The position numbers were made by a program, and so were the translations under genes. The notes under the pieces are model-generated. The model had not been told where the DNA came from. It made no database searches and saw nothing but the letters and a program-made list of their open reading frames with translations. Source: Candidatus Poseidoniaceae archaeon (GTDB lineage: Archaea; Thermoplasmatota; Poseidoniia; Poseidoniales; Poseidoniaceae). From it: a stretch of DNA of 64,000 bases. How positions within the stretch are numbered: the first letter of the stretch is position 1; each line of letters starts with the position of its first letter. The stretch spans positions 67-64,066 of the forward strand of contig DAIUCF010000003.1 in the NCBI GenBank assembly GCA_036846305.1, in the 5' to 3' direction. Below are positions 1-64,000 of the stretch, one piece after another.

Positions 1-1983
1 GTCCATCTGTTCAGTTTCATTCGCTTGTTTAATTGCGGAAACGGTACGTCGCATGACAGTTACCTCAGCCTGACGGAAACGATAGATACTTTGCTTCATA
101 TCACCTACAATACAGATGGTTGGGTCCCACGGCCCAAGAGGATGCTTTGGTTCATCAGCAGCCACATTACGATGACCCCAAAGTCGAGCAAGAAGTCGGA
201 AATGTGCCGGATTAGTATCTTGAAATTCATCGATGATAAACGCCCGATATTGGCGTCGTATGGATTGCAAAACTGCGAACCTTCTGTTCAAATCCTCAAA
301 ACAGTGCTGGTCTTCTGAAGCCAATCGTATTGCGCGAGCGATATGCTGGTCAGACCAAGGTTCATCGCCAAAGCCGTCCAATGCCTGAACAACATCATGA
401 GGGTACATGTGGCGGACTATATCTGGACAACGGGCGAGGGTTAAATCAGCAGCTAATCGTTGTATGTCATCGTAATCATGTACTCCTTCTTGTGCCTTCA
501 TCAAAGTGAGAATTTCCTGACATCCGCGATGAACAAGAAGTAAATCACTGAGTACACTGGTTTGTAATTCACTGGAGATTCTTAGATTTCCCGATGGTGC
601 TAAGTCATCGAATTCAACATCTATCGGAATTGCTCGCAGTTCGCAATCTTCAGGCATAAAAGGTAGATTAGATAACGGCTGAAACAAAAAGGCACACTTT
701 CCAAGTAAACGAACAAGGCGGCCTTGACGAGAGTTGAGATGCTCACGTAAACTTTCTGCCAACACACCCGCTTCTGTATGTATGCCGTCTCGTACTCCTT
801 TCGACAATGTTTTGGCTGCAGATTTACCGTAAAGGCCGGGATGCCAACCGTTTGAATGATTCACCTGTGGTAAACTCCCTTTCGGGAAAAAGTTAGGCCG
901 GTCCTGTTTGTCTAATTGGCTCCAAGAGGTTGATGCGATGGCTACTTGCCAAACCCATTGTATACACTCCACCGGGTTTTCGGGCAAAGGTTCTCTAGCA
1001 AGATTCGTCAAATGATTGAATCGAGTGCGGGATGTATCAATTTCAACTTCACAAGGTGTAACATAATCTGCGGAATATGCAAGGAAATGATCGGTCCATT
1101 GAAGGAGAAGCGTCTGTAACATTCGAGTATAATCTACTGCAATATCTTGAACGGGCTGTACAAACATATCCATTAGGATTTCATTCGCCAATGGGCTTTT
1201 CCCGTCCCAGAAGTGGCCCAAAGATTTGGCACGGTTTCCCATCGCACGGTGTGATTCCTCAACGAATAGAGATTTTCCAAGCATCCCACTAAGCACCACT
1301 GCAGCGCGTTCCTGACCTCCAAGTAAAATTGCTAATCGGTTACGGGCCGAGATGAACTCCGTAACATTACCTCGAACTCCAGCCTCTAGAGCATCAGAAA
1401 CTGTGCGGATCCTCCATGCAGATTGCAGGACTTCTCGGGTGAGTAAAGGAGAACGCTCCTCTGCAATCTGCTCTCGGCTCGGATGAATAGCGACAGAATC
1501 AAGATGGGGAGAAACAAGTTGAGAGAGAAACGCGTCAATGGTCGAAATAGGAGCCTCGTCAAGCGATGACAAAAGCATTTCAACATCTGCCTGGTCACGG
1601 ATTCTCGGGTCAAAAATCCCATCCACATCTCCCGGCTTAAGCGGGCTGGCTCGGGTTTGTGCAACCCTTGCTCGGATTCTAGATTTCAGTTCTGCTGCTG
1701 CTTTTTTGGTGAAGGTGATTGCCACTACTTCACTGGGAAGTAATGCTTTCCATTCCTTAGGACTGGTGCGCTGCTTAGGTGGCGCACGCAATGAACCATG
1801 GCCGTTTAACGGCTCTCGAGGACCTAATGGGAGAAGTAAGGCTGCTCTTTGCTCGTGAGAGAGGAGGTGCTGAACATAACGTTCTGCCATGACTGTGGTC
1901 TTTCCAGTACCCGCCCCAGCATCCAAAGCGATGTGCTTGTCGAGGTCCAGTCCGAGCCGTTGGCTACGATTGAATCGAATCAT
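1..1983 (-). CDS. SF1 UvrD/Rep-superfamily helicase, AddA/RecB-like (N-terminal ~660 aa; the 3' end runs off the window)
   Basis: Absent from the ORF track because it has no in-window stop. My own minus-strand translation from the ATG at 1983..1981 gives MIRFNRSQRLGLDLDKHIALDAGAGTGKTTVMAERYV (Walker A GAGTGKT). Near the window edge it gives FIIDEFQDTNP (motif II) and IVGDMKQSIYRFRQA (motif III, in the GDxKQSIYxFR form typical of RecB/AddA). The start ATG overlaps the TGA of the upstream ORF (ATGA). Confidence 0.85.
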   Translation of the reverse strand, partial: MIRFNRSQRLGLDLDKHIALDAGAGTGKTTVMAERYVQHLLSHEQRAALLLPLGPREPLNGHGSLRAPPKQRTSPKEWKALLPSEVVAITFTKKAAAELKSRIRARVAQTRASPLKPGDVDGIFDPRIRDQADVEMLLSSLDEAPISTIDAFLSQLVSPHLDSVAIHPSREQIAEERSPLLTREVLQSAWRIRTVSDALEAGVRGNVTEFISARNRLAILLGGQERAAVVLSGMLGKSLFVEESHRAMGNRAKSLGHFWDGKSPLANEILMDMFVQPVQDIAVDYTRMLQTLLLQWTDHFLAYSADYVTPCEVEIDTSRTRFNHLTNLAREPLPENPVECIQWVWQVAIASTSWSQLDKQDRPNFFPKGSLPQVNHSNGWHPGLYGKSAAKTLSKGVRDGIHTEAGVLAESLREHLNSRQGRLVRLLGKCAFLFQPLSNLPFMPEDCELRAIPIDVEFDDLAPSGNLRISSELQTSVLSDLLLVHRGCQEILTLMKAQEGVHDYDDIQRLAADLTLARCPDIVRHMYPHDVVQALDGFGDEPWSDQHIARAIRLASEDQHCFEDLNRRFAVLQSIRRQYRAFIIDEFQDTNPAHFRLLARLWGHRNVAADEPKHPLGPWDPTICIVGDMKQSIYRFRQAEVTVMRRTVSAIKQANETEQMD

Positions 1984-4900
1984 CAAGCATTCCCTCCAAA
2001 TTTCTCGGGATAAACAAGACGGATTGAGCTGTAGGAGTAATGTCGGCCCGGGGTTGAATTAACTTGACCTGAATTCGCCGCATTGATTGCGCGATTTGAT
2101 GTTCGTAATCGCTCAGCAATGAGGGCCCGGAATCCGTTAATCTCAGTCGATTCGGATTCCGGGTAGCGATGCAATTTTTGCGAATAAAAGGTTTGTTCGC
2201 CTATTTCTGCGTCCTGCAGGTATTTGGAAACAGACTGGTCCATCTCGAGATAATGCGCGGTCGATTCACCTATTTCAGTGACCCCAATGCCCACAACGCG
2301 GTCTCCGGGGAATGCCAATTCCCAAGACCGTGCATACAACGAGAGTTGTACTTCATCGAATAAACCTCGGCGATGACGGTCTCCTTTTTCGCCAGCCTTA
2401 GGACCATTGACGGTTTTAAGATCCCTAATCACGACAAGACGGTTCGCTGACGGGACTGGGCCAGAATTCAATGGCATAGGCTGTGAAACAGGTTCCTTTG
2501 AAAGAACGCCGTCGGCAACGGCTTTCTCTCTTTGATGTGGGTCGAGCACGATCTGGTCAACCCGATCAATCCGTCCTCGGATTTTGAACGGTGAGGATTG
2601 CCCATTATCATTGCATGCATCTAACAAAATTGGTGATTTGCCATCAAGTCCGATGCCATATTCACATGCTATCGGAGCAGCATGGGTCAAGGAATAATCC
2701 GAGAGAAGCATTCGTCCTATTCGCCCCCCGCAAGAAATCTCACTTACTCCTTCAATGTAGTCCCTCCAGACCTCTGGAGTTACTCCGAGCATCTCTCTAC
2801 AACGATGGACTGCAATTGCATCATCGCGTTTGAGCCAAGATACCTCACTCTTTAGGAATTCGAGAACTGACTGCCAAAGTTGTTCGAAATCAGTTTGATT
2901 AAGTGGAAGTGGTTTATCGATGGGAGAGGTCGCGGTTGGAACTCCATGATAGCGAAGTATTGAGGCTTCAGCATCATGCAAAATTGTTCCACGAGTCCGG
3001 TGGTCGAGATCTTCGGATTGTGATTCTTGAGCTTGGGCTTTGAGATGATTCTTCATCCAAGCCAAACGTGGACATTCAAGCCAAGATTGAATCCTACTAG
3101 GGGACCAAATATCTACCTTGATGGGGGAAGAAAAGCCCATTACTGAGTTGAGCGTTTCACTCTTCATATTGTATGGAGGAAGTGGACGTGGGTCAATGGC
3201 GGGGCCGTTTCCTCGCGACCCTTTCATGCCGAGATTTGGCCATACTTCATGTTGGTTGCTTCCTAGTAAAACCTGACTTTTCTTTGGCCGGAGATTGAGC
3301 CCGTCAGTGCTAAGTAGATATTTGCGAAGATGCCATGAGAGGTACTCATTCTTTTGTAGATTTTTATGACTTGGTTGGCGATGAAATCGGTCAAGTTGAA
3401 CGGGGACTTCGTGTGCCATGGCGACAGAATTCTTTGATAGAACACTTCCAGTAATTTGACTTCCATCCCTAAGTGCTAAACCCAAACGTTGCCGCTGATC
3501 TCGAGGACGATGCCCTGCACGTTCAGCGGAAATTATTCCATCTTGAGAAGTCATTGTAAATGGCCTAGGTGTTAACCATACCTCGCCAGATTCATCGCTA
3601 GTCCAATGCCAGCTTCGATTCAGATTCCCAGATTGGTGCGTAGATTCGGGAAGGAAATCTGGGGGTTTTTGAAGCAAGGTAATCTCACCGGCTTGCCTCA
3701 ATTCAGTGAACCATTCAGCAAGAGGTGCGCTCGGCCCTCCACCCTCTTCCTTTGACGAATCAAAAACAATGACTGTTTTGCCAGCGTTTAACAAATGGCG
3801 AAGATGGTGTCTTCCCTTACGAATAGTCAAATCCGAATGAAGCATGCCCAATCGGAGTTTCGCCTGAGCATCAAGCCATGGGACCTTTGGTGATTTCATC
3901 GCCCATGAGCCAACATCTAACCCAACCAAAAGAAAAAGATCAGCCTCAACGCCATGGGCTTCTTCGGGTTTGAGAATTTGGATTTGGCGGCTTCTGTTCC
4001 GAGTTCGGGGGAGGGTTGTATGTTTCAGCAAGTGTTCGATATATCCAATAAAATCTTGGCCATTTGAAGGGACAGATAAATTGGCCTTTTCAAGAGTATT
4101 CTGAGTCGATTTATGAGATTCGCGAAGATGTTGCAGACCTGCTATTGAACGGTCATGGCCTACAGTTCGACGTTGAAGTAATGTCCAATCAAGTTTAGAC
4201 AGTATTGTATCAAGCCACATAAAACCATCTTTTGGCCGTAAAGGAGTGGGTAGTTTTTCACCGGATGAACAACCGATTAGCTCTGCGTCTAATGCTTCTT
4301 GAGAATTCTTATCGAGAAGTGGATGCCACAATTGAGCAACACAACAGAGCCACCATTGTGTTTCTTCAAGTTCCTGTAAGGCACGTTCGCGATTTGAACC
4401 AAGTTGGGGCGTGACATTAGAAAGCGTAGAAAGCCAACGGCGCAAAGCACCTTGACCACCACGGACATGAAAGGTACGCGCTATATTCTCAAGGACATGG
4501 ATGTGCGGGCGAGGATGCCATTCTGAATTCTTAGGATGTTGTAATTCGCCAACTCCGCCGTTTGGTAAAGGGAGGCTTTGATTTTCAAACAGGGATTTTA
4601 GCTTATCAATCGACCAAGCCTCCAACCCGTCACCAATCTTCATCAACAGAGTTAGGCCAGCCAGAGACGGAATGTGTTCGAGGGTTTGTTTTTCAGAACC
4701 AGTAAGATATCCGAGAGTTTGAAGTCTTGAATTCCACATTCTTTGGTTACTATCCGCGGCACCATCAATTATAATCACCTCTCCATTCACTGATTGACGA
4801 TATTCGTGAAGAATTTCAAAAGCAGCATTAATGCTATGCGCTCGCCTATTAACGGTAATTCTGTGATAAGAAGTGTTGCGTTCAAAAGAGAGGGGGGACC

Positions 4901-5714
4901 TCCATGAACTGGATTCGTTAAATTTCCAAACTTGGTGGGGCGGCACCCACGGCGGCAGAGTTTCTTGTGATACATATTCCCAATCTCCGTCAAGTAGATG
5001 CGAACCATGGAAGCCAAGACGGAATGAGCCGGGGGTACACAATTGATGTATCGGCCGTATTGATGCAACACACTGGAGAAATGTTCGCTCGACTTCGGTA
5101 TAGTCAGGAGCAGCGTCGAGCACGATGAGGCCTTGTACATCATTGAGGGTGAATGGAGCAACATCCATCTCTTGGAATTGTTTGATCAAAAAGGGCAAAG
5201 CATGGTGAATATGTGTTCCGCCGAGTTGCTCCCCTACCTTTTTCAAAATCAAATCAAATTCCTTTGCCCCAGGATCATTCTCCCAAACCCATGGATTCTT
5301 GATTTCGGATAGTGCGCCATGCAATGATAGCAATCGTTCGGTTTGGTAAGGCGTCCATTGTCGTTGATTCTGAGGTGAAAAAAGCAAGGGTAATTCTCCA
5401 GACTCTGCCGCTTTCTTCGTACGGGCATGAATGGCAAGAAATAGACCGGCGTTGTCCTGCATAAGTGAGGGGAGACCGGTGTCTAGAATCATCAGTGAGA
5501 TAAAACGTTGAAGAGTGAGATGATGTGTCGTATCTATTGGAACATTCAAACCAGCAAGGCGATGTAATGATTGGCTCCTACTCGCCTCATTTGGATACAA
5601 AAGAACGTAGTTGTCGCATTGGCCATCGCACAAACTTCGGAAAAGCCATTCCGGTATATTTTGGCCCGGTGGGACTGCTTCAAGAGTTATCTCTGGTATT
5701 CTATTTTCGTCCAT
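1983..5714 (-). CDS. AddB-like subunit: degenerate helicase-like N-terminal region plus C-terminal PD-(D/E)XK (RecB-family) nuclease domain
   Basis: 1243-aa ORF with no Walker A near the N-terminus. The C-terminal third carries ordered RecB-nuclease motifs: SPSRIQSWLECPRLAW, RGRIDRVD, VIRDLKT, VQLSLYA. The gene order (this gene, then the AddA-like helicase, with overlapping stop/start) mirrors bacterial addB-addA. Confidence 0.7.
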   Translation of the reverse strand: MDENRIPEITLEAVPPGQNIPEWLFRSLCDGQCDNYVLLYPNEASRSQSLHRLAGLNVPIDTTHHLTLQRFISLMILDTGLPSLMQDNAGLFLAIHARTKKAAESGELPLLFSPQNQRQWTPYQTERLLSLHGALSEIKNPWVWENDPGAKEFDLILKKVGEQLGGTHIHHALPFLIKQFQEMDVAPFTLNDVQGLIVLDAAPDYTEVERTFLQCVASIRPIHQLCTPGSFRLGFHGSHLLDGDWEYVSQETLPPWVPPHQVWKFNESSSWRSPLSFERNTSYHRITVNRRAHSINAAFEILHEYRQSVNGEVIIIDGAADSNQRMWNSRLQTLGYLTGSEKQTLEHIPSLAGLTLLMKIGDGLEAWSIDKLKSLFENQSLPLPNGGVGELQHPKNSEWHPRPHIHVLENIARTFHVRGGQGALRRWLSTLSNVTPQLGSNRERALQELEETQWWLCCVAQLWHPLLDKNSQEALDAELIGCSSGEKLPTPLRPKDGFMWLDTILSKLDWTLLQRRTVGHDRSIAGLQHLRESHKSTQNTLEKANLSVPSNGQDFIGYIEHLLKHTTLPRTRNRSRQIQILKPEEAHGVEADLFLLVGLDVGSWAMKSPKVPWLDAQAKLRLGMLHSDLTIRKGRHHLRHLLNAGKTVIVFDSSKEEGGGPSAPLAEWFTELRQAGEITLLQKPPDFLPESTHQSGNLNRSWHWTSDESGEVWLTPRPFTMTSQDGIISAERAGHRPRDQRQRLGLALRDGSQITGSVLSKNSVAMAHEVPVQLDRFHRQPSHKNLQKNEYLSWHLRKYLLSTDGLNLRPKKSQVLLGSNQHEVWPNLGMKGSRGNGPAIDPRPLPPYNMKSETLNSVMGFSSPIKVDIWSPSRIQSWLECPRLAWMKNHLKAQAQESQSEDLDHRTRGTILHDAEASILRYHGVPTATSPIDKPLPLNQTDFEQLWQSVLEFLKSEVSWLKRDDAIAVHRCREMLGVTPEVWRDYIEGVSEISCGGRIGRMLLSDYSLTHAAPIACEYGIGLDGKSPILLDACNDNGQSSPFKIRGRIDRVDQIVLDPHQREKAVADGVLSKEPVSQPMPLNSGPVPSANRLVVIRDLKTVNGPKAGEKGDRHRRGLFDEVQLSLYARSWELAFPGDRVVGIGVTEIGESTAHYLEMDQSVSKYLQDAEIGEQTFYSQKLHRYPESESTEINGFRALIAERLRTSNRAINAANSGQVNSTPGRHYSYSSIRLVYPEKFGGNA

Positions 5715-6017
5715 ACTGCCCCCCCCGACATGACCACAGATGTCGACTGTTCTTGAAGGCTATCGATTGAATCGACCCAACTTCAAAACATTGGAGCCGA
5801 TTAAGATGATAGAAATAAGGAATTAACTTTTGAACGGTAGATCTGATAAAACCGCCATAGAATGGTTTGAAAAAAAAATGATCCCTCCCCGTCGTGCTAA
5901 ATTTTTCAAACGCTTATATGCTAGAACTGTAGTATACATAGATGGTAAAAGGGAGAGAAGTTCTATGTCGAGTGTATGTGTGCGAGCGGCGTTTAGGAAG
6001 ATAGAGTGCGTAGTCGG

Positions 6018-6095
6018 CTATATACTGTGGAGGGGGGTATCCGTGTATGATTACTGCGCAAAATGTTTTGATTTGATTTCTTTATATACTGTAGG
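6018..6095 (+). promoter_or_regulatory. Two direct copies of TATATACTGT(G/A)GG (TATA-box-like) in the longest intergenic region
   Basis: CTATATACTGTGG at 6018-6030 and TTATATACTGTAGG at 6082-6095. The second is embedded in TTTATATA (6081-6088), a good archaeal TATA-box match about 200 nt upstream of the tfb-like ATG. Confidence 0.3.
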
Positions 6096-6289
6096 GTGCA
6101 ATACCTTATGTTTGTGCTAACATGAATACATCATGTTTGGTAATTTTAACTCATGATTACCGTTACATTTAAATAATTGACAGTGGTTAGAGTGTATGTT
6201 GTCCGCTAAAATACCCCTTATTGCCATTTTTTGCCCCTCGGAGCATTTAGTGGCGCTAGGATTTTTTGGCGCACAAACAGAGAACAAGA

Positions 6290-7510
6290 ATGGAGATGAA
6301 AAAGATGAAAAATGATAAGAGAGATACTAACAACGAGCTAGATGACTGTGATGATTGCGGTAGTAAGAACCTGGAACGCGTGCCAAGCAAGGGTGAAGTT
6401 TGGTGTAATGACTGTGGGCTTGTCCATAACAATCAAGATGCTGACGCTAAAGATAACGGAGCCATATTGTTCGGAGAGGCATCTCACCATCATGCTGTTC
6501 GAAACGATGCAGATCGGAACAGAAACATGGGCGGCACAGGGCCAAAAATGCGTTACGGTTCACGTGGAGTCGTCAATCCTAGCAAATACTACCTGCTGGA
6601 AAAAATCGACCGCAGTTCTGTCCGAAATCCTCACCCATTTGCAAAGCGCGTGAAGCGAAATATCGAGAAATTGTACGGTCGCCACGCCCTTCACATTTTG
6701 GAATTCTTAGTCGAAATGTCATGTAAACCACTCACAGCTGAACAGGAACAAATTCGAAAGAAACAGAACAAATCCATGTACAGGCGCCTTGGTATGCCAA
6801 AGCAGTCCATTTGCCGAAAAGTGAAAGGCATCAAGGGTTCCTCAGAAGAGCAAAATGCAGTCATTATTGCAGCAGCAATTGTTGAGCTTGCCGGAGAAAT
6901 GGGCCTCATGCCTAAATTCGACCGAAGAGCAACAATGGAACAAGCAGGAATCAGCCCCAAGCAAATCATGAATGCTCGCATTAGCATCCTCAAGCATTGG
7001 AAGGCCAAGGTTTCCATGGAATGGGAAGAATTGCCTAAGCGCAAGAATGCTGACGACCGCAGAGAAGATGCTGTTGATCAGGCTATTTGGCATATCTTGG
7101 AAGGACTTGAAATGCATTACACCCCTGAAGAGTTGGAACTGTTGAGTTACGAAACCGAAGCTCGGCTCGGGCTGTTGAACGAAGGTACCAGCAATGCTCA
7201 TTCCATCAATATCGAAGCTCGAATGATTGTTTGTGTCACCATGTATGCTAGCATGAATTACTTTGGATGGCAAGCAGGAGCTGCAGACATCTTGGCCGGA
7301 GTCTTTGGACTGACCAGCAGTGGCATTCGTTCACGATATGACGCCTTAGTAAAAGATTCAGAGGCTGGCACATTCCACGACAATGGAGCATTCGATGCTT
7401 CCGTTGCTTGCTACGACCCTGCAAGTGAGATTCACAAGAAGAATGCTTTGATATCCAAACAGCGTCTCGCCAAGATATGCGCAAAGCAATCCTCCTCATT
7501 GGAATCTTAA
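6290..7510 (+). CDS. tfb: Transcription initiation factor B (TFIIB/TFB)-like protein, divergent and long
   Basis: N-terminal zinc ribbon CDDCGSKNLERVPSKGEVWCNDCGLV. Two cyclin-fold-like segments follow: NAVIIAAAIVELAGEMGLMPKFDRRATMEQAGISPKQI and ARMIVCVTMYASMNYFGWQAGAADILAGVFGLTSSGIRSRYDAL. The track ORF starts at a TTG (6266); the first ATG (MEMKKMKND) is at 6290. Confidence 0.6.
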   Translation: MEMKKMKNDKRDTNNELDDCDDCGSKNLERVPSKGEVWCNDCGLVHNNQDADAKDNGAILFGEASHHHAVRNDADRNRNMGGTGPKMRYGSRGVVNPSKYYLLEKIDRSSVRNPHPFAKRVKRNIEKLYGRHALHILEFLVEMSCKPLTAEQEQIRKKQNKSMYRRLGMPKQSICRKVKGIKGSSEEQNAVIIAAAIVELAGEMGLMPKFDRRATMEQAGISPKQIMNARISILKHWKAKVSMEWEELPKRKNADDRREDAVDQAIWHILEGLEMHYTPEELELLSYETEARLGLLNEGTSNAHSINIEARMIVCVTMYASMNYFGWQAGAADILAGVFGLTSSGIRSRYDALVKDSEAGTFHDNGAFDASVACYDPASEIHKKNALISKQRLAKICAKQSSSLES

Positions 7511-8397
7511 TTTTGACTAGTGTTGGCCCAACAACAACAGTGGCAGCACCGGCAACTCAGACCGAGGTTGGACTGCTCATTGGAGGCCAGTGGGCAGATG
7601 CTAACAGTTCGGCAGAATCAACCCTTAACTTGAGTGAATTACCTCCTATTGTCGAAGTGTACACGGCCACTTGGTGTGGGAATTGTGTTGATGTAGAGCA
7701 TGCCCTTGATGCCATTGAAAATGACTCCGGCATTCAGCAATACCACATTCATCGGGCCATCAACGAGTTGCAAGACCCTCTGGGCAGTATCGTAGTTGAT
7801 CAAAGATTCCATGACCGGTACGGCGTTTTTGCGCCTCCAGTTGTGGTCTTTAATGGTACAACCATCAAACCAGGAAGTGTAACAAGTGCAGATTCTCTCG
7901 AGGCTGAATTTACCGAACTCGCACACGTTCCTCTTCAACACGCAGGGAATTCAATGTTCATGTGGTCGCCCACTTCGAATACTACCGGAACTGTACAATG
8001 GGCTTTGAATGTCGAGAATTTGACTGCGCCTAATGGCAGTACACTTGTAGCCCAAGCATGGATTGTAGAAGATTCTGCGAACTTCAAAGACGGTACAAAT
8101 GGTTTAGAGGATTACCCTCACGTTGTCCGGGGAATACTGGAACTTGGCACATTGGAACTGAAAGATAGTCTGGTTGCAATGACGGGTAACACAAGTATTA
8201 CCCTACCTTCTGCATACGATGGTTCGGACTTATCCGTCCACTTGCTGTACCAACTAAATTATCCTGTAGACGACGCTCCGGAAGAAAATCAAAGCTCGAC
8301 AGATACCGAGGTAGAGGAAGTGGTTCCAGCAATTTCGTTGATTGGAAGTCTCGGAATACTCGCAATAGCCGCCTTTACTCGCAGACTACACGAGTGA
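7477..8397 (+). CDS. Secreted, C-terminally membrane-anchored thioredoxin-fold protein (CxxC)
   Basis: N-terminal signal-like segment MRKAILLIGILILTSVGPTTTVAAP. Thioredoxin-like active-site context VEVYTATWCGNCVDVEHAL. C-terminal hydrophobic anchor ISLIGSLGILAIAAFTRRLHE. Overlaps the tfb-like 3' end by 34 nt. Confidence 0.55.
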   Translation: MRKAILLIGILILTSVGPTTTVAAPATQTEVGLLIGGQWADANSSAESTLNLSELPPIVEVYTATWCGNCVDVEHALDAIENDSGIQQYHIHRAINELQDPLGSIVVDQRFHDRYGVFAPPVVVFNGTTIKPGSVTSADSLEAEFTELAHVPLQHAGNSMFMWSPTSNTTGTVQWALNVENLTAPNGSTLVAQAWIVEDSANFKDGTNGLEDYPHVVRGILELGTLELKDSLVAMTGNTSITLPSAYDGSDLSVHLLYQLNYPVDDAPEENQSSTDTEVEEVVPAISLIGSLGILAIAAFTRRLHE

Positions 8398-8399
8398 AT

Positions 8400-10751
8400 T
8401 CAACGTGATCTTGAGGTCGGTTTACGCTTCGTATCTCGCAGGTCTTGTTCTAATTCCCAGCGAAATTCAGGAATCTTTGCCGGTGTTTCAACCACTCCTG
8501 AGTAATGCCAACGCCATGGAGATGTATTGGTTGCATAGGTCGTGTCTTGGATTCGATTAAGAAACGCCGAAACATCCCTAAATGCAGTACTTCGTGCGTG
8601 ATCTCTACGGATGAAGGTCACGTGTTGGCCTGAGGTACCATGTTCAACAAAGCCGAGCAACGTTGCAAAACGTCGAATCAAACGACGCTCCTGTTGAGTT
8701 CGGAGGGTTACACCAAGGTGGCAATGTTCGAATGTTAAATCCCCTCCGTCTACAACTCCCATGCGAAATGTAGAGCCGATTGGATGATGCATCATCGCTT
8801 CCCAGACCCGTGTAAACACCTCACAGAATCGCCGTTCGCCGTTTCGAATATCTCCCGTCGGCAATCGGTTATTTGTTGCGATGGGGGCCTGAAGATGTCG
8901 GTATTCTCGATTCAATCGACGATGAAGATAACGGTTATCGTGAATATAATCTTCCTCTTCGCCGTTCTCTAAGGACTCATGCCACAATTCAATAAATTGC
9001 GGATGTGGAAGTGCTGAATCTGCTGCAACTGCATGCTCGACTAAAGTGCTACATCGAGAATTTCTCGACCTTCTGTTGTTGTCAAATGGCCATCTGTTGC
9101 GATTAAATGCAATGTTTCGGCGGAAAAGATGCATCATATTTCGCCCTTGAATGTGTTCGTAATCATTCTCATTCTCTTGAGGTGATTGCTTCAACCACTT
9201 GATGTGAGAGCCTTGTTGCTGGCTTACAATCTGCTTAAATTCCGCAAGAGTTGAGGTGTGAAGAAATTGTAAATGTCGATCCAGTAGAAGGTTAGGGAAC
9301 CCGAGAGGTGAATTGTAGCAGAGATGTTTTTGCAAGCTATCGATTTTTCCAGATGTTGTAACATCATCAATAAGGGCTAGCAATACCGAAACAATCGTGT
9401 CCCCCAATGGAACTGTGGAATGGAAGGCACTGTCGTAGATGCAGAGAGATGTCGTACCCCGTGGTTCAAGAGAATCAACGGTTTTGATTACGAAAGGGGC
9501 GCCATGAGCTCCACGGCCAACCTTCACTTCATAGAAATGCCCCAAACGACCGATGACCAGCATGTGTTGGTCGTGAACAAAAATTCGGTCAGAATTACTG
9601 TCAATTACTTGTCGAAGAAATTGTATCGAGCGTTTGATTGGAGATGAAATTGAAGGAACTGATGATTCGGAATTAGTCCAGTTATACTGTAATGCATACA
9701 ACAAGTTTGCTGCCTCAGAGGAGAATGGAGAGTAGGCATAAGATAACAGAAGAGCCAATATCGCGGGTTCATCCGGCACAGAAGTTTTACGCGAAGAATT
9801 GTTTTTAGCCCGGACAATGAATTTAAGTGATTCATTTACCACTTGGAGTGGCCATGGGCGAATAGCCTTCTCTTGGCTACAAGAAGAGTACGCCATCCAA
9901 CGTGAAATCCATGGGAACTTCACGAGGCTCTCAAGAGTCGGCGGGTGGTAGACAAAAGCTTCCTTTAGGTGTCCTTCAAATTTTGAACAATTCGGGGTTA
10001 CAAGACGTGAACGAACATCCCGTGACCAGGCTCCTAGCGGATGGGATAACAAATTCTTAGGGGGTGCCAAACTATTTTCTGACACCCATTCAATCCATGA
10101 GAGGACGGCGGCGGCGCCGGGTTTCTGAATTGAATCTATGACTTGATTGAGTTCTAAAAAACGCCTTGGAATACGATTTTGGTGATTTGGAGCTATCGAT
10201 TCCTTGTTCATGGAGCCTAGAGCAATGATGATTTTTTCCAAATCCCAACCAATACGTTTTTTCTTCGAGCAAAGAAGATTAATCACAGTAAGTAGAGGTA
10301 GTTTTGTAGGTAGAGATGCCCCATTAATCAGCACCATGCCCTCAACAATGGATACATGTACATTCCCAACCAATTGAAATCCTTGTTGTAGAAATCGTTT
10401 CTGTGGATTGAATAATCTTTGGCCTTGTGATATTCGGTCTTTGATTTCATCCAACTCGCCCTCAGTACATGGACTCTGGAGGAGGGGGTCTAGGGACATA
10501 TCAGAGAGTCGGGCCCATTGAACATCCTTCGATTGTGATGTTTGTTCAACAATTGATTTCCACCTTTTTGGGGCCGTTTTGTTGCCTGAACCGAGCATTC
10601 GGATGGCTTCATCGTGAATATTGGGGCCAATCTGATAGGTCCATTGTTGTGATTTTTTGGTGGTGATAATGGAGTCGCACAATAGACATGTGCTGGTTTT
10701 CGAAGGATGTTCACAAACTGAGCAAACCGAAGCATTGCTTGTGTGGTTCAT
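8400..10751 (-). CDS. Large hypothetical cytoplasmic protein with N-terminal zinc-ribbon-like CxxC...CxxC
   Basis: Uninterrupted 783-aa ORF with N-terminal CSVCEHPSKTSTCLLCDS. No TM segments and no motif I can assign to a known family. Confidence 0.6.
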   Translation of the reverse strand: MNHTSNASVCSVCEHPSKTSTCLLCDSIITTKKSQQWTYQIGPNIHDEAIRMLGSGNKTAPKRWKSIVEQTSQSKDVQWARLSDMSLDPLLQSPCTEGELDEIKDRISQGQRLFNPQKRFLQQGFQLVGNVHVSIVEGMVLINGASLPTKLPLLTVINLLCSKKKRIGWDLEKIIIALGSMNKESIAPNHQNRIPRRFLELNQVIDSIQKPGAAAVLSWIEWVSENSLAPPKNLLSHPLGAWSRDVRSRLVTPNCSKFEGHLKEAFVYHPPTLESLVKFPWISRWMAYSSCSQEKAIRPWPLQVVNESLKFIVRAKNNSSRKTSVPDEPAILALLLSYAYSPFSSEAANLLYALQYNWTNSESSVPSISSPIKRSIQFLRQVIDSNSDRIFVHDQHMLVIGRLGHFYEVKVGRGAHGAPFVIKTVDSLEPRGTTSLCIYDSAFHSTVPLGDTIVSVLLALIDDVTTSGKIDSLQKHLCYNSPLGFPNLLLDRHLQFLHTSTLAEFKQIVSQQQGSHIKWLKQSPQENENDYEHIQGRNMMHLFRRNIAFNRNRWPFDNNRRSRNSRCSTLVEHAVAADSALPHPQFIELWHESLENGEEEDYIHDNRYLHRRLNREYRHLQAPIATNNRLPTGDIRNGERRFCEVFTRVWEAMMHHPIGSTFRMGVVDGGDLTFEHCHLGVTLRTQQERRLIRRFATLLGFVEHGTSGQHVTFIRRDHARSTAFRDVSAFLNRIQDTTYATNTSPWRWHYSGVVETPAKIPEFRWELEQDLRDTKRKPTSRSR

Positions 10752-10781
10752 GTGTCAAAAATTTGTCGACATGTATTAAAC

Positions 10782-11822
10782 TTACAAAGAAGTAAAAACC
10801 CCAATTATACGCTGGACATCTTCATCAGTAATGTGAAGATGAACAACGATGCGACAAGCATGAGGCTGTATGTCCATCACGTCTATCCCATGAGATTTGA
10901 GTTTCTCCATAATCTCAACGGCCGGAACTTGTGAATGGAAGTAGACCATGTTTGTCTCTACAGTATTCATATCAACTTCAAAATCCTCCAACTCGTTGAT
11001 CGCATTGGCTAGTGTTCTTGCTCGTTGATGGTCCTCTGATAAGCGATCAATGTGATGGTCTAAAGCGTGGATACATGCAGCTGCAAGTATTCCTGCTTGT
11101 CTCATTCCACCTCCAAACATCTTGCGCCATCGATGAGCACGGGCAATGAATGCTCGTGAACCTACCAACACTGAGCCGACTGGAGCGCCTAGGCCTTTTG
11201 AAAAACAAATCGATGCTGAGTCAAAGTCACGAAGCATTCGTTCAACGGAAGTGTCGGTTGCAATTGCAGCATTGAATATTCGAGCACCGTCCATATGTGT
11301 AGCGCACTGGTTGGCTTTCGCTACATCCACAATAGCATCAAGTGTACTTTGTGGATAACAAGCACCACCTCCGCGGTTTGAGGTGTTCTCGACACAAACA
11401 AGTGACCCATCGGGATAATGCGAAAGAGAGCCTGCTTGTTTACGGATTGCACTCTCCACATCTTCAGGGCGCATGAGGCCACTATGGACATCGACCAAAG
11501 CAATCGAAGCGCCACAAAGAGCAGCGTAACCTCCACCTTCGTAGAGATAAATATGGCTGTTTTTAGCAGTAATGATTTCATCTCCTGGACTCGTGTGTGC
11601 TCTTAGGGCAATCGCATTGGACATTGTTCCTGAAGGAACAAAAAGCCCGGCCTCTTTACCGCATATTTGAGCAAGTCTTTGTTCAAGAAGCGTTACTGTG
11701 GGGTCATCACCCAAAACATCATCACCTACGATTGCCAAATTCATTGCCTCGCGCATCGAAGGAGTTGGTTGAGTAACTGTATCTGAACGTAAATCAACCC
11801 GGTCGGAATCATAATGACGCAT
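10782..11822 (-). CDS. ltaE: Low-specificity L-threonine aldolase (PLP-dependent)
   Basis: N-terminal DLRSDTVTQPTPSMREAM and the PLP-lysine context FSKGLGAPVGSVLVG are both characteristic of the beta-eliminating lyase/threonine aldolase family. Length is 346 aa. Confidence 0.8.
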   Translation of the reverse strand: MRHYDSDRVDLRSDTVTQPTPSMREAMNLAIVGDDVLGDDPTVTLLEQRLAQICGKEAGLFVPSGTMSNAIALRAHTSPGDEIITAKNSHIYLYEGGGYAALCGASIALVDVHSGLMRPEDVESAIRKQAGSLSHYPDGSLVCVENTSNRGGGACYPQSTLDAIVDVAKANQCATHMDGARIFNAAIATDTSVERMLRDFDSASICFSKGLGAPVGSVLVGSRAFIARAHRWRKMFGGGMRQAGILAAACIHALDHHIDRLSEDHQRARTLANAINELEDFEVDMNTVETNMVYFHSQVPAVEIMEKLKSHGIDVMDIQPHACRIVVHLHITDEDVQRIIGVFTSL

Positions 11823-11862
11823 AGCCGACCGAAGCGGCCTCCATTCATCAAGTCAATGGAAC

Positions 11863-12288
11863 TCAAAGTAACTTCAATTCGCCAGTAATTTTGTCAATAT
11901 CACCATCGGCACTCGGGCCTAGTGCCAACACAGTCAGCGAACCGCTAGGGATTTGAGTGTGTCCTGCATCACGAACCAGCGTGGTTAGAATTCCAGAACT
12001 TTCTGCTAAAACCTGTAAATCAAGAAGATGTTCTGCATCTCTTCCCTTAACACAGACTTTCTTTTGTCCACTTGCAAGCCATTTCTCAAGGAAACGAGGC
12101 TTATGTTCTCCTGCATTCATTGTTGCAAGAACGGCACCATGGCCGACTTGAGCTGCAATTTTCCCTTTTCCCATCTTCAATCCGTGATTGACTACGAAAA
12201 TCATCTTACAATCACCGCTAGGGGCAAATCCACTCGGTTGTGGCGCTGTAATCTTGTGCAAAAATGAACGAAGGCCCATGGAGAACAC
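11863..12288 (-). CDS. pth2: Archaeal/eukaryotic-type peptidyl-tRNA hydrolase Pth2 (copy 1)
   Basis: KMGKGKIAAQVGHGAV ... VRDAGHTQIPSGSLTVLALGP ... ITGELKLL matches the Pth2 core. The track start is a GTG; alternative ATG starts lie at 12279 and 12204. Confidence 0.8.
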   Translation of the reverse strand: MFSMGLRSFLHKITAPQPSGFAPSGDCKMIFVVNHGLKMGKGKIAAQVGHGAVLATMNAGEHKPRFLEKWLASGQKKVCVKGRDAEHLLDLQVLAESSGILTTLVRDAGHTQIPSGSLTVLALGPSADGDIDKITGELKLL

Positions 12289-12657
12289 CTAATACGGTTT
12301 CAACTCAGAAACAAGAGCATCTATTGAGCGGCGAGGTGAGGGTCCAATTCCGAGTACCGTAATCGTCCCCGGAGGCAATTCAGTATGTCCGGCATCTTTT
12401 ACGAGAGTCGTCACAAGTCCTGCGGCTTGAGCTTGCCCGGCTAATCGTTGAATGGTTTCTAAATCATCAGCTCGCAAGCATATTTTTCTTGCACCAGCCT
12501 TACTCCACCTTTCGACAAGCCGAGCATGGGTCTTCTTCGCATTCAAAGTGCATGTAACCGCTGCATGTGAGCATTGTACTGCCAACTTGCCTGCTGACAT
12601 TTTCAAATCTTTACGGGCCACAAGGACCATTGAAGGTTCTTCAGCCATCGATGACAT
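12289..12657 (-). CDS. pth2: Archaeal/eukaryotic-type peptidyl-tRNA hydrolase Pth2 (copy 2)
   Basis: VLVARKDLKMSAGKLAVQCSHAAV ... VKDAGHTELPPGTITVLGIGP ... VSELKPY. It aligns along its whole length with copy 1 (roughly 40% identity by eye) and lies directly adjacent to it. Confidence 0.8.
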   Translation of the reverse strand: MSSMAEEPSMVLVARKDLKMSAGKLAVQCSHAAVTCTLNAKKTHARLVERWSKAGARKICLRADDLETIQRLAGQAQAAGLVTTLVKDAGHTELPPGTITVLGIGPSPRRSIDALVSELKPY

Positions 12658-13300
12658 GACTATTCACCGCCGCAAATTCAACTTCGTCAAGGGTTGTTTT
12701 TTCTTCAAGCAGGCCCGCAAACCAACTGCCTAACCAGACAACAAACACCAAATTTCCAGCCATGTGGAGCAGATCGAACGGTAAGCCATGGCCTAAGTAG
12801 ATGAGGAATTCACCAAATCCGATTGTTCCATCAAGAATTGAAAGAGAAACCACAAGGTCAAACCATAAAGCGCCAAGAACGGATGCGAGAATTGCACGGC
12901 GCATATGAAGGCCATGGACTGTAATCAAAGGCAAACGTGAACCGAAGACGGCAATACTTGCCCATCCTGCGGCTTGGAAGACAGTCCACCAACCATGACC
13001 CATGAAGAAGTTCGAAATCATGGCAACGAGAACCGCGAATGCTGCGCCGCGTCGCGCACCAAGTTGAGCGCCAACAAGCAATGCTGCAACGGTAACGGGT
13101 TGAATATTCGGCAAAGGTTGCATGACGACGCGAATCAATGAAACAGACAGAACTAAACTTGCTAAGAACAGACTATCAAGGACCGGCCTTTTGGTAGGCT
13201 TGGCCAGCAACCAAAACGCAGTGGCCAGTAAAAAGGTGTCCAAGAACAAGCTTGCGAGGGGTGAAAGGGTTGGGCCGTGAACGCCCATTGCTTGGAACAT
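12641..13300 (-). CDS. Polytopic membrane protein, possibly ECF-transporter S-component-like
   Basis: 219 aa with about 5-6 hydrophobic helices. The segment QPLPNIQPVTVAALLVGAQLGARRGAAFAVLVAMISNFFMGHGWW resembles the (L)PN..P.T......G...G pattern of substrate-capture S components. The functional assignment is tentative. Confidence 0.5.
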   Translation of the reverse strand: MFQAMGVHGPTLSPLASLFLDTFLLATAFWLLAKPTKRPVLDSLFLASLVLSVSLIRVVMQPLPNIQPVTVAALLVGAQLGARRGAAFAVLVAMISNFFMGHGWWTVFQAAGWASIAVFGSRLPLITVHGLHMRRAILASVLGALWFDLVVSLSILDGTIGFGEFLIYLGHGLPFDLLHMAGNLVFVVWLGSWFAGLLEEKTTLDEVEFAAVNSHVIDG

Positions 13301-13341
13301 GTTTCAACCCAAGAGGGTTGATGATTTGAGGCTTACCTTAC

Positions 13342-15033
13342 TTATACTGAAACCCAACGAACTCTTGTGGGTGAATCTACGGGGGTTTTATCCGCAGAAA
13401 CAACTCCTTTGGTTCCGTCAACAAAGTACTCCCATCCATCTCCACCATGCCCATTTATCGAGGAGATATACCACCCAATCTCGGTTTTTTCTGCTGTAAA
13501 TTCAAATCCGAGTTCTCCTGTTGCCGCCTCAGTAAGCGAGTAGACATCACCATAGCCGCTTAAACCGCCTACTGTGTATGTTTGACCTTCAATGTCAAAA
13601 GTGACCATCTGAGTTTCAAGCCATGATTCTGGCCATTCTTCATTCCAATCTTCATCAAGAGATTCTTGAGGGAATTGTTCATCAAAAGTCTTCGACCACT
13701 GCGATGAGAGTTCCGGTAAAATCAACAGTATAATCAAAAGGAACAAAACGCTTGTAGATCTTAAGAACCATTCACTATTGCCATTCAGAAAAAATATTGC
13801 AGACATTGAGAGGAACATATACATCACAAAGAGAAGCCCTTGTCTACCCCAGTCAAATTCTTCTTGCTGAAATGATGGAGGTTGTTGTTCAATTTGTTGG
13901 AAGACCCTCAATAAAGATTGGTCATTGCCAAAAACAGTGTAATTGGCTCCCCGTTCGAAAAACCAAAGCGGAGAGGAGGTCCCATATCCATAGATACCAA
14001 TATCAATTTGTGAATACGAGCCGTCTCGACTTTCGACAAATGAAATCATTCCCCAATTCGCATTCGGCGTATTTGTAGGAGCAACAATAGAGCCATCGGG
14101 AGAGACCCCGATTTCCCCATTGGTGTGGTGTGGAAAAGTATTGATTAATTCACACGAATTCTGGCATGAAAATATGTTCAAAGATGATGAGTCCCCTGTA
14201 ATAACCATTTCATTCTGAAGTACCGGCATAGCAGGTGATGGCCCGGAAATGAACTCTTGGATAACATCACCATTATTCGAATTTACCAATACTATACTGC
14301 TATTCAATGGATGCTGTACATGAACCAACAAACCAGCATTGGTTTCAAGAGGCGGATGGCGTATTTTCCCGTCAAAAGATGAAAGAACTGTTGCGTTGCC
14401 TTGCGGCGTAATTTTCCACAGATTGCCTTTTTCGTCTCCGGAAAAGTATCCTTGAGGAGTAACTGTAACGCCATTCCTCCAGCCCAAACCAGTCTCGACC
14501 CACCATTGCTGTTGGCCGTCCGCAAGACAGTACTGGCCAACACCTGTGCGGGTTGGAACAATCACGTCGCCGTCTTCAATTGAAAAGACGCTCGTTATTC
14601 CCCAGCCTGCCACTTCCGTTTGAATTGACCAATGTACCGTGCCGTTATCCGGGTGAATTGCGTCAATAGTACCATCTGTCCATCCTACTAAGATGAGTTC
14701 TGGCCACGTTCCACAACTACTCGTTCCTGCTTGAGCGTGGACCAAAGGCGACATGTCATTGCTCAAGGTTGCAGAATTCGTATATTTCCAAATCAATTCC
14801 CCTTCAACACTCAATGCGGTGACAGAGGGTTCATCGCTTCCCGATGTCCGTACAATTATTTTTCCATCATGATATATTGGTGCTGTCGAAATAAATCCTG
14901 ATTCAAAATCATATTCCCAAACCAATGAATTCTCTTGCTCCCAGGATGATGAAGATTGTACGGCCGAAGTGAGAGATACGAACAAAAGCGGGATGAAAAA
15001 GCACGCAGCAAAGCGTCGATTCAAGTCAATCAC
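13342..15033 (-). CDS. Secreted PQQ-like beta-propeller protein with two TM segments and a C-terminal DUF4430 (transcobalamin-like) domain
   Basis: Signal peptide MIDLNRRFAACFFIPLLFVSLTSAVQ. Repeated propeller-like blades (APIYHDGKIIVRT, DGTIDAIHPDNGTVHW, CLADGQQQWW). Hydrophobic pair LLFVMYMFLSMSAIFFL / VLFLLIILLILP. C-terminal GWYISSINGHGGDGWEYFVDGTKGVVSADKTPVDSPTRVRWV fits the DUF4430 pattern. Confidence 0.6.
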   Translation of the reverse strand: MIDLNRRFAACFFIPLLFVSLTSAVQSSSSWEQENSLVWEYDFESGFISTAPIYHDGKIIVRTSGSDEPSVTALSVEGELIWKYTNSATLSNDMSPLVHAQAGTSSCGTWPELILVGWTDGTIDAIHPDNGTVHWSIQTEVAGWGITSVFSIEDGDVIVPTRTGVGQYCLADGQQQWWVETGLGWRNGVTVTPQGYFSGDEKGNLWKITPQGNATVLSSFDGKIRHPPLETNAGLLVHVQHPLNSSIVLVNSNNGDVIQEFISGPSPAMPVLQNEMVITGDSSSLNIFSCQNSCELINTFPHHTNGEIGVSPDGSIVAPTNTPNANWGMISFVESRDGSYSQIDIGIYGYGTSSPLWFFERGANYTVFGNDQSLLRVFQQIEQQPPSFQQEEFDWGRQGLLFVMYMFLSMSAIFFLNGNSEWFLRSTSVLFLLIILLILPELSSQWSKTFDEQFPQESLDEDWNEEWPESWLETQMVTFDIEGQTYTVGGLSGYGDVYSLTEAATGELGFEFTAEKTEIGWYISSINGHGGDGWEYFVDGTKGVVSADKTPVDSPTRVRWVSV

Positions 15034-17087
15034 TCCGAAAGATTCTGGATTGCCTCACGCAATAAGGTGCTGACTACTTTCCCATCCGCAGCACCGACCG
15101 CCTGCATGACGACTCCCATGAGGGGGCCCATTGCACCCATTCCTCTTTCTTTGACAAAATCAGAGCGTTCAGCTACGATGGATTCGATTATTGCACTCAA
15201 ATCCCCTTCATCTGCAGGCTTGAATCCATTTGCTTCTCCATACTGGGCAATTTCTTCTCGCGTTGGAAGAGTTGTGCCAAAGTGTTCAATAATTTCATTG
15301 ATTGATTCTCGAGTAATAAGACCGGCTTCTTTGACATGTAATACCGCTGCAGATAATTCTGGATTGGCGGTATCGTTCTCTAACAGAACACTTGCCCATC
15401 CCTTGTGTGGCAATTCGCTAGCATGGTGAACGAAGATATCGTCAAGTTCGCGAGCAAGTAACTGTTGTCCTTGATCATTCGACACTTCATAACCAGAAAG
15501 CCGATGTTTTCGTTCATCGTCCGTCATCGGCATATTAGCAACGATGTTCTGCCAAATTTCATCGGTTAATGCAAAAACAGGGACATCCGTTTCTGGATAC
15601 ATTCTGGCTCCACCAGGCAAAGGACGCATTGGTGAAGTGGTTCCATCTTCTGGAGCACCTTTCTTGACGACAACATTTCTCACTTCTTGAGCAATCCTAT
15701 GCCAAGCCTGTCGTGCTCGAAATAGAACACTTTCCAGTGCAAGTTCTGCTTGCCATTGAGGGGCCAAACAAAGTACAAACCCGTCGACATCTGCAAGAGA
15801 AAGGCGACTGCGAACGAGATTTACCTGCTCCAATTCAATGCCGTAGGCAGGTAATTCATCTGAATGAAATACCCCTTTCACACCTGCTAATTTCGCGGCC
15901 CCTGCTAATTCTCGACCCAGTCGAGGCAACTGTGAACCTTCAATGTCCATTGATTTAACACCTAATTTCCCTGCTAAACCAGGCAACGGTAAAGCAAGCA
16001 TAACCGAGCCTATGTCAAGTCCAGTTCTAACCATTTGAGATTCACAAGTTGCGAAGCATTCACTGATGTTTACAAGAGTCAAGGGGAGATATTCAACCAC
16101 AGCCGCAGATACTTCATCTTCAACTGAGGGGTCATCAAGGCGACGATCTGGAGGAAGATTTGCTAGACCCAATGATTGGCGTAATTCGTTTGCAAGTCGA
16201 TAGAAATGTAGTTGGCGAGCCATTTCCAAACGAATAATTCTCGGTATCCATGAGAGGTCTTGACATCCTTTGATTTCAACCCTGTCTCCACAGGCGAGTG
16301 ATACATTGAGGTCCTGACGAATACTTCCAAGACCTCGGCGGACTTTACGCGTTTGACGAAGACACCTTCCAAGGGCTTTGGAGGTCTCTTGCGCATGTTC
16401 AGGTGAAACCACGTCTGGGGAGGTTGCAATTTCGATAAGTGGCAACCCCAACCGATCAAGATTGTAGATGACTTTCTCGCCGTTTGAAGTTGATACTGAA
16501 TCGAGTTTTCGTGCACTATCCTCTTCAAGACAAAGCACGTCGATTCCTACTGGACCTGTTTTGGTTTGCAAAACTCCATCAATGGAAATGAGCGACGTTC
16601 TTTGGAAGCCACTGGTGTTGGAACCATCGACAACGGTTTTTCTCATCGTCTGAAGCATTGTAACTGGTTTGGCTTCAAGCAACGCTGAGACCGTGAGTGC
16701 AATCTCAACAGCATCTTGGTCGTGAAGTAAGGGTGGCTGTTCATCCAACTCGATAAGACCCGAATTTGGTGATTGGACATAGACAAAGGAACGGTTTCGA
16801 CGTGATTCAAAGCGGGCAGCAATATCAATTGCGCCCCCTTCACCACGGGCCGCTCTTAAACGGCGTTGAAAGCGAGGCCATTGTTCAGGAACTGTGTCGA
16901 TTGTCACGTCGTAAAGCACACCTGGTTGACGAGAATGAAGTTTCCCAGTAGCAAGTTGCTGATGAACTTCAATGCCGCACATGAAACCCAATTCGGCAGG
17001 AGATAAGGCGCTTGCATCAGCCACATCACCAACAGGTTCGGCGTCAATTGGGTCGGCCATATCATCGCGGAGCCGTTCATACTTCAA
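15030..17087 (-). CDS. gatE: Glutamyl-tRNA(Gln) amidotransferase subunit E (archaeal GatE)
   Basis: GFMCGIEVHQQLATGKLHSR near the N-terminus, an inserted domain, a length of 685 aa, and a C-terminal GatB/YqeY-like tail (GMGAMGPLMGVVMQAVGAADGKVV). The stop overlaps the start of the next gene by 4 nt. Confidence 0.8.
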   Translation of the reverse strand: MKYERLRDDMADPIDAEPVGDVADASALSPAELGFMCGIEVHQQLATGKLHSRQPGVLYDVTIDTVPEQWPRFQRRLRAARGEGGAIDIAARFESRRNRSFVYVQSPNSGLIELDEQPPLLHDQDAVEIALTVSALLEAKPVTMLQTMRKTVVDGSNTSGFQRTSLISIDGVLQTKTGPVGIDVLCLEEDSARKLDSVSTSNGEKVIYNLDRLGLPLIEIATSPDVVSPEHAQETSKALGRCLRQTRKVRRGLGSIRQDLNVSLACGDRVEIKGCQDLSWIPRIIRLEMARQLHFYRLANELRQSLGLANLPPDRRLDDPSVEDEVSAAVVEYLPLTLVNISECFATCESQMVRTGLDIGSVMLALPLPGLAGKLGVKSMDIEGSQLPRLGRELAGAAKLAGVKGVFHSDELPAYGIELEQVNLVRSRLSLADVDGFVLCLAPQWQAELALESVLFRARQAWHRIAQEVRNVVVKKGAPEDGTTSPMRPLPGGARMYPETDVPVFALTDEIWQNIVANMPMTDDERKHRLSGYEVSNDQGQQLLARELDDIFVHHASELPHKGWASVLLENDTANPELSAAVLHVKEAGLITRESINEIIEHFGTTLPTREEIAQYGEANGFKPADEGDLSAIIESIVAERSDFVKERGMGAMGPLMGVVMQAVGAADGKVVSTLLREAIQNLSE

Positions 17088-17105
17088 GACTACAACCCTT
17101 CACTG

Positions 17106-19238
17106 TCAAGCAATTTGAAGTGTATCATAACCCGAAGGACGTATCATACGGCCGTGTTGACAAAGTTTGTCAATAATGTCTTCAGCAGTTGCTCGGTCAA
17201 TGTCATATCTCTCTGCCTCGTTAAAGACCTCAATAAGTTGAGCTAGACCGCCGTTGTTTGCTGAAAGGGATGCGACAATTTCCATAATCGCCTTTTCTCT
17301 GTGTCGAACGGTTCCTTTCTTTCCAGTCACAAGCGTGGTCTCATCAAAGTTACCTCCCATCAATTCCTCACGCCATAAGCGTGTCATGCGCACTGCTCTT
17401 TGAGCATCATCCAGGGTTGCTACTTGAGAAAGTCGTATTCTGGCGCTAGCTTCGGCCAGTCGAGCCAAGGCCTCTAAGGCACGAGCTGTAATGGCTACAC
17501 TATCGTTTGAATCACCCGTTTGTTTACGGGTTTCGACATAGAAACCAACCAAATGGTCACGAGCATCCTTCTCCAGACTTGGATGGACCGTTCGCTTAGA
17601 GTAAGCGATGTACTTTCGTATGAGGTCGCGTGTCAAAACTTCTCCGTGTTCATCGGTAGTATCAACACCAGAGCGCGAGTTTGACTTTGTGGGGTCTGGC
17701 GCACTGCCCTCATTGACAAGTAGTTCGCTTGTACCTTGCAATCGATTAGCGATGATGTGATGGGCAATTTTAGCGTCTTTTTCCAACTCTGGGTCATCGG
17801 TCAGAAGCCAAATAATATCGAAACGGGAAATCAAAGGAGGGGCTAAGTTGATTTGAGCAGTGAAAGGAACTTCAGAAACAGGCTCAAAGCGTCCGTTCTT
17901 TGGATTGGCTGCGGCAAGAACTGCACAACGTGTTCTGAGACTTGCGTTAATTCCTGCTTTTGAAATGGATATTTTCTGCTGCTCCATAGCCTCGTGCATA
18001 CTGGAACGGTCGCCTTCATTCATTTTATCGAATTCGTCAATAGCAGCCAATCCCAAATCAGCTAGAACCAAAGCTCCAGCCTCAAGAGTCCATCTTCCAT
18101 CAGCAGCCGAGTCCTGCACTGCTGCCGCAGTTAATCCAGCTGCAGAAGCGGATTGGCCAGAAGTAAATCTTCCTCGCGGAGAGATTGTCGACATGTAACT
18201 GAGCAACTGAGACTTAGCAACCCCGGGATCCCCCATCAACAGGATGTGGATATCTCCACGGTTTCGAGTCCCGTCTGAATTTAATCGAGCCACGCCCCCA
18301 AACAATTGCAGCATCAAGGATTGTTTGACATAGTCCATTCCAAAGATGGACGGCGCAATGCTTTTTGTGAATAGATCATAGATATCTGGGCGTCGTGCCA
18401 ATTCCTTAATTTCAAGTTCCTCGTCTTCAGTGATGACAATTTCTTCAAGAGGTACGTTCTGTCGCTCTAGCGAGTGAATTCGAAGGAATATGTCGAAAAC
18501 CGGTGTATCCTTTCCACCTTTTCTTTGAGAACGAATAAACAGAACTCCGTTTGCCTTGACACGGTCACCTGGATTCAATTTTCCTGCCAAATCGTGTTCC
18601 GCTATACAGATAATTCGTTCCGGTTGTATTCCACCTTTCATCTGTTCAGGCAGTTCTTGAAGTTCCATAAACTGAGAATTAATGAGAATGGAATCTTTCT
18701 GAATAAGCTCGAAACGCGTTTGTCGTTTGGCTCGACCGCAGCCACCATCCAATTGCTGACACTCTATTGGCTCAATCAGTTCCTGCTCATTGGGTTGATT
18801 GATGAGCATTGAATGACCACAGGCCACACACTCGAAAGTGGCAGCATAAATTCGTGGTCGAACACCAGAGATTTTGGTTGTCACCGCATCAATTGCTAGC
18901 ATCATTCCGATGTCATCTGCTCGAAGTTGTGACACAGTACGAACTTGGTCGACAGGTAGATGGACAATACGAACGAAAGGGTACATGTTTGAGTGGCCTG
19001 CATCCATCAAAAATTGGCGTAAGGCTTGATTTGATGCATGAAAGTGTAGTTCTGGGTGTTGGACTATATCGTGTGCAAATTCATGATCAAACCCTTCAAT
19101 CACACGATATGAAACTTCAAGCGATTGCTCGTCAGGCCACATTTGAGCAAGATTGTGAACCGATTCTGCAAAGTGGTCTTGGATGAGAGATGTCCATCGA
19201 GCAGGGAGGTCAAATTCTTGAAGCATTGTTATCACCAA
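17106..19238 (-). CDS. mcm: MCM replicative helicase
   Basis: Zinc motif CVACGH...CQQLDGGCG. Walker A ILLMGDPGVAKSQLL. Walker B plus sensor AAIDEFDKM...AMEQQKISISKAGI. Arginine-finger context SRFDIIWLL. No intein insertion. The track start is a GTG (19238); the first ATG is at 19226. Confidence 0.92.
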   Translation of the reverse strand: MVITMLQEFDLPARWTSLIQDHFAESVHNLAQMWPDEQSLEVSYRVIEGFDHEFAHDIVQHPELHFHASNQALRQFLMDAGHSNMYPFVRIVHLPVDQVRTVSQLRADDIGMMLAIDAVTTKISGVRPRIYAATFECVACGHSMLINQPNEQELIEPIECQQLDGGCGRAKRQTRFELIQKDSILINSQFMELQELPEQMKGGIQPERIICIAEHDLAGKLNPGDRVKANGVLFIRSQRKGGKDTPVFDIFLRIHSLERQNVPLEEIVITEDEELEIKELARRPDIYDLFTKSIAPSIFGMDYVKQSLMLQLFGGVARLNSDGTRNRGDIHILLMGDPGVAKSQLLSYMSTISPRGRFTSGQSASAAGLTAAAVQDSAADGRWTLEAGALVLADLGLAAIDEFDKMNEGDRSSMHEAMEQQKISISKAGINASLRTRCAVLAAANPKNGRFEPVSEVPFTAQINLAPPLISRFDIIWLLTDDPELEKDAKIAHHIIANRLQGTSELLVNEGSAPDPTKSNSRSGVDTTDEHGEVLTRDLIRKYIAYSKRTVHPSLEKDARDHLVGFYVETRKQTGDSNDSVAITARALEALARLAEASARIRLSQVATLDDAQRAVRMTRLWREELMGGNFDETTLVTGKKGTVRHREKAIMEIVASLSANNGGLAQLIEVFNEAERYDIDRATAEDIIDKLCQHGRMIRPSGYDTLQIA

Positions 19239-19307
19239 GTTAACGGGAGTGGCTCCCGACTTTCGAACAATTATGGCAACCGTATTTAGCCATGACCGAA
19301 CAAAAAT

Positions 19308-19331
19308 CCCACCCCTCGATTTCCAGTGGAG
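19308..19331 (-). promoter_or_regulatory. Origin-recognition-box (ORB)-like element upstream of mcm
   Basis: The minus strand reads CTCCACTGGAAATCGAGGGGTGGG: the dyad TCCA-N-TGGA, then AA, a short spacer and a G-string. This is how I recall archaeal ORB elements. A weaker inverted copy, ACCACTGGCTTTAGGCGGG, lies at 19374-19392. Confidence 0.3.
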
Positions 19332-19405
19332 ATTCGTGAGGCCGACGCTGTTCGATTTGACGAAAAATCAATGACCACTGGCTTTAGGCGGGAACCGCAG
19401 AAAAG

Positions 19406-20455
19406 ATGAGGTATGGAGGAATGGGTATTCACATGCCGAAGCATGCTTTCTCTCCAATCAAAGGTTCGCTTGAACGATGGACTTTGAATTCACAGTTGCT
19501 TGAAAACAGATTAGGGGACCCTACCGAAAGAGAAATTCTAACTCATATTGCCCCCGAAGGACTTGAAATGATTGAACAGGGTGGCAAACTTCCAGTTTTG
19601 ATTTATTTAGCTCCTTTTACTTCTTCAGGGCCTGCTCGTGCTGGATGGAAAGCATTCGCAGAAACGCTTCCGCAACGGCATGAACGGTTGGTGAAGTCCG
19701 GCAAGATGAAACCTGCAATTTTAGTCATGCCAGATACTTTCACGACGCTTGGAGGAAACCAATTCGTTGATTCGCCCGTATTAGGCCGATGGTCATCATG
19801 GCTATCACAGGCGCTCAAGCCGGAAATCAAAACGCGGTATTCGACCAACGGAAAATTCGCCTTGATTGGGAAATCCTCGGGAGGATACGGAGCGCTAGTC
19901 AACGCAATGCTTCAGCCCGAGCAATGGGATGGGATTGCATGTCATTCAGGAGATATGGGTTTTGAAACAATGTTTCTGCCAACATTTGCTGAGACACTTA
20001 CCCATGTTGGAAGATATGGTGGAGCGCCACAATATGTCGATTACATCAGAAATGCTGAGCGCATGTCTGGCTCAGACTTCCACACACTCATGATTTGTGC
20101 AATGGCGGCATCGTATGACCCACGTAGACCAACTCAGGACAATCCCTTGGGAATTGTTTTGCCAGTGGAGTCAAAAACCGCTGAAACCCATTCCGATGCT
20201 TGGAGTCGCTGGATGAGTTTTGATCCGCTGACAATGGTTGAAGAGAAACATGAGGCCCTAAGAAAACTCAGCGCACTCTTCATCGATTGTGGTGGGCAAG
20301 ACCAGTATCATATTCAATATGGGAGCCGACGATTTGTATCTCGTCTGCTCTCGATGGACGTCCCTCATAGTTGGGAAGAATTCGCAGGAACCCACTCAGG
20401 AATCGACCACAGACTTGACTTGAGTTTTGCTTACTTAACAGAAATGTTGAGTTGA
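19406..20455 (+). CDS. Alpha/beta-hydrolase, putative esterase family
   Basis: KLPVLIYLAPFTSSG and the nucleophile-elbow-like LIGKSSGGYGALVNAM (GxSxG). Length is 349 aa. Confidence 0.55.
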   Translation: MRYGGMGIHMPKHAFSPIKGSLERWTLNSQLLENRLGDPTEREILTHIAPEGLEMIEQGGKLPVLIYLAPFTSSGPARAGWKAFAETLPQRHERLVKSGKMKPAILVMPDTFTTLGGNQFVDSPVLGRWSSWLSQALKPEIKTRYSTNGKFALIGKSSGGYGALVNAMLQPEQWDGIACHSGDMGFETMFLPTFAETLTHVGRYGGAPQYVDYIRNAERMSGSDFHTLMICAMAASYDPRRPTQDNPLGIVLPVESKTAETHSDAWSRWMSFDPLTMVEEKHEALRKLSALFIDCGGQDQYHIQYGSRRFVSRLLSMDVPHSWEEFAGTHSGIDHRLDLSFAYLTEMLS

Positions 20456-20510
20456 AACGACAAATGTAGAGAACGGTGAGTTCTTCACCCGCCTTCGTTT
20501 GAGTGGATTC

Positions 20511-21635
20511 ATGGCCGAACCTATGGATTACGCAAGTGCGGGAGTCGATATTGACCTCGAAGGTTCCGCTGTTGCTTCACTCATCGCTTCACTGAGTGCC
20601 TCTTCACGGCCTGCTGGAACACCTGGTGCACCCGTCCATCTACCCGGGGGTTTTGGAGGATTAATTGAATTTGGAGATTCTCTCCTTGCTATGGCAACAG
20701 ATGGGGTGGGTAGCAAACTACAGATTGCTTCGGCATTGAAACAATGGGGCGGAGTTGGTATCGATTGTATGGCAATGAATGTCAATGACCTACTTTGCGT
20801 TGGTGCAGAGCCTATCGCCTTTGTTGATTATGTTGCAGTACCTAAGCCGGACCCTGAAACACACGCTGCTCTTGGCGCCTCGCTAGCAGAAGCATGTAGG
20901 TTAGCTCGGGTCACACTTGCTGGAGGTGAGACTGCGTCTTTACCAGGAATTGTCAATGAACTCGACTTATCTGGAACAGCCCTTGGATACGTCAAAAAAG
21001 GCCAAGCAATAACCGGTGAACACTTGAAATCAGGCGATGTTCTCATCGGGTTACCTTCATCCGGTATTCATTCCAACGGTTACTCTCTTGTACGCCGAGT
21101 AATGGAACACACTGGCCATCAATATACAGACAAAGCGCCCTTCAATGTTCCCAGTATTGGGCGTACTGTGATGCATTTTAACGGTAACGACGACCAACAA
21201 TTTTCCCTTGGTGAAGTGTTTCTCAATCCTACACGAATCTACTGCGACCCCATCATAGATATGCTGCAGTACGCCGAAACAGATGGAGCACAATTCCAAC
21301 GCTCCGATGTTCGAGCAATATGCCATATCACTGGTGGGGGGCTTTCGAATCTACTCCGCCTACACGACTCATTAGGGTGGCATATTGATTCCCCACTTCC
21401 GCCCCATCCCGAGTTTGAATGGCTTCAGTCTGTAGGGGGGATTGAGACCCGTGAAATGTATCGTACATTCAACATGGGAACCGGGATGATTCTCGCTGTT
21501 TCATCGGACAAAGCAGAACAAATGACTGCTTGGCTCGAAGAGCGTATGCTTGGAACTAAAATCATTGGACATGTCCATGACCAAGGTCATAAGGTCACTC
21601 ACGCCCTTGAAGGCGTGGAGTTTTCCCATTACTGA
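20511..21635 (+). CDS. purM: Phosphoribosylformylglycinamidine cyclo-ligase (AIR synthetase)
   Basis: DYASAGVDIDLEG, GGFGGLIEF, ATDGVGSKL, LAGGETAS. The track start is a TTG (20499); the first ATG is at 20511. Confidence 0.9.
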   Translation: MAEPMDYASAGVDIDLEGSAVASLIASLSASSRPAGTPGAPVHLPGGFGGLIEFGDSLLAMATDGVGSKLQIASALKQWGGVGIDCMAMNVNDLLCVGAEPIAFVDYVAVPKPDPETHAALGASLAEACRLARVTLAGGETASLPGIVNELDLSGTALGYVKKGQAITGEHLKSGDVLIGLPSSGIHSNGYSLVRRVMEHTGHQYTDKAPFNVPSIGRTVMHFNGNDDQQFSLGEVFLNPTRIYCDPIIDMLQYAETDGAQFQRSDVRAICHITGGGLSNLLRLHDSLGWHIDSPLPPHPEFEWLQSVGGIETREMYRTFNMGTGMILAVSSDKAEQMTAWLEERMLGTKIIGHVHDQGHKVTHALEGVEFSHY

Positions 21636-21646
21636 GTCTGCTCAGT

Positions 21647-24316
21647 TTACTCTGCAGGTTCTTCGGCTGCAGGTTCTTCGGCAGATTCTGCAACATCGGA
21701 TGCTTCTGCATCATCTTCGTTCATCATCTTAATTGCCATACCCAGGCAGCCTATTGCTCCGATTAGAAGAAGTGGGGCTAGGTAATCAGTACCGACGTCA
21801 AAGTTTGTCCAGTACGTCAAAGCCTTTTGATTGGTCGTTACACTGGATGCAAGTGTTTCGGCATCATCGTCTGAAATTTCAGAACTGGATTCAATGGCAA
21901 ACACTGCTTGCAAATCGCTTGCAACAGGAGCAGTGTGCTGATCGGTGATTGGTCGCATGTCCAACCAGAAGGTCGACTCTGAAGAGCCTGCGATGATTGC
22001 CCCACTAAGTTGCTCTGCTTGCAAGGTCACTTCACTTCCAAAGTAAACTGGGAGTGCACCAGGCACTGCATCAAGCAGTGTGTCAGTATCCAAAAGTTTG
22101 GCTTGAATTGGGCGAGTCAGTGGGTCTAGAGATGCTGAACAATCATCGACTGCAATGTCCTTTAAAGTCGAAGTTCCATCACAAGAGATTGCTGCAGTTG
22201 CATATCCTGAAAGGTCAACTAAATCGCCAGATCCAGTCAAGAAACCACCGGTGGTATCGGTTCGAGATTCTGCGGTAATGAGGCCAAAGGTGTTCTGCAT
22301 CTTCATTGGGTCCTTCCAAGAGAAGTACGAACTGCCGTCAACAGCCATCATCTCGCCTTTATCGCAAGAAGCATTTTCACCGGTACAAATCATGTAATCA
22401 GTTCCAGTATCACTGACAATTCCTCCAGAACCGTAGTATGTCGCATTGGATTCAAGACTGGTCCATCCAACGGTCATGTCCATTGGGTTACCTGTAGCCA
22501 AGAAAGCTACAACAGGGTCGTGCCATCCGAGCAACCAGTTGTTAAATTCTTGAGTCAGGTATGGAGTTGTTCCAAACGAACTGATTAAGAAGTCAGGTAC
22601 GAAATCACCAAAAATTGGTGATGACACAAAGAAACTCAATGCATCGGCTGCGTTTGCATCAATGCCGTACAAAGCGCCAATTGTAGCGTTATTCCAAGGC
22701 ATTGGCTCAGCAGCCTCCATTGTGGCGAGATTGATTGGTGGCGTCATACCGCTCAATTCACCGTACATGAACAGAGTAGCACCTGTTTGAGTCGTTATAC
22801 CTAGAGGGCCGTACAAGATGTTTGCAGCCTGTGATTGGTTAATGGAAACAGGAGTAGCTCCTGCATGACCTGGAATCATACCAGCGCCCCATGCGCCACC
22901 AATGTTGAGCGAATTGTTGAGGTAAGGGCTGCCTACTGGACTCATACCACCGAACGTTTGGTTGACAAATTGCTGAGCATTCATTGTGCCAACACCGCCA
23001 AGAAGGCCAAGTTGAGCAGAAGAGGTGGATAATGCCCATCCAGCTGCCCAAGCAGCGGTTGCATTGTATTGGTCTAGGGTAAGATTGAATGCAGTCATAG
23101 CATCTGTAACTCCCATTCCTAGGAATGCCGCCAGACCGAATCCTGTTCCATCAGCGTTAGTAGCAATCAAACCAGTTGGAGTGGCTGTTCCGTGTCCTGC
23201 TCCCATGAGAGCAACGCCGTTAGCACCGGCAAAGTCGACGCCCAAGAGATTGTGGAGTCGGCTTGTGATGTCATCGTTATTGGTAGCATTGAAGGCTGTA
23301 CCACCGCCGTAGCCGGCGAAACTTGTCCCAACTGCTGCATACATGGTCCAATCTCGAACGAATGTCTTATGGAAGTCTGGCATTGTAGCATTGGCCATGG
23401 CAAGGTAACCATAGGTGGTGGCTCGAGCCATCACGGTGGAGTTCGATGGGTCTGCCATAACTTGGGAGACCAACATTTCTGGTTCGCCCATTCCAATGAA
23501 AGCAACAGAGCCGAGTGGTTCCATCAACGAAATGTTGAAGTTTGCATCAAAGGGATGGAAGGTGTTTGTCATTGCTGCATCCAAATCTCCTGATTGCCAA
23601 TCTCCTAAAGTGGCGTTAAGCGTAGAGTCGTTGTTTGCTGCCATAATGCCCATCCCCGTAGTGGAGGACTTCCATTGACCTTCAGCACCGTCAGCCCATG
23701 TGTGGCACGGAACTGATACCATGCCTACGAGCAGAACGGGAACTTTGCAGAGGTCACCGGTTGTAGCGGTTCCTGCTTGTGTGGTATTCATGTCTTGGTT
23801 GATCATTTGTGCAGCGAATCCAACCTTGGTCAAATCCATGATTCCATTGATTGCCATACCGGTAGCGCCAATCACTTGCGGGGTGAAACCGATGTTGAGT
23901 TGAGTGATTTGAACGTCACACGGAACTTCGGTGTCTGCTGAACATGCATAGGAGGTGTTCTCGTGATAGGTGATGGTTCCAGCATCTGAATCGTGAGATG
24001 TAAAGGTACGGTCAGAAGTAATGGTGTAAGTGACCGGTCCAATTTTTTCATGGGTTGGGGCGGTTCCGTTTGCCATCACATCATCGACATTGGTTACGGT
24101 CCATCCGTAGAAATCTCGGTCGGTTGTTGAAGTGGCCCAGTCTGGATTGATATCTGTACAATCTGAGTTTTCACAAATATCGTCTAACGGTTTGGTCTTT
24201 GTCGCTTCGAGAACTGCGTCTTCAACACCGCCAGTAGAAAGCACTGAAAGGCCTCCACTCAGCAGTATAAACACAAGTCCTGCAGCTAGCATCGTTTTAT
24301 CTGTCATCATTGACAT
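21647..24316 (-). CDS. Double-TM (N- and C-terminal) surface protein with a CD36/LIMP-2/SCARB-like ectodomain and a large insertion. The family assignment is tentative.
   Basis: TM at aa ~9-27 and TM near the C-terminus (LAPLLLIGAIGCLGMAI), then an acidic tail. Segments resembling my recollection of CD36-family signatures occur in the same order: FYGWTVTNVDDVM...GPVTYT; NWLLGWHDPVVAFL; LPVYFGSE; TFWLDMRPITDQ; LTYWTNFDVGTD. That this is a real CDS is high confidence (~0.85). The confidence given here refers to the family call. Confidence 0.5.
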   Translation of the reverse strand: MSMMTDKTMLAAGLVFILLSGGLSVLSTGGVEDAVLEATKTKPLDDICENSDCTDINPDWATSTTDRDFYGWTVTNVDDVMANGTAPTHEKIGPVTYTITSDRTFTSHDSDAGTITYHENTSYACSADTEVPCDVQITQLNIGFTPQVIGATGMAINGIMDLTKVGFAAQMINQDMNTTQAGTATTGDLCKVPVLLVGMVSVPCHTWADGAEGQWKSSTTGMGIMAANNDSTLNATLGDWQSGDLDAAMTNTFHPFDANFNISLMEPLGSVAFIGMGEPEMLVSQVMADPSNSTVMARATTYGYLAMANATMPDFHKTFVRDWTMYAAVGTSFAGYGGGTAFNATNNDDITSRLHNLLGVDFAGANGVALMGAGHGTATPTGLIATNADGTGFGLAAFLGMGVTDAMTAFNLTLDQYNATAAWAAGWALSTSSAQLGLLGGVGTMNAQQFVNQTFGGMSPVGSPYLNNSLNIGGAWGAGMIPGHAGATPVSINQSQAANILYGPLGITTQTGATLFMYGELSGMTPPINLATMEAAEPMPWNNATIGALYGIDANAADALSFFVSSPIFGDFVPDFLISSFGTTPYLTQEFNNWLLGWHDPVVAFLATGNPMDMTVGWTSLESNATYYGSGGIVSDTGTDYMICTGENASCDKGEMMAVDGSSYFSWKDPMKMQNTFGLITAESRTDTTGGFLTGSGDLVDLSGYATAAISCDGTSTLKDIAVDDCSASLDPLTRPIQAKLLDTDTLLDAVPGALPVYFGSEVTLQAEQLSGAIIAGSSESTFWLDMRPITDQHTAPVASDLQAVFAIESSSEISDDDAETLASSVTTNQKALTYWTNFDVGTDYLAPLLLIGAIGCLGMAIKMMNEDDAEASDVAESAEEPAAEEPAE
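21652..21681. repeat. Exact 15-bp tandem duplication at the 3' end of the CD36-like gene
   Basis: CTGCAGGTTCTTCGG occurs twice in tandem (21652-21666 and 21667-21681), encoding the C-terminal ...EPAAEEPAE. Confidence 0.9.
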
Positions 24317-24346
24317 AATTCTTCAATGCCAACCCATAGCACATAA

Positions 24347-24362
24347 GTGTTGGCGCCAACAC
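24347..24362. promoter_or_regulatory. Perfect 16-bp palindrome in a divergent promoter region (candidate operator)
   Basis: GTGTTGGCGCCAACAC lies between the start of the CD36-like gene (24316) and the trm1 start (24451). It is immediately followed by the AT-rich TATA-like stretch TAGTATAATTGGCATATATATTG. A second near-palindrome, AACCGATTTAATCGGTG, lies at 24403-24419. Confidence 0.4.
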
Positions 24363-24450
24363 CTAGTATAATTGGCATATATATTGAATTTCAAGATTAG
24401 CCAACCGATTTAATCGGTGTGGTCTTCAAGTTGAAGCGGTACGGGAGGAC

Positions 24451-25815
24451 ATGGGCGACCAGACTGGACCGGATTCTTCTCCCTCAGGATGGCCGGGCCA
24501 ACTATGGTTAGAAGGGCGTACTTTGGTCCATCTGCTGGATGAACAATCACGGCCCACACACATGCCAAGAGGTCCGGCAAAACGCACAGGGCCTGGTTTT
24601 CTCAATCCTGCAATGGCTCCGGCAAGAACAAGAAGTGTCATGCTACTCAACGACGCATTGGAGCATGGTTGGTTGGCCCGTACCGACCAATCGATACGAA
24701 TACTCGATGCTCTTTGTGCTACGGGAGTTCGAGTTCGAAGGTGGAGAAATGAAATCCCATCGCACCTCCAAAAAAGGTTGAGAATTACTGCAAACGATTT
24801 GGATGATTTTGCACTCGATTGGGCTAAAGCCTCTCATGCAACCCATCCACCATCTCAAGATGTTCAGCATCGGCCTGAAGACGACCGATACGGAAACAGT
24901 TACACTCAAAATTTCGAGAATGGGCTGAACTTTCGACAGGTAGATGCCCGTATCGCAATGATAGAAACCGGACATCAGTGGATAGACCTTGACCCGTTTG
25001 GCTCACCTGTGCAATTCCTTGATTCTGCCTTGCAAGGACTATCTAGAATCGGAGTGCTTGAAATCACTGCAACCGATACTGCTGCACTTACAGGCTCCTC
25101 GTCTTCGAGCCAAGCAAGAAGATACGGAGCCAAAGGTATTGTTGATGTCTATGCTCATGACGACGCTGTTCGCCTATTATTGGCCACTGTAGCTACTGCT
25201 GCTGCCCGATTGGACAAAGCAATCACTCCACTACTCGCTCTGTTTGATGGACACCATGTACGAATTTCTTGTCTTGTCAAAACCAGTCGAGAACAGGCAA
25301 GTGAAATTGGAGAAAACATCGGATGGAGGGTTCGAGAGGATGATGTCCCCTACCGGTTTGTTCGACATCCAACCCCTGAACAAGTCAAAAGAGGAAGTGG
25401 GCCGCTATGGATTGGGCCGTTATGGGACAAGAAGATTGCAAGCCGGATGACAGAAGAAAAAGCAATTGAATTATGCCAACCGGATTCAAACGAAGTTGAC
25501 TACTTTATTTCACAAGGATTGACGTGGGATGAACAAGACATTGAATATTCTACCCGAGAACTTCGTCGTAGTGTACGATATATTTCACAAGCCGCTGACC
25601 TCATGAGCCGTGAACATTTGTTGCTCAATCTCGATTCACTGCCCAAATGGGCTGGCGTTGGTGGCGCACCAAAAATCGAGAAATTGATTTTGAGCCTGAG
25701 CGATGCAGGTCACGCTGCTGCTAGACTGCCCGATATTGAACCGCTAATGGTTACCGATGCTCCATTTGAAACGGTTCTTCAACACGTTCGGAAACTCTCA
25801 GCTTCACCCAAATGA
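24451..25815 (+). CDS. trm1: tRNA (guanine(26)-N2)-dimethyltransferase Trm1
   Basis: GFLNPAMAPARTRSVMLL and WIDLDPFGSPVQFLDSALQ are characteristic Trm1 motifs. Length is 454 aa. Confidence 0.85.
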   Translation: MGDQTGPDSSPSGWPGQLWLEGRTLVHLLDEQSRPTHMPRGPAKRTGPGFLNPAMAPARTRSVMLLNDALEHGWLARTDQSIRILDALCATGVRVRRWRNEIPSHLQKRLRITANDLDDFALDWAKASHATHPPSQDVQHRPEDDRYGNSYTQNFENGLNFRQVDARIAMIETGHQWIDLDPFGSPVQFLDSALQGLSRIGVLEITATDTAALTGSSSSSQARRYGAKGIVDVYAHDDAVRLLLATVATAAARLDKAITPLLALFDGHHVRISCLVKTSREQASEIGENIGWRVREDDVPYRFVRHPTPEQVKRGSGPLWIGPLWDKKIASRMTEEKAIELCQPDSNEVDYFISQGLTWDEQDIEYSTRELRRSVRYISQAADLMSREHLLLNLDSLPKWAGVGGAPKIEKLILSLSDAGHAAARLPDIEPLMVTDAPFETVLQHVRKLSASPK

Positions 25816-26613
25816 TGGGTCGATATCCCCGTCATAGAGTTCTTTTTCTGGGGCAGGCAGGAGTGTTTGCGAATTCTCCAGCACATCTCGAACGCTGTCT
25901 TCGATGTTTTGAGCGTTCTCCAGTAATTCACTCAAAGGAATCTCAATACCCGTAAGTTCAGAGACAGCCTCGACTGCGAGTGCTGCTGCTCTTGCATCAG
26001 GATACATCGGGCTTGCTTCAGCCAAAAGCGCTGTTACATCAATACCAAGTCTGTCGCCTTCTCCAAGAAGAAAACCAGTAATTCCAGCAACGATTCCTTG
26101 TTGGATGGGCTCAATACCGGCAAGGTGAAGCCTCTCTCGGGCTTTTTCTGACGAGCCCACTCCAAATAAGTCGCCGTTCGAAACATCTTTACTCGATTGT
26201 ACTAAGCCATCGATGATGATTAAACGATCAAATCCACCGCGAGTGAACCATTCCAAAACAGTCGATGCAAACATGATATCCTGCTCGTCCTTGAATTGAA
26301 TCTCCGATGTGAATACACCAATCCCATCGCCTTGATACACACGAACGGGATGCTTTGGAACTTCATTGTGAATAAGGGCTACAGCAGGAAATTCAGAATT
26401 TAACACGGTACCGAGTTGTCGGAGTTTCAACGATTGAATGATGTGGGATGCAGCTATTACTCCGACCATGCCTGCAGTCGTGAAACCTGCAACGGCAACA
26501 CCACCGGTAGTGAGTGGGTCTGCACCATCTTGTAAAACCAAAGCATAGCCTTTGAATTCGTGCTCCAAGTTCTCCCCTCTAAGCAATCGTAGTGCCGGCC
26601 TATGAAAAGTCAT
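25804..26613 (-). CDS. PAC2-family (proteasome assembly chaperone-like, PbaA/PbaB-type) protein, paralogue 1
   Basis: 269 aa, aligning along its length with the ORF at 39414..40211 (e.g. PMYPDARAAALAVEAVSELTGIEIPLSEL versus DPRWPDARAAATLIETLNKVLPTIDLPHQ). Ends ...DIDPSFG. Confidence 0.65.
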   Translation of the reverse strand: MTFHRPALRLLRGENLEHEFKGYALVLQDGADPLTTGGVAVAGFTTAGMVGVIAASHIIQSLKLRQLGTVLNSEFPAVALIHNEVPKHPVRVYQGDGIGVFTSEIQFKDEQDIMFASTVLEWFTRGGFDRLIIIDGLVQSSKDVSNGDLFGVGSSEKARERLHLAGIEPIQQGIVAGITGFLLGEGDRLGIDVTALLAEASPMYPDARAAALAVEAVSELTGIEIPLSELLENAQNIEDSVRDVLENSQTLLPAPEKELYDGDIDPSFG

Positions 26614-26622
26614 ACGGTGAAA

Positions 26623-29600
26623 TCATTCTTCCCAAACTGCCCAATCTTCCCAGCCTTCTTCACGGTACCACCAAACGCCTTCGTCATCTTCCCACCATTC
26701 AGTACCGTCATCATCGACAGAGATGTTATCATCTGCATCATCAGATTCTTCAGAATCTTCAGAATCTTCGGTATCAAACGATTCTTCAACCTCGGTTTCC
26801 GATTCTAAGTCAGATTCATCATACTCTTCGACTTCTCCCCTTCCATCCACTTCGTCAAACAAGGAACGCCGACGCTCTGCTGGAGGCTCACCCGCAACAA
26901 AATCATCGCCTGAGGATTTGATTTCATCGAGGCTTCTACTTGACCGAGGTGCAGGTTTTGCAACGACATCATCATCATCGTCGTCGTCGAATTCATCGAA
27001 CCAATCCTCATCTTCTTGACGAGGACGCAAGAGAACAAACGCTGCACCAGCGCCACCCAGTACGAGTAGAGCTATGATTCCGCCAACAAGAGCCCCTGAA
27101 CCTCCTTTTGATTCATCATTAGAAATATCGTCATCGTCAGAATCAACTTGAACCAACATCTCGCCGAGAGTCCACTGAATCTCGCCTTCGGAACTGGCGG
27201 AAGGAGCGGTCATGTTTGCACACCGACTCGTTCCATCGTCCAAACAGGTGAGTTGAAGCACATATCCCACGCCTTGCATTCCAGGAAATAGGCCGTCAGA
27301 AGGACCATTACGAACTGGAGTAAATTCAAACTCAAGAGTACCGTTTGCAAGCATGGTGATGAGCGTTCCGTTGCTAGGCAAAAGAGAGGATTCGAAGGAA
27401 ATTGGGGGGGGCGTGGTTGGAATAACTTTCCAGGAAAAACCAACTTGCACTTCGAATGGATTCGGATTGGTGAGGGTACAAGCAATTGCGGTATCGGTTC
27501 CGTTGTCTTCCCAAGCATATGAGGTGCTCTGACACACAATCGTACCCGGCAGAGTAGCATCTGGGAACGGAGGTAGAACAGTTGTATTGTCAGTTTGGTT
27601 TTCGGACTCATTCGTTGTCTGGTTATCTGTTAGATTCACATGTGTATTACCAAAACTAAACACGATATTGGTTGTTGAAGGGGAGTACCAATCTTGAGAA
27701 TCAGATGGATAAATGGTCAGAATATCATGAGCATCTGCTTGTCCAGTTAGCGAAATTTTGCCTCCTTTCACTTCGATGGTACCAGAGTCGGAAACATTTC
27801 CGGATTGATTTGCTATTTGCCACTCATAAGCGATGTTTGCGAGTAGGATGTTTTGGGATGGCAATTCTGGCGTCAATGTTGCCTCGGCAATGAAGAAGCC
27901 GCTCTCATTTAGGTTCAAAGTTGAGGTTGGTTGAGTTATTGTGGTTCGCAGGAGCCCCATGCCGGTGATGTTCAATGACGATGGAAGTACCGGCTGAACT
28001 GTGGCTGAACTAGAAACTCCCGAATAGGAGACGCTAATCGTAATCTCACCAATAAAGCCCGAAAATGAGGCAGATAATTCAGTTAAATCTTCGACCCCAA
28101 TTGCATACCATGTTCCGTTTGAATCCGTCGCCCCATCCACGTTGTAGTTGAGATTTTGTCCAGTCATAGTTAGCGAGAGATTCTGAGATACAAGAGGCGT
28201 TGCTCCACTGGAGAGGGTTACGTTAAGATGGAGAGAGTCAAGTGCGCTCATTTCAAAGTAAGTAGAATTTGAAAATCCAGATGTTTCGATTGATAAGGAC
28301 AGTGATGATGTTCGAATCGAATTGTTGACGGTATAAGCCGGCCCGAAAGACGAATATTGCGATGAAGTGTTACCGTATTCATCGTAAGCTACGACTGAAA
28401 CCCAATAGGCTGTACCACCTTGTAATAGCGTGCCGTTACCGTCACTTGCGAACGTTGCAGAATAATTACCTGTAAAAGCAGGTATCGTAGCTACTTCAGA
28501 ACGGTTCTCTAAAGAAAGAATTTCAGTGGTTTCGATGAATACCTTGTAATCTTGAGTTGCGTCTATCGATGCATTCCAGCCGATGGTCAGCGAACTACCG
28601 TTGTCTAGTGGCGTATCAAGAACTGTTAACCCTGTAACTGGAGCAGGAGGCGCCGGATAGGGTGCGGTAACCGTCAAACGAGATGACAGGTTACTGGTAA
28701 CGCCAAACGTATGAATTGAGCGTACTGAATAATCATATGTTTCTCCAGAGACGATGTTGGTATCTTCAGTGTCATTAAACGGGGTGGTCAGCAACGGGGT
28801 GTTGAGATCAAAAGCATCGCCTGTGTCGGTCTTAAATACCTCGAATTCAATAACATCCGTCCCGAATTCGACTATATCTTGCCACGAGAAGCCAATATAC
28901 TCGTCTGTGAGTGTATCCAACTGCAATATCGGCTCTGGAGGTAAGGCGAGGTTTGGTGCGCCCGGAGTATAATCGGCATTCAGATTTGAGAGTTTGATTG
29001 TTCCATTTTTTGTTGAATTGAACGGTAAATCGATGAGGATATTGCCGGTTCCTGCAGTCTGTAATTGGTTGATAACATTCGCAAGATTGCCTGAAGCCGC
29101 AGGGTTTGTGTCTACAAGGAATTCAACATCATAACCAAAATTTAAATCGCTAAGATTGAATGACCCGTTTCCAGTATTAGTGAAATTGAAAGATAAGGTA
29201 TTCATGTAAACCCCGTAATCCATCGGTATAAGATTTGAACCTACCATCAATGGTGAGAGAAGCGTCTGAATCAGGCCGACTGTGTCGTTAAACAACAACG
29301 GCCCTACACCATTTTGCCCGTCTCCAGCATACCCCTCAGCAAACAAATCGTACTGCCCATCAAGGTCAACATCCATTTGTATCGATGCCTGTGAGCCGAT
29401 AAACAGACCAACTGAATTCGCTTCTCCAGCAGGTATGATGTGTTCGACTAATCCATCAGAATCCATATCCGAAAACAAAGAGTTTGATGGACAAGTCCAT
29501 GGTTCTAGGGAAGTCGTTGTTACACTAATCGATGTTAACGAAATATTATACAGTGTTAAATTGCCATCTTTAGTTAATGCATTTCCGTCGCAACTTGAAA

Positions 29601-30918
29601 TATCAGGGAGAATTAAAGAAAGCGCTCCATCGTTGTCGTGGTCAGCAAGAGTCGCGTCAGTAAAAATCAGGTTTGACAGTGCTGAAGTCGTAATCCATGT
29701 CGTACCGTTGTTATCAGCAATGGTATATCCGGTAGTCGTTGGAGAAAACAAATCGATATCTCCGTCGTTATCAATGTCGCCTTTAAGAATCTCTGAACCC
29801 ATTTGATCAAAACTATACCCTTCAACAAGCAAGCCTCCATTTTCCCACACCACACGACTTGCGTGCCCGAATGAATCAACAACCACTATCGAATAATTAC
29901 TGTTAGGGCCATTGAAATAATCTCCCACGATGGCGTTCAGTTGAGCTGGAGACGTTGTCCCATTTTCATTGACTGTCAAAGTGACATTATCAAGGAATGT
30001 GTTCGACTTCGAAAGAAATTCCCTGTAAGATGTGACCCCGTTTTCATGAATTGAAATAACGTCATCATCCCCGTCGTTGTCAATATCGCCCACGGTAGCC
30101 GAAAGAAGATTTCCATAAAGCGAAATGGGCGTCGCATTACCAAGTCTGCTTGAATTTACATCATACAAGTGGAGGCATATTCGGTCATCTGCGGGGGCTA
30201 CCGAAATAACATCTGAATAGTTGTCGGCGTTAAAGTCGCCAACTGAAATTGATGTTGCTGTACCGCAGGTTGGAACCCATGAAGAAATATTTAGTCCAGA
30301 TGAGGAGTTGTAATCTACAACTGAAATTGCTGATTGGTATCCCGTTGTCGATTGGTCTAGAGAGAAAACAATTACCTCTTCCAATGTATCGTTATCAATA
30401 TCGGATAATTCAAATGCAGTAAGGGTGCCTGTAGGTAACAATCCTGCTGGGATTTCAGTTGTAAAAGAGGCATTAATTGATGCACTGCCCAAAGTTGAAT
30501 TAACTGGAATGTAAAACGGCGACGATGATGAATTTCCCGTGGAGAGGATACTCTCGACTGAATTGTTGTTAGCAAACACTGTTTGAATTCCTAAATCCCC
30601 AAACCCTTGACCTTCGTATGCCCACTCTTTTGTGCCGTCTTGATTGATATCAAGAAAAACTTGCCCGGGAGTAGACAATTCTTCATTAATTTCGAGAACA
30701 AATTCAGCATTTTGGAAGGTAACATTTCTTGGAACTTCAAGTGAAGCATTCGTGTTTGTTTGTTGTGCGACAAGAGGGATTGTTAGGGCAGCGCTACCGT
30801 TAGAGAAGAGGTTTACAGTGCCGGCCTGCCCATTCGCACTTGCTGAAAGCATAGCCCCTGATTGAGCAAATACTAGGAAAAAAAGTACGAGGATTGTTGA
30901 TGTTCGATTCGTAGCCAT
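26623..30918 (-). CDS. Giant surface protein: signal peptide, FG-GAP/VCBS-type repeats, Fn3-like domains, one TM, and a ~150-aa hyper-acidic cytoplasmic tail
   Basis: Signal peptide MATNRTSTILVLFFLVFAQSGAMLSASA. FG-GAP-like Ca loops VGDFNADNYSDVISV, VGDIDNDGDDDVISI, KGDIDNDGDIDLFS, DHDNDGALSL, DMDSDGLVEH. Fn3-like segments (FSWQDIVEFGTDVIEFEVF..., LTIGWNAS...YKVF...YWVSVVAYDEYGN). TM GALVGGIIALLVLGGAGAAFVLL. Dense N-x-S/T sequons. Confidence 0.75.
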   Translation of the reverse strand: MATNRTSTILVLFFLVFAQSGAMLSASANGQAGTVNLFSNGSAALTIPLVAQQTNTNASLEVPRNVTFQNAEFVLEINEELSTPGQVFLDINQDGTKEWAYEGQGFGDLGIQTVFANNNSVESILSTGNSSSSPFYIPVNSTLGSASINASFTTEIPAGLLPTGTLTAFELSDIDNDTLEEVIVFSLDQSTTGYQSAISVVDYNSSSGLNISSWVPTCGTATSISVGDFNADNYSDVISVAPADDRICLHLYDVNSSRLGNATPISLYGNLLSATVGDIDNDGDDDVISIHENGVTSYREFLSKSNTFLDNVTLTVNENGTTSPAQLNAIVGDYFNGPNSNYSIVVVDSFGHASRVVWENGGLLVEGYSFDQMGSEILKGDIDNDGDIDLFSPTTTGYTIADNNGTTWITTSALSNLIFTDATLADHDNDGALSLILPDISSCDGNALTKDGNLTLYNISLTSISVTTTSLEPWTCPSNSLFSDMDSDGLVEHIIPAGEANSVGLFIGSQASIQMDVDLDGQYDLFAEGYAGDGQNGVGPLLFNDTVGLIQTLLSPLMVGSNLIPMDYGVYMNTLSFNFTNTGNGSFNLSDLNFGYDVEFLVDTNPAASGNLANVINQLQTAGTGNILIDLPFNSTKNGTIKLSNLNADYTPGAPNLALPPEPILQLDTLTDEYIGFSWQDIVEFGTDVIEFEVFKTDTGDAFDLNTPLLTTPFNDTEDTNIVSGETYDYSVRSIHTFGVTSNLSSRLTVTAPYPAPPAPVTGLTVLDTPLDNGSSLTIGWNASIDATQDYKVFIETTEILSLENRSEVATIPAFTGNYSATFASDGNGTLLQGGTAYWVSVVAYDEYGNTSSQYSSFGPAYTVNNSIRTSSLSLSIETSGFSNSTYFEMSALDSLHLNVTLSSGATPLVSQNLSLTMTGQNLNYNVDGATDSNGTWYAIGVEDLTELSASFSGFIGEITISVSYSGVSSSATVQPVLPSSLNITGMGLLRTTITQPTSTLNLNESGFFIAEATLTPELPSQNILLANIAYEWQIANQSGNVSDSGTIEVKGGKISLTGQADAHDILTIYPSDSQDWYSPSTTNIVFSFGNTHVNLTDNQTTNESENQTDNTTVLPPFPDATLPGTIVCQSTSYAWEDNGTDTAIACTLTNPNPFEVQVGFSWKVIPTTPPPISFESSLLPSNGTLITMLANGTLEFEFTPVRNGPSDGLFPGMQGVGYVLQLTCLDDGTSRCANMTAPSASSEGEIQWTLGEMLVQVDSDDDDISNDESKGGSGALVGGIIALLVLGGAGAAFVLLRPRQEDEDWFDEFDDDDDDDVVAKPAPRSSRSLDEIKSSGDDFVAGEPPAERRRSLFDEVDGRGEVEEYDESDLESETEVEESFDTEDSEDSEESDDADDNISVDDDGTEWWEDDEGVWWYREEGWEDWAVWEE

Positions 30919-31069
30919 AGCGAAGCCTCAATGGAAGGCTACCACGCCCTCTTCATACCACTAGAAAGTGTGAGGGTTTTCAAGCCTTTCTTCACCGTGG
31001 AAATTGCGGCGGAATCATCGCCAAGGGTTAAATGAGGATAGAGAATAGAAGATTTGCGGAGGAATTGCA

Positions 31070-31570
31070 ATGGACGGGTCGGCAAAAATTTCGGTCACTG
31101 CTGGTGATATCGAATTTGAATTGGAAGGGGCACCGGCGGAAATTGAAGAGATGCTCATGCACCTTCGTCAAGACGATACATGGGAGATTATGATGAGTCG
31201 ACTGAAATCGGCCACGCTTGACGCCGTAGAATCGCCATCAAATGTAGCGGAGGCGTCTAGTGATGCTTCCAGAGGGGTTGCTTTTCGAAATTTAATTGAT
31301 ACTTGCGCACTCCAGAAAAAGCCCGATCAAGTTCTCGGTGCACTACATTTCTTGAGAGATGTCGAACAAATAATGGATAGTCCTCCACGGGTTATTAACC
31401 AATTGTTTGAAGATGCTGGTATAGACCCTCCAGGAAATCTTTCGCTCTATTTGAATCGATTAAGAGAACGTGAATTCCTCATCATCCCAGAAGGTAGCGA
31501 AGACAAAAACAGATTTGCTATACTTAGTTCTGAAGGAAAAGCACACATTGAGAAACGTTCGTCAAGGTAG
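31070..31570 (+). CDS. Hypothetical protein with a possible C-terminal winged-helix
   Basis: 166-aa ORF with an ATG start. The C-terminal NLSLYLNRLREREFLIIPEGSEDKNRFAILSSEGKAHIE resembles a wHTH recognition helix plus wing. Lies 8 nt upstream of the pentapeptide-repeat gene. Confidence 0.5.
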   Translation: MDGSAKISVTAGDIEFELEGAPAEIEEMLMHLRQDDTWEIMMSRLKSATLDAVESPSNVAEASSDASRGVAFRNLIDTCALQKKPDQVLGALHFLRDVEQIMDSPPRVINQLFEDAGIDPPGNLSLYLNRLREREFLIIPEGSEDKNRFAILSSEGKAHIEKRSSR

Positions 31571-31578
31571 TGTAAGTC

Positions 31579-32025
31579 ATGGTGATGTCGGGCGGAGGGA
31601 AAGATGACCCGCGTGAATCGGATAGCGAAGTCTCTGTACCCCTTGATTGGTCGTTTCAAAACCATTCGAAAGCAATTTTACGAAAGGGGCGCCATGCCGG
31701 CTCCAACTTTAGAAGAGCAATCCTAGATCATGCAGATTTAACCGAAGGCGATTTTAGTAACTCAAATTTTAAACGTGCATCAATGGTTAAGATTGATTTA
31801 ATGAAATCTGCTTTTGATGGTTCTGATTTTCGTGGAGCTGATTTAAGAAAGGCTCGATTGAATCTCTCAAACTTTCGTAATTGCAAATTTAAAGGAGCGG
31901 ATTTACGAGGAATTCGAGGCAGATATGCGATATGGCAAGGCAGTGATTGGTGGAACGCAACCATAGATGATGACCTGCGGAAAGTTCTTTCTAAAAAATG
32001 GCCTAAACCATCCTCAGATGACTAA
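31579..32025 (+). CDS. Pentapeptide-repeat protein
   Basis: Consecutive A(D/N)Lxx-type pentapeptides: ADLTEGDFSNSNFKRASMVKIDLMKSAFDGSDFRGADLRKARLNLSNFRNCKFKGADLRG. Confidence 0.8.
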   Translation: MVMSGGGKDDPRESDSEVSVPLDWSFQNHSKAILRKGRHAGSNFRRAILDHADLTEGDFSNSNFKRASMVKIDLMKSAFDGSDFRGADLRKARLNLSNFRNCKFKGADLRGIRGRYAIWQGSDWWNATIDDDLRKVLSKKWPKPSSDD

Positions 32026-32028
32026 CTT

Positions 32029-32685
32029 TTACTCTTGTTCCAAAACCACACGGTTTTCGGGGAAAAGTGCCAATCGTGCTCGAGCATTAATCAACGGCAG
32101 TGCTGCCATTCCAGCACACATAACCATGCAAACCCCGCAAAGATAGGAATACACTTCGTAAGTAAAAAGCAAAACCCCTACTAAATGTATGTCTGCGGCT
32201 TCCTTAATCAGTAAACTTCCTGCAATTCCTGTTACAAGTCCGATTACAGCCCCTGAAAGTGACAATTTCGCCCCAAGACCATTGAGGAAAAGAAGCATTA
32301 TCCCACCTACAAGTAGTAGTGCGCTGGCGACTATTAAGCCAAATCCGCGCAACGCATAACCGCCCGACTCCCTAGCAGCATCGTGGAATGTTTGGTATTG
32401 TTCGACGGTCAATTCTGTGCTGCCATCGCCTTGGCTGTTCGGAACCTCGAGAATTGCCTCGACTTCTTCATTTGAGAGGTCTTCAGAAAAGTGAAGCCCA
32501 ACATCCCCATATGCTTGAAAAAAAAGTACAATTGCCCCAAGTATCAGCAGCACTCCAATCGACTTTGGTCCTTTGGAGTCGGGGCGAATGGCGAATAAAT
32601 CCGCTGGAATCTGTGGCTCGGGCTGATTGGCATCCATGCGCATAGAAAAGCCGAGATCAACATCGGGAGAACTTGAATCGCTCAT
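32029..32685 (-). CDS. Hypothetical membrane protein (4-5 TM)
   Basis: 218-aa ORF with several hydrophobic helices (IGVLLILGAIVLFF, GFGLIVASALLLVGGIMLLFL, AVIGLVTGIAGSLLI, YLCGVCMVMCAGMAALPL). Overlaps the stop of the thioesterase gene by 4 nt. Confidence 0.5.
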   Translation of the reverse strand: MSDSSSPDVDLGFSMRMDANQPEPQIPADLFAIRPDSKGPKSIGVLLILGAIVLFFQAYGDVGLHFSEDLSNEEVEAILEVPNSQGDGSTELTVEQYQTFHDAARESGGYALRGFGLIVASALLLVGGIMLLFLNGLGAKLSLSGAVIGLVTGIAGSLLIKEAADIHLVGVLLFTYEVYSYLCGVCMVMCAGMAALPLINARARLALFPENRVVLEQE

Positions 32686-33110
32686 GCCGATGACTCCTTC
32701 AAGTGTTGAAGTAGACCTTCTTTGACATCCACAGGGATAGATTGCGATTCAAGCGTGTCCATATTGACGCACACGGTAACTTGTGTTGAATTCCATAGCA
32801 ATTCATCGTTTTGATTATGAAGTTCATATCCCCAAGTACAAGACTTCGAGCCGACTTTCTCAAGCCAAATAGTCGCATGTACAATATCTCCATAACGCAA
32901 AGGGGCGATGAAATCAGTTTCGATGTGAACAACTGGGAAACCAATTTTTCGTTCACCAATCAATTTGGGATAACTAATACCGCACATAGGCTCCCAACAT
33001 TCCTCAAAAAATCGATGGGCTAAATCATAAATTCGCGGGAAATAGGCGATGTTCGCATTATCCAGCATTGGATAGTCGACACGACGCGCCAGTTTAACCG
33101 CCATAGTCAT
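32682..33110 (-). CDS. Hotdog-fold acyl-CoA thioesterase (4HBT/YbgC-like)
   Basis: ARRVDYPMLDNANIAYFPRIYDLAHRFFEE ... ETDFIAPLRYGDIVHATIWLEKVGSKSCTWGYEL fits the 4HBT pattern. The track start (33191) abuts the tRNA, so I prefer the internal ATG at 33110. Confidence 0.65.
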   Translation of the reverse strand: MTMAVKLARRVDYPMLDNANIAYFPRIYDLAHRFFEECWEPMCGISYPKLIGERKIGFPVVHIETDFIAPLRYGDIVHATIWLEKVGSKSCTWGYELHNQNDELLWNSTQVTVCVNMDTLESQSIPVDVKEGLLQHLKESSA

Positions 33111-33213
33111 ACCAAGTGCTCGGTCATCATGAAGGCTTGTATTCCAAGCCATAAAACGAAGCAAAAAGCAACCCGTTGCGCTTATATCCAATCGGTTGGT
33201 GGACCGACTACAA

Positions 33214-33287
33214 GGCCCTATAGTGTAGCTTGGATATCACGCCGGCTTGCGGAGCCAGCAACCCGTGTTCGAATCGCGGTGGGGCCG
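33214..33287 (+). tRNA. tRNA-Arg (anticodon GCG), no encoded CCA
   Basis: Hand-folded cloverleaf. Acceptor GGCCCTA/TGGGGCC. T-arm CCGTG-TTCGAAT-CGCGG. Anticodon arm CCGGC-TTGCGGA-GCCAG, with one C-A mismatch. D-arm GTGT...TCAC. Confidence 0.75.
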
Positions 33288-33322
33288 CTCTTGTAGACGA
33301 AGAGGTTCTGCAGCCGCTCTAT

Positions 33323-33991
33323 CTACTCCATCTTCCAATCGTGCATTTGCCAAGAGTTATCAATTGCAAATTGGCGAAAGGTACCCTTCGAATTGATGGC
33401 TATTGGGTGTCCCGTAATGCGCATGAACCAAGAGTCGGCCATTGTGTTACCATAGCCATAGCATTGTTCTAAATCGTGACCATGTGCCGATGCATCTGAC
33501 TCAACAATTGCGATTTTCCCTTTACGTCGCGGTACAGACCAGCCACGCTCAGAACCACTCAGAATTCCTTCACGAAGTTCCGGGCCGCAACCATAGACCT
33601 CATCCATGCCAAGGATTTCTGCCATGGCTTCTGCCATTGGAGCAATTGTTGCAGTGACAAGAACCACTCGATGGCCGTGTGCCTTATGCCACTGTATCGA
33701 ATCTCGCGCTTCTTGAGTTATTCGAGCGGCGAGTTTTGTTCGAGCGGTTTCTATGGACAATTCTTCAAGTATCGACCAAGAGGCGAGAGAAAAATGTCCG
33801 CGATTTCGAGCCGCATCATACACAGACCTTCCGCGAAGAATATTCGATAGAAAACCTAAGCTCCACGCCATGGCCCCATATGGAATTCTCCACGGACGCT
33901 TCCTACTGAGGGCTGCAGTCAATGACTTCTCACTGGATGCATCCAAGAGCGTTCCATCAAGGTCGAAATACGCTGCAATGGCTCCTCCCAT
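33323..33991 (-). CDS. HAD-superfamily hydrolase, subfamily IB (phosphoserine-phosphatase-like)
   Basis: Motif I AAYFDLDGTLLD, motif II VVLVTAT, motif III-like KGK...GYGNTMADSWFM. Confidence 0.7.
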   Translation of the reverse strand: MGGAIAAYFDLDGTLLDASSEKSLTAALSRKRPWRIPYGAMAWSLGFLSNILRGRSVYDAARNRGHFSLASWSILEELSIETARTKLAARITQEARDSIQWHKAHGHRVVLVTATIAPMAEAMAEILGMDEVYGCGPELREGILSGSERGWSVPRRKGKIAIVESDASAHGHDLEQCYGYGNTMADSWFMRITGHPIAINSKGTFRQFAIDNSWQMHDWKME

Positions 33992-34047
33992 GAAACATGC
34001 TCGCTACACACAATACATGAGTTAAACGCCGGAAAAAAGGTATTTTT

Positions 34048-34335
34048 TCACGATTTGTTTGGAGCCTCTGTACATCCAGCCTCCCCATAAACTCGTCGAC
34101 CAGCAGTATGATCTTGCCACCATACAAGCCATTCAGAAAGATGACGGGGGATGAAAAAGCCAACCTTGCGAGGAGTCAAACCGTGATTTTTCATTGCCCT
34201 ATCGTGATTGAGATTGGCAACAATGGATTGTGCGGAGCATCCAGGATTTGCGCCTACAAAATGGAGTATTTCTGTTTTCAATCGTTCAAATCGTGCTTTC
34301 TTTTGTGAACCTTTACCAGTTTTGCGTGGAGGCAT
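34048..34335 (-). CDS. Small basic protein, possible winged-helix DNA binder
   Basis: Internal ATG giving MPPRKTGKGSQKKARFERLKTEILHFVGANPGCSAQSIVANLN... The longer track ORF (to 34464) overlaps the upstream ORF. Confidence 0.4.
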   Translation of the reverse strand: MPPRKTGKGSQKKARFERLKTEILHFVGANPGCSAQSIVANLNHDRAMKNHGLTPRKVGFFIPRHLSEWLVWWQDHTAGRRVYGEAGCTEAPNKS

Positions 34336-34393
34336 GGCTTGAAAAATTACTTCAACCCATATCAAAGAAACCTTGGAGGTCCCATATAGAACA

Positions 34394-34792
34394 TCAGTCA
34401 AATGTAACTGACTGTGTGGTTTTCCAATTCGCAGTTGCCAGTTTCTTGGCTTTACCATCGGCAATTATTGGATGGATATCTTTCAAACGGCCGTGCATGC
34501 CTTGAACCTGAAACTTAACTCGGAGTTCTGCAGATTGGTCACGGACTACTGTCTCCATTTGTATCTCATCAAGTTCCACAGATGCTAATTCCGTACCGTC
34601 AGAATGGCTACTGATTGTAAACTTTGAACCAGACACAGAAAGCGATGGTCGAAAATCCATGTCGTTAGGGTGATTCATCCATACAGATACATCGACGGAC
34701 AATGAATCTCGAATGTTTACGCGGGTAATTTCGACGGTCTCAACCATGGCAATCAAACATCCGATACGCTCCCGCTTCATACACCTTCCCAT
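34394..34792 (-). CDS. Hypothetical protein
   Basis: 132-aa ORF in the same orientation as its flanking genes. No recognisable motif. Confidence 0.4.
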   Translation of the reverse strand: MGRCMKRERIGCLIAMVETVEITRVNIRDSLSVDVSVWMNHPNDMDFRPSLSVSGSKFTISSHSDGTELASVELDEIQMETVVRDQSAELRVKFQVQGMHGRLKDIHPIIADGKAKKLATANWKTTQSVTFD

Positions 34793-34804
34793 GAGGCAAA
34801 GTCA

Positions 34805-35989
34805 TCACTCATAGGCAATTTCAGTCAATTTTGGCACCATGATCGTTACAATCACTGTTAGAGTCCAATCGTTGCCTGGGTCGGGGTCAGGGGTTCCTTC
34901 GAACAGCGGATCCGGGTCAGCCTGTTGTGCTGTAACTGACCACATCCATGCTCCTTGACCTTTACGTGAACCGGTTGAGGATAAAAGCTGTTCAAGTAGA
35001 ATCTCGGCTGAATCTGAGTCATAAATTCCATCCTCGCCCTCAGAATTCATTCCATCCAATTCTAGAGAGGCTGAGGCAGTTTCATTTGCGGTTAAATTTC
35101 CACCTTCGGTTTGAGCTGTTCTCTCATAATTATCGTTTGATATCAAGAGTGACAGAGTGAAATTATCTTGCGGCGCAAGCACGTCCTGTTGCAACTCCAA
35201 AACTCCTTCATAGGAAATGACTCTACCCATTTCTCCCGGGGTAATATTGCCTTCCCATTGCTGGCCCTGATCAAGGTATTCATCCCAAGAAAACTCAAGT
35301 TCAGTGGACTCCCATGTAACTTCGAAACGCCTCGGGCTGATCTCCAAAGTAAAGAGTTCAGTTACCGAAAATTCTGCAGAATCAATGACAGTAAGGCTGC
35401 CTTGCACAGTTCCAGAGCGGTTTGTGGGAAGTAGCACAGTTTCCGTAGATGCATCAACATCGTTACGGGCATCGCCATCGCCATCTGTATCATCTCCCCA
35501 GTTCAAATCCCAGTTGAACTGTAAAGTATCCCCTTCGGGGTCGAAACTCTTGCTCGCATCCAACAAAACTGAGTCTCCGGAACGGATTGAATTTGGGTAT
35601 GTAAGATTGAGTTGTGGGGCGCCGTTAACAGTGATGGTGGTGGTTGCTCGGTCTTTTCCACCTTGGTCGTTGATTACAGTCAATTCAACAATAAACATTC
35701 CAAATATGGAGTATCGATGTGAAGTAAAACCTGTCGTCGTCTCAGAAGTTTGTCCATCGCCAAAGTCCCATAAAAATTGGGTAATAACTCCTTCAATTGG
35801 TTCGGAATCTCTTGCATCAAAAGTGACGGTCTCACCCTCTTGGATTTGAAGTGGATATGCTGTCATATTGGCACGAGGATCGACTGTGAATTCGAGTGCC
35901 CCCGTGCAACCAGCAACCAAAGTCGAGCAAATAAGAAGCCCAACCATGAACAAGGAATGCAGTCTTTGACCACTAACCTTCTGCCACAT
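34805..35989 (-). CDS. Secreted (lipobox-like) protein with two PKD domains
   Basis: Signal/lipobox-like LLICSTLVAGCTG. PKD signature FDARDSEPIEGVITQFLWDFGDGQTSETTTGFTSHRYSIFGMFIVELTVINDQGG. Second PKD LDASKSFDPEGDTLQFNWDL. Confidence 0.75.
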   Translation of the reverse strand: MWQKVSGQRLHSLFMVGLLICSTLVAGCTGALEFTVDPRANMTAYPLQIQEGETVTFDARDSEPIEGVITQFLWDFGDGQTSETTTGFTSHRYSIFGMFIVELTVINDQGGKDRATTTITVNGAPQLNLTYPNSIRSGDSVLLDASKSFDPEGDTLQFNWDLNWGDDTDGDGDARNDVDASTETVLLPTNRSGTVQGSLTVIDSAEFSVTELFTLEISPRRFEVTWESTELEFSWDEYLDQGQQWEGNITPGEMGRVISYEGVLELQQDVLAPQDNFTLSLLISNDNYERTAQTEGGNLTANETASASLELDGMNSEGEDGIYDSDSAEILLEQLLSSTGSRKGQGAWMWSVTAQQADPDPLFEGTPDPDPGNDWTLTVIVTIMVPKLTEIAYE

Positions 35990-36074
35990 AGGAACAACTA
36001 ATCGCCCACCCTATCTAATGCTTGGGGCGATATTTAAGCCGAATTCTATCATTCAGAGAACCAATTGTTGAGGT

Positions 36075-36452
36075 TCAAAGGTCCACTTCCTCGGGCACAT
36101 CACCAATGATGCCAACATGCTCAAGATGGTCTCCAAGTACATCGACGGATTGGTGCTCAACAACATTTCGTGAAAAATGGTCTACGTCTTGCTCGTCCGC
36201 AGTGAACAAATCCAAGGAATTCACATCACCGACATCGTAATCTGGAGGGGGGAGTTCGATAAGTTCCTCCGTGACTTCAAATTCTTCTGCCTCATCAAGG
36301 GCTTTCAGTGTCTCAGAAATCACTGCATCTTGGCGTTTAGCATGCTCTAGAGTCATTTTCTCATGTAAAGGGTCAACGTATTCCTCGAGGTGAAATTGTT
36401 TGGGCTCTTTCCTTGAGGTGAAGAGGCCCATGATGCGGCTCAATAGGCTCAT
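36075..36452 (-). CDS. Small acidic hypothetical protein
   Basis: 125-aa ORF with an amphipathic N-terminus (MSLLSRIMGLFTSRK) followed by a strongly acidic remainder. Confidence 0.45.
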   Translation of the reverse strand: MSLLSRIMGLFTSRKEPKQFHLEEYVDPLHEKMTLEHAKRQDAVISETLKALDEAEEFEVTEELIELPPPDYDVGDVNSLDLFTADEQDVDHFSRNVVEHQSVDVLGDHLEHVGIIGDVPEEVDL

Positions 36453-36506
36453 GATAATGGTAAAGCGTATTGAAGTATGGTATTTTCTCTTGCTTGAAAT
36501 TCTTGG

Positions 36507-37370
36507 GTGATGTTCAAAGGGGGCCAGTTACGATGTGGATTTATGGCCCTAGACATCCTCGATGGTGAGCGAGTTCTCGCATTCGATTTGGAAACAACGG
36601 GCATATCAACAAGCACCGACAGAATTGTGCAACTTGCCTTAATCGGAGCAGATGCGGATGGTGAAGCGGTGAATTACGAATGTATTGTCAATCCAAGACG
36701 CCCGATTCCCTTTGGAGCAAGTAATGTCCACGGTATTTATGACCACCATGTGAAAGGCAAGGGAGATTTCTCAACGGTTGCTGATGAAGTGGCTGAGTTA
36801 ATTGAAGGGGCAGTTATCGTTGGCCACAATGTTCGAAAATTTGACCTTGAAATGCTCGAAGGTGAATACTATCGGTTAGGAAGAAGAATGCCGCGCCCTA
36901 AAGCGGTTTTAGATACATACGAACTTGTTCGCAGACTGAAAATACCTCGGCCGCATAAACTTGGTTCTTTATGCGCTCGAAACGGAATTTCTCTTGAAAA
37001 CGCCCATACCGCTGGTGCTGATGCTGCAGCGACATTGCTGCTCTTTTGGAGATTGTCAGTTGACCACGCTCCGGCTTTTCGGAAATCGCTCGAAGAATTG
37101 GAGCGATGGGCAGTTCACGGTAATATCACCGCCGATGCAAGCGACTTGGGCCGTGGACTTGGAGATCTAGAAGTCGTCGATTCAATCGGTAAAATCCGCA
37201 GGGATGGGGAACAACTAATCCTCGCTTTTGGAAGACACAAGAGTCGCGATATCCGAGAAGTGTACAATGACGACCCGCGATACATTCACTGGCTGCTCTC
37301 TGCCAAAGGTATTGAAGATGATGAAGGCAGAGAAAAAGTCCGAGAATATTTAGGCATGACCGATGTCTAA
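36507..37370 (+). CDS. DEDDh 3'-5' exonuclease (DnaQ/Pol III epsilon-like) with an extra C-terminal domain
   Basis: ExoI LAFDLETTG, ExoII IVGHNVRKFDLEML, ExoIII HTAGADAAAT. A ~100-aa C-terminal extension follows. Alternative start at 36543 (MALDIL). Confidence 0.8.
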   Translation: MMFKGGQLRCGFMALDILDGERVLAFDLETTGISTSTDRIVQLALIGADADGEAVNYECIVNPRRPIPFGASNVHGIYDHHVKGKGDFSTVADEVAELIEGAVIVGHNVRKFDLEMLEGEYYRLGRRMPRPKAVLDTYELVRRLKIPRPHKLGSLCARNGISLENAHTAGADAAATLLLFWRLSVDHAPAFRKSLEELERWAVHGNITADASDLGRGLGDLEVVDSIGKIRRDGEQLILAFGRHKSRDIREVYNDDPRYIHWLLSAKGIEDDEGREKVREYLGMTDV

Positions 37371-37430
37371 AACTAAAATTCCTAACAGAATGTCGGTTTG
37401 AATATGAGAATTTTGTTGGCCTGTTTTGTT

Positions 37431-37465
37431 AAACTTATGAGTCCCAGAAATAAGTTTCACTTTTT
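37431..37465 (+). terminator. Hairpin plus T-run in a convergent intergenic region; candidate terminator of the exonuclease gene
   Basis: AAACTTAT-(11 nt)-ATAAGTTT at 37431-37457, followed by CAC and TTTTT (37461-37465). Confidence 0.45.
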
Positions 37466-37486
37466 CTAAAGCTTCTCTTAAGCTGA

Positions 37487-38200
37487 CTATCGTTGTGGAG
37501 AAAGGGCTTGGGCCACCAAAACCAAGTGTTTCATGATGTGAATTATCTCCTCGGGCGAGCGACTAACCGTTCGTAGATGCGCTTGAACCATCGTATCAGT
37601 AATTCTCAAGGTGGTGCGTTGATGTAATGCTTGTTGAGCAGAATATATGGCCATTTTTCGTTCGGGTGTTAGGAATTGAAAAACCTGGTTTGGATTCATT
37701 CCTTGGATGTGAAATTGTTGATCAAACACAGAATCATTAATTTGAATATCATGATTTCCGACCAACCCTGAAAACATATTCAATAGGGCAATTTGAGGCT
37801 TAATCTCAAGCCCCAATTGGAGAGGATGAGGATGATAAACTTCGAAAAAAGATTGTACCCTCGAGGCTCTCTTGCCGCCACGTATGACTTTGAGCCATAT
37901 GCGGCAGTGGAATTGATGAATTTGGCCGGTTATTGAGGGGAAGCCATGACTGAAACCTCCGAACCGGAACTCGTATTTTTTAGGTGGAGGTACATACTGA
38001 AGCTCAAGTTTGTGTGCTAGGAATTGGTAATCCTGCTGGAGTTTCGAATGGTAATAATGCGATGCAAGTAAAAAGAAAATGAAGACTCCTAATGGAATTG
38101 AAAGAAAGAAAAAAACAACAGTTACCAAACCTGCCATGTTCTCCACATCATTCTTTATGAAACTCAATGCCATCTGGGATTGGACTCCAAGGTAAAACAT
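37487..38200 (-). CDS. Hypothetical protein with one N-terminal TM
   Basis: 237-aa ORF with TM LVTVVFFFLSIPLGVFIFFLLA. The track start overlaps the upstream nuclease gene by 53 nt; an in-frame ATG at 38137 would remove the overlap. Confidence 0.5.
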   Translation of the reverse strand: MFYLGVQSQMALSFIKNDVENMAGLVTVVFFFLSIPLGVFIFFLLASHYYHSKLQQDYQFLAHKLELQYVPPPKKYEFRFGGFSHGFPSITGQIHQFHCRIWLKVIRGGKRASRVQSFFEVYHPHPLQLGLEIKPQIALLNMFSGLVGNHDIQINDSVFDQQFHIQGMNPNQVFQFLTPERKMAIYSAQQALHQRTTLRITDTMVQAHLRTVSRSPEEIIHIMKHLVLVAQALSPQR

Positions 38201-39341
38201 CGCACCAGTGGCCGATTCTCCATGACCGGCTCTGAGTCATAACCGAACCGAGAAACAATGGTCCCTGATGGCCAGATGCCAAAACCTCGTCAAGGGCTTC
38301 TTTGCCTCGATTGTCAAATCGGGCGGATTGACGAATCCCTGTAGGCATTGCGCGCCCTTTTTCATCAGCAGGCTCACACAATTCCAATACAGCTGACCCC
38401 GTCGAATCGTCGTATTCCTGTAGTAATACGACGGCATCCGAAAAATCACCTTTGTGTAAGCTTCCGTTCTGATGGCGCCAATTCCACCAGTGCGGGCACC
38501 AGGCTTTCCAATCACAAAAACCACCACAAGAGGATTCTCCAATTGTCGGGTCCATTGGCATAGAAGTGGGGACTGTTGCCTGCCATGCTGCATATGCCTG
38601 CTCCAGAACATTGTCACCCTGTGCTGCCCATTTCGAGGAATTCTGCGTATACCAGCCTTCAGTACGGACATTTGGTGCATTCGGATTATTGGCCAAAAGA
38701 ATATCTCGATACATTCGTAACTGGCGGTTTACATCGGTCTTGAGTTCGTTCTCTGGTGTTCTACCCGTCTTCAAATCCGCAACCAACCAACCAATCAATT
38801 CGCCTTCTTCGTTAATATCTCCCATCAACAGGTCAAGCCTTCCCATCAAGCGCCCGTCAGAAGTTTTCAATTCACCTTCTACGGCAATGGCAAGTTTTTG
38901 TACGCGACGCCAAAGCGCACCTGTTACACGTTCTTGGGCCAGACTACGTACACCAACATGGTCTAGAAGCATCATGACGGCCCCCTTTTGATTACGAACT
39001 GCTTCTTTCCATTTGTCTTCCTTCCACTGAGGGCGACGGGGTGTTGCCAAAAATATCGCTTTTTCTTCCTCCCAGCGGGATTTCAAAACTCGTTCAGCAA
39101 ATTGCATGAACCATCCACTTTCTGCGTCGCCTACATGCGAGATATCATGGAGCAAGAGGTCTTCTACTGAAGCATGCACTGCTGTTCCTAAGGACGCAGC
39201 CATTCCGGCCTTGCGTGGTAACCTTTGCCGGCTTAACCAGTACATTCTAGGGCATGTTTCAAATCTATTCCATGCAGAAGGAGAGAGCGAATGTGGGCGA
39301 ACATCCGTTGAAGATTGGTCCGCCATAGAACGCCCTTGCAT
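38148..39341 (-). CDS. Cas4-like / RecB-family PD-(D/E)XK nuclease with four-Cys cluster and a C-terminal extension
   Basis: LSPSAWNRFETCPRMYWL (first Cys), GRLDLLMGD, LVADLKTGR, QLRMYRDIL, then CGGFCDWKAWC (three C-terminal Cys). About 100 further residues are of unknown fold. Confidence 0.75.
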   Translation of the reverse strand: MQGRSMADQSSTDVRPHSLSPSAWNRFETCPRMYWLSRQRLPRKAGMAASLGTAVHASVEDLLLHDISHVGDAESGWFMQFAERVLKSRWEEEKAIFLATPRRPQWKEDKWKEAVRNQKGAVMMLLDHVGVRSLAQERVTGALWRRVQKLAIAVEGELKTSDGRLMGRLDLLMGDINEEGELIGWLVADLKTGRTPENELKTDVNRQLRMYRDILLANNPNAPNVRTEGWYTQNSSKWAAQGDNVLEQAYAAWQATVPTSMPMDPTIGESSCGGFCDWKAWCPHWWNWRHQNGSLHKGDFSDAVVLLQEYDDSTGSAVLELCEPADEKGRAMPTGIRQSARFDNRGKEALDEVLASGHQGPLFLGSVMTQSRSWRIGHWCDVLPWSPIPDGIEFHKE

Positions 39342-39413
39342 TCAACAAACATGAATCCACCGTAGTTCCAATTCATGCAAAGTGTTGAAACCTAAGAGCC
39401 ACCGCATATACCC

Positions 39414-40211
39414 ATGGAACGCCCAAGTGTCCGCTTGAATACGAAAATTGAAACGGAAAACGCAATGGTTGTTGCTTGTTTTCCGAGCATAGGAATGGTT
39501 TCAAGTGTTGTTGCTCATTTCTTGATTGACCATTTAGACTTGGAATTTGTTGGTGCTGTTATTGACCCCCGCTTACCGGTGATTACACTCGTGCAAGAGG
39601 GGGAGCCGTTGCCAGTGATTCGCGCTTACGCCGGAAAGCCACAATGCACAATTGAAGGATGCGACCAAGTAATTTTGCTGATGAGCGAACTGGTTATTCC
39701 TGAACCATTGGTCAACGACATTGTTTGGGCAATGTTTGAATGGTCTCGAGAAAACAAAATCGTTCACGCAGTGGTCATTGATGCGTTCGCCAAAGAAGGC
39801 ATGAAGGGCAATCTCAACGGTGCAGAGCCAACCATCGAGTACGAAGATACCGAAGGTGTTGATGTGGTTGGCATCGGAGCAAACGAAAAAGTCAGAGAGA
39901 TGTTGAAATCAATGGACATAACCTTGCTTAATCAAGGAGTCATCAAAGGAATCAACGCTGCAATTTTGAGTGAAGCCCGACGCAGAGGTTTAGATCTCAT
40001 GTCAATCATGGTCGAGGCGGATCCACGATGGCCTGATGCTCGTGCTGCTGCTACATTAATTGAAACACTCAACAAGGTTCTGCCGACAATTGACCTTCCG
40101 CATCAACCATTGCTTGAGGAAGCTGAGTTCTTGGAAGGTCAAATCAAAGCAATGATGGAAGGTGCTGAAACCAAAACCGATACATCAAGCAGCAGTTCAA
40201 TGTATGGATGA
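39414..40211 (+). CDS. PAC2-family (proteasome assembly chaperone-like, PbaA/PbaB-type) protein, paralogue 2, with a C-terminal HbYX-like tripeptide
   Basis: 265 aa, homologous to the ORF at 25804..26613. Ends ...SSSSSMYG (hydrophobic-Tyr-X). Confidence 0.7.
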   Translation: MERPSVRLNTKIETENAMVVACFPSIGMVSSVVAHFLIDHLDLEFVGAVIDPRLPVITLVQEGEPLPVIRAYAGKPQCTIEGCDQVILLMSELVIPEPLVNDIVWAMFEWSRENKIVHAVVIDAFAKEGMKGNLNGAEPTIEYEDTEGVDVVGIGANEKVREMLKSMDITLLNQGVIKGINAAILSEARRRGLDLMSIMVEADPRWPDARAAATLIETLNKVLPTIDLPHQPLLEEAEFLEGQIKAMMEGAETKTDTSSSSSMYG

Positions 40212-40772
40212 GGCGCGGTTTAGCCGTTTCAACCCCATGGCGACCATGGTAATCCCTAGAATTAGCCCTATCACACTGATTGCAAATGGGAACAGGAGTA
40301 CCTGCTCATACGGCAATCGGAACACATCAAGAAGAGATTCTCCTCTAGCAAATGTGCCTCCTGCTGATGCAGTGAGTAGCATTGAGCCGCAAGCCGCAAG
40401 GCCGGTAGCACAATGAATGCGTGTTGCTGTGGCAGAGTTCCAAAGTCTCCTTCCAAGGCGCCAACGACTCAAAGATGCCCCAATTGCAAAACCTGCTCCA
40501 GACATTGAAAGAAACATCTTGTTCACTAACAAGGGACTACTAAGGCCATCTCCTGGGGACGATGAAACACCACTGAGGACAGCAAATGGGGTTGCTGCCA
40601 AACCGAAGACAAGTGCAAAATGAGCAACATTGTCAAACAAGTCCATCCACTCAGTCCGCTTCAAAAGACCAAAATGGACAAGAAGGCATAGAGTGAAACA
40701 AAGGCCAGAAACGGAGAAAGCGCCAACAACCAACTCGGTGGATATCACGTGGAAAGTAGCAGAGGAAATCAT
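40197..40772 (-). CDS. Small polytopic membrane protein (about 5 TM), possibly DUF2231-like
   Basis: 191 aa, hydrophobic throughout, with His residues near helix ends (FHVIS, LLVHFG, NVAHFAL, RIHCA). The start ATG shares one base with the upstream stop (TAATG). Confidence 0.55.
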   Translation of the reverse strand: MISSATFHVISTELVVGAFSVSGLCFTLCLLVHFGLLKRTEWMDLFDNVAHFALVFGLAATPFAVLSGVSSSPGDGLSSPLLVNKMFLSMSGAGFAIGASLSRWRLGRRLWNSATATRIHCATGLAACGSMLLTASAGGTFARGESLLDVFRLPYEQVLLFPFAISVIGLILGITMVAMGLKRLNRASSIH

Positions 40773-41923
40773 TACTCCCCACCCCCATATTTCCCTGCTA
40801 AGTATTCATGACCGTACCATCTCCATTGATCTTCATTCCATCCTTCTGGTAAACCACCTTCGGGCAGAGGTGCGATTGATTCATCACTGTTCGAGGCGGA
40901 GATAATTTGGCCATCCTCGTCGACTGGTTGTTCTGGTAAAACAATTTGTGATTGCTCATATTTGTTCTCTGGGAACGAAGTATTCAGACGAGATTGTAGA
41001 GCGATAACTGCTCCAGCAATCAAAAATAAAAGAGCAAACGATTGGGCATATACTGCAAATTCTTCAACCTCCCAACCCGGTTCTTCCGATGCAAGCGTGA
41101 ACCAAGGAGTTGTTTGAGTGGGGCCTTCGCCTTGCAACACCGCCCTCCACTGAACGGTTGTCGGTTGCAATGCAGCAGGAAGAGTCGCCGTCCACATGTC
41201 GGTACCCGTTGAATTGACCGGAACTGACACCAATGTACCGCCAGGAACTTGCCATTCAATCTGTACGGATTCTGTAAATTGTGTTTGGATGTTCAGTTCG
41301 GTTTCTGCTCCTAAAGTCCGAACTGTCGGCGGAATATAGTCGGATGAAAGGCGCGGGAGGTTTTCGGGTACGGCTTCAACATCAACGGCCAACCCTTCTG
41401 GATTTATTCCGAAAAACGGAGTTGATTCCCCCCCATGATGTATTGAGCCGTAGAACAACGTCGTACCCATATTCGAGGAACGAACAACCCACGACACTGA
41501 AGTTTCATTCATACCCGATGGTATTGTACGTTCAATGTAATTCATCGACCCGCCATTAGAATCGGATAGAATCTCCCAACCAGCATCTTGAGGTGTGTCA
41601 GAATGCCCTGTTGTATCGGTCAACAAAAACAGTCCAATAAGGCCTGTTTCGCTCGATTGAATATTGGAAACAGAAAGAGTGATTGTGGTTGGTATGCCGG
41701 CATATATTTTTTCAGAGGATGATAACGACATTAGGGCAGTGGAGGTTCCGTTCAGTGAAGCATCTCCATGACAAGCGCCGCCGCATTGCATATCTCGAAT
41801 AGAGTCGCCGTTCCCACCCGGTTCTGCTGAGCCAAAACTCGAACAAAGCAGGAGCATTGAGAGCAGTATAACCGAGCATGTTCTTTGAATAAAACTCAAT
41901 TCAATCCCTCCGAACAAAGGCAA
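40772..41923 (-). CDS. Secreted, C-terminally TM-anchored protein with an N-terminal Cys-x3-Cys-His domain
   Basis: Signal peptide CSVILLSMLLLCSSFGSA, then MQCGGACHGDASLNG...TTITLSVSN...GLIGLFLL. C-terminal TM LLFLIAGAVIAL. Cytoplasmic tail ending GWNEDQWRWYGHEYLAGKYGGGE. Confidence 0.6.
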   Translation of the reverse strand: MPLFGGIELSFIQRTCSVILLSMLLLCSSFGSAEPGGNGDSIRDMQCGGACHGDASLNGTSTALMSLSSSEKIYAGIPTTITLSVSNIQSSETGLIGLFLLTDTTGHSDTPQDAGWEILSDSNGGSMNYIERTIPSGMNETSVSWVVRSSNMGTTLFYGSIHHGGESTPFFGINPEGLAVDVEAVPENLPRLSSDYIPPTVRTLGAETELNIQTQFTESVQIEWQVPGGTLVSVPVNSTGTDMWTATLPAALQPTTVQWRAVLQGEGPTQTTPWFTLASEEPGWEVEEFAVYAQSFALLFLIAGAVIALQSRLNTSFPENKYEQSQIVLPEQPVDEDGQIISASNSDESIAPLPEGGLPEGWNEDQWRWYGHEYLAGKYGGGE

Positions 41924-44435
41924 ACAGACCTATAGCAATACCAGCGAGTAAAAAGAAGCCTCCCGAAATCAAACCGCCAAATGATGAAGGGCCAGGGGCA
42001 GATTCTACAACTGGAGTCACGGTGACCTCTAGAGAAGTTGAGGCTCCTGCAAGCAATACTTGATCGCCGATTTGAGGTTGAACAGAATATGTGTTAACTC
42101 CTGCGAACAGAGGTGTGTCTGAGAACGATGTCGCCTCAGTTACTGCGACTGGAATGCCGTTACGCAGTATTGTGAAATTAGCTGATGGGCCGTCCCAAGA
42201 CCATTCAAGTTCAACGATTTGATTGTCAACTGAGGCAGTGAATTCTGAGACTGTTGGGCCTACCGTGGGAGTTAATTGTAGCGTAGTTGAATGTTGGCCT
42301 CCGGCATCATCAACGACAACAAGAGTTACAACTGTGTTTTCAGTGGTTTGAATGTTAATCTGGGCTCCAGTGGCTGTACCTAGTGCCCCTTTCGTATCTA
42401 TCCAAGACCACATGTATTCTACAATTATCCCGTCAGTATCACTGGAAGATGCTCCGCTCAATTCAAGATTTTCACCGGCCCAAACCGTTGACGTCAGTTG
42501 TGTAATGTCAGCAACGGGTTCAATGTTGAGTACTGTTGTACTGACTGACGTAGGACTGCCGTTGAGTCGTTCTGTGTCTGATGGAAGAACTTGGACAGTC
42601 CAAACTTGGCCTGGACCAAGTAAGGCATTGGGAATCGTTGTAGCATTCGTCAGCGAACCCTCCAAGAAACCATTTCGTAACCAATTTACAGTAACTTCGA
42701 CAGCGTCTCCGTCAGGATCCTCTGTTTCAATGACGATATTTACCGGGTCTTGAGAAGTTATGTTTTGAGATATTTGGACGGTCGCGCTCGGTGCACTGTT
42801 GAGAATAGTTACATTTGCAAACAACGATGTATCACTTAAGCCGGTTCCGTCACCAGCTCTAACTTCAACAGTCCATAACTCGCCTTTGGTTGTCGAACTT
42901 GATGGTAGGATTGCTAAACCATTGAGGGAAGGTCTCACATCGCCATCACGAGACCATGTGATTTGACTGTTTGAAGGTGAGTCGCCGTCTATGTCCGACA
43001 TTGTATATTCAAGAGCGATGTTGTCTGTAGTTTTAGCAACGGCAAGACTAAGTGAGATTGATTCGGTGACAGGTAACGAATTTTGAACCGTTATTGATGG
43101 TGTGTTGAACCATGTCGACCATTCATTCCCATCATGAACACGTACTTTGGCTGACCAAGTTTGACCTTTTTCAGTAAACGTTGATGGGATCATTAAACTG
43201 TTTTCTGCATAACTGAATGGGGCGCTATTTAATTCCCATAGAACCTCGAAATCAACCTCTGCATCGCCATCATCATCATTGTAAACATAGGATAAAGAAA
43301 AATCATCAGTCGTAACTATACTTGAGGGAGTGAAAGCGAAGTTTTGTATTGAAGGGGGGGTGTTAACTACTCCGCCTCCAACAGTGACTGCACTTGACGA
43401 AAACCATTGGGACACATCCTCCGAATCATTGGCACGAATTTCAACAACCCAAGAGTCGCCATCTCGGGTAGCAACGGAAGGAATTGATTGCATGCCGTTC
43501 AGTTCCGAAATAAGTGACCCGTCAAGGTACCAACGAATATCGTATGTTACTGCGTCATTATCGGCATCAGATGTGGTGCTGGTGAACGATAAGGCATCAT
43601 CTGGAGTAGGTGAAGGCGGTTGAATCGTTGGAGATGTTGTAGATGGAATGGCGTTTTGAATAAGGAGTGAGTTGCTGTTCACTGGGCTTCCAGAATCTGA
43701 GCCGTCAGATGGGGTGATGGTTGCCTCCCACTGTTGACCTTTTGCGGTAGCTGACGATGGGACTGACGCGCCAGAAAGCGAGGTTTGTTCAACACCGTCC
43801 TTGAACCACTGAATCACGGTACCCGATTCTTGGTCATTGTCAGGGTCAGAATACGAATAGCTGAGAACCAGTGTTGAGGCTGTCGTTGCACCCGACGGTC
43901 CAAGCAGAACACTAGAAGCGCTTGGAGGTGAATTCGGTGTAGCGCCGGCCTCTGGAATCTGGAAGGAAACAGTATCCCATCTATCTCCGCCGTTGCTTCC
44001 GCTACCGTCTGATGCCAGACCGGCAAGAGAGAGCGTTGCGACACCTGAGCCGGTTGCTGGAGCAATCCAATCGATACTCCACGAGCGCTGGCTGCTGCCG
44101 GTGATCGAATGAGTTGCGCTATTTTGAGCCGAATTTACATTTATCGCGAATCCGATTCCGGCAGACAACGTGCCTTTGTCAACTTCAAGATTAAACCCCC
44201 CACCGGAACCGGTAGGTCCGTTACTGACCGTAATGGTCAGTGTTGATGTGGCGCCCGCTGTGTACTGCGCTGGATGGCCGGAAAGAGAAACTGTAGCAGC
44301 AGTTCCTGCAGTGTTTGCATGACAATAACAACTCGAACTTTGATTATGTATCCCATTTGAGTTGCCTTGGGTTAACGGAGTTGCGCTTAGCAAAATAAGA
44401 ATAAAGAGAAATAAGGCAACCGATTTCCGATTCAT
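41901..44435 (-). CDS. Secreted, C-terminally TM-anchored multidomain protein: Cys-x-Cys-His N-domain, five tandem ~95-aa repeats, PKD-like and Fn3-like domains
   Basis: Signal peptide VALFLFILILLSATPLTQG. N-domain SSSCYCHANTAG...STLTITVSNG...GGGFNLEV. Five repeats each contain D-x-D-x-D ... W ... (K/P)G(Q/E/D)xW...V...D(G/S/T). PKD-like LSGASSSDTDGIIVEYMWSW...VVVDDAGG. Fn3-like IVELEWSWDGPSANFTILRNG. TM FFLLAGIAIGLFAF. Confidence 0.7.
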   Translation of the reverse strand: MNRKSVALFLFILILLSATPLTQGNSNGIHNQSSSCYCHANTAGTAATVSLSGHPAQYTAGATSTLTITVSNGPTGSGGGFNLEVDKGTLSAGIGFAINVNSAQNSATHSITGSSQRSWSIDWIAPATGSGVATLSLAGLASDGSGSNGGDRWDTVSFQIPEAGATPNSPPSASSVLLGPSGATTASTLVLSYSYSDPDNDQESGTVIQWFKDGVEQTSLSGASVPSSATAKGQQWEATITPSDGSDSGSPVNSNSLLIQNAIPSTTSPTIQPPSPTPDDALSFTSTTSDADNDAVTYDIRWYLDGSLISELNGMQSIPSVATRDGDSWVVEIRANDSEDVSQWFSSSAVTVGGGVVNTPPSIQNFAFTPSSIVTTDDFSLSYVYNDDDGDAEVDFEVLWELNSAPFSYAENSLMIPSTFTEKGQTWSAKVRVHDGNEWSTWFNTPSITVQNSLPVTESISLSLAVAKTTDNIALEYTMSDIDGDSPSNSQITWSRDGDVRPSLNGLAILPSSSTTKGELWTVEVRAGDGTGLSDTSLFANVTILNSAPSATVQISQNITSQDPVNIVIETEDPDGDAVEVTVNWLRNGFLEGSLTNATTIPNALLGPGQVWTVQVLPSDTERLNGSPTSVSTTVLNIEPVADITQLTSTVWAGENLELSGASSSDTDGIIVEYMWSWIDTKGALGTATGAQINIQTTENTVVTLVVVDDAGGQHSTTLQLTPTVGPTVSEFTASVDNQIVELEWSWDGPSANFTILRNGIPVAVTEATSFSDTPLFAGVNTYSVQPQIGDQVLLAGASTSLEVTVTPVVESAPGPSSFGGLISGGFFLLAGIAIGLFAFVRRD
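42488..43943 (-). repeat. Five tandem ~95-aa domain repeats within the 844-aa ORF (coding repeat)
   Basis: The repeat cores are listed in order.
1. SYSYSDPDNDQESGTVIQWFKDG...AKGQQWEATITPSDGS
2. TSTTSDADNDAVTYDIRWYLDG...RDGDSWVVEIRANDSE
3. SYVYNDDDGDAEVDFEVLWELN...EKGQTWSAKVRVHDGN
4. EYTMSDIDGDSPSNSQITWSRDG...TKGELWTVEVRAGDGT
5. ETEDPDGDAVEVTVNWLRNG...GPGQVWTVQVLPSDTE. Confidence 0.85.
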
Positions 44436-44491
44436 AATAATACCACATGTGACCTAGTTATCAAAGAGTTGGTGGATTGATTTTACATTCT

Positions 44492-46645
44492 TCAATTTTC
44501 ATTGAAATCGAAAAGTGACGGTTGCTTCTTTGGCTGATTGGAAACATCATCCAAATAGACCGGTGAAGCCTGAGTTGCAAGATTAGATTGACTGATTTCA
44601 TCTTCAAGTTGCTGTTCACTCCAAACGATAACACCAAGTGATTCTGCCTTCGATAGTTTTGAACCTGCCTTCTCACCGGCAATTAATACACTCAAGTTTG
44701 ACGAAACGCTACCTACGACCTTGCCTCCAGCCGACTTAATGGCTTGCTGAACTTCTTTCCTAGGCCTGTTGAGTGTGCCTGTTAAACAAAAAGTCTTACC
44801 TTCAAGAATACCACCGATCGAGAGTTTGGGTTCGTTTGTTATGGTTAGCAGTCCGTCCAAATCAAGAAGGATTTCTCGACGCTTTGAAAGTCCATCACGC
44901 ACTTGAAGGGCGACCTTGCTACCGATGCCGTCAACTGAACACAAAGAGCGTATGGCTTTGTTTTCGGAAAACGGTTTGCCTGAATCATCCAGTAATGGCC
45001 CAAAATTTTCATCATCGACATCAGCAAATGCATCATCCACCCATTGGACAAGTGAGGTGAAATCCTCACAATGCCGGGCTACTGAGGTTGCTAACTCAGG
45101 ACCTATGCCTGGCAATCCCAAAGCGTGAAGAAATTTACCAAGTGAGAGTGTCTTGACCTTTTCCAACTCATTAAGAACATTTGTTGCGGATTTTTCACCC
45201 ATACGGTCCATTGCTTCCAATTGGCTGCGTTGGATTCGGAATAAATCCGGAATGGTGGCGATTAACCCGTTTTCTATTAATTGTTCAACTAATTTTTCTC
45301 CAATCCCATCCATCTCTAAAGATCTGCACCAGTAGAGGATTGTACGGCTTGTGCGGGCTTCGCACATGAGGTCGATACATCGCAAAAAAGCTCCTTCAAC
45401 CTGCAAATCAGCACTACAGGCTGGGCATTGCGTAGGTATTGGAATAGTCTTGGATTTAGGCAATGTTTCGCTGAAAACACTACCATCTGCATGAAATCTT
45501 CCATCCAAGTTTGCAACAGTGGCTGGACCTAATCCCGATTCAATTTTAGGAATTACATCTCCACGTCGTACGATGAGTACTCTGTCACCGAGTTCCAAAC
45601 CTAGGCGTTCCACTTCACCAACATTGTGCAATGTGGTATGCTCAACAGTAACCCCCCCTACAGTTTGAGGAGCGATACGCGCTACCGGCGTAACCGCTCC
45701 GGTTCTACCCGTCTGCCAATTCACTTCCATCAACACCGATGTAGCCTCTTCAGGAGGAAACTTCCAAGCAAGAGCCCACCGAGGATGGTGGGCTGTCGAG
45801 CCAAGTCGTTCTCTTTGAGATAGATTATCCAATTTGAAGACGATTCCGTCAATTTCAAATTCAAAATCAGCTCTTTTTTCACTCCACATTTTTGTATATT
45901 CAATCATCTCTGATTGAAGGTGATCTGAATGAAATACCTGCCAAGGAGCTGGTTCAATACCAATTTGATTTTTCAAAAAATCAAGAAGTTCGCTATCGTA
46001 GTCTGCTGCTGGACGAGCATTTGGAAACTGTACATCATATGCACAAAACACCAAATCGGATGCCTCTGCTTTTCCATCCCCATGTTTCTGTCGCAATGCT
46101 CCTGAACAAAGATTCCGTGGATTTGGTGAGACATCTTTGTATTTGCTTTCAAAAACTTCCAACGGCATGACCACTTCGCCACGCACATGGCAGTCGACTG
46201 GTGTATTCAGTCGCAAAGGAATATTGGCCACCATTTTGGCATTGAGAGTGACATCCTCTCCTCGCTCTCCGCTACCTCGAGTGGCTGCTCGGTGGAGATT
46301 ACCAGCGACATACTCTAACGATAAAGCTGAACCATCGAGTTTGGGCTGCGCAAGGTATCGCTCACCACCAGAAGTTGACTGAGTAACGAAATGAATGATA
46401 TCGTCATCAGTTGTTCCCTTATCGAGGGAACGCATTGGGAATTGATGTTCAACCTTTACGGTACCAGGCAAAGGCTCCGGCCCTACCTTGTGCAAGACTT
46501 TGTTATCTGGGTCCAGACGTTGGAGTTCATCCCAAAGAGTGTCGAACTCAGCATCAGTGATTTCTGGAGAGGCGTGATTATAATACAATTCACGATGATA
46601 ATGGATTGCTTCGGCCAGTTGGAGAACGCGTTCAGACTCGGCCAT
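44492..46645 (-). CDS. ligA: NAD-dependent DNA ligase LigA
   Basis: Ia domain LQLAEAIHYHRELYYNHASPEITDAEFDTLWDEL. Adenylation site LAQPKLDGSALSLEY. RRGDVIPKI. Zn finger CPACSADL...CIDLMC. C-terminal BRCT LEGKTFCLTGTL...GGKVVGSVSSNLSVLIAGEKAGSKL. Confidence 0.92.
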   Translation of the reverse strand: MAESERVLQLAEAIHYHRELYYNHASPEITDAEFDTLWDELQRLDPDNKVLHKVGPEPLPGTVKVEHQFPMRSLDKGTTDDDIIHFVTQSTSGGERYLAQPKLDGSALSLEYVAGNLHRAATRGSGERGEDVTLNAKMVANIPLRLNTPVDCHVRGEVVMPLEVFESKYKDVSPNPRNLCSGALRQKHGDGKAEASDLVFCAYDVQFPNARPAADYDSELLDFLKNQIGIEPAPWQVFHSDHLQSEMIEYTKMWSEKRADFEFEIDGIVFKLDNLSQRERLGSTAHHPRWALAWKFPPEEATSVLMEVNWQTGRTGAVTPVARIAPQTVGGVTVEHTTLHNVGEVERLGLELGDRVLIVRRGDVIPKIESGLGPATVANLDGRFHADGSVFSETLPKSKTIPIPTQCPACSADLQVEGAFLRCIDLMCEARTSRTILYWCRSLEMDGIGEKLVEQLIENGLIATIPDLFRIQRSQLEAMDRMGEKSATNVLNELEKVKTLSLGKFLHALGLPGIGPELATSVARHCEDFTSLVQWVDDAFADVDDENFGPLLDDSGKPFSENKAIRSLCSVDGIGSKVALQVRDGLSKRREILLDLDGLLTITNEPKLSIGGILEGKTFCLTGTLNRPRKEVQQAIKSAGGKVVGSVSSNLSVLIAGEKAGSKLSKAESLGVIVWSEQQLEDEISQSNLATQASPVYLDDVSNQPKKQPSLFDFNEN

Positions 46646-46676
46646 GGTTATTCACCTTAGCCACATGCTATGAACA

Positions 46677-47126
46677 TCACGAAAACTGAAGTCCGAGTAA
46701 TTCAAAATCTGCCAAAGGACATCGTGTCATAATTGCCTGCGATAGTATTCGAATGTGTATTTCGGCCACGACATGAACTGTCGCTTGAAACATATGTCCT
46801 GCATGCACTTCGTTGTCATCATCTGACCAGCAACAGTGAATATGAGTAAACGCTTTCCCTTCTTCAGTCCGTGCGATATTTCCCGAAAGGCTAACCAGCT
46901 CAGATGGCATAGGCAAGGGGCGCCTCTGGTAGACGCCCTCTTCATTCATGTACCCGTACATGTTGTCACGAGTACGTCCAATACCACTGGTTATTGCGGC
47001 TGCATCAAATCCAACTTCATCGGCCAATGCCTGTAAAGATGCATGAATCTCTTCATTTGGGTCAATCCGTACAAACAGGTCTTCGCCACTACGCGTCCAT
47101 TCCATACAATGCCCAATGAAAGGCAC
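46677..47126 (-). CDS. PPC/DUF296-domain protein (PD1-like DNA-binding fold)
   Basis: EDLFVRIDPNEEIHASLQALADEVGFDAAAITSGIG...LVSLSGNIA...FTHIHCCWSDDDNEVHAGHM fits the DUF296/PPC pattern. Confidence 0.6.
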   Translation of the reverse strand: MPFIGHCMEWTRSGEDLFVRIDPNEEIHASLQALADEVGFDAAAITSGIGRTRDNMYGYMNEEGVYQRRPLPMPSELVSLSGNIARTEEGKAFTHIHCCWSDDDNEVHAGHMFQATVHVVAEIHIRILSQAIMTRCPLADFELLGLQFS

Positions 47127-47141
47127 TTATTGAGAATAACG

Positions 47142-47780
47142 CTACTCTTCCTCTCCGAAATAGGCTGATGGTTCATCCCAAGGATGTTTCAAGTCAAGAG
47201 CGAGTTCAATTTTTGAACGGGCGATAGAAAGATCGTTTTGAGAACCACCTAATGGCAATGGACCGAAGATCCCCCATCCTTTACGAAGAAGCATGATGCG
47301 GCGCGCAGGTTGTCGTCGTTGGAGACGTAATCTCCTCCAATCGTAACGCTGACCGTCAGCAAAGAGATGCGTTCGAGTAACTGCAAATCTTTTCGGTATG
47401 AGAAGTGATATTAGGTGAAGAGAAAGGAAAGCGTCCCAGATTATCGCGTACCAATAACTGGTATCAGAGGCCCCAAGAAGGGCCCAAGGTAATGCCATCA
47501 TCGCCGCCATCGACGCGAGATTCCCCCACTGACGTATCACCTCTTGAGGACCTTCGCTCGTCCAAGCAAAACCGCCATTTGGCAATTCCCCGAGATGAGG
47601 TATGTCCTGACGCTGACGCGTCAACCAAAAGGCATCCCATGCAACAATTGCTCCAAGGACACACACGGCTATTAGCGCCGCTGTATTAGCTGACATCAAT
47701 ATTTCCTGTGCCAAATACTCCACCTCAAAGGTGCCGCTCATCAATCGAGGTGGAATCATCCCAATTCTTTTCCCCACCAC
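47142..47780 (-). CDS. Hypothetical membrane protein (3-4 TM) with a basic C-terminal domain
   Basis: 212-aa ORF. The track start overlaps the upstream giant gene by 56 nt; the in-frame ATG at 47696 (MSANTAALIAV...) avoids the overlap. Confidence 0.5.
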   Translation of the reverse strand: MVGKRIGMIPPRLMSGTFEVEYLAQEILMSANTAALIAVCVLGAIVAWDAFWLTRQRQDIPHLGELPNGGFAWTSEGPQEVIRQWGNLASMAAMMALPWALLGASDTSYWYAIIWDAFLSLHLISLLIPKRFAVTRTHLFADGQRYDWRRLRLQRRQPARRIMLLRKGWGIFGPLPLGGSQNDLSIARSKIELALDLKHPWDEPSAYFGEEE

Positions 47781-50700
47781 GTTTAGTACGCATCATGAAC
47801 AGCACAATACCGCCAATAATGAGTACAATAAGGAGAAGAGTACCCGTAGAGAAGTCTCCTGATTCGCTCGAAGTTTCTGTTTCTTGGCTATCCAGTACTC
47901 CGTTTCCATCGTCATCCAAATCTGCAATTAGATATGTTTCCTTTCCTTCAGGGCAATCAACGGAATTTGGAAATCCGTCGCCATCTGAGTCAAGCCAAGC
48001 ACAAGGGTCTACTGGCCATGCATCTCTGATATCTATATGGCCATCGTTATCATCATCAGAATCTTCACTATCGGGCCCACAAGAATAGCCGTTTTCTTGG
48101 TCAAACCAAACTCCTGTGCTTTGAGTAAAGATACAGGTGGAGGTCCAATCTCCATCACTATCGAGCTCTGTAATTTCGAAATCTACTGCATCAGAGGATG
48201 TTGCACCCAACGTATCGGTAACATAAACTTCGAGTACGTACAATCCAAACTGTAAGTCAGTAATGTTGTATTGGGGCTCACTGGGTCCACGCATAACTTC
48301 AACTCCAGAAGCATCGGTAACGATCCAAACCAAAGACAAGTCTTGGAGGAGGTCATGATCATCAGAATAATTCAAAATCGCAAGAAGTGGATAAGACTCC
48401 ATAACTCGCTCACCTGAATACGGTGAAGTTATCTCAACAGATGGTGGAGAATTAGCAGTAAGGACAAGAATAACGTTCTTTGACATTGTCGAGGAGTAAG
48501 AGATATTTTGTATCGTATTCGGTAATCCACTTGCATGAGTTTCAAGAGTAAACTGGGTGAGGGAAGAAGAGGATTGGTTTTTGACAATGGATGTTGGAAT
48601 TTCAATCAAAACCGAGTTTCCGGACGCGCTGAATGAAAATTCAGATGCTAATCCTGATGTAGAGGCGGTAAACTCCACACTGTGTAAGGTTCCGTCCAAT
48701 GTTGCTGAAAAAGTAAACGTCTCCCAAGTACGCAATTCTGCCCCATTGTACATTGCTGAATTATCAGAGGTAGCATCGATAAGGTCGATTGTAATGAGCC
48801 CTGATGCACTAACTATACCATAAAATGAACCGCCCTCGATACGAGCTGGATAATTCTCTGAAGAAAGTACTGTGGATGTGATAATATCTGGATTCCGGAC
48901 AATAATTGGGGCGATAGCAGTACCATCCCCGTCATCGTGCAAATCAATTCCTACAGAATAAGAGAACGCTACAACATCAATGAGGTACAGTGAATCTGAT
49001 GAACGACCATGATGGCAAATAAATGCAGTTCCCGAGCCTTGGCCGTTGAGGATTACATCTTCAATGACTCCAGCAGAATTATCGACATCAATTCCTGGTG
49101 ACCCTGTTAGTTGGATGGTGTTCATCTGGATATTTCTGCTGTTCGTAACTGAGATTCCTGCTGCTGCACCAACGGTGCCATTGAACGATGTAACTGAAAA
49201 ATCAGCATCGATTGATTCAAGCGATAAAATGTGACCTTGCCCATTGAACTGAGTGGCATTAACTTGAGATAGTGAACCAATTACGGATGTGAGGTCGAAA
49301 CCTGTTGAAATATTTTCACCCAGGGTTATGTCGTTCATGTTAACCTCTACTTGACGAGCCCAAATCCCAATCCCATTACATGATTCCATCTCGACACTTT
49401 CTAAGCTCAATTGTGTTGAAGATGGGAACGCTTTGATGCAACCGTCGCCAGCGTCGTACAACTGTGAGTTTTTCAAAACAATTGTAGCATTACTGTTAGA
49501 ATCAATTTGAATCAAGGGGTCAGAACCCGATGCGCGAGCAATAGTAACACCATCGGCGACAAACGTACCCTGGCCCTGTACATTGAGGGCCGGAGATGCT
49601 TCAACGAAATTGGTATTCGATAAATCCACTAACGCATCTGCTCCGGTCAACAAAAGCCCTCCCCATCGGGAACCCAGTCCAGTGGAAGAAAGAGTCGCTG
49701 CTCCAACATCAATGCGTCCATCTACAGTAATTTTACTCCCATCAGAAATTCGCAAGGAAACACCGTCGTCAATTGTTAATGTTCCCGACGATTCTACAGT
49801 CAAGTCAGCGTCCAAAAAATAAGGGCTCCATCTTGACTCCAAAACCATCCAATTCGATAGAGTGCCTGGAGTGATTGTTGAAGCCATAAAAGTGTATTCA
49901 AAAGAGGAAAGCGTGTCCCAAGTGATAAAATCATAGAAAGAACCGATTTGCAGATTGATATTCTTTACACTGCCTAATGTATCCGATGAATCATCGACTT
50001 GGCGGGCTACAGCATTGGTTGCAACCTTGCCGTTTGCGTCGGTCATTGTAACCGCCCCGTCGATAGAAATAGTTGCGCCGACAACAGGCTGGCCCTTGTC
50101 AAGTACGGAAATTTCTAGAGAGGAAAGCATGGTCAATTCGCCTCCAGTGAGAACCGTAATGGCGCCAGAGATTTGCCCATCAAGAAGTTCCACTTGGCAA
50201 TTGGGTTGTATCAGTAAAGAGCCATCAATAACGAGGTTGTTCGAAGATCGAACCGATTGACATACCCACGTTACATTGGATTCGATGGTGAGGTCCCCAG
50301 AGCCGCTGGATTGAGAAACTGTGGAGTCAATCCCAACTGAAAGAGAATGCGATTTAATGGTTGCATCGCTACCTGCAAGAGTGGCTGTGCCTTCTAGAGT
50401 TACAGTGCCCAAAGTAGGTAGTTGTAGGATTGTGTTTGATACTTCCAATCCACCTCCTGTGAGAATTGTCAAATTCCCAGTGAGTACGTGAGGGGTGCCA
50501 TCTGGACGCTCTCCAAGATACACGAATTGGCCGCTATCGATGGTCCAGTCGCCTTGTGGAATCACCGGTACCTGAACCGACTGCCCCATTTGAGAACCGA
50601 ACAAAGTAACCCGAATTCCAGCACCTGATAGAGTGATGTCAACGGTCGAACCTGAAGCGATGAGGGGGAGAGTTGCAGCGCCGTTTATATCGCTCATTAA

Positions 50701-52428
50701 GTGATATCCATGAACGGTTATTGATGCTTGAACGGGGTTTCCAGCCAAATCTGTAAACGTCACCGGCGTCTCATCCAAAAATTGTACTTGAGATACTGAG
50801 ACTATTGCAGATGTTGAGCCTCCATAAATCAGGGTACCATCGCCCAATGCATCTGAAGAAGATGAGGGGGTATTCAATGGCTGAAAGTTGCGTATGGTGG
50901 CCGAAGAGTGTGTGGTAATTTCAAGAGGAGTAGCATGATTTTCTGCAGCAAAATTCGAAAGTTGTAGATGTGATTCTCCGTTCAAAATAACCGCATTAGG
51001 ATAGGCGCGTGTCCTGAGAGTATCAGCCGCCATTGTACTATCGTCGAGCAAAATTCCCGTTCCTTTGCCGTCCTTAACTGAGATCTCTTGGGCGGTCAGA
51101 GATGCATGGTTTGCAACAATCCCATTACCGAAGTGTAACGAAGAAAAAGTATCGGTTGATATGTCTGAATACCAAGCTGCTAGGGCGACCGAGGTTGTGT
51201 CAAAAGCAGAATATGCCTTTGAAGTGGCAACGCTTGTCCATGTGTGCTTACCACCGAGGAGATCTATTGCCGTTGAGTCCGACGAGGTTGTCACGATGTG
51301 AGTGTTGGCGAAGTTGCTGTCTGGGTCTCGTAACCCAATACCCGTGGTTCCAGCGGAAATATTAGCCCAGTCCATCGCTATATTACCAACGCCGGTGCCT
51401 TCAATTCCCCGCTCATAAGAAGTGAGATTTACACTGGAAAGTGAATGGTTGCCATTTCCAGACAGAGATAGGCCGAAATTGACATTTGATACGTCGAGGT
51501 TGGCCCAATTACAGGTTCCGTCGCATCGTTGGTCTACAACAGGCAAGAATTCCGTTTGAACCCCTACAAACTCAATATCAGTCATTGTAAGCGAACTGGC
51601 GCCGTTAGCTAGTAAGAGACGTTTTCCAGAAATAAATGCGTTTGAAACGGTGAGGTCATCGCTATTAGCGGCATCGATGAAAAGTGAAATATTGTCACCC
51701 GTGCAATGTTGAATATTTGTTGATGCACCGTTTTGACTAGCAATGGCAACTGATGTGTTCGAAAAATCAATTCCAGAAGCTTGTAACGTACCACTTGTAG
51801 AGCGTAATCCTGTTCCTGCCTGTGAAACAGTAACTGTATCGATTGTAGTGGTTCCCGTAGACCAGATTCCTCCGGCCACGTCCTCAAATGTACCTGTTGA
51901 AAGGTGAAGTGAACCAGAATTGCGAACGACCTCATAGTCGATATGTTCGGCAGTAAGCGTATTGATTGTTGAAGTGCCGAAATTATTTATTCCAATATAA
52001 GCGTCTTCAATAACCAGCTTTGATGCACTAAGATTCCCGTCCACCTTCAATGCGGTTTTGGCATTCGAAATCGTGACTTGGTCAAGCAATGCGTGTCCCT
52101 TACTGGCAACATAAATCCCGGTCCACATTCCAGCGCCGTGAGAGCCTGCAGTCAACGGGGTTTGTGAGGAAAAGAATTGTACTGAATTAGCGAGTAGTGT
52201 TCCATCGACTCGAATCCAGTATCCATCTCCGCCATCAACTGTCGTCCCTTGTGAGAGCGTCAGTGTTGAGCCGTTTGAAACCGTTACATTGCCCGTTAGA
52301 ACAACGTTTCCCGACCATGTCGTGTTGACTTGAATAGTTGAGTCGGCGGCAAGAGAATTTTGCGATAAATAAGAGAGTGGCGTCAACAAAAGAATGGCGA
52401 CGAGAAACAGGGCGCGGCTGGTTCGCAT
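47725..52428 (-). CDS. Giant secreted protein: predicted right-handed parallel beta-helix repeats, a C-terminal Asp-rich (TSP3-like) Ca-binding segment and a TM anchor
   Basis: Signal peptide ALFLVAILLLTPLSYLS. Over 1000 aa of short G/N/S/T/V-rich repeats typical of pectate-lyase-fold (PbH1) proteins. LDSDGDWTS..., DSEDSDDDNDGHIDIRDAWPVDPCAWLDSDGDGFPNSVD, DLDDDGNGVLD. TM LLLIVLIIGGIVLFMM. The fold call is an inference. Confidence 0.7.
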   Translation of the reverse strand: MRTSRALFLVAILLLTPLSYLSQNSLAADSTIQVNTTWSGNVVLTGNVTVSNGSTLTLSQGTTVDGGDGYWIRVDGTLLANSVQFFSSQTPLTAGSHGAGMWTGIYVASKGHALLDQVTISNAKTALKVDGNLSASKLVIEDAYIGINNFGTSTINTLTAEHIDYEVVRNSGSLHLSTGTFEDVAGGIWSTGTTTIDTVTVSQAGTGLRSTSGTLQASGIDFSNTSVAIASQNGASTNIQHCTGDNISLFIDAANSDDLTVSNAFISGKRLLLANGASSLTMTDIEFVGVQTEFLPVVDQRCDGTCNWANLDVSNVNFGLSLSGNGNHSLSSVNLTSYERGIEGTGVGNIAMDWANISAGTTGIGLRDPDSNFANTHIVTTSSDSTAIDLLGGKHTWTSVATSKAYSAFDTTSVALAAWYSDISTDTFSSLHFGNGIVANHASLTAQEISVKDGKGTGILLDDSTMAADTLRTRAYPNAVILNGESHLQLSNFAAENHATPLEITTHSSATIRNFQPLNTPSSSSDALGDGTLIYGGSTSAIVSVSQVQFLDETPVTFTDLAGNPVQASITVHGYHLMSDINGAATLPLIASGSTVDITLSGAGIRVTLFGSQMGQSVQVPVIPQGDWTIDSGQFVYLGERPDGTPHVLTGNLTILTGGGLEVSNTILQLPTLGTVTLEGTATLAGSDATIKSHSLSVGIDSTVSQSSGSGDLTIESNVTWVCQSVRSSNNLVIDGSLLIQPNCQVELLDGQISGAITVLTGGELTMLSSLEISVLDKGQPVVGATISIDGAVTMTDANGKVATNAVARQVDDSSDTLGSVKNINLQIGSFYDFITWDTLSSFEYTFMASTITPGTLSNWMVLESRWSPYFLDADLTVESSGTLTIDDGVSLRISDGSKITVDGRIDVGAATLSSTGLGSRWGGLLLTGADALVDLSNTNFVEASPALNVQGQGTFVADGVTIARASGSDPLIQIDSNSNATIVLKNSQLYDAGDGCIKAFPSSTQLSLESVEMESCNGIGIWARQVEVNMNDITLGENISTGFDLTSVIGSLSQVNATQFNGQGHILSLESIDADFSVTSFNGTVGAAAGISVTNSRNIQMNTIQLTGSPGIDVDNSAGVIEDVILNGQGSGTAFICHHGRSSDSLYLIDVVAFSYSVGIDLHDDGDGTAIAPIIVRNPDIITSTVLSSENYPARIEGGSFYGIVSASGLITIDLIDATSDNSAMYNGAELRTWETFTFSATLDGTLHSVEFTASTSGLASEFSFSASGNSVLIEIPTSIVKNQSSSSLTQFTLETHASGLPNTIQNISYSSTMSKNVILVLTANSPPSVEITSPYSGERVMESYPLLAILNYSDDHDLLQDLSLVWIVTDASGVEVMRGPSEPQYNITDLQFGLYVLEVYVTDTLGATSSDAVDFEITELDSDGDWTSTCIFTQSTGVWFDQENGYSCGPDSEDSDDDNDGHIDIRDAWPVDPCAWLDSDGDGFPNSVDCPEGKETYLIADLDDDGNGVLDSQETETSSESGDFSTGTLLLIVLIIGGIVLFMMRTKRGGEKNWDDSTSIDERHL

Positions 52429-52506
52429 GGTGCCTACTCATCGAAGCCCCATATCAAACCAAAGGTTACAGGTCAATCAATGTAGGAAATCTGTTGGCAG
52501 ATTGAG

Positions 52507-52581
52507 TGGGCCCGCCCAGATTTGAACTGGGGTCTGACGGCCCCCAGCCGCCAAGTATAGGCCAAGCTAACCCACGGGCCC
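52507..52581 (-). tRNA. tRNA-Pro (anticodon GGG), no encoded CCA
   Basis: Hand-folded from the minus strand: acceptor GGGCCCG/CGGGCCC plus discriminator A. Anticodon arm GGCGG-CTGGGGG-CCGTC with G37. T-arm CCCAG-TTCAAAT-CTGGG. Sits directly downstream of rpoN, as is common in archaea. Confidence 0.85.
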
Positions 52582-52593
52582 AGATTGAAATGT

Positions 52594-52797
52594 TCACTGA
52601 ATTGAGGTGCTGAAAGGAGCAGTCTCGTAAATCAAATCGATGTGACCGACATACATGCGTCGGCAACAGTATCGCTTCAAGCCGACTTTGTCGAGGGCTT
52701 CAGCCATCTCAACACCGGCTTCAGTCAACTGAGAGAACTCTTCCCACTTATGGGCGATAACGCCACCACAACTAAAACAACGTACTGGTATAATCAT
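52594..52797 (-). CDS. rpoN: DNA-directed RNA polymerase subunit N (Rpo10)
   Basis: [21 protein letters not shown]...LKRYCCRRM is the canonical RpoN/Rpb10 zinc-bundle sequence. Length is 67 aa. Confidence 0.92.
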
Positions 52798-52806
52798 ATT
52801 CTCACC

Positions 52807-53244
52807 TCATCGATAGGACTTCTGCTTCTTTCGTCGAGCACCGCGTCCAAGTTGGTGCTTTGGTTCCTTACGACGTGGGTCATTGACTAGAAGACTTCGA
52901 TCGAATCGTAAATACTCGTCTCGGAGTTCTTCATCAATACCTTCTGCACCACCATTGTAATGGACAAGTCCACGAGCAATAGCGGTTCGAATTGCATCAG
53001 TTTGACCCATGATACCGCCACCGAGAGTGGTGATATTGATATCGACTTTACTCAAACGGTTCATTGCATCAGCGATGACAAGAGGTTCCATCGACTTACG
53101 GCGTGCAAGCGATGGTTGCAAAATTTCGATTGGTTCGCTGTTAACACGAACTCGTCCTTTTCCTGCTTTGACAGAGGCACGAGCAACTGCTGTTTTGCGC
53201 TTTCCAGAAGATTCTACTGACTTTTGCTTTTTACGAGCCATCAT
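52807..53244 (-). CDS. rps9: 30S ribosomal protein S9 (uS9)
   Basis: GKRKTAVARA..., GGGIMGQTDAIRTAIARGL, and a C-terminus of ...ARRKKQKSYR. Confidence 0.92.
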   Translation of the reverse strand: MMARKKQKSVESSGKRKTAVARASVKAGKGRVRVNSEPIEILQPSLARRKSMEPLVIADAMNRLSKVDINITTLGGGIMGQTDAIRTAIARGLVHYNGGAEGIDEELRDEYLRFDRSLLVNDPRRKEPKHQLGRGARRKKQKSYR

Positions 53245-53735
53245 TGCTCACCTCCGTTCCAACGGTGGGATGGTGCGCCGAGATCGGCGCTAATGTCTCC
53301 AAGAGTGATAAATCGCTCTGGAAGGTCTTTGCGGAATTTGCTGTCATCGCCATTCTCATGTCCTTCTGGCAAATCACCAGAGAGGTGAGCTGGGCACCCA
53401 ATCTCAACACGCAAATTGCGTAGTGCACGACGGCCGCTGCTCTTCTTTTGATAAGGCAACATTCCACGAACAGCACGCTTTAGAATCATATCAGGCATAC
53501 GTGGGAAGAACGGTCCCTTTCGGGCGTGGTTCAACTTATACTTTGCATGATACGTATCTAGGACCGAGCGAGGTCGGCCGGTGACAATAGCATGTTCAGC
53601 GTTGATAATGATCACTTTGTCATCTCGGTCTTCTCGAGCAGCTTTGAGCAGAATATCTGCGGTAGCCGAAGCGAGACGTCCAAGGACAAGTCCATTGGCA
53701 TCAAAAACAAAGGTTGTTTCATCCAAGGATAACAA
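53241..53735 (-). CDS. rpl13: 50S ribosomal protein L13 (uL13)
   Basis: FDANGLVLGRLASATADILL, IIINAEHAIVTG, MILKRAVRGMLP. The stop overlaps the rps9 start by 4 nt. Confidence 0.9.
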   Translation of the reverse strand: MLSLDETTFVFDANGLVLGRLASATADILLKAAREDRDDKVIIINAEHAIVTGRPRSVLDTYHAKYKLNHARKGPFFPRMPDMILKRAVRGMLPYQKKSSGRRALRNLRVEIGCPAHLSGDLPEGHENGDDSKFRKDLPERFITLGDISADLGAPSHRWNGGEQ

Positions 53736-54126
53736 CCCCCTTGCCGGATGGGTTTTCGTTCATCAGCTCGCTATAGGTCACAACTCGACCACCAGCGGCT
53801 TCTATTTTCTCACGTGCACCGTTGCTAACACTGTAGGCGGCGATGGTGTGGTTGGCAGACAATTCACCTGAGCCGAGCAGCTTGCCTGGAACGAGGATGG
53901 TTGCACCCTCGGGGGCGTAGCGGCTCACACGGCTCAAGTTCGGCTGCGCCCAATTTTTGCGACTCTTAGAGAGGCGCATGGCCACATCTCGCCAAACAGC
54001 GGCTCCGGTGTCGCGAGACTGGGCTTTCAACTGGTTGATGACATCAACCAGTTGTGCGTTTGTCTTACGTGTAGGATTGCTCATTTGACTCCCTCGATGC
54101 TTTGAAGCAATTCGCCGACCGGCCAT
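53719..54126 (-). CDS. rpl18e: 50S ribosomal protein L18e (eL18)
   Basis: TNAQLVDVINQLK...AVWRDVAMRL...ILVPGKLLGSGEL...AAYSVSNGAREKIEAAGG. The true start may be the internal ATG at 54084 (MSNPTRKTN). Confidence 0.85.
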   Translation of the reverse strand: MAGRRIASKHRGSQMSNPTRKTNAQLVDVINQLKAQSRDTGAAVWRDVAMRLSKSRKNWAQPNLSRVSRYAPEGATILVPGKLLGSGELSANHTIAAYSVSNGAREKIEAAGGRVVTYSELMNENPSGKGVVILG

Positions 54127-54235
54127 CCCATTATCAATGCACCGACGCGGTCATCGACTCCTTCGCGTCGCAGTGCCCCGAAAACCGTGATTCCTAAATT
54201 TATCGAATGAATCGCCAAAACGCTAACGCAAAGAC

Positions 54236-54679
54236 TCACTCGTAGAGAATCTCGCCCTTAGCATCGAGCAATTCAACCGTAAGGCCTGCTGCGCGACCTT
54301 GAATGATTATTTCCTCATGGATTGTGTCTGAAAAGTCATCAAGGGCGCCAAGAGCTGTGATGCCTGCAACATCGGTCAATTGGTCAATAAGGTGGTTTAG
54401 AACACACGATACCCCGTACGCTTGTCCGGCACGGAACGCATGGTCGACACCGCCAATCTCTGGATCTTCTGCCTTCATTCGCAGCATTACTTGTTGAGAA
54501 TAAGCTACAAGGGCGCCGTAAATCGATTCAATAATTTGGGCCGCTTCAAGATCGCCGAGCAGCATTTGAGACTGGGCAAGCGCTGCACGTACGGCTTTGC
54601 CATAGGTTGCGTGCGCTTCAATCGTGTTGCTTGTTTCAGTCTGCATTGCTTGGTCGATGAGTTGCTTCCAGTCTTCCAT
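54236..54679 (-). CDS. Hypothetical small soluble (helical) protein downstream of the giant gene
   Basis: Start set at the ATG for MEDWKQLIDQ (54679). The track ORF extends to a TTG at 54736, 1 nt after the giant gene's stop. No recognisable motif. Confidence 0.45.
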   Translation of the reverse strand: MEDWKQLIDQAMQTETSNTIEAHATYGKAVRAALAQSQMLLGDLEAAQIIESIYGALVAYSQQVMLRMKAEDPEIGGVDHAFRAGQAYGVSCVLNHLIDQLTDVAGITALGALDDFSDTIHEEIIIQGRAAGLTVELLDAKGEILYE

Positions 54680-54737
54680 GGTTCTACCACAGAGCACCTG
54701 CCCCTTGAAGGTTAAGGCGATTCCAACGAAATTCAAC

Positions 54738-57700
54738 TCAAATCTTGAAATCTGTACCTTCGCCTTCTACGATTCCTGCCTGTCGAACAGTTCCATCAGC
54801 GGCAACGAATTCTCCAGCCTTAGTCTGCTTGTCATAGAGGTTTACAAGTTCCTTTCGTTCAACCATTCCGCCTTCTCCAAGAGAGACGGTTAACGAACGA
54901 GTGATTCCGTCCAAAGTTCGCAATGCACGTTCTTTATGGCTCGCATCAATGGTGTGATCGGAATATCTTGCTTCTTCAAACACCGAGAGGAAGTCGTCAA
55001 GTTGTTCGGAAGGCACCATACTGAAAGCAGAACGGACTGCAGTCTCAAACTCACGAGTCGTTTCGTAAACCTTCTTCATGAAGCCATAACGCTTGAAGTA
55101 CTTGACAAGATTCTTGTAACAATCGAATATCGCAGCAATGAATTCGTTGCTGGCCTCAAGTTGCATCATGGTATCGGTCAATATACCTCTCAATGCCTGA
55201 ACTTGTCTACGGGCTTGTGCTCGCTGATAGTAGATGGCTCCAGCTATGAGTAGAGACATTGCAATCAAAACGAACGACATCGTCTTGGCAGGAGTAAAGA
55301 AGCCTACATCAGAGTTAATTGTACGGGCTTCCATCCAAATGATTTCGTGGGTCACGTTTGTCTGAGATTCTTCAAAGTATGTTGACCCAGGATAGTAAGC
55401 AATGATTCTCCATTGACCTGAACAAGGTACACCATCACATGTTTGTCCAGCAAAGGGCCATTCGAAGTCTGCAACTCCTTGCTCGTTGGTACGAGATTTA
55501 TTGGTTCCTTCACGCACCCATTCGTTAAGTTCATCCGACCAGTATTGGCGGATGAACCAAATTTCCTCATTCTCAACCTTGAGGTCGAGACGGTCGCGTT
55601 GGAGTGCAACTGAACCAAATACAGGGTCATCGTTGTCCAATCCATTGTCGCCAGAGTGGCTCCATGTCTGTATGACTTGCAAATCAATCCGAGAACGAAC
55701 CAAGACCAATTGGTCAACATATGAACCGTTCAAGACATTTGAGGACTCCTTGTCGCAACCGCCCGGCACATTGACATCTGGCTCAAATGCAATCCGTAGC
55801 GTACGGAACCCTTCCAACTTACCGCCAGTAGTTTCGACACCATCTCCTTTCGGATTCTGTGTTCTGTCGCCACTGAACCATTCGACTGTACCGTCAATAT
55901 CGCTGGTGCGAATCGAAGAAATCGGTCGGATGTTCTGCTCTGGGTCAAGGTAAATGTTGAGACACTTGCCACCGACATATTGTCCGTTTGATTGCATAAG
56001 TTTTGCATCGATGTGGAAGGATTCTTTGAGATAAAGAACCGGATATTCCGTAGTGTTTGGTGCAGTCCATGTTTCAACACTGGACTTAAACGGACCAACT
56101 TCGAGTAATGCTAATGTCGAATTCGAAAAGACATCGAATTCGGTCTCATATGTATCGTTCTGGTAACGGTACGCGTCGTTGTTATCGTAGGCTGAATATG
56201 TTACAGTAACCTTTGCTTTGCCTGCAGAAACATCGGATAACGGACACTGAATAGAGAAATATCCATCCATGTCAGTCATTCCAGAATTGCATGCCGTAGG
56301 ACTTGATTGGCTGTTAATCATCTCGTAATTGACACGAATGTTGCGATTGGTTAGATTTGTACCAAGCTCGTCTTGCAATTGTCCTGTCACAGTCATTGGT
56401 TTAGGAATAACTTCACCAGTAATAGGACTTATTTCACTCGTGTAGACGATTTGGTCATCAACAGTAAGGGAAGTACGGCCTATGAATGAGAAACCATTTG
56501 CGTTATTGGTCATCTTCAGTCTGAAATGGTCGTTACCCGGCAAACTTAGACATGGGTCCCATGCACCTTGTATTCCCAGTGAAACTGGGTCTAGAGGAGC
56601 ACACCCTTCATTGGGTAGATTTTCTTCAAACCGCAGAATCACGTTTACCGGTCCGAATCCATCGGGAAGGAATGATTCAGGGTCGTTTCGCAATGATTCA
56701 GCATTAAGAGGTGAAATATCGGCTTTGAGACAGCCTGTCTTGCCGTTGAAAGTGCCACTGGACTCAATACGATCGAGAATACCATCTTGGTTCAAGTCTC
56801 TATCGGCAAAGCCATCACCGTTGCCGTCATAATAACACAAATGCGATGCGTCTGCTGCCGGCTCAGGTAGGGTAATAGTTCCCGCTGTAGGCCGAACCGT
56901 AGCTACTATCTGACGATGCGTAACTCCACTGAAGTCTACGCCTTCAAAGATAACATCAACTAATCCGCCATTCGGCGCTAATGCGCCATCTAACGCAGAG
57001 CCACCCGAATCACGCACAGAAGTCGTATTATCGTCGTTTACAAGGGCGGTGAAATCCCAAATATCACCGGTTTGACGGATATTTGGACTGGTTGAATCTA
57101 TTGAGAGATAGGTTCTCGATACTACCCAAACTTGCTGAACCATGGTATTGCCCTTGAGCAATGGTGTTCCAGCGAATTCAAATTGAAGAGTGAAATCACC
57201 AAGATTGTCATTAGCAGTAATATTGAATGGAATTTCAAAGAAACCATTGTCATCGGTATAATTCACTCCAGTCCTACCATCGGCAGACCATGTGTAATTA
57301 ACCGGTACATTTCGCACTGGCTGAAGAGAATTGTCGACAAGTTTTGCCTGAATCGTAGTGCTGGTGTTTCGATACAATCGGGGGACTGAGGTGGTTTGGA
57401 AATCGGTTGTACCAACAACTGTCACGTTGATATAAGCGCCCGTCGGTGCTAGGTTTGTGCCGTTTCCAGTGAAGTAGTAGGCTGAGTTGGTGAAGTCAAC
57501 TCGCATTCCGTAAGTTCCAGAAGCATACTGTTGGAACCATGTCCAATTGTAATCGAATTCTGCTGCGCAAGATGCACAAGCCTTCGTAGGTCGCTGCGTG
57601 TATGCAGTCTCGGTTGAGCCGAGGAACTGTCCATTACCGTCAATATCAACCTGCAGTGCAATTGGGTCTGCGTCCCAAGGATCGTTTGTTCTGTTGGTAA

Positions 57701-60700
57701 CCGAACCAATTACGAACAAAGTATCGCCCGTGTTCATTTCAGGAACAATTTCACAGCGTACTGGACTGTTTGGATCGGTGAGGTCGACTGCGCCGCAAGG
57801 TGGCAAATCACTGTCGCCACCGTTTACGAGATTTATGAACCAGTGAGTGGAGTTTGTCGATATGAAATTGCGCAATTGGATCTCTTCGGCGTTCAAGGTT
57901 AGTGGATCGCCATTCCAATTCTTAGGGTAGGGCTTTGGCTTTGAGATATCAGCAAAATCCAATCCAGCACCGGTTAATGCCTCAGAGTGGAAGAGTGTTG
58001 CCCAGTTGCCGAATGTACCGTCGCCGTTGTTGATGGAAGAATTGTACCAGTAAACTGGATTGATTCCATCAACAATCATTTGTCCTTCAATGTTCATACG
58101 ATGCATGACTCGAATTGCTTGCGGCTCAGTTTCATCGCCATGGAGGTAAGGGAACGGACCATCGGATGCTAAATCGGGTTGCACAACAGCAGTGACCTCG
58201 TAATCACCTGCAGGCAGACTGGTGTTCGTGTAGTCATACCTAACTGGATCGCCGTTGCTGTCTAATAATGGCTTGAGTTCCAAAGTTTGGGAATCCCAAG
58301 CAACTTCCTCATAGCCACCAGGAATCTGTCCTACGCCGTTGTCTCGAGTTGAATTCCATTGAATCTGTTTCCAGATTCCATTAATTCCGATGTCTTGAAT
58401 AAATGTTACTGAAACAAGACCGTTGCTACCTGCACGGTACCCGTTACCGCCAAGGCCAGTGAAATTGGTTGGATGAGTATAGTTTCCAAATACTCCACCT
58501 CGTACAGAGAACGTAAACGGCGCCTTCGGAATAAAATTGTCAAAAATGCCACGCTGGATATCTGCGGTGTAATAGGACCACATATCAATCCAAAACGGTT
58601 GTTCATCGCTGCGGAAATATCCATCCATGTAAATGTCTGCTGTCAGGTTTGCTTCGGCGCCTAAATAGTACGATGTAGACTCGTTGCCATTAAATGCAAA
58701 CATTTCAGTGACTACAGCATAAACTCGGTAGGTTGTGTTATCGCCCACTGTTAAATCCTCAGGGTAGAGGAATTGGCCAACGCTAAAATTACCTGTTGAA
58801 GACGTTAAGACATCGATTGTTTCTAAAGCTGTAGTGCCGTTATCAGCCCACTCAATATGGACTTGGACCGGCAAACCAACCGCTGGTTCAAATTGGCCAG
58901 AAACCGGATTAACCCAGTCAACATGGCCACTAAAAATTGATGGAGATTGGGCGTCAATCCACAATGTATCGGGAAGGTTGAGTGAGATGTATGTGGGGGC
59001 CTTATCGTCCTCATCGAGAATACAGTTATTGTCGCTATCCCAATCACTTGATTCGGCGCCACCATAACACGGGAAACTTGTTTCTCCTTCTTCCAAGTGG
59101 TCGAAGTCTACATCGACATAGCTGTCATTGTCATCATCGTTATCAACGGCATCAGGGCCGGTGCCCGGGTCTAGGGGGTTTGCAAGACCTTCGCCATTTC
59201 CGAAATCGTCATGGTCCCAAGGATTCGTTGAATTTCGATCGAATCGAGATGGCCAAAGCATGACTTCGTCTTCATCAAGCATACCGTCTTCGTCATCATC
59301 CGTATCAATATCGTCTCGTTCACCATCGTTGTCATGATCAAACGCTCGAGTTAAACTGATTGCTAATTCGACTGTGTTGGTCAGGCCGTCACCATCCCAA
59401 TCATCGTCTGCCCAGTCGACAATGCCATCGTTATCGTTATCGAAAGGTGATTGCTCTTCTCCAAAGAAACAATTTGGCAGAAGTTCTTGGTCAATGTCAA
59501 GTATTCCGTTATTATCATCGTCCGGGTCTTCTGCATCTGGAACCGCGTCGTTATCGTTGTCCACATCGTAGACACTCGGTTCAATGAAGCCTTGCGAGAG
59601 GATGCCTCGGTCCCAAACAGCTTGGAAGAAGCCATCAGAATCAACGTCAGCATCGTTACCATCGTCGTCGTTGTCTTCGCAATTTAGACCTGAGAAGAAG
59701 TTCCCATTATCTTGATTCGCATCGTTATCATAGTCGTCATCTGTATCGACTTCAAAGAAATCCCAGAGGCCGTTGTTATCGTCATCAACATCATACCAAT
59801 CATATACAGAATCGTAATCGTTGTCAAGATCTATTGTGGCATTCGTGAAATCTCCATCGATGTCCCCATCAACGTCGTTCTTCAAGAGGTCAGCACCCAA
59901 TTCATCGGGGAAATCTGCAACAGGACCGTTGTCGGAAGTCCATTGCCAGATTCCGGACTCTAAGCCAAACCATGTAACAAACGCATCACGGTTGTTTTTC
60001 ATCTGTGTGTATGTAATTCCTGCTTCGACCGTGCCGTCGCTTGCGAAGTCGTAATGCCAGCAGCCACCTTGAGCGCCCGGCGTACAGCTCCAGTTTCCAG
60101 ATGCCCCGCCTGATGTTGCACCTTGATTGATAAATGCATCCGGTCGTATTGAATACGGAGACCCAAACTGAGCATTTACCCCATTCAATGGCATATGGTA
60201 AGCGAAAGCATACTGGTAACCGCATACATATCCGCTTGCGGATTGCCCTGCAGTCCAGCCGCAAGAAGTCATATCGATTGAGCCGCCCATCTTGGGGTCG
60301 TTGACATCGAGCAGGCCGTCGTTTCCTTCATCTTGGTCCCACCAATCCGGAAGGCCGTCGGCATCTTGATCAATGTCAAGTCCGTTTGTTAAGGAGTCAC
60401 CATCACCATCAATGTCCCAATCATTTCCGCCGTTGTAAGGAGACCAGCGTGCGAATAAGAACCAGTAGTATTCAGGAACTGTTCCGGGGGTTACGGGTGT
60501 TGTTGTTGCGTCGTATCCGTTGTAATCCAAGACTACATTTGCAAATGGGTTGTGCCAGAAGACAAGATTCCAATGGTCTGTGGCATTATTGGTGTAGGGA
60601 GTACTGTCTTGGCTACCATCGAGATCTCCTCCGTCTGCAACTGGATAGTATGGGGTGCCGAAGTTATCGTTCGCGTCATAATCGACAACACCGCAGTTAC

Positions 60701-62900
60701 CATCATCAGGATCATAAAAGTCGGAAATACCGTCATTATCATCATCCCAATCAATATCGTTTACAAGGCCGTCTCCATCGATGTCCGAATCTACAGAATT
60801 AGGGCCATCATCGCGATACAGTGCACCGTTAATAGCATGTAAATCTCCGTCATTGTCAAGATCGCAATCCCAGTCAATATCGAGGGCGTCGATGATTCCG
60901 TCGTTATCGTCATCAACATCCTCCCAATTGTTAATTCCATCTCCATCCCAGTCGTTAAATTGCGAATAAGAAGCACGCTGAGTGTTACATCTTGGGTCAG
61001 GGCTCACTGGATTTGGGTTCGATGTGGTTGGACAATTCCAAGTAGCAACTTCAGACGATTTATTCAACGGGAATGAATCGTTCTCGTTATCGATTTGGTC
61101 ATCATCCAAATCGTACTCGAAGTTATTAGCATCTCCGCTCACCGATATGTCACCAAGATTGTCTGGATTAGGAGTTCCGCCCATGTCCGGATCAAGCCAG
61201 TCATAGACGCCATTGTAGTTTTGGTCGAATGGTCGAAGGCGGTCATCATCAAGGTCTTGGTCGTAATCCATCTCGCAATCAATGACGCCGTCGTTATCCG
61301 AATCTTGTCCAGGGACATGGAAGTCCACTGTTGAAACACTTGAAACAATGATTGCGCCACCTGAATTGCCACCGATTATGGAAACATCATCGCCTACGGA
61401 ATACCCGTATCCGCCGGATGCCAATACTGCGGAAAGAATCTCTCCATTCGCATTGACTGTGATGTCAACAGTGAGTCCAACTCCCTCTATTGAAGATGTG
61501 CCCACTCCATTTGCTGCGATGTAATTTTGGCCACTGACAAGCGAGCTGGCATCTAGCCCAGTTGCCACTCCGTTGAGCACACTGTTATCGTAATCACCTT
61601 TGTTATCTCCGTTAAAATCAACATTCACACAAACATCAGGGATACCGTCGTTGTCGTCGTCAGGGTCGACCATGTCAAGAATACCGTCATTATCATCATC
61701 GGTATCTGCACTGTCGGGCGTTTCGTCGTTGTCGTTATCTGGGTCAATGAAATTTGGAATGCCGTCTCCATCAAGATCACCGTCAACAATGGTTGTGAAA
61801 GCAGGCACGCCATTAGGCCCGTCTCCAGCAGGATCTGTAGGTAAGTTGGTCCAACCACTGGAGGTATTGCCTGGTGCGTTTACTCTGTTGAGCTCCTCGT
61901 TTAGGAAATTAATTCCACCCGAATACTGCCGATATGAATTGAAATCCCAAGTGACGGCTGTGTCGTAAAGGTTCGATGAAGAAGACATAGAAGTGGTTAG
62001 TGACGCGTTGTAGGGATGTATGTCGTCTATATCGTTAACCCCATCGCCATCGTCATCGTCATCGAAGTAATCTTGAATACCATCACTGTCCAAGTCGCAA
62101 GGCCACTTGAACTGGTCAATACGAGCATCATTATCATCGTCCTCGTCATAACTCCCAGGTCCAGAACCATCAGAATCTTCATCGGTGACGCCGTCATTAT
62201 CGTGGTCCATTGGATTTTGATCGGCCAAATAGTAAGGGCCAACGGCCTGTCCAGTCCATGGGTGGATGATACTTGGGTCGAGGCGTCGGTCTGTACTCAC
62301 GTTGAGAGGATCAAGTCCGAGCGCTTCAAGTGCTTCAATATCAATTGGTCCTTCGAGAATACCGTCATTGTCATCATCCCAGTCTTCAGCATCAGAGATG
62401 CCGTCGTTATCGTGGTCGAATGGGTCGGTTCCATAACATCCATCAAACCTCTCCAAGAGGTCGTAAATTCCATCGTTATCGTCATCAAGGTCATACAAAT
62501 CACTGACTCCATCGTTGTCGTGATCGTCTTTGTTCGATTCCTCAAGCAATGGTGCAAAATAAGGCATTAGTGCCGCAATTGCTGATTCGTCAGCAATGAT
62601 TCCGGAAGCGACACCTGGGTCAGCCCACATAATGTCAGACAGTACTGGGTGGTCATCGAGTTGCCACACATCTTGTGCCCCGTTCCAAGAACCTTGGCCG
62701 ACTTGTCCAGAGGTTTGCACTGGAGCCGTTTGAGTGATTCTATCGCCTTCTCGGAAGACTACGGGCTGGGATGTTTCTTGTGAACTGAAGTCCTGTACTA
62801 TAGCAAGCATCGTACTTGTAAGCATTAAGACGATGATAATCATCGACATTGATATCTTCTGTCTTTGGCCTATTGTTTCTATTTGGTTTTTTGAGAGCAT
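54738..62900 (-). CDS. Giant (2720 aa) surface protein: N-terminal TM anchor, very many thrombospondin-type-3-like Asp-rich Ca-binding repeats, Ig/CarboxypepD_reg-like beta-sandwich region, second TM, and a cytoplasmic DUF4129-like tail
   Basis: N-terminal TM MSMIIIVLMLTSTMLAIV. Dozens of D-x-D-x-D-G-x-x-D-x-x-D units (DHDNDGVSDLYDLDDDNDGIYD, DSDGIQDYFDDDDDGDGVNDIDD, DWDGDGINNWEDVDDDNDGIIDALD ...). C-terminal TM MSFVLIAMSLLIAGAIYY. The tail TTREFETAVRSAFSMVPSEQLDDFLSVFEEARYSDHTID resembles the DUF4129 consensus (..T.rE......l...f..arYs). Confidence 0.8.
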   Translation of the reverse strand: MLSKNQIETIGQRQKISMSMIIIVLMLTSTMLAIVQDFSSQETSQPVVFREGDRITQTAPVQTSGQVGQGSWNGAQDVWQLDDHPVLSDIMWADPGVASGIIADESAIAALMPYFAPLLEESNKDDHDNDGVSDLYDLDDDNDGIYDLLERFDGCYGTDPFDHDNDGISDAEDWDDDNDGILEGPIDIEALEALGLDPLNVSTDRRLDPSIIHPWTGQAVGPYYLADQNPMDHDNDGVTDEDSDGSGPGSYDEDDDNDARIDQFKWPCDLDSDGIQDYFDDDDDGDGVNDIDDIHPYNASLTTSMSSSSNLYDTAVTWDFNSYRQYSGGINFLNEELNRVNAPGNTSSGWTNLPTDPAGDGPNGVPAFTTIVDGDLDGDGIPNFIDPDNDNDETPDSADTDDDNDGILDMVDPDDDNDGIPDVCVNVDFNGDNKGDYDNSVLNGVATGLDASSLVSGQNYIAANGVGTSSIEGVGLTVDITVNANGEILSAVLASGGYGYSVGDDVSIIGGNSGGAIIVSSVSTVDFHVPGQDSDNDGVIDCEMDYDQDLDDDRLRPFDQNYNGVYDWLDPDMGGTPNPDNLGDISVSGDANNFEYDLDDDQIDNENDSFPLNKSSEVATWNCPTTSNPNPVSPDPRCNTQRASYSQFNDWDGDGINNWEDVDDDNDGIIDALDIDWDCDLDNDGDLHAINGALYRDDGPNSVDSDIDGDGLVNDIDWDDDNDGISDFYDPDDGNCGVVDYDANDNFGTPYYPVADGGDLDGSQDSTPYTNNATDHWNLVFWHNPFANVVLDYNGYDATTTPVTPGTVPEYYWFLFARWSPYNGGNDWDIDGDGDSLTNGLDIDQDADGLPDWWDQDEGNDGLLDVNDPKMGGSIDMTSCGWTAGQSASGYVCGYQYAFAYHMPLNGVNAQFGSPYSIRPDAFINQGATSGGASGNWSCTPGAQGGCWHYDFASDGTVEAGITYTQMKNNRDAFVTWFGLESGIWQWTSDNGPVADFPDELGADLLKNDVDGDIDGDFTNATIDLDNDYDSVYDWYDVDDDNNGLWDFFEVDTDDDYDNDANQDNGNFFSGLNCEDNDDDGNDADVDSDGFFQAVWDRGILSQGFIEPSVYDVDNDNDAVPDAEDPDDDNNGILDIDQELLPNCFFGEEQSPFDNDNDGIVDWADDDWDGDGLTNTVELAISLTRAFDHDNDGERDDIDTDDDEDGMLDEDEVMLWPSRFDRNSTNPWDHDDFGNGEGLANPLDPGTGPDAVDNDDDNDSYVDVDFDHLEEGETSFPCYGGAESSDWDSDNNCILDEDDKAPTYISLNLPDTLWIDAQSPSIFSGHVDWVNPVSGQFEPAVGLPVQVHIEWADNGTTALETIDVLTSSTGNFSVGQFLYPEDLTVGDNTTYRVYAVVTEMFAFNGNESTSYYLGAEANLTADIYMDGYFRSDEQPFWIDMWSYYTADIQRGIFDNFIPKAPFTFSVRGGVFGNYTHPTNFTGLGGNGYRAGSNGLVSVTFIQDIGINGIWKQIQWNSTRDNGVGQIPGGYEEVAWDSQTLELKPLLDSNGDPVRYDYTNTSLPAGDYEVTAVVQPDLASDGPFPYLHGDETEPQAIRVMHRMNIEGQMIVDGINPVYWYNSSINNGDGTFGNWATLFHSEALTGAGLDFADISKPKPYPKNWNGDPLTLNAEEIQLRNFISTNSTHWFINLVNGGDSDLPPCGAVDLTDPNSPVRCEIVPEMNTGDTLFVIGSVTNRTNDPWDADPIALQVDIDGNGQFLGSTETAYTQRPTKACASCAAEFDYNWTWFQQYASGTYGMRVDFTNSAYYFTGNGTNLAPTGAYINVTVVGTTDFQTTSVPRLYRNTSTTIQAKLVDNSLQPVRNVPVNYTWSADGRTGVNYTDDNGFFEIPFNITANDNLGDFTLQFEFAGTPLLKGNTMVQQVWVVSRTYLSIDSTSPNIRQTGDIWDFTALVNDDNTTSVRDSGGSALDGALAPNGGLVDVIFEGVDFSGVTHRQIVATVRPTAGTITLPEPAADASHLCYYDGNGDGFADRDLNQDGILDRIESSGTFNGKTGCLKADISPLNAESLRNDPESFLPDGFGPVNVILRFEENLPNEGCAPLDPVSLGIQGAWDPCLSLPGNDHFRLKMTNNANGFSFIGRTSLTVDDQIVYTSEISPITGEVIPKPMTVTGQLQDELGTNLTNRNIRVNYEMINSQSSPTACNSGMTDMDGYFSIQCPLSDVSAGKAKVTVTYSAYDNNDAYRYQNDTYETEFDVFSNSTLALLEVGPFKSSVETWTAPNTTEYPVLYLKESFHIDAKLMQSNGQYVGGKCLNIYLDPEQNIRPISSIRTSDIDGTVEWFSGDRTQNPKGDGVETTGGKLEGFRTLRIAFEPDVNVPGGCDKESSNVLNGSYVDQLVLVRSRIDLQVIQTWSHSGDNGLDNDDPVFGSVALQRDRLDLKVENEEIWFIRQYWSDELNEWVREGTNKSRTNEQGVADFEWPFAGQTCDGVPCSGQWRIIAYYPGSTYFEESQTNVTHEIIWMEARTINSDVGFFTPAKTMSFVLIAMSLLIAGAIYYQRAQARRQVQALRGILTDTMMQLEASNEFIAAIFDCYKNLVKYFKRYGFMKKVYETTREFETAVRSAFSMVPSEQLDDFLSVFEEARYSDHTIDASHKERALRTLDGITRSLTVSLGEGGMVERKELVNLYDKQTKAGEFVAADGTVRQAGIVEGEGTDFKI

Positions 62901-63047
62901 GTTGGCACCTCGGAATCAATTTGCCACCTGCATTGCCTATATGAAAGCCATGGCGCGGTTGCGTGTTTAGGTATCACTAGAGGAGTTGCGTATCATTGCC
63001 AAATATTCAACAAATTGTTGCTGAAATTTTGAAAAGGTTGAAGAAAT

Positions 63048-63086
63048 AAAAAAAGGATTTCTAGGGGGCGAACCCCCTAGAAATCC
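63048..63086 (-). terminator. Perfect 14-bp stem / 4-nt loop hairpin followed (on the minus strand) by a 7-nt T-run; candidate transcription terminator
   Basis: Plus strand: AAAAAAA (63048-63054), GGATTTCTAGGGGG (63055-63068), CGAA, CCCCCTAGAAATCC (63073-63086). Located 53 nt downstream of the stop of the 63139 gene. A second 7-bp hairpin, CCGATAC-TTTG-GTATCGG, lies at 63093-63110. Confidence 0.6.
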
Positions 63087-63138
63087 GGTATTCCGATACT
63101 TTGGTATCGGTGATTATCGTAGATAATTCTCAAACAAC

Positions 63139-64000
63139 TCAAGCTTCGAGTTCGTCGAGAATGCCGTCGCCATCGTCGTCAGCATCTTCGTGGTCGTCGG
63201 AACCGTCGTTGTCATGATCGAATTGACCTGTCAATGGGTTACCGTCATTCATTTCGAACCAGTCGGCTAGGCCGTCATTGTCGTCATCTGTGTCGGTTAG
63301 GTCCCAAATTCCATCGTTATCGTGATCGTAACGGTACTGGCCAGAGACTCCACCTATTTCGTCAACGTCGAGAATATCGTCGTTGTCATCATCTGTGTCG
63401 ACTCCGTCATCCATGCCGTCGTTGTCGTGGTCACGGGATTGGTCTGTACCATCTTCGGCTTTGTCGTTGTAGTTGTCAATTCCGTCGTTGTCGATATCGA
63501 GGTCTAGTGAATCAGTGATTCCGTCGTTGTCGTGGTCGTAGATGTTGGTGTTTGGGTCGCCGTCTTGGGCTTCTTCAGAATCATCAATTCCATCGCCGTC
63601 GTCGTCGGAGTCCAAGTTGTCTGGGATTCCGTCGTTGTCATGGTCGTTTGGATTGGCATCGACATCATTCGGGATTCCGTCGTTGTCGTTGTCGGTATCC
63701 ATGTTGTCTGGAATTCCATCACCGTCATTATCAGCTGGGCCTTGGTTGTCAGTTTGTTGCTGTTGCTGTTGATCGGTCTGTTGACCTTGTTGACCTTGCT
63801 GACCGTTTTGGGTTTGACCTTGTTGTTGTTGGCTCTGACCGTTTTGGTTCTGTCCATTTTGGTCCTGGCTTTGTTGGTCTCCTTGCTGGCCGCCTTGCTG
63901 GCCGCCTTGTTGTTGTTGACCTTGTCCATTGTCCTGCTGCTGGCCTTGCTGGCCTTGCTGGCCTTGCTGGCCTTGCTGGCCTTGCTGACCTTGCTGACCT
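63139..64000 (-). CDS. Secreted Asp-rich TSP3-like repeat protein with an upstream Gln/Gly-rich (GQQ)n region (3' part; the 5' end is off-window)
   Basis: The 63139..63702 track ORF stays open upstream in the same frame to the window edge, by my own translation. That translation reads ...GQQGQQGQQGQQGQQGQQGQQQDNGQGQQQQGGQQGGQQGDQQSQDQNGQNQNGQSQQQQGQTQNGQQGQQGQQTDQQQQQQTDNQGPADNDGDGIPDNMDTDNDNDGIPNDVD... The downstream part is almost entirely D-x-D-x-D-G repeats. Confidence 0.75.
   Translation of the reverse strand, partial: GQQGQQGQQGQQGQQGQQGQQQDNGQGQQQQGGQQGGQQGDQQSQDQNGQNQNGQSQQQQGQTQNGQQGQQGQQTDQQQQQQTDNQGPADNDGDGIPDNMDTDNDNDGIPNDVDANPNDHDNDGIPDNLDSDDDGDGIDDSEEAQDGDPNTNIYDHDNDGITDSLDLDIDNDGIDNYNDKAEDGTDQSRDHDNDGMDDGVDTDDDNDDILDVDEIGGVSGQYRYDHDNDGIWDLTDTDDDNDGLADWFEMNDGNPLTGQFDHDNDGSDDHEDADDDGDGILDELEA
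63741..64000 (-). repeat. Gln/Gly-rich low-complexity coding repeat, including a 9-bp tandem repeat that encodes (GQQ)n
   Basis: The plus strand shows CTGGCCTTG repeated head to tail from about 63940 to the window edge. On the minus strand this reads GGC CAG CAA, at least 7 units, with 2 variant units (GGT CAG CAA). Confidence 0.9.

What the first reader, a model, noticed from the sequence alone, without database searches (positions are those of the whole stretch)
21647..24316. Archaeal protein with CD36 / LIMP-2 / SR-B1-like topology and signature segments
The 889-aa ORF has the hallmark CD36-family topology: one TM at each end, a large ectodomain and short cytoplasmic tails. Five segments match, in the same order, what I recall as the most conserved blocks of animal CD36/SCARB proteins.
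- FYGWTVTNVDDVM..(11)..GPVTYT versus FWIFDVQNPQEVM..GPYTYR
- NWLLGWHDPVVAFL versus ELLWGYRDPFLSL
- LPVYFGSE versus PVYISLPHF
- TFWLDMRPITDQ versus TYLDIEPITGF
- LTYWTNFDVGTD versus ILWLNETGTIGD
A Gly/Ala/Thr-rich insertion of about 400 aa separates the first and second blocks. As far as I know the CD36 family (lipid-tunnel scavenger receptors) is regarded as essentially eukaryotic. An archaeal member would bear on the origin of the family and on lipid or hydrophobic-substrate uptake in a planktonic heterotroph.
Basis: partly seen in the sequence, partly recalled or inferred. Interest (0 to 1): 0.72.

Follow-up and report, generated by a model that had tools for sequence, protein, structure and literature searches.

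The report
Archaeal CD36-family surface protein
A marine planktonic archaeon (Marine Group II / Poseidoniales) encodes a true relative of the animal CD36 / LIMP-2 lipid-tunnel receptors, carrying a large extra "head" domain; the family is treated in the literature as eukaryotic, so this bears on its origin and on how these archaea may take up lipids.

Summary
The finding holds. The 889-aa ORF (21647-24316, minus strand) has one hydrophobic helix at each end. It passes Pfam CD36 (PF01130) at 52.6 bits against a cut-off of 26.5, as do ten divergent relatives.

A confident AlphaFold2 model (pLDDT 82.6) matches only LIMP-2 and CD36 in the PDB at E < 1e-3, over about 300 columns. The next matches are mycobacterial LmcA. 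Profile comparison supports homology in both halves of the domain.

The "Gly/Ala/Thr-rich insertion" (aa 189-553) is a conserved, confidently folded, mostly helical head domain with no Pfam or PDB relative. It sits where eukaryotic CD36 proteins carry their ligand-binding apex.

The gene is not a contaminant. It lies between archaeal housekeeping genes in a gene order shared by 27 Poseidoniales assemblies. The family has 322 loci among GTDB species genomes, with several paralogues.

NCBI already auto-labels some members "CD36 family protein", but I found no paper describing archaeal members.

The most likely function is transfer of hydrophobic ligands (fatty acids or lipids) between the outside and the membrane. 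That part is inferred, not shown.

The parts
21647..24316 (-). Complete gene for the 889-aa CD36-family protein (stop codon included)
   Evidence: ORF list; PF01130 at 52.6 bits, E 3.5e-14; a database protein differing at 3 residues (L195P, F839L, G842P) was found and used for modelling
24227..24295 (-). N-terminal hydrophobic helix (aa 8-30), predicted membrane anchor; signal-peptide cleavage is not excluded
   Evidence: Kyte-Doolittle scan; AF2 helix 6-38; aligned with the CD36 N-terminal TM segment by hhalign
23888..24199 (-). N-terminal half of the CD36 beta-barrel (aa 40-143), with the FYGWTVTN...GPVTYT signature
   Evidence: Pfam stretch aa 60-180 = profile 43-158; hhalign probability 96-97%, E 1.8e-9 and 1.4e-11; long strands E62-74, E89-109, E114-125
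23753..23887 (-). 45-residue helix (aa 144-188) leading from the barrel up into the head; position of the CD36 apex helices
   Evidence: AF2 secondary structure H144-188; hhalign aligns aa 153-184 with CD36 143-170
22658..23752 (-). Family-specific head domain (aa 189-553): mostly helical, Ala/Gly/Thr-rich, inserted at the apex; hypervariable stretch around aa 195-245
   Evidence: pLDDT about 85-94; conserved in all paralogues; no Pfam or PDB sequence relative; hhalign against CD36 is at null level; lowest conservation at 201-240
22574..22657 (-). Returning long helix (aa 554-581) from the head to the barrel
   Evidence: AF2 H554-581; aligned with CD36 143-176 by hhalign
21827..22573 (-). C-terminal half of the CD36 barrel (aa 582-830), with the motifs NNWLLGWHDP, GALPVYFGSE, FWLDMRPIT and the last strand plus helix AVFAIESSSEISDDDAETL
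   Evidence: Collinear hhalign to CD36 143-439, score 34.0 against shuffles of at most 23.1; Foldseek alignments of about 300 columns to LIMP-2 must include this half; most conserved region of the family
21782..21826 (-). Conserved juxtamembrane motif (aa 831-845, ..LTYWTNFDVGTDY); no counterpart in the CD36 alignment
   Evidence: W836, N838, F839, D840 and D844 nearly invariant; lies outside the hhalign alignment; low pLDDT at 828-840
21719..21781 (-). C-terminal transmembrane helix (aa 846-866)
   Evidence: Hydropathy; AF2 helix 842-871
21650..21718 (-). Short acidic, poorly conserved C-terminal tail (aa 867-889), presumed cytoplasmic
   Evidence: Sequence; 19% mean identity across the family
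24317..24450 (.). Intergenic region shared with the divergent trm1 gene. A CCAACnnTTATG element about 24-37 nt upstream of the ATG (roughly 24340-24353) is conserved in orthologous loci and is a likely BRE/TATA promoter.
   Evidence: Sequence; comparison of upstream regions in 15 orthologous loci. The promoter role is inferred.

Best explanation
The gene encodes a genuine, highly diverged member of the CD36 / scavenger-receptor class B family in a Marine Group II (Poseidoniaceae) archaeon.

Architecture (shown or modelled): one helix at each end anchors the protein in the cytoplasmic membrane. Between them, outside the cell, sits the asymmetric CD36 beta-barrel. Two long helices rise from it, at the position of the eukaryotic ligand-binding apex, and carry a 365-residue helical head domain found only in this archaeal family.

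Mechanism (inferred): CD36, LIMP-2 and SR-BI pass fatty acids, sterols and phospholipids through a hydrophobic tunnel to the membrane. Mycobacterial LmcA/PgfA has a similar barrel and binds a glycolipid. By analogy, the head would capture a hydrophobic ligand and the barrel would hand it to the outer face of the membrane. The ligand is most probably fatty acids or other lipids from particles or algal exudates, which then feed the fatty-acid degradation pathway that all Poseidoniales genera encode.

Status of each step: family membership, fold and topology are shown. The tunnel, the ligand and the direction of transfer are inferred.
For: Homology:
- PF01130 at 52.6 bits (cut-off 26.5), E 3.5e-14. 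Ten divergent members score 29-68 bits.
- hhalign N-half against CD36/LIMP-2: E 1.4e-11. C-half: collinear, score 34.0 against 12.2-23.1 in 30 shuffles.
- Positions invariant in both families coincide: GP.TY, G[WY].DP, P[VI]Y, D..P.T.

Fold:
- AF2 model with pLDDT 82.6 and pTM 0.73.
- All 12 PDB matches at E < 1e-3 are LIMP-2 or CD36. The best is E 1.6e-6, about 300 of 390 residues.
- The next matches are LmcA at E 0.02-0.07; every other target is at E 0.95 or worse.

Topology: two terminal hydrophobic helices, and 10 ectodomain Cys in five near pairs.

Native archaeal gene:
- Housekeeping neighbours.
- Conserved gene order in 27 of 80 loci.
- 322 loci in GTDB species genomes; the best 80 are all Poseidoniales, including single-cell genomes and the CM001443 MG-II genome.
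- G+C content like its surroundings.

Functional context:
- Fatty-acid degradation is a core MGII trait, and neither MGII paper read mentions CD36 (PMC6461757, PMC6336850).
- LmcA/PgfA shows the fold handling lipids in a prokaryotic envelope (PMC8972800, PMC9678360).
- Apex expansions built of helices are common in non-metazoan SR-Bs and are linked to ligand specificity (PMC10715195).
Against: - No ligand, tunnel or transport was tested.
- The TM-score to LIMP-2 is modest (0.42 normalised to the target), and the C-half sequence signal is weak taken alone (hhalign E about 1e-3).
- None of the gene neighbourhoods contains lipid-metabolism or transporter genes; all are housekeeping, so context gives no functional support.
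- The metazoan disulfide positions are not conserved.
- The head domain has no known relative, so its role is open.
Confidence: 0.6

Rival explanations
1. It is a CD36-family protein that works outward. Like mycobacterial LmcA/PgfA, it would take lipids or lipid-linked molecules from the cytoplasmic membrane and hand them to the cell envelope (S-layer anchoring, glycolipids, surface structures), rather than importing nutrients.
For: LmcA is the only other prokaryotic structure matched by the model (E 0.02-0.07). It acts in lipoglycan and mycolate trafficking from the inner membrane (PMC8972800, PMC9678360). The gene is a core housekeeping-context gene with several paralogues, as expected for envelope biogenesis. 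Poseidoniales are predicted to make unusual mixed membranes (PMC6461757).
Against: The archaeal family is much closer to eukaryotic CD36/LIMP-2 than to LmcA: Pfam PF01130 is hit and nothing from the DUF3068 family appears even at E <= 10, and Foldseek gives E 1e-6 against 1e-2. These archaea have no outer membrane to supply. The head has a hypervariable stretch, which fits recognition of varied external ligands better.
Confidence: 0.15
2. It is mainly a surface receptor or adhesin. The head domain would bind particles, prey or host cells, polymers or a partner protein (as LIMP-2 binds glucocerebrosidase and CD36 binds many macromolecular ligands). The barrel would be only a scaffold, with no lipid conduction.
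For: Eukaryotic family members are multi-ligand receptors that bind through the apex (PMC10715195). The head is large, family-specific and variable over aa 195-245 among paralogues. Some natural members lack half of it: P0127 and P0145. The window is rich in giant surface proteins with FG-GAP and PKD domains, and MGII are thought to attach to particles (PMC6336850).
Against: The barrel's C-terminal half is the most conserved part of the protein, which argues that the barrel has a function of its own. There is no adhesin-type domain or repeat. The cytoplasmic tails are very short, so there is no signalling module.
Confidence: 0.2
3. The resemblance is not homology of a native gene. It would be either chance or compositional similarity, or a eukaryotic gene on a contaminated or chimeric contig.
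For: Only the N-terminal roughly 120-150 residues give strong sequence scores. The C-terminal part alone gets no Pfam hit. Direct phmmer against PDB sequences is only E 0.48.
Against: Pfam is well above threshold in 11 of 11 members tested. The fold search is exclusive to the family. The C-half beats all shuffles. The gene is uninterrupted, has local G+C content, and sits in the same archaeal gene order in 27 independent assemblies. The exhaustive search of 1.84 billion representatives listed only family members and fragments among its best 150 hits, so there is no recent eukaryotic donor.
Confidence: 0.02

Closest known systems
Human LIMP-2 (SCARB2), CD36 and SR-BI: class B scavenger receptors, Pfam PF01130
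   Same: One TM helix at each end with short tails. The same asymmetric beta-barrel: all Foldseek matches at E < 1e-3. Shared signature positions GP.TY, G[WY].DP, P[VI]Y and D..P.T in the same order. Apex helices emerge at the same point of the chain.
   Different: About 12-18% identity. The ectodomain is about 810 aa instead of about 400, because a 365-aa head domain sits where the three-helix apex bundle is. The metazoan disulfide cysteines are not conserved; there are five other Cys pairs instead. There is an extra conserved juxtamembrane motif (YWTNFD). The host is an archaeon with no endomembranes, lipoproteins or phagocytosis.
Non-metazoan SR-B proteins with expanded apices (e.g. Phytophthora, Tetrahymena, Dictyostelium LmpA), described by Boohar et al. 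2023 (PMC10715195)
   Same: A conserved barrel plus a lineage-specific, multi-helix expansion at the membrane-distal apex that lacks homology to known domains. Ectodomain lengths of 413-2294 aa bracket the archaeal one.
   Different: Those are all eukaryotic. Whether any of their expansions is related to the archaeal head could not be tested, because no protist sequences were obtainable. The exhaustive profile search listed no non-family protein matching the head among its best 150 hits.
Mycobacterium LmcA / PgfA (MSMEG_0317, Rv0227c; DUF3068/PorA family)
   Same: A prokaryotic, membrane-anchored, extracytoplasmic elongated beta-barrel with internal cavities. It was published as structurally similar to CD36/LIMP-2 and as lipid-binding (PMC8972800, PMC9678360). 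It is the only non-CD36 structure matched by the model.

Membership tests
CD36 / scavenger receptor class B (Pfam PF01130) | Significant match to the PF01130 profile above its curated gathering score | tested here: met
   52.6 bits against 26.5, E 3.5e-14. The N-terminal 218 aa alone score 41.3 bits. Ten divergent family members score 29.3-68.1 bits.
CD36 / scavenger receptor class B (Pfam PF01130) | [quoted passage not shown] | tested here: met
   The only two hydrophobic segments are aa 8-30 and 845-865. Both are modelled as long helices. Prediction only; cleavage of the first helix as a signal peptide is not excluded.
CD36 / scavenger receptor class B (Pfam PF01130) | Asymmetric antiparallel beta-barrel fold of the ectodomain | tested here: met
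   AF2 pLDDT 82.6 and pTM 0.73. Foldseek against the PDB: all 12 matches at E < 1e-3 are LIMP-2 or CD36, best E 1.6e-6, probability 1.0, about 300 columns, TM 0.42 on the target.
CD36 / scavenger receptor class B (Pfam PF01130) | Homology over both halves of the domain, with the conserved N- and C-terminal strand motifs in order | tested here: met
   N-half hhalign E 1.4e-11. C-half collinear alignment aa 558-830 to CD36 143-439, score 34.0 against at most 23.1 in 30 shuffles and 14.6 reversed. The C-half signal is weak taken alone.
CD36 / scavenger receptor class B (Pfam PF01130) | Three-helix bundle at the membrane-distal apex | tested here: inconclusive
   Two long helices (144-188 and 554-581) occupy the positions of the apex helices, but a 365-aa head lies between them. 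Model coordinates could not be inspected. Comparable expansions occur in non-metazoan members.
CD36 / scavenger receptor class B (Pfam PF01130) | Continuous hydrophobic tunnel through the barrel, and lipid binding | not testable with these tools
   No access to model coordinates for cavity analysis, and no biochemistry.
CD36 / scavenger receptor class B (Pfam PF01130) | Ectodomain disulfides of metazoan CD36 (a metazoan feature, not family-wide) | tested here: not met
   In the hhalign alignment, the archaeal Cys at 644/651 and 712/726 do not align with CD36 cysteines. The archaeal Cys are not invariant across paralogues.
LmcA / PgfA (DUF3068, PorA family) | Sequence match to the DUF3068 family; distribution in Actinobacteria | tested here: not met
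   No such Pfam hit even at E <= 10. All identified hosts are Poseidoniales archaea. There is only a weak structural match, E 0.02-0.07.

The most novel reading that the evidence does not exclude
The Poseidoniales CD36 proteins may be an ancient prokaryotic branch of the family rather than a side-show. With the LmcA-type barrels, they would show that the lipid-tunnel scavenger-receptor architecture predates or parallels eukaryotes.

At least one paralogue may import carotenoids or retinal for proteorhodopsin. From established knowledge, animal class B scavenger receptors (NinaD, Santa-maria, SR-BI, CD36) import carotenoids for visual chromophore production. Most MGII lineages carry proteorhodopsin but lack the beta-carotene cleavage enzyme (PMC6336850). 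Such a paralogue would explain where their chromophore comes from.
Probability: 0.12. Interest if true: 0.9.

Novelty: new variant of a known kind. Interest (0 to 1): 0.62.

Why it matters
Origin of the family: the CD36/SR-B family is studied as a eukaryotic invention traced to the last eukaryotic common ancestor and linked to phagocytosis. The latest survey sampled eukaryotes only (PMC10715195). A sequence-detectable, multi-paralogue clade found across both families of one of the ocean's most abundant archaeal orders gives that question an outgroup, or an ancient transfer partner, that can be tested by phylogeny.

MGII biology: these uncultured archaea are predicted to live on proteins and fatty acids, yet the two MGII genome papers I read do not mention this family. 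This protein is a concrete candidate for lipid (or chromophore) acquisition, and it could be tested in a heterologous host.

Structure: the 365-aa head is a new domain placed exactly where animal receptors recognise their ligands.

Tried and rejected
- A first AF2 run with 35 close orthologues (at least 62% identity) gave an unusable model (pLDDT 50.6). Adding relatives down to 27% identity fixed it.
- Searching the large protein collection with a 64-aa LIMP-2 fragment returned only exon-sized fragments. Searching with a CD36 + LIMP-2 profile returned only mammalian proteins. No protist or other prokaryotic CD36 sequences were obtained, so no cross-domain phylogeny could be built.
- The C-terminal 335 aa alone gives no Pfam hit. 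Direct phmmer and profile searches of PDB sequences are only marginal (E 0.48 and 0.011).
- NCBIfam gave nothing.
- The head domain has no Pfam or PDB sequence relative, no internal repeats and no structural match in the PDB or BFVD.
- No relative is encoded on IMG/VR viral contigs.
- Gene neighbourhoods gave no functional clue. Three recurrent contexts are all housekeeping.
- A perfect 16-bp palindrome upstream of the start (GTGTTGGCGCCAACAC) is not conserved as a palindrome in orthologous loci, so I dropped it as an operator candidate.
- Literature searches for CD36 with archaea, Marine Group II, Poseidoniales or Euryarchaeota found nothing relevant.
- Rejected readings: contamination, chance similarity, and LmcA-family membership. 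Reasons are given under the rival explanations and the membership test.
Full report
**1. The observation**

The ORF 21647..24316 on the minus strand is real, starts with ATG and encodes 889 aa. A hydropathy scan finds only two membrane-type segments, aa 8-30 and 845-865. It also finds ten cysteines in five near pairs between them and 17 N-X-S/T sequons. The window has uniform G+C of about 0.43-0.50, and the gene does not stand out.

The flanking genes are archaeal housekeeping genes:
- GatE
- a single MCM
- a putative esterase
- PurM
- Trm1
- a PAC2 proteasome-assembly protein
- a 1431-aa FG-GAP surface protein

The gene converges with purM at its 3' end and diverges from trm1 at its 5' end, so it is transcribed on its own.

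**2. Sequence-level family assignment**

Pfam CD36 (PF01130) is hit at 52.6 bits, E 3.5e-14, against a gathering score of 26.5. The best stretch is aa 60-180 on profile positions 43-158 of 463. The N-terminal 218 aa alone give 41.3 bits. The central 366 aa and the C-terminal 335 aa alone give nothing. NCBIfam has no model for it. Direct sequence searches of the PDB find only LIMP-2 and CD36, but marginally (E 0.48 for the single sequence, 0.011 for a profile).

To test the C-terminal half, I verified human CD36 and LIMP-2 sequences against PDB chains and ran profile-profile comparisons.
- The N-terminal part (aa 6-184) aligns with CD36 8-170 at 96-97% probability, E 1.8e-9 to 1.4e-11.
- The C-terminal part (aa 558-830) gives one collinear alignment with CD36 143-439, E about 1e-3 and score 34.0.
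- Thirty column-shuffled versions of the same profile score 12.2-23.1, the reversed profile 14.6, and the head domain 17.0.

That alignment makes these pairings:

| Archaeal segment | Human CD36 segment |
|---|---|
| NNWLLGWHDP | RELLWGYRDP |
| GALPVYFGSE | GRPVYISLPHF |
| FWLDMRPIT | TYLDIEPIT |
| AVFAIESSSEISDDDAE | ILWLNETGTIGDEKA |

The fifth (LTYWTNFDVGTD, aa 833-844) is a conserved juxtamembrane motif specific to the archaeal family and has no CD36 counterpart in the alignment. Positions invariant in the archaeal family (G93, P94, G597, D600, P756, Y758) fall on positions invariant between CD36 and LIMP-2.

**3. Structure**

- With only close orthologues the AlphaFold2 model was poor (pLDDT 50.6).
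- With an alignment reaching 27% identity (A2) the model is confident: pLDDT 82.6 and pTM 0.73. It was built on a database protein that differs from the window ORF at three residues.
- Foldseek against the PDB gives 12 matches at E < 1e-3, and every one is LIMP-2 or CD36. The best is 4f7b, E 1.6e-6, probability 1.0. About 300 aligned columns cover LIMP-2's roughly 390 residues, with TM 0.42 on the target.
- The next four matches are Mycobacterium smegmatis LmcA (E 0.02-0.07). Every other target is at E 0.95 or worse.
- About 300 columns cannot come from the N-terminal 150 residues alone, so the C-terminal half is part of the structural match (inference).

The order of elements matches CD36:
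1. TM helix.
2. Long strands at 62-74, 89-109 and 114-125.
3. A 45-residue helix (144-188).
4. The head (189-553).
5. A 28-residue helix (554-581).
6. The remaining strands of the barrel (639-813).
7. A short helix (816-827).
8. TM helix.

The head is modelled with pLDDT around 85-94 and is mostly helical. It has no internal repeat, no Pfam or PDB sequence relative and no structural match in the PDB or BFVD. I could not inspect coordinates, so the existence of a tunnel is untested.

**4. The family and its hosts**

The word-indexed search found 340 relatives. The best 120 are 62-100% identical, about 860-910 aa long, and nearly all carry a precomputed PF01130 hit. They come from Euryarchaeota and Poseidoniaceae MAGs.

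An exhaustive HMMER search of 1.84 billion cluster representatives found only 191 hits at E <= 1e-3. The 150 listed are family members or fragments. Full-length members are 843-969 aa, and two natural variants lack half of the head (P0127 and P0145). Ten divergent members all pass the Pfam threshold.

In one genome per GTDB species, 322 loci encode a relative. The best 80 are all Poseidoniales (MGIIa and MGIIb), including single-cell genomes and the original MG-II genome CM001443. The deepest clades carry Thalassarchaeaceae labels, and NCBI already names one member 'CD36 family protein [Candidatus Thalassarchaeum sp.]'.

Twenty-seven loci share part or all of this window's gene order (FG-GAP, PAC2, Trm1, CD36-like, PurM, esterase, MCM, GatE). 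Other copies sit in two further recurrent contexts, both housekeeping:
- Fpg, fibrillarin, Nop56 and PCNA
- PheRS and pyruvate kinase

Three assemblies in the sample carry two copies each, and a distance tree shows several deep clades. So this is an old, multi-paralogue family across the order. It is not a contaminant and not a recent transfer. No relative is on viral contigs.

Within the protein, the C-terminal barrel half is the most conserved part. The TM helices and tail are the least conserved, along with a stretch around aa 195-245 of the head.

**5. What is known**

The most recent evolutionary survey of the family searched 165 eukaryotes only. [quoted passage not shown] It reports repeated, lineage-specific, helical expansions of the apex with no known homologues, giving ectodomains of 413-2294 aa (PMC10715195). 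The archaeal protein fits that description in everything except its host.

Full-text searches pairing CD36 with archaea, Marine Group II, Poseidoniales or Euryarchaeota found no paper on archaeal members. The two main MGII genome papers do not mention CD36. They report fatty-acid degradation as a trait of all genera, and note that most MGII lack the beta-carotene cleavage enzyme needed for retinal (PMC6461757, PMC6336850).

**6. How it most likely works**

Shown: family membership, fold, predicted topology, and native archaeal origin.

Inferred: the barrel sits on the outer face of the cytoplasmic membrane, held by its two helices. The head, raised on two long helices at the site where animal receptors recognise ligands, captures a hydrophobic molecule. 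The barrel then passes that molecule to or from the membrane, as in CD36, LIMP-2, SR-BI and, more distantly, LmcA/PgfA.

Import of fatty acids or lipids to feed beta-oxidation is the most economical reading for a particle-associated heterotroph. Paralogues with different head stretches would have different ligands.

The rivals are outward lipid delivery to the envelope, a pure receptor or adhesin role for the head, and (as a special case) carotenoid or retinal import. Gene context does not discriminate between them.

**7. Verdict**

This is a new archaeal variant of a known family. Automatic annotation has already flagged it, but it appears undescribed in the literature. It is of real interest for the origin of the CD36 family and for Marine Group II physiology. 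Confidence is about 0.95 for homology and about 0.55 for a lipid or hydrophobic-ligand transfer function.

Noticed in passing
window 26623-30918 (-), 47725-52428 (-), 54738-62900 (-), 41901-44435 (-), 34805-35989 (-): The window holds several very large predicted surface proteins: 1431 aa with FG-GAP repeats and an acidic C-terminal tail after a TM segment, 1567 aa, 2720 aa, and an 844-aa and a 394-aa protein with PKD domains. This fits the particle-attachment lifestyle proposed for Marine Group II. The 1431-aa gene is part of the conserved gene order next to the CD36-like gene.
   Followed up: partly
window 44492-46645 (-): A bacterial-type NAD-dependent DNA ligase (LigA: adenylation, OB, HhH and BRCT domains) is encoded in this archaeal genome.
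   Followed up: no
window 1-5714 (-) and 38148-39341 (-): Large ORFs with PD-(D/E)XK nuclease domains (1243 aa and 397 aa), the first preceded by a 661-aa ORF that runs off the window start. These may form an AddAB-like helicase-nuclease pair.
   Followed up: no
window about 24340-24353 (minus strand), upstream of the CD36-like gene: An element CCAACnnTTATG lies about 24-37 nt upstream of the start codon. It is conserved in most orthologous loci and is a likely BRE/TATA promoter with a short leader. In this window it is part of a perfect 16-bp palindrome, GTGTTGGCGCCAACAC, which is not conserved elsewhere.
   Followed up: partly
window 19406-20455 (+): A 349-aa 'putative esterase' (PF00756, the family that includes mycolyltransferases and esterase D) lies two genes from the CD36-like gene and keeps that position in 26 loci. 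It has no obvious signal peptide, and no functional link was established.
   Followed up: no
proteins P0127 (619 aa) and P0145 (730 aa): Two family representatives keep both barrel halves but lack roughly aa 158-399 or 181-367 of the head. This suggests the head has two modules, the first of them dispensable. I did not check whether these are genuine genes or assembly artefacts.
   Followed up: no
protein P0032 and MCH2637922.1: Public records already label some members 'CD36 family protein'. One sits under the organism name 'bacterium', which is probably a mis-binned or unclassified MAG label, because the protein is 78% identical to this Poseidoniaceae protein.
   Followed up: no
locus L083 9324-17374 (relative P0134, Thalassarchaeaceae): In this MGIIb contig the CD36-like paralogue lies next to a xanthine-dehydrogenase-type molybdoenzyme operon, an HTH_10 regulator and a 1287-aa protein with no Pfam hit. 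This context differs from all the others.
   Followed up: no
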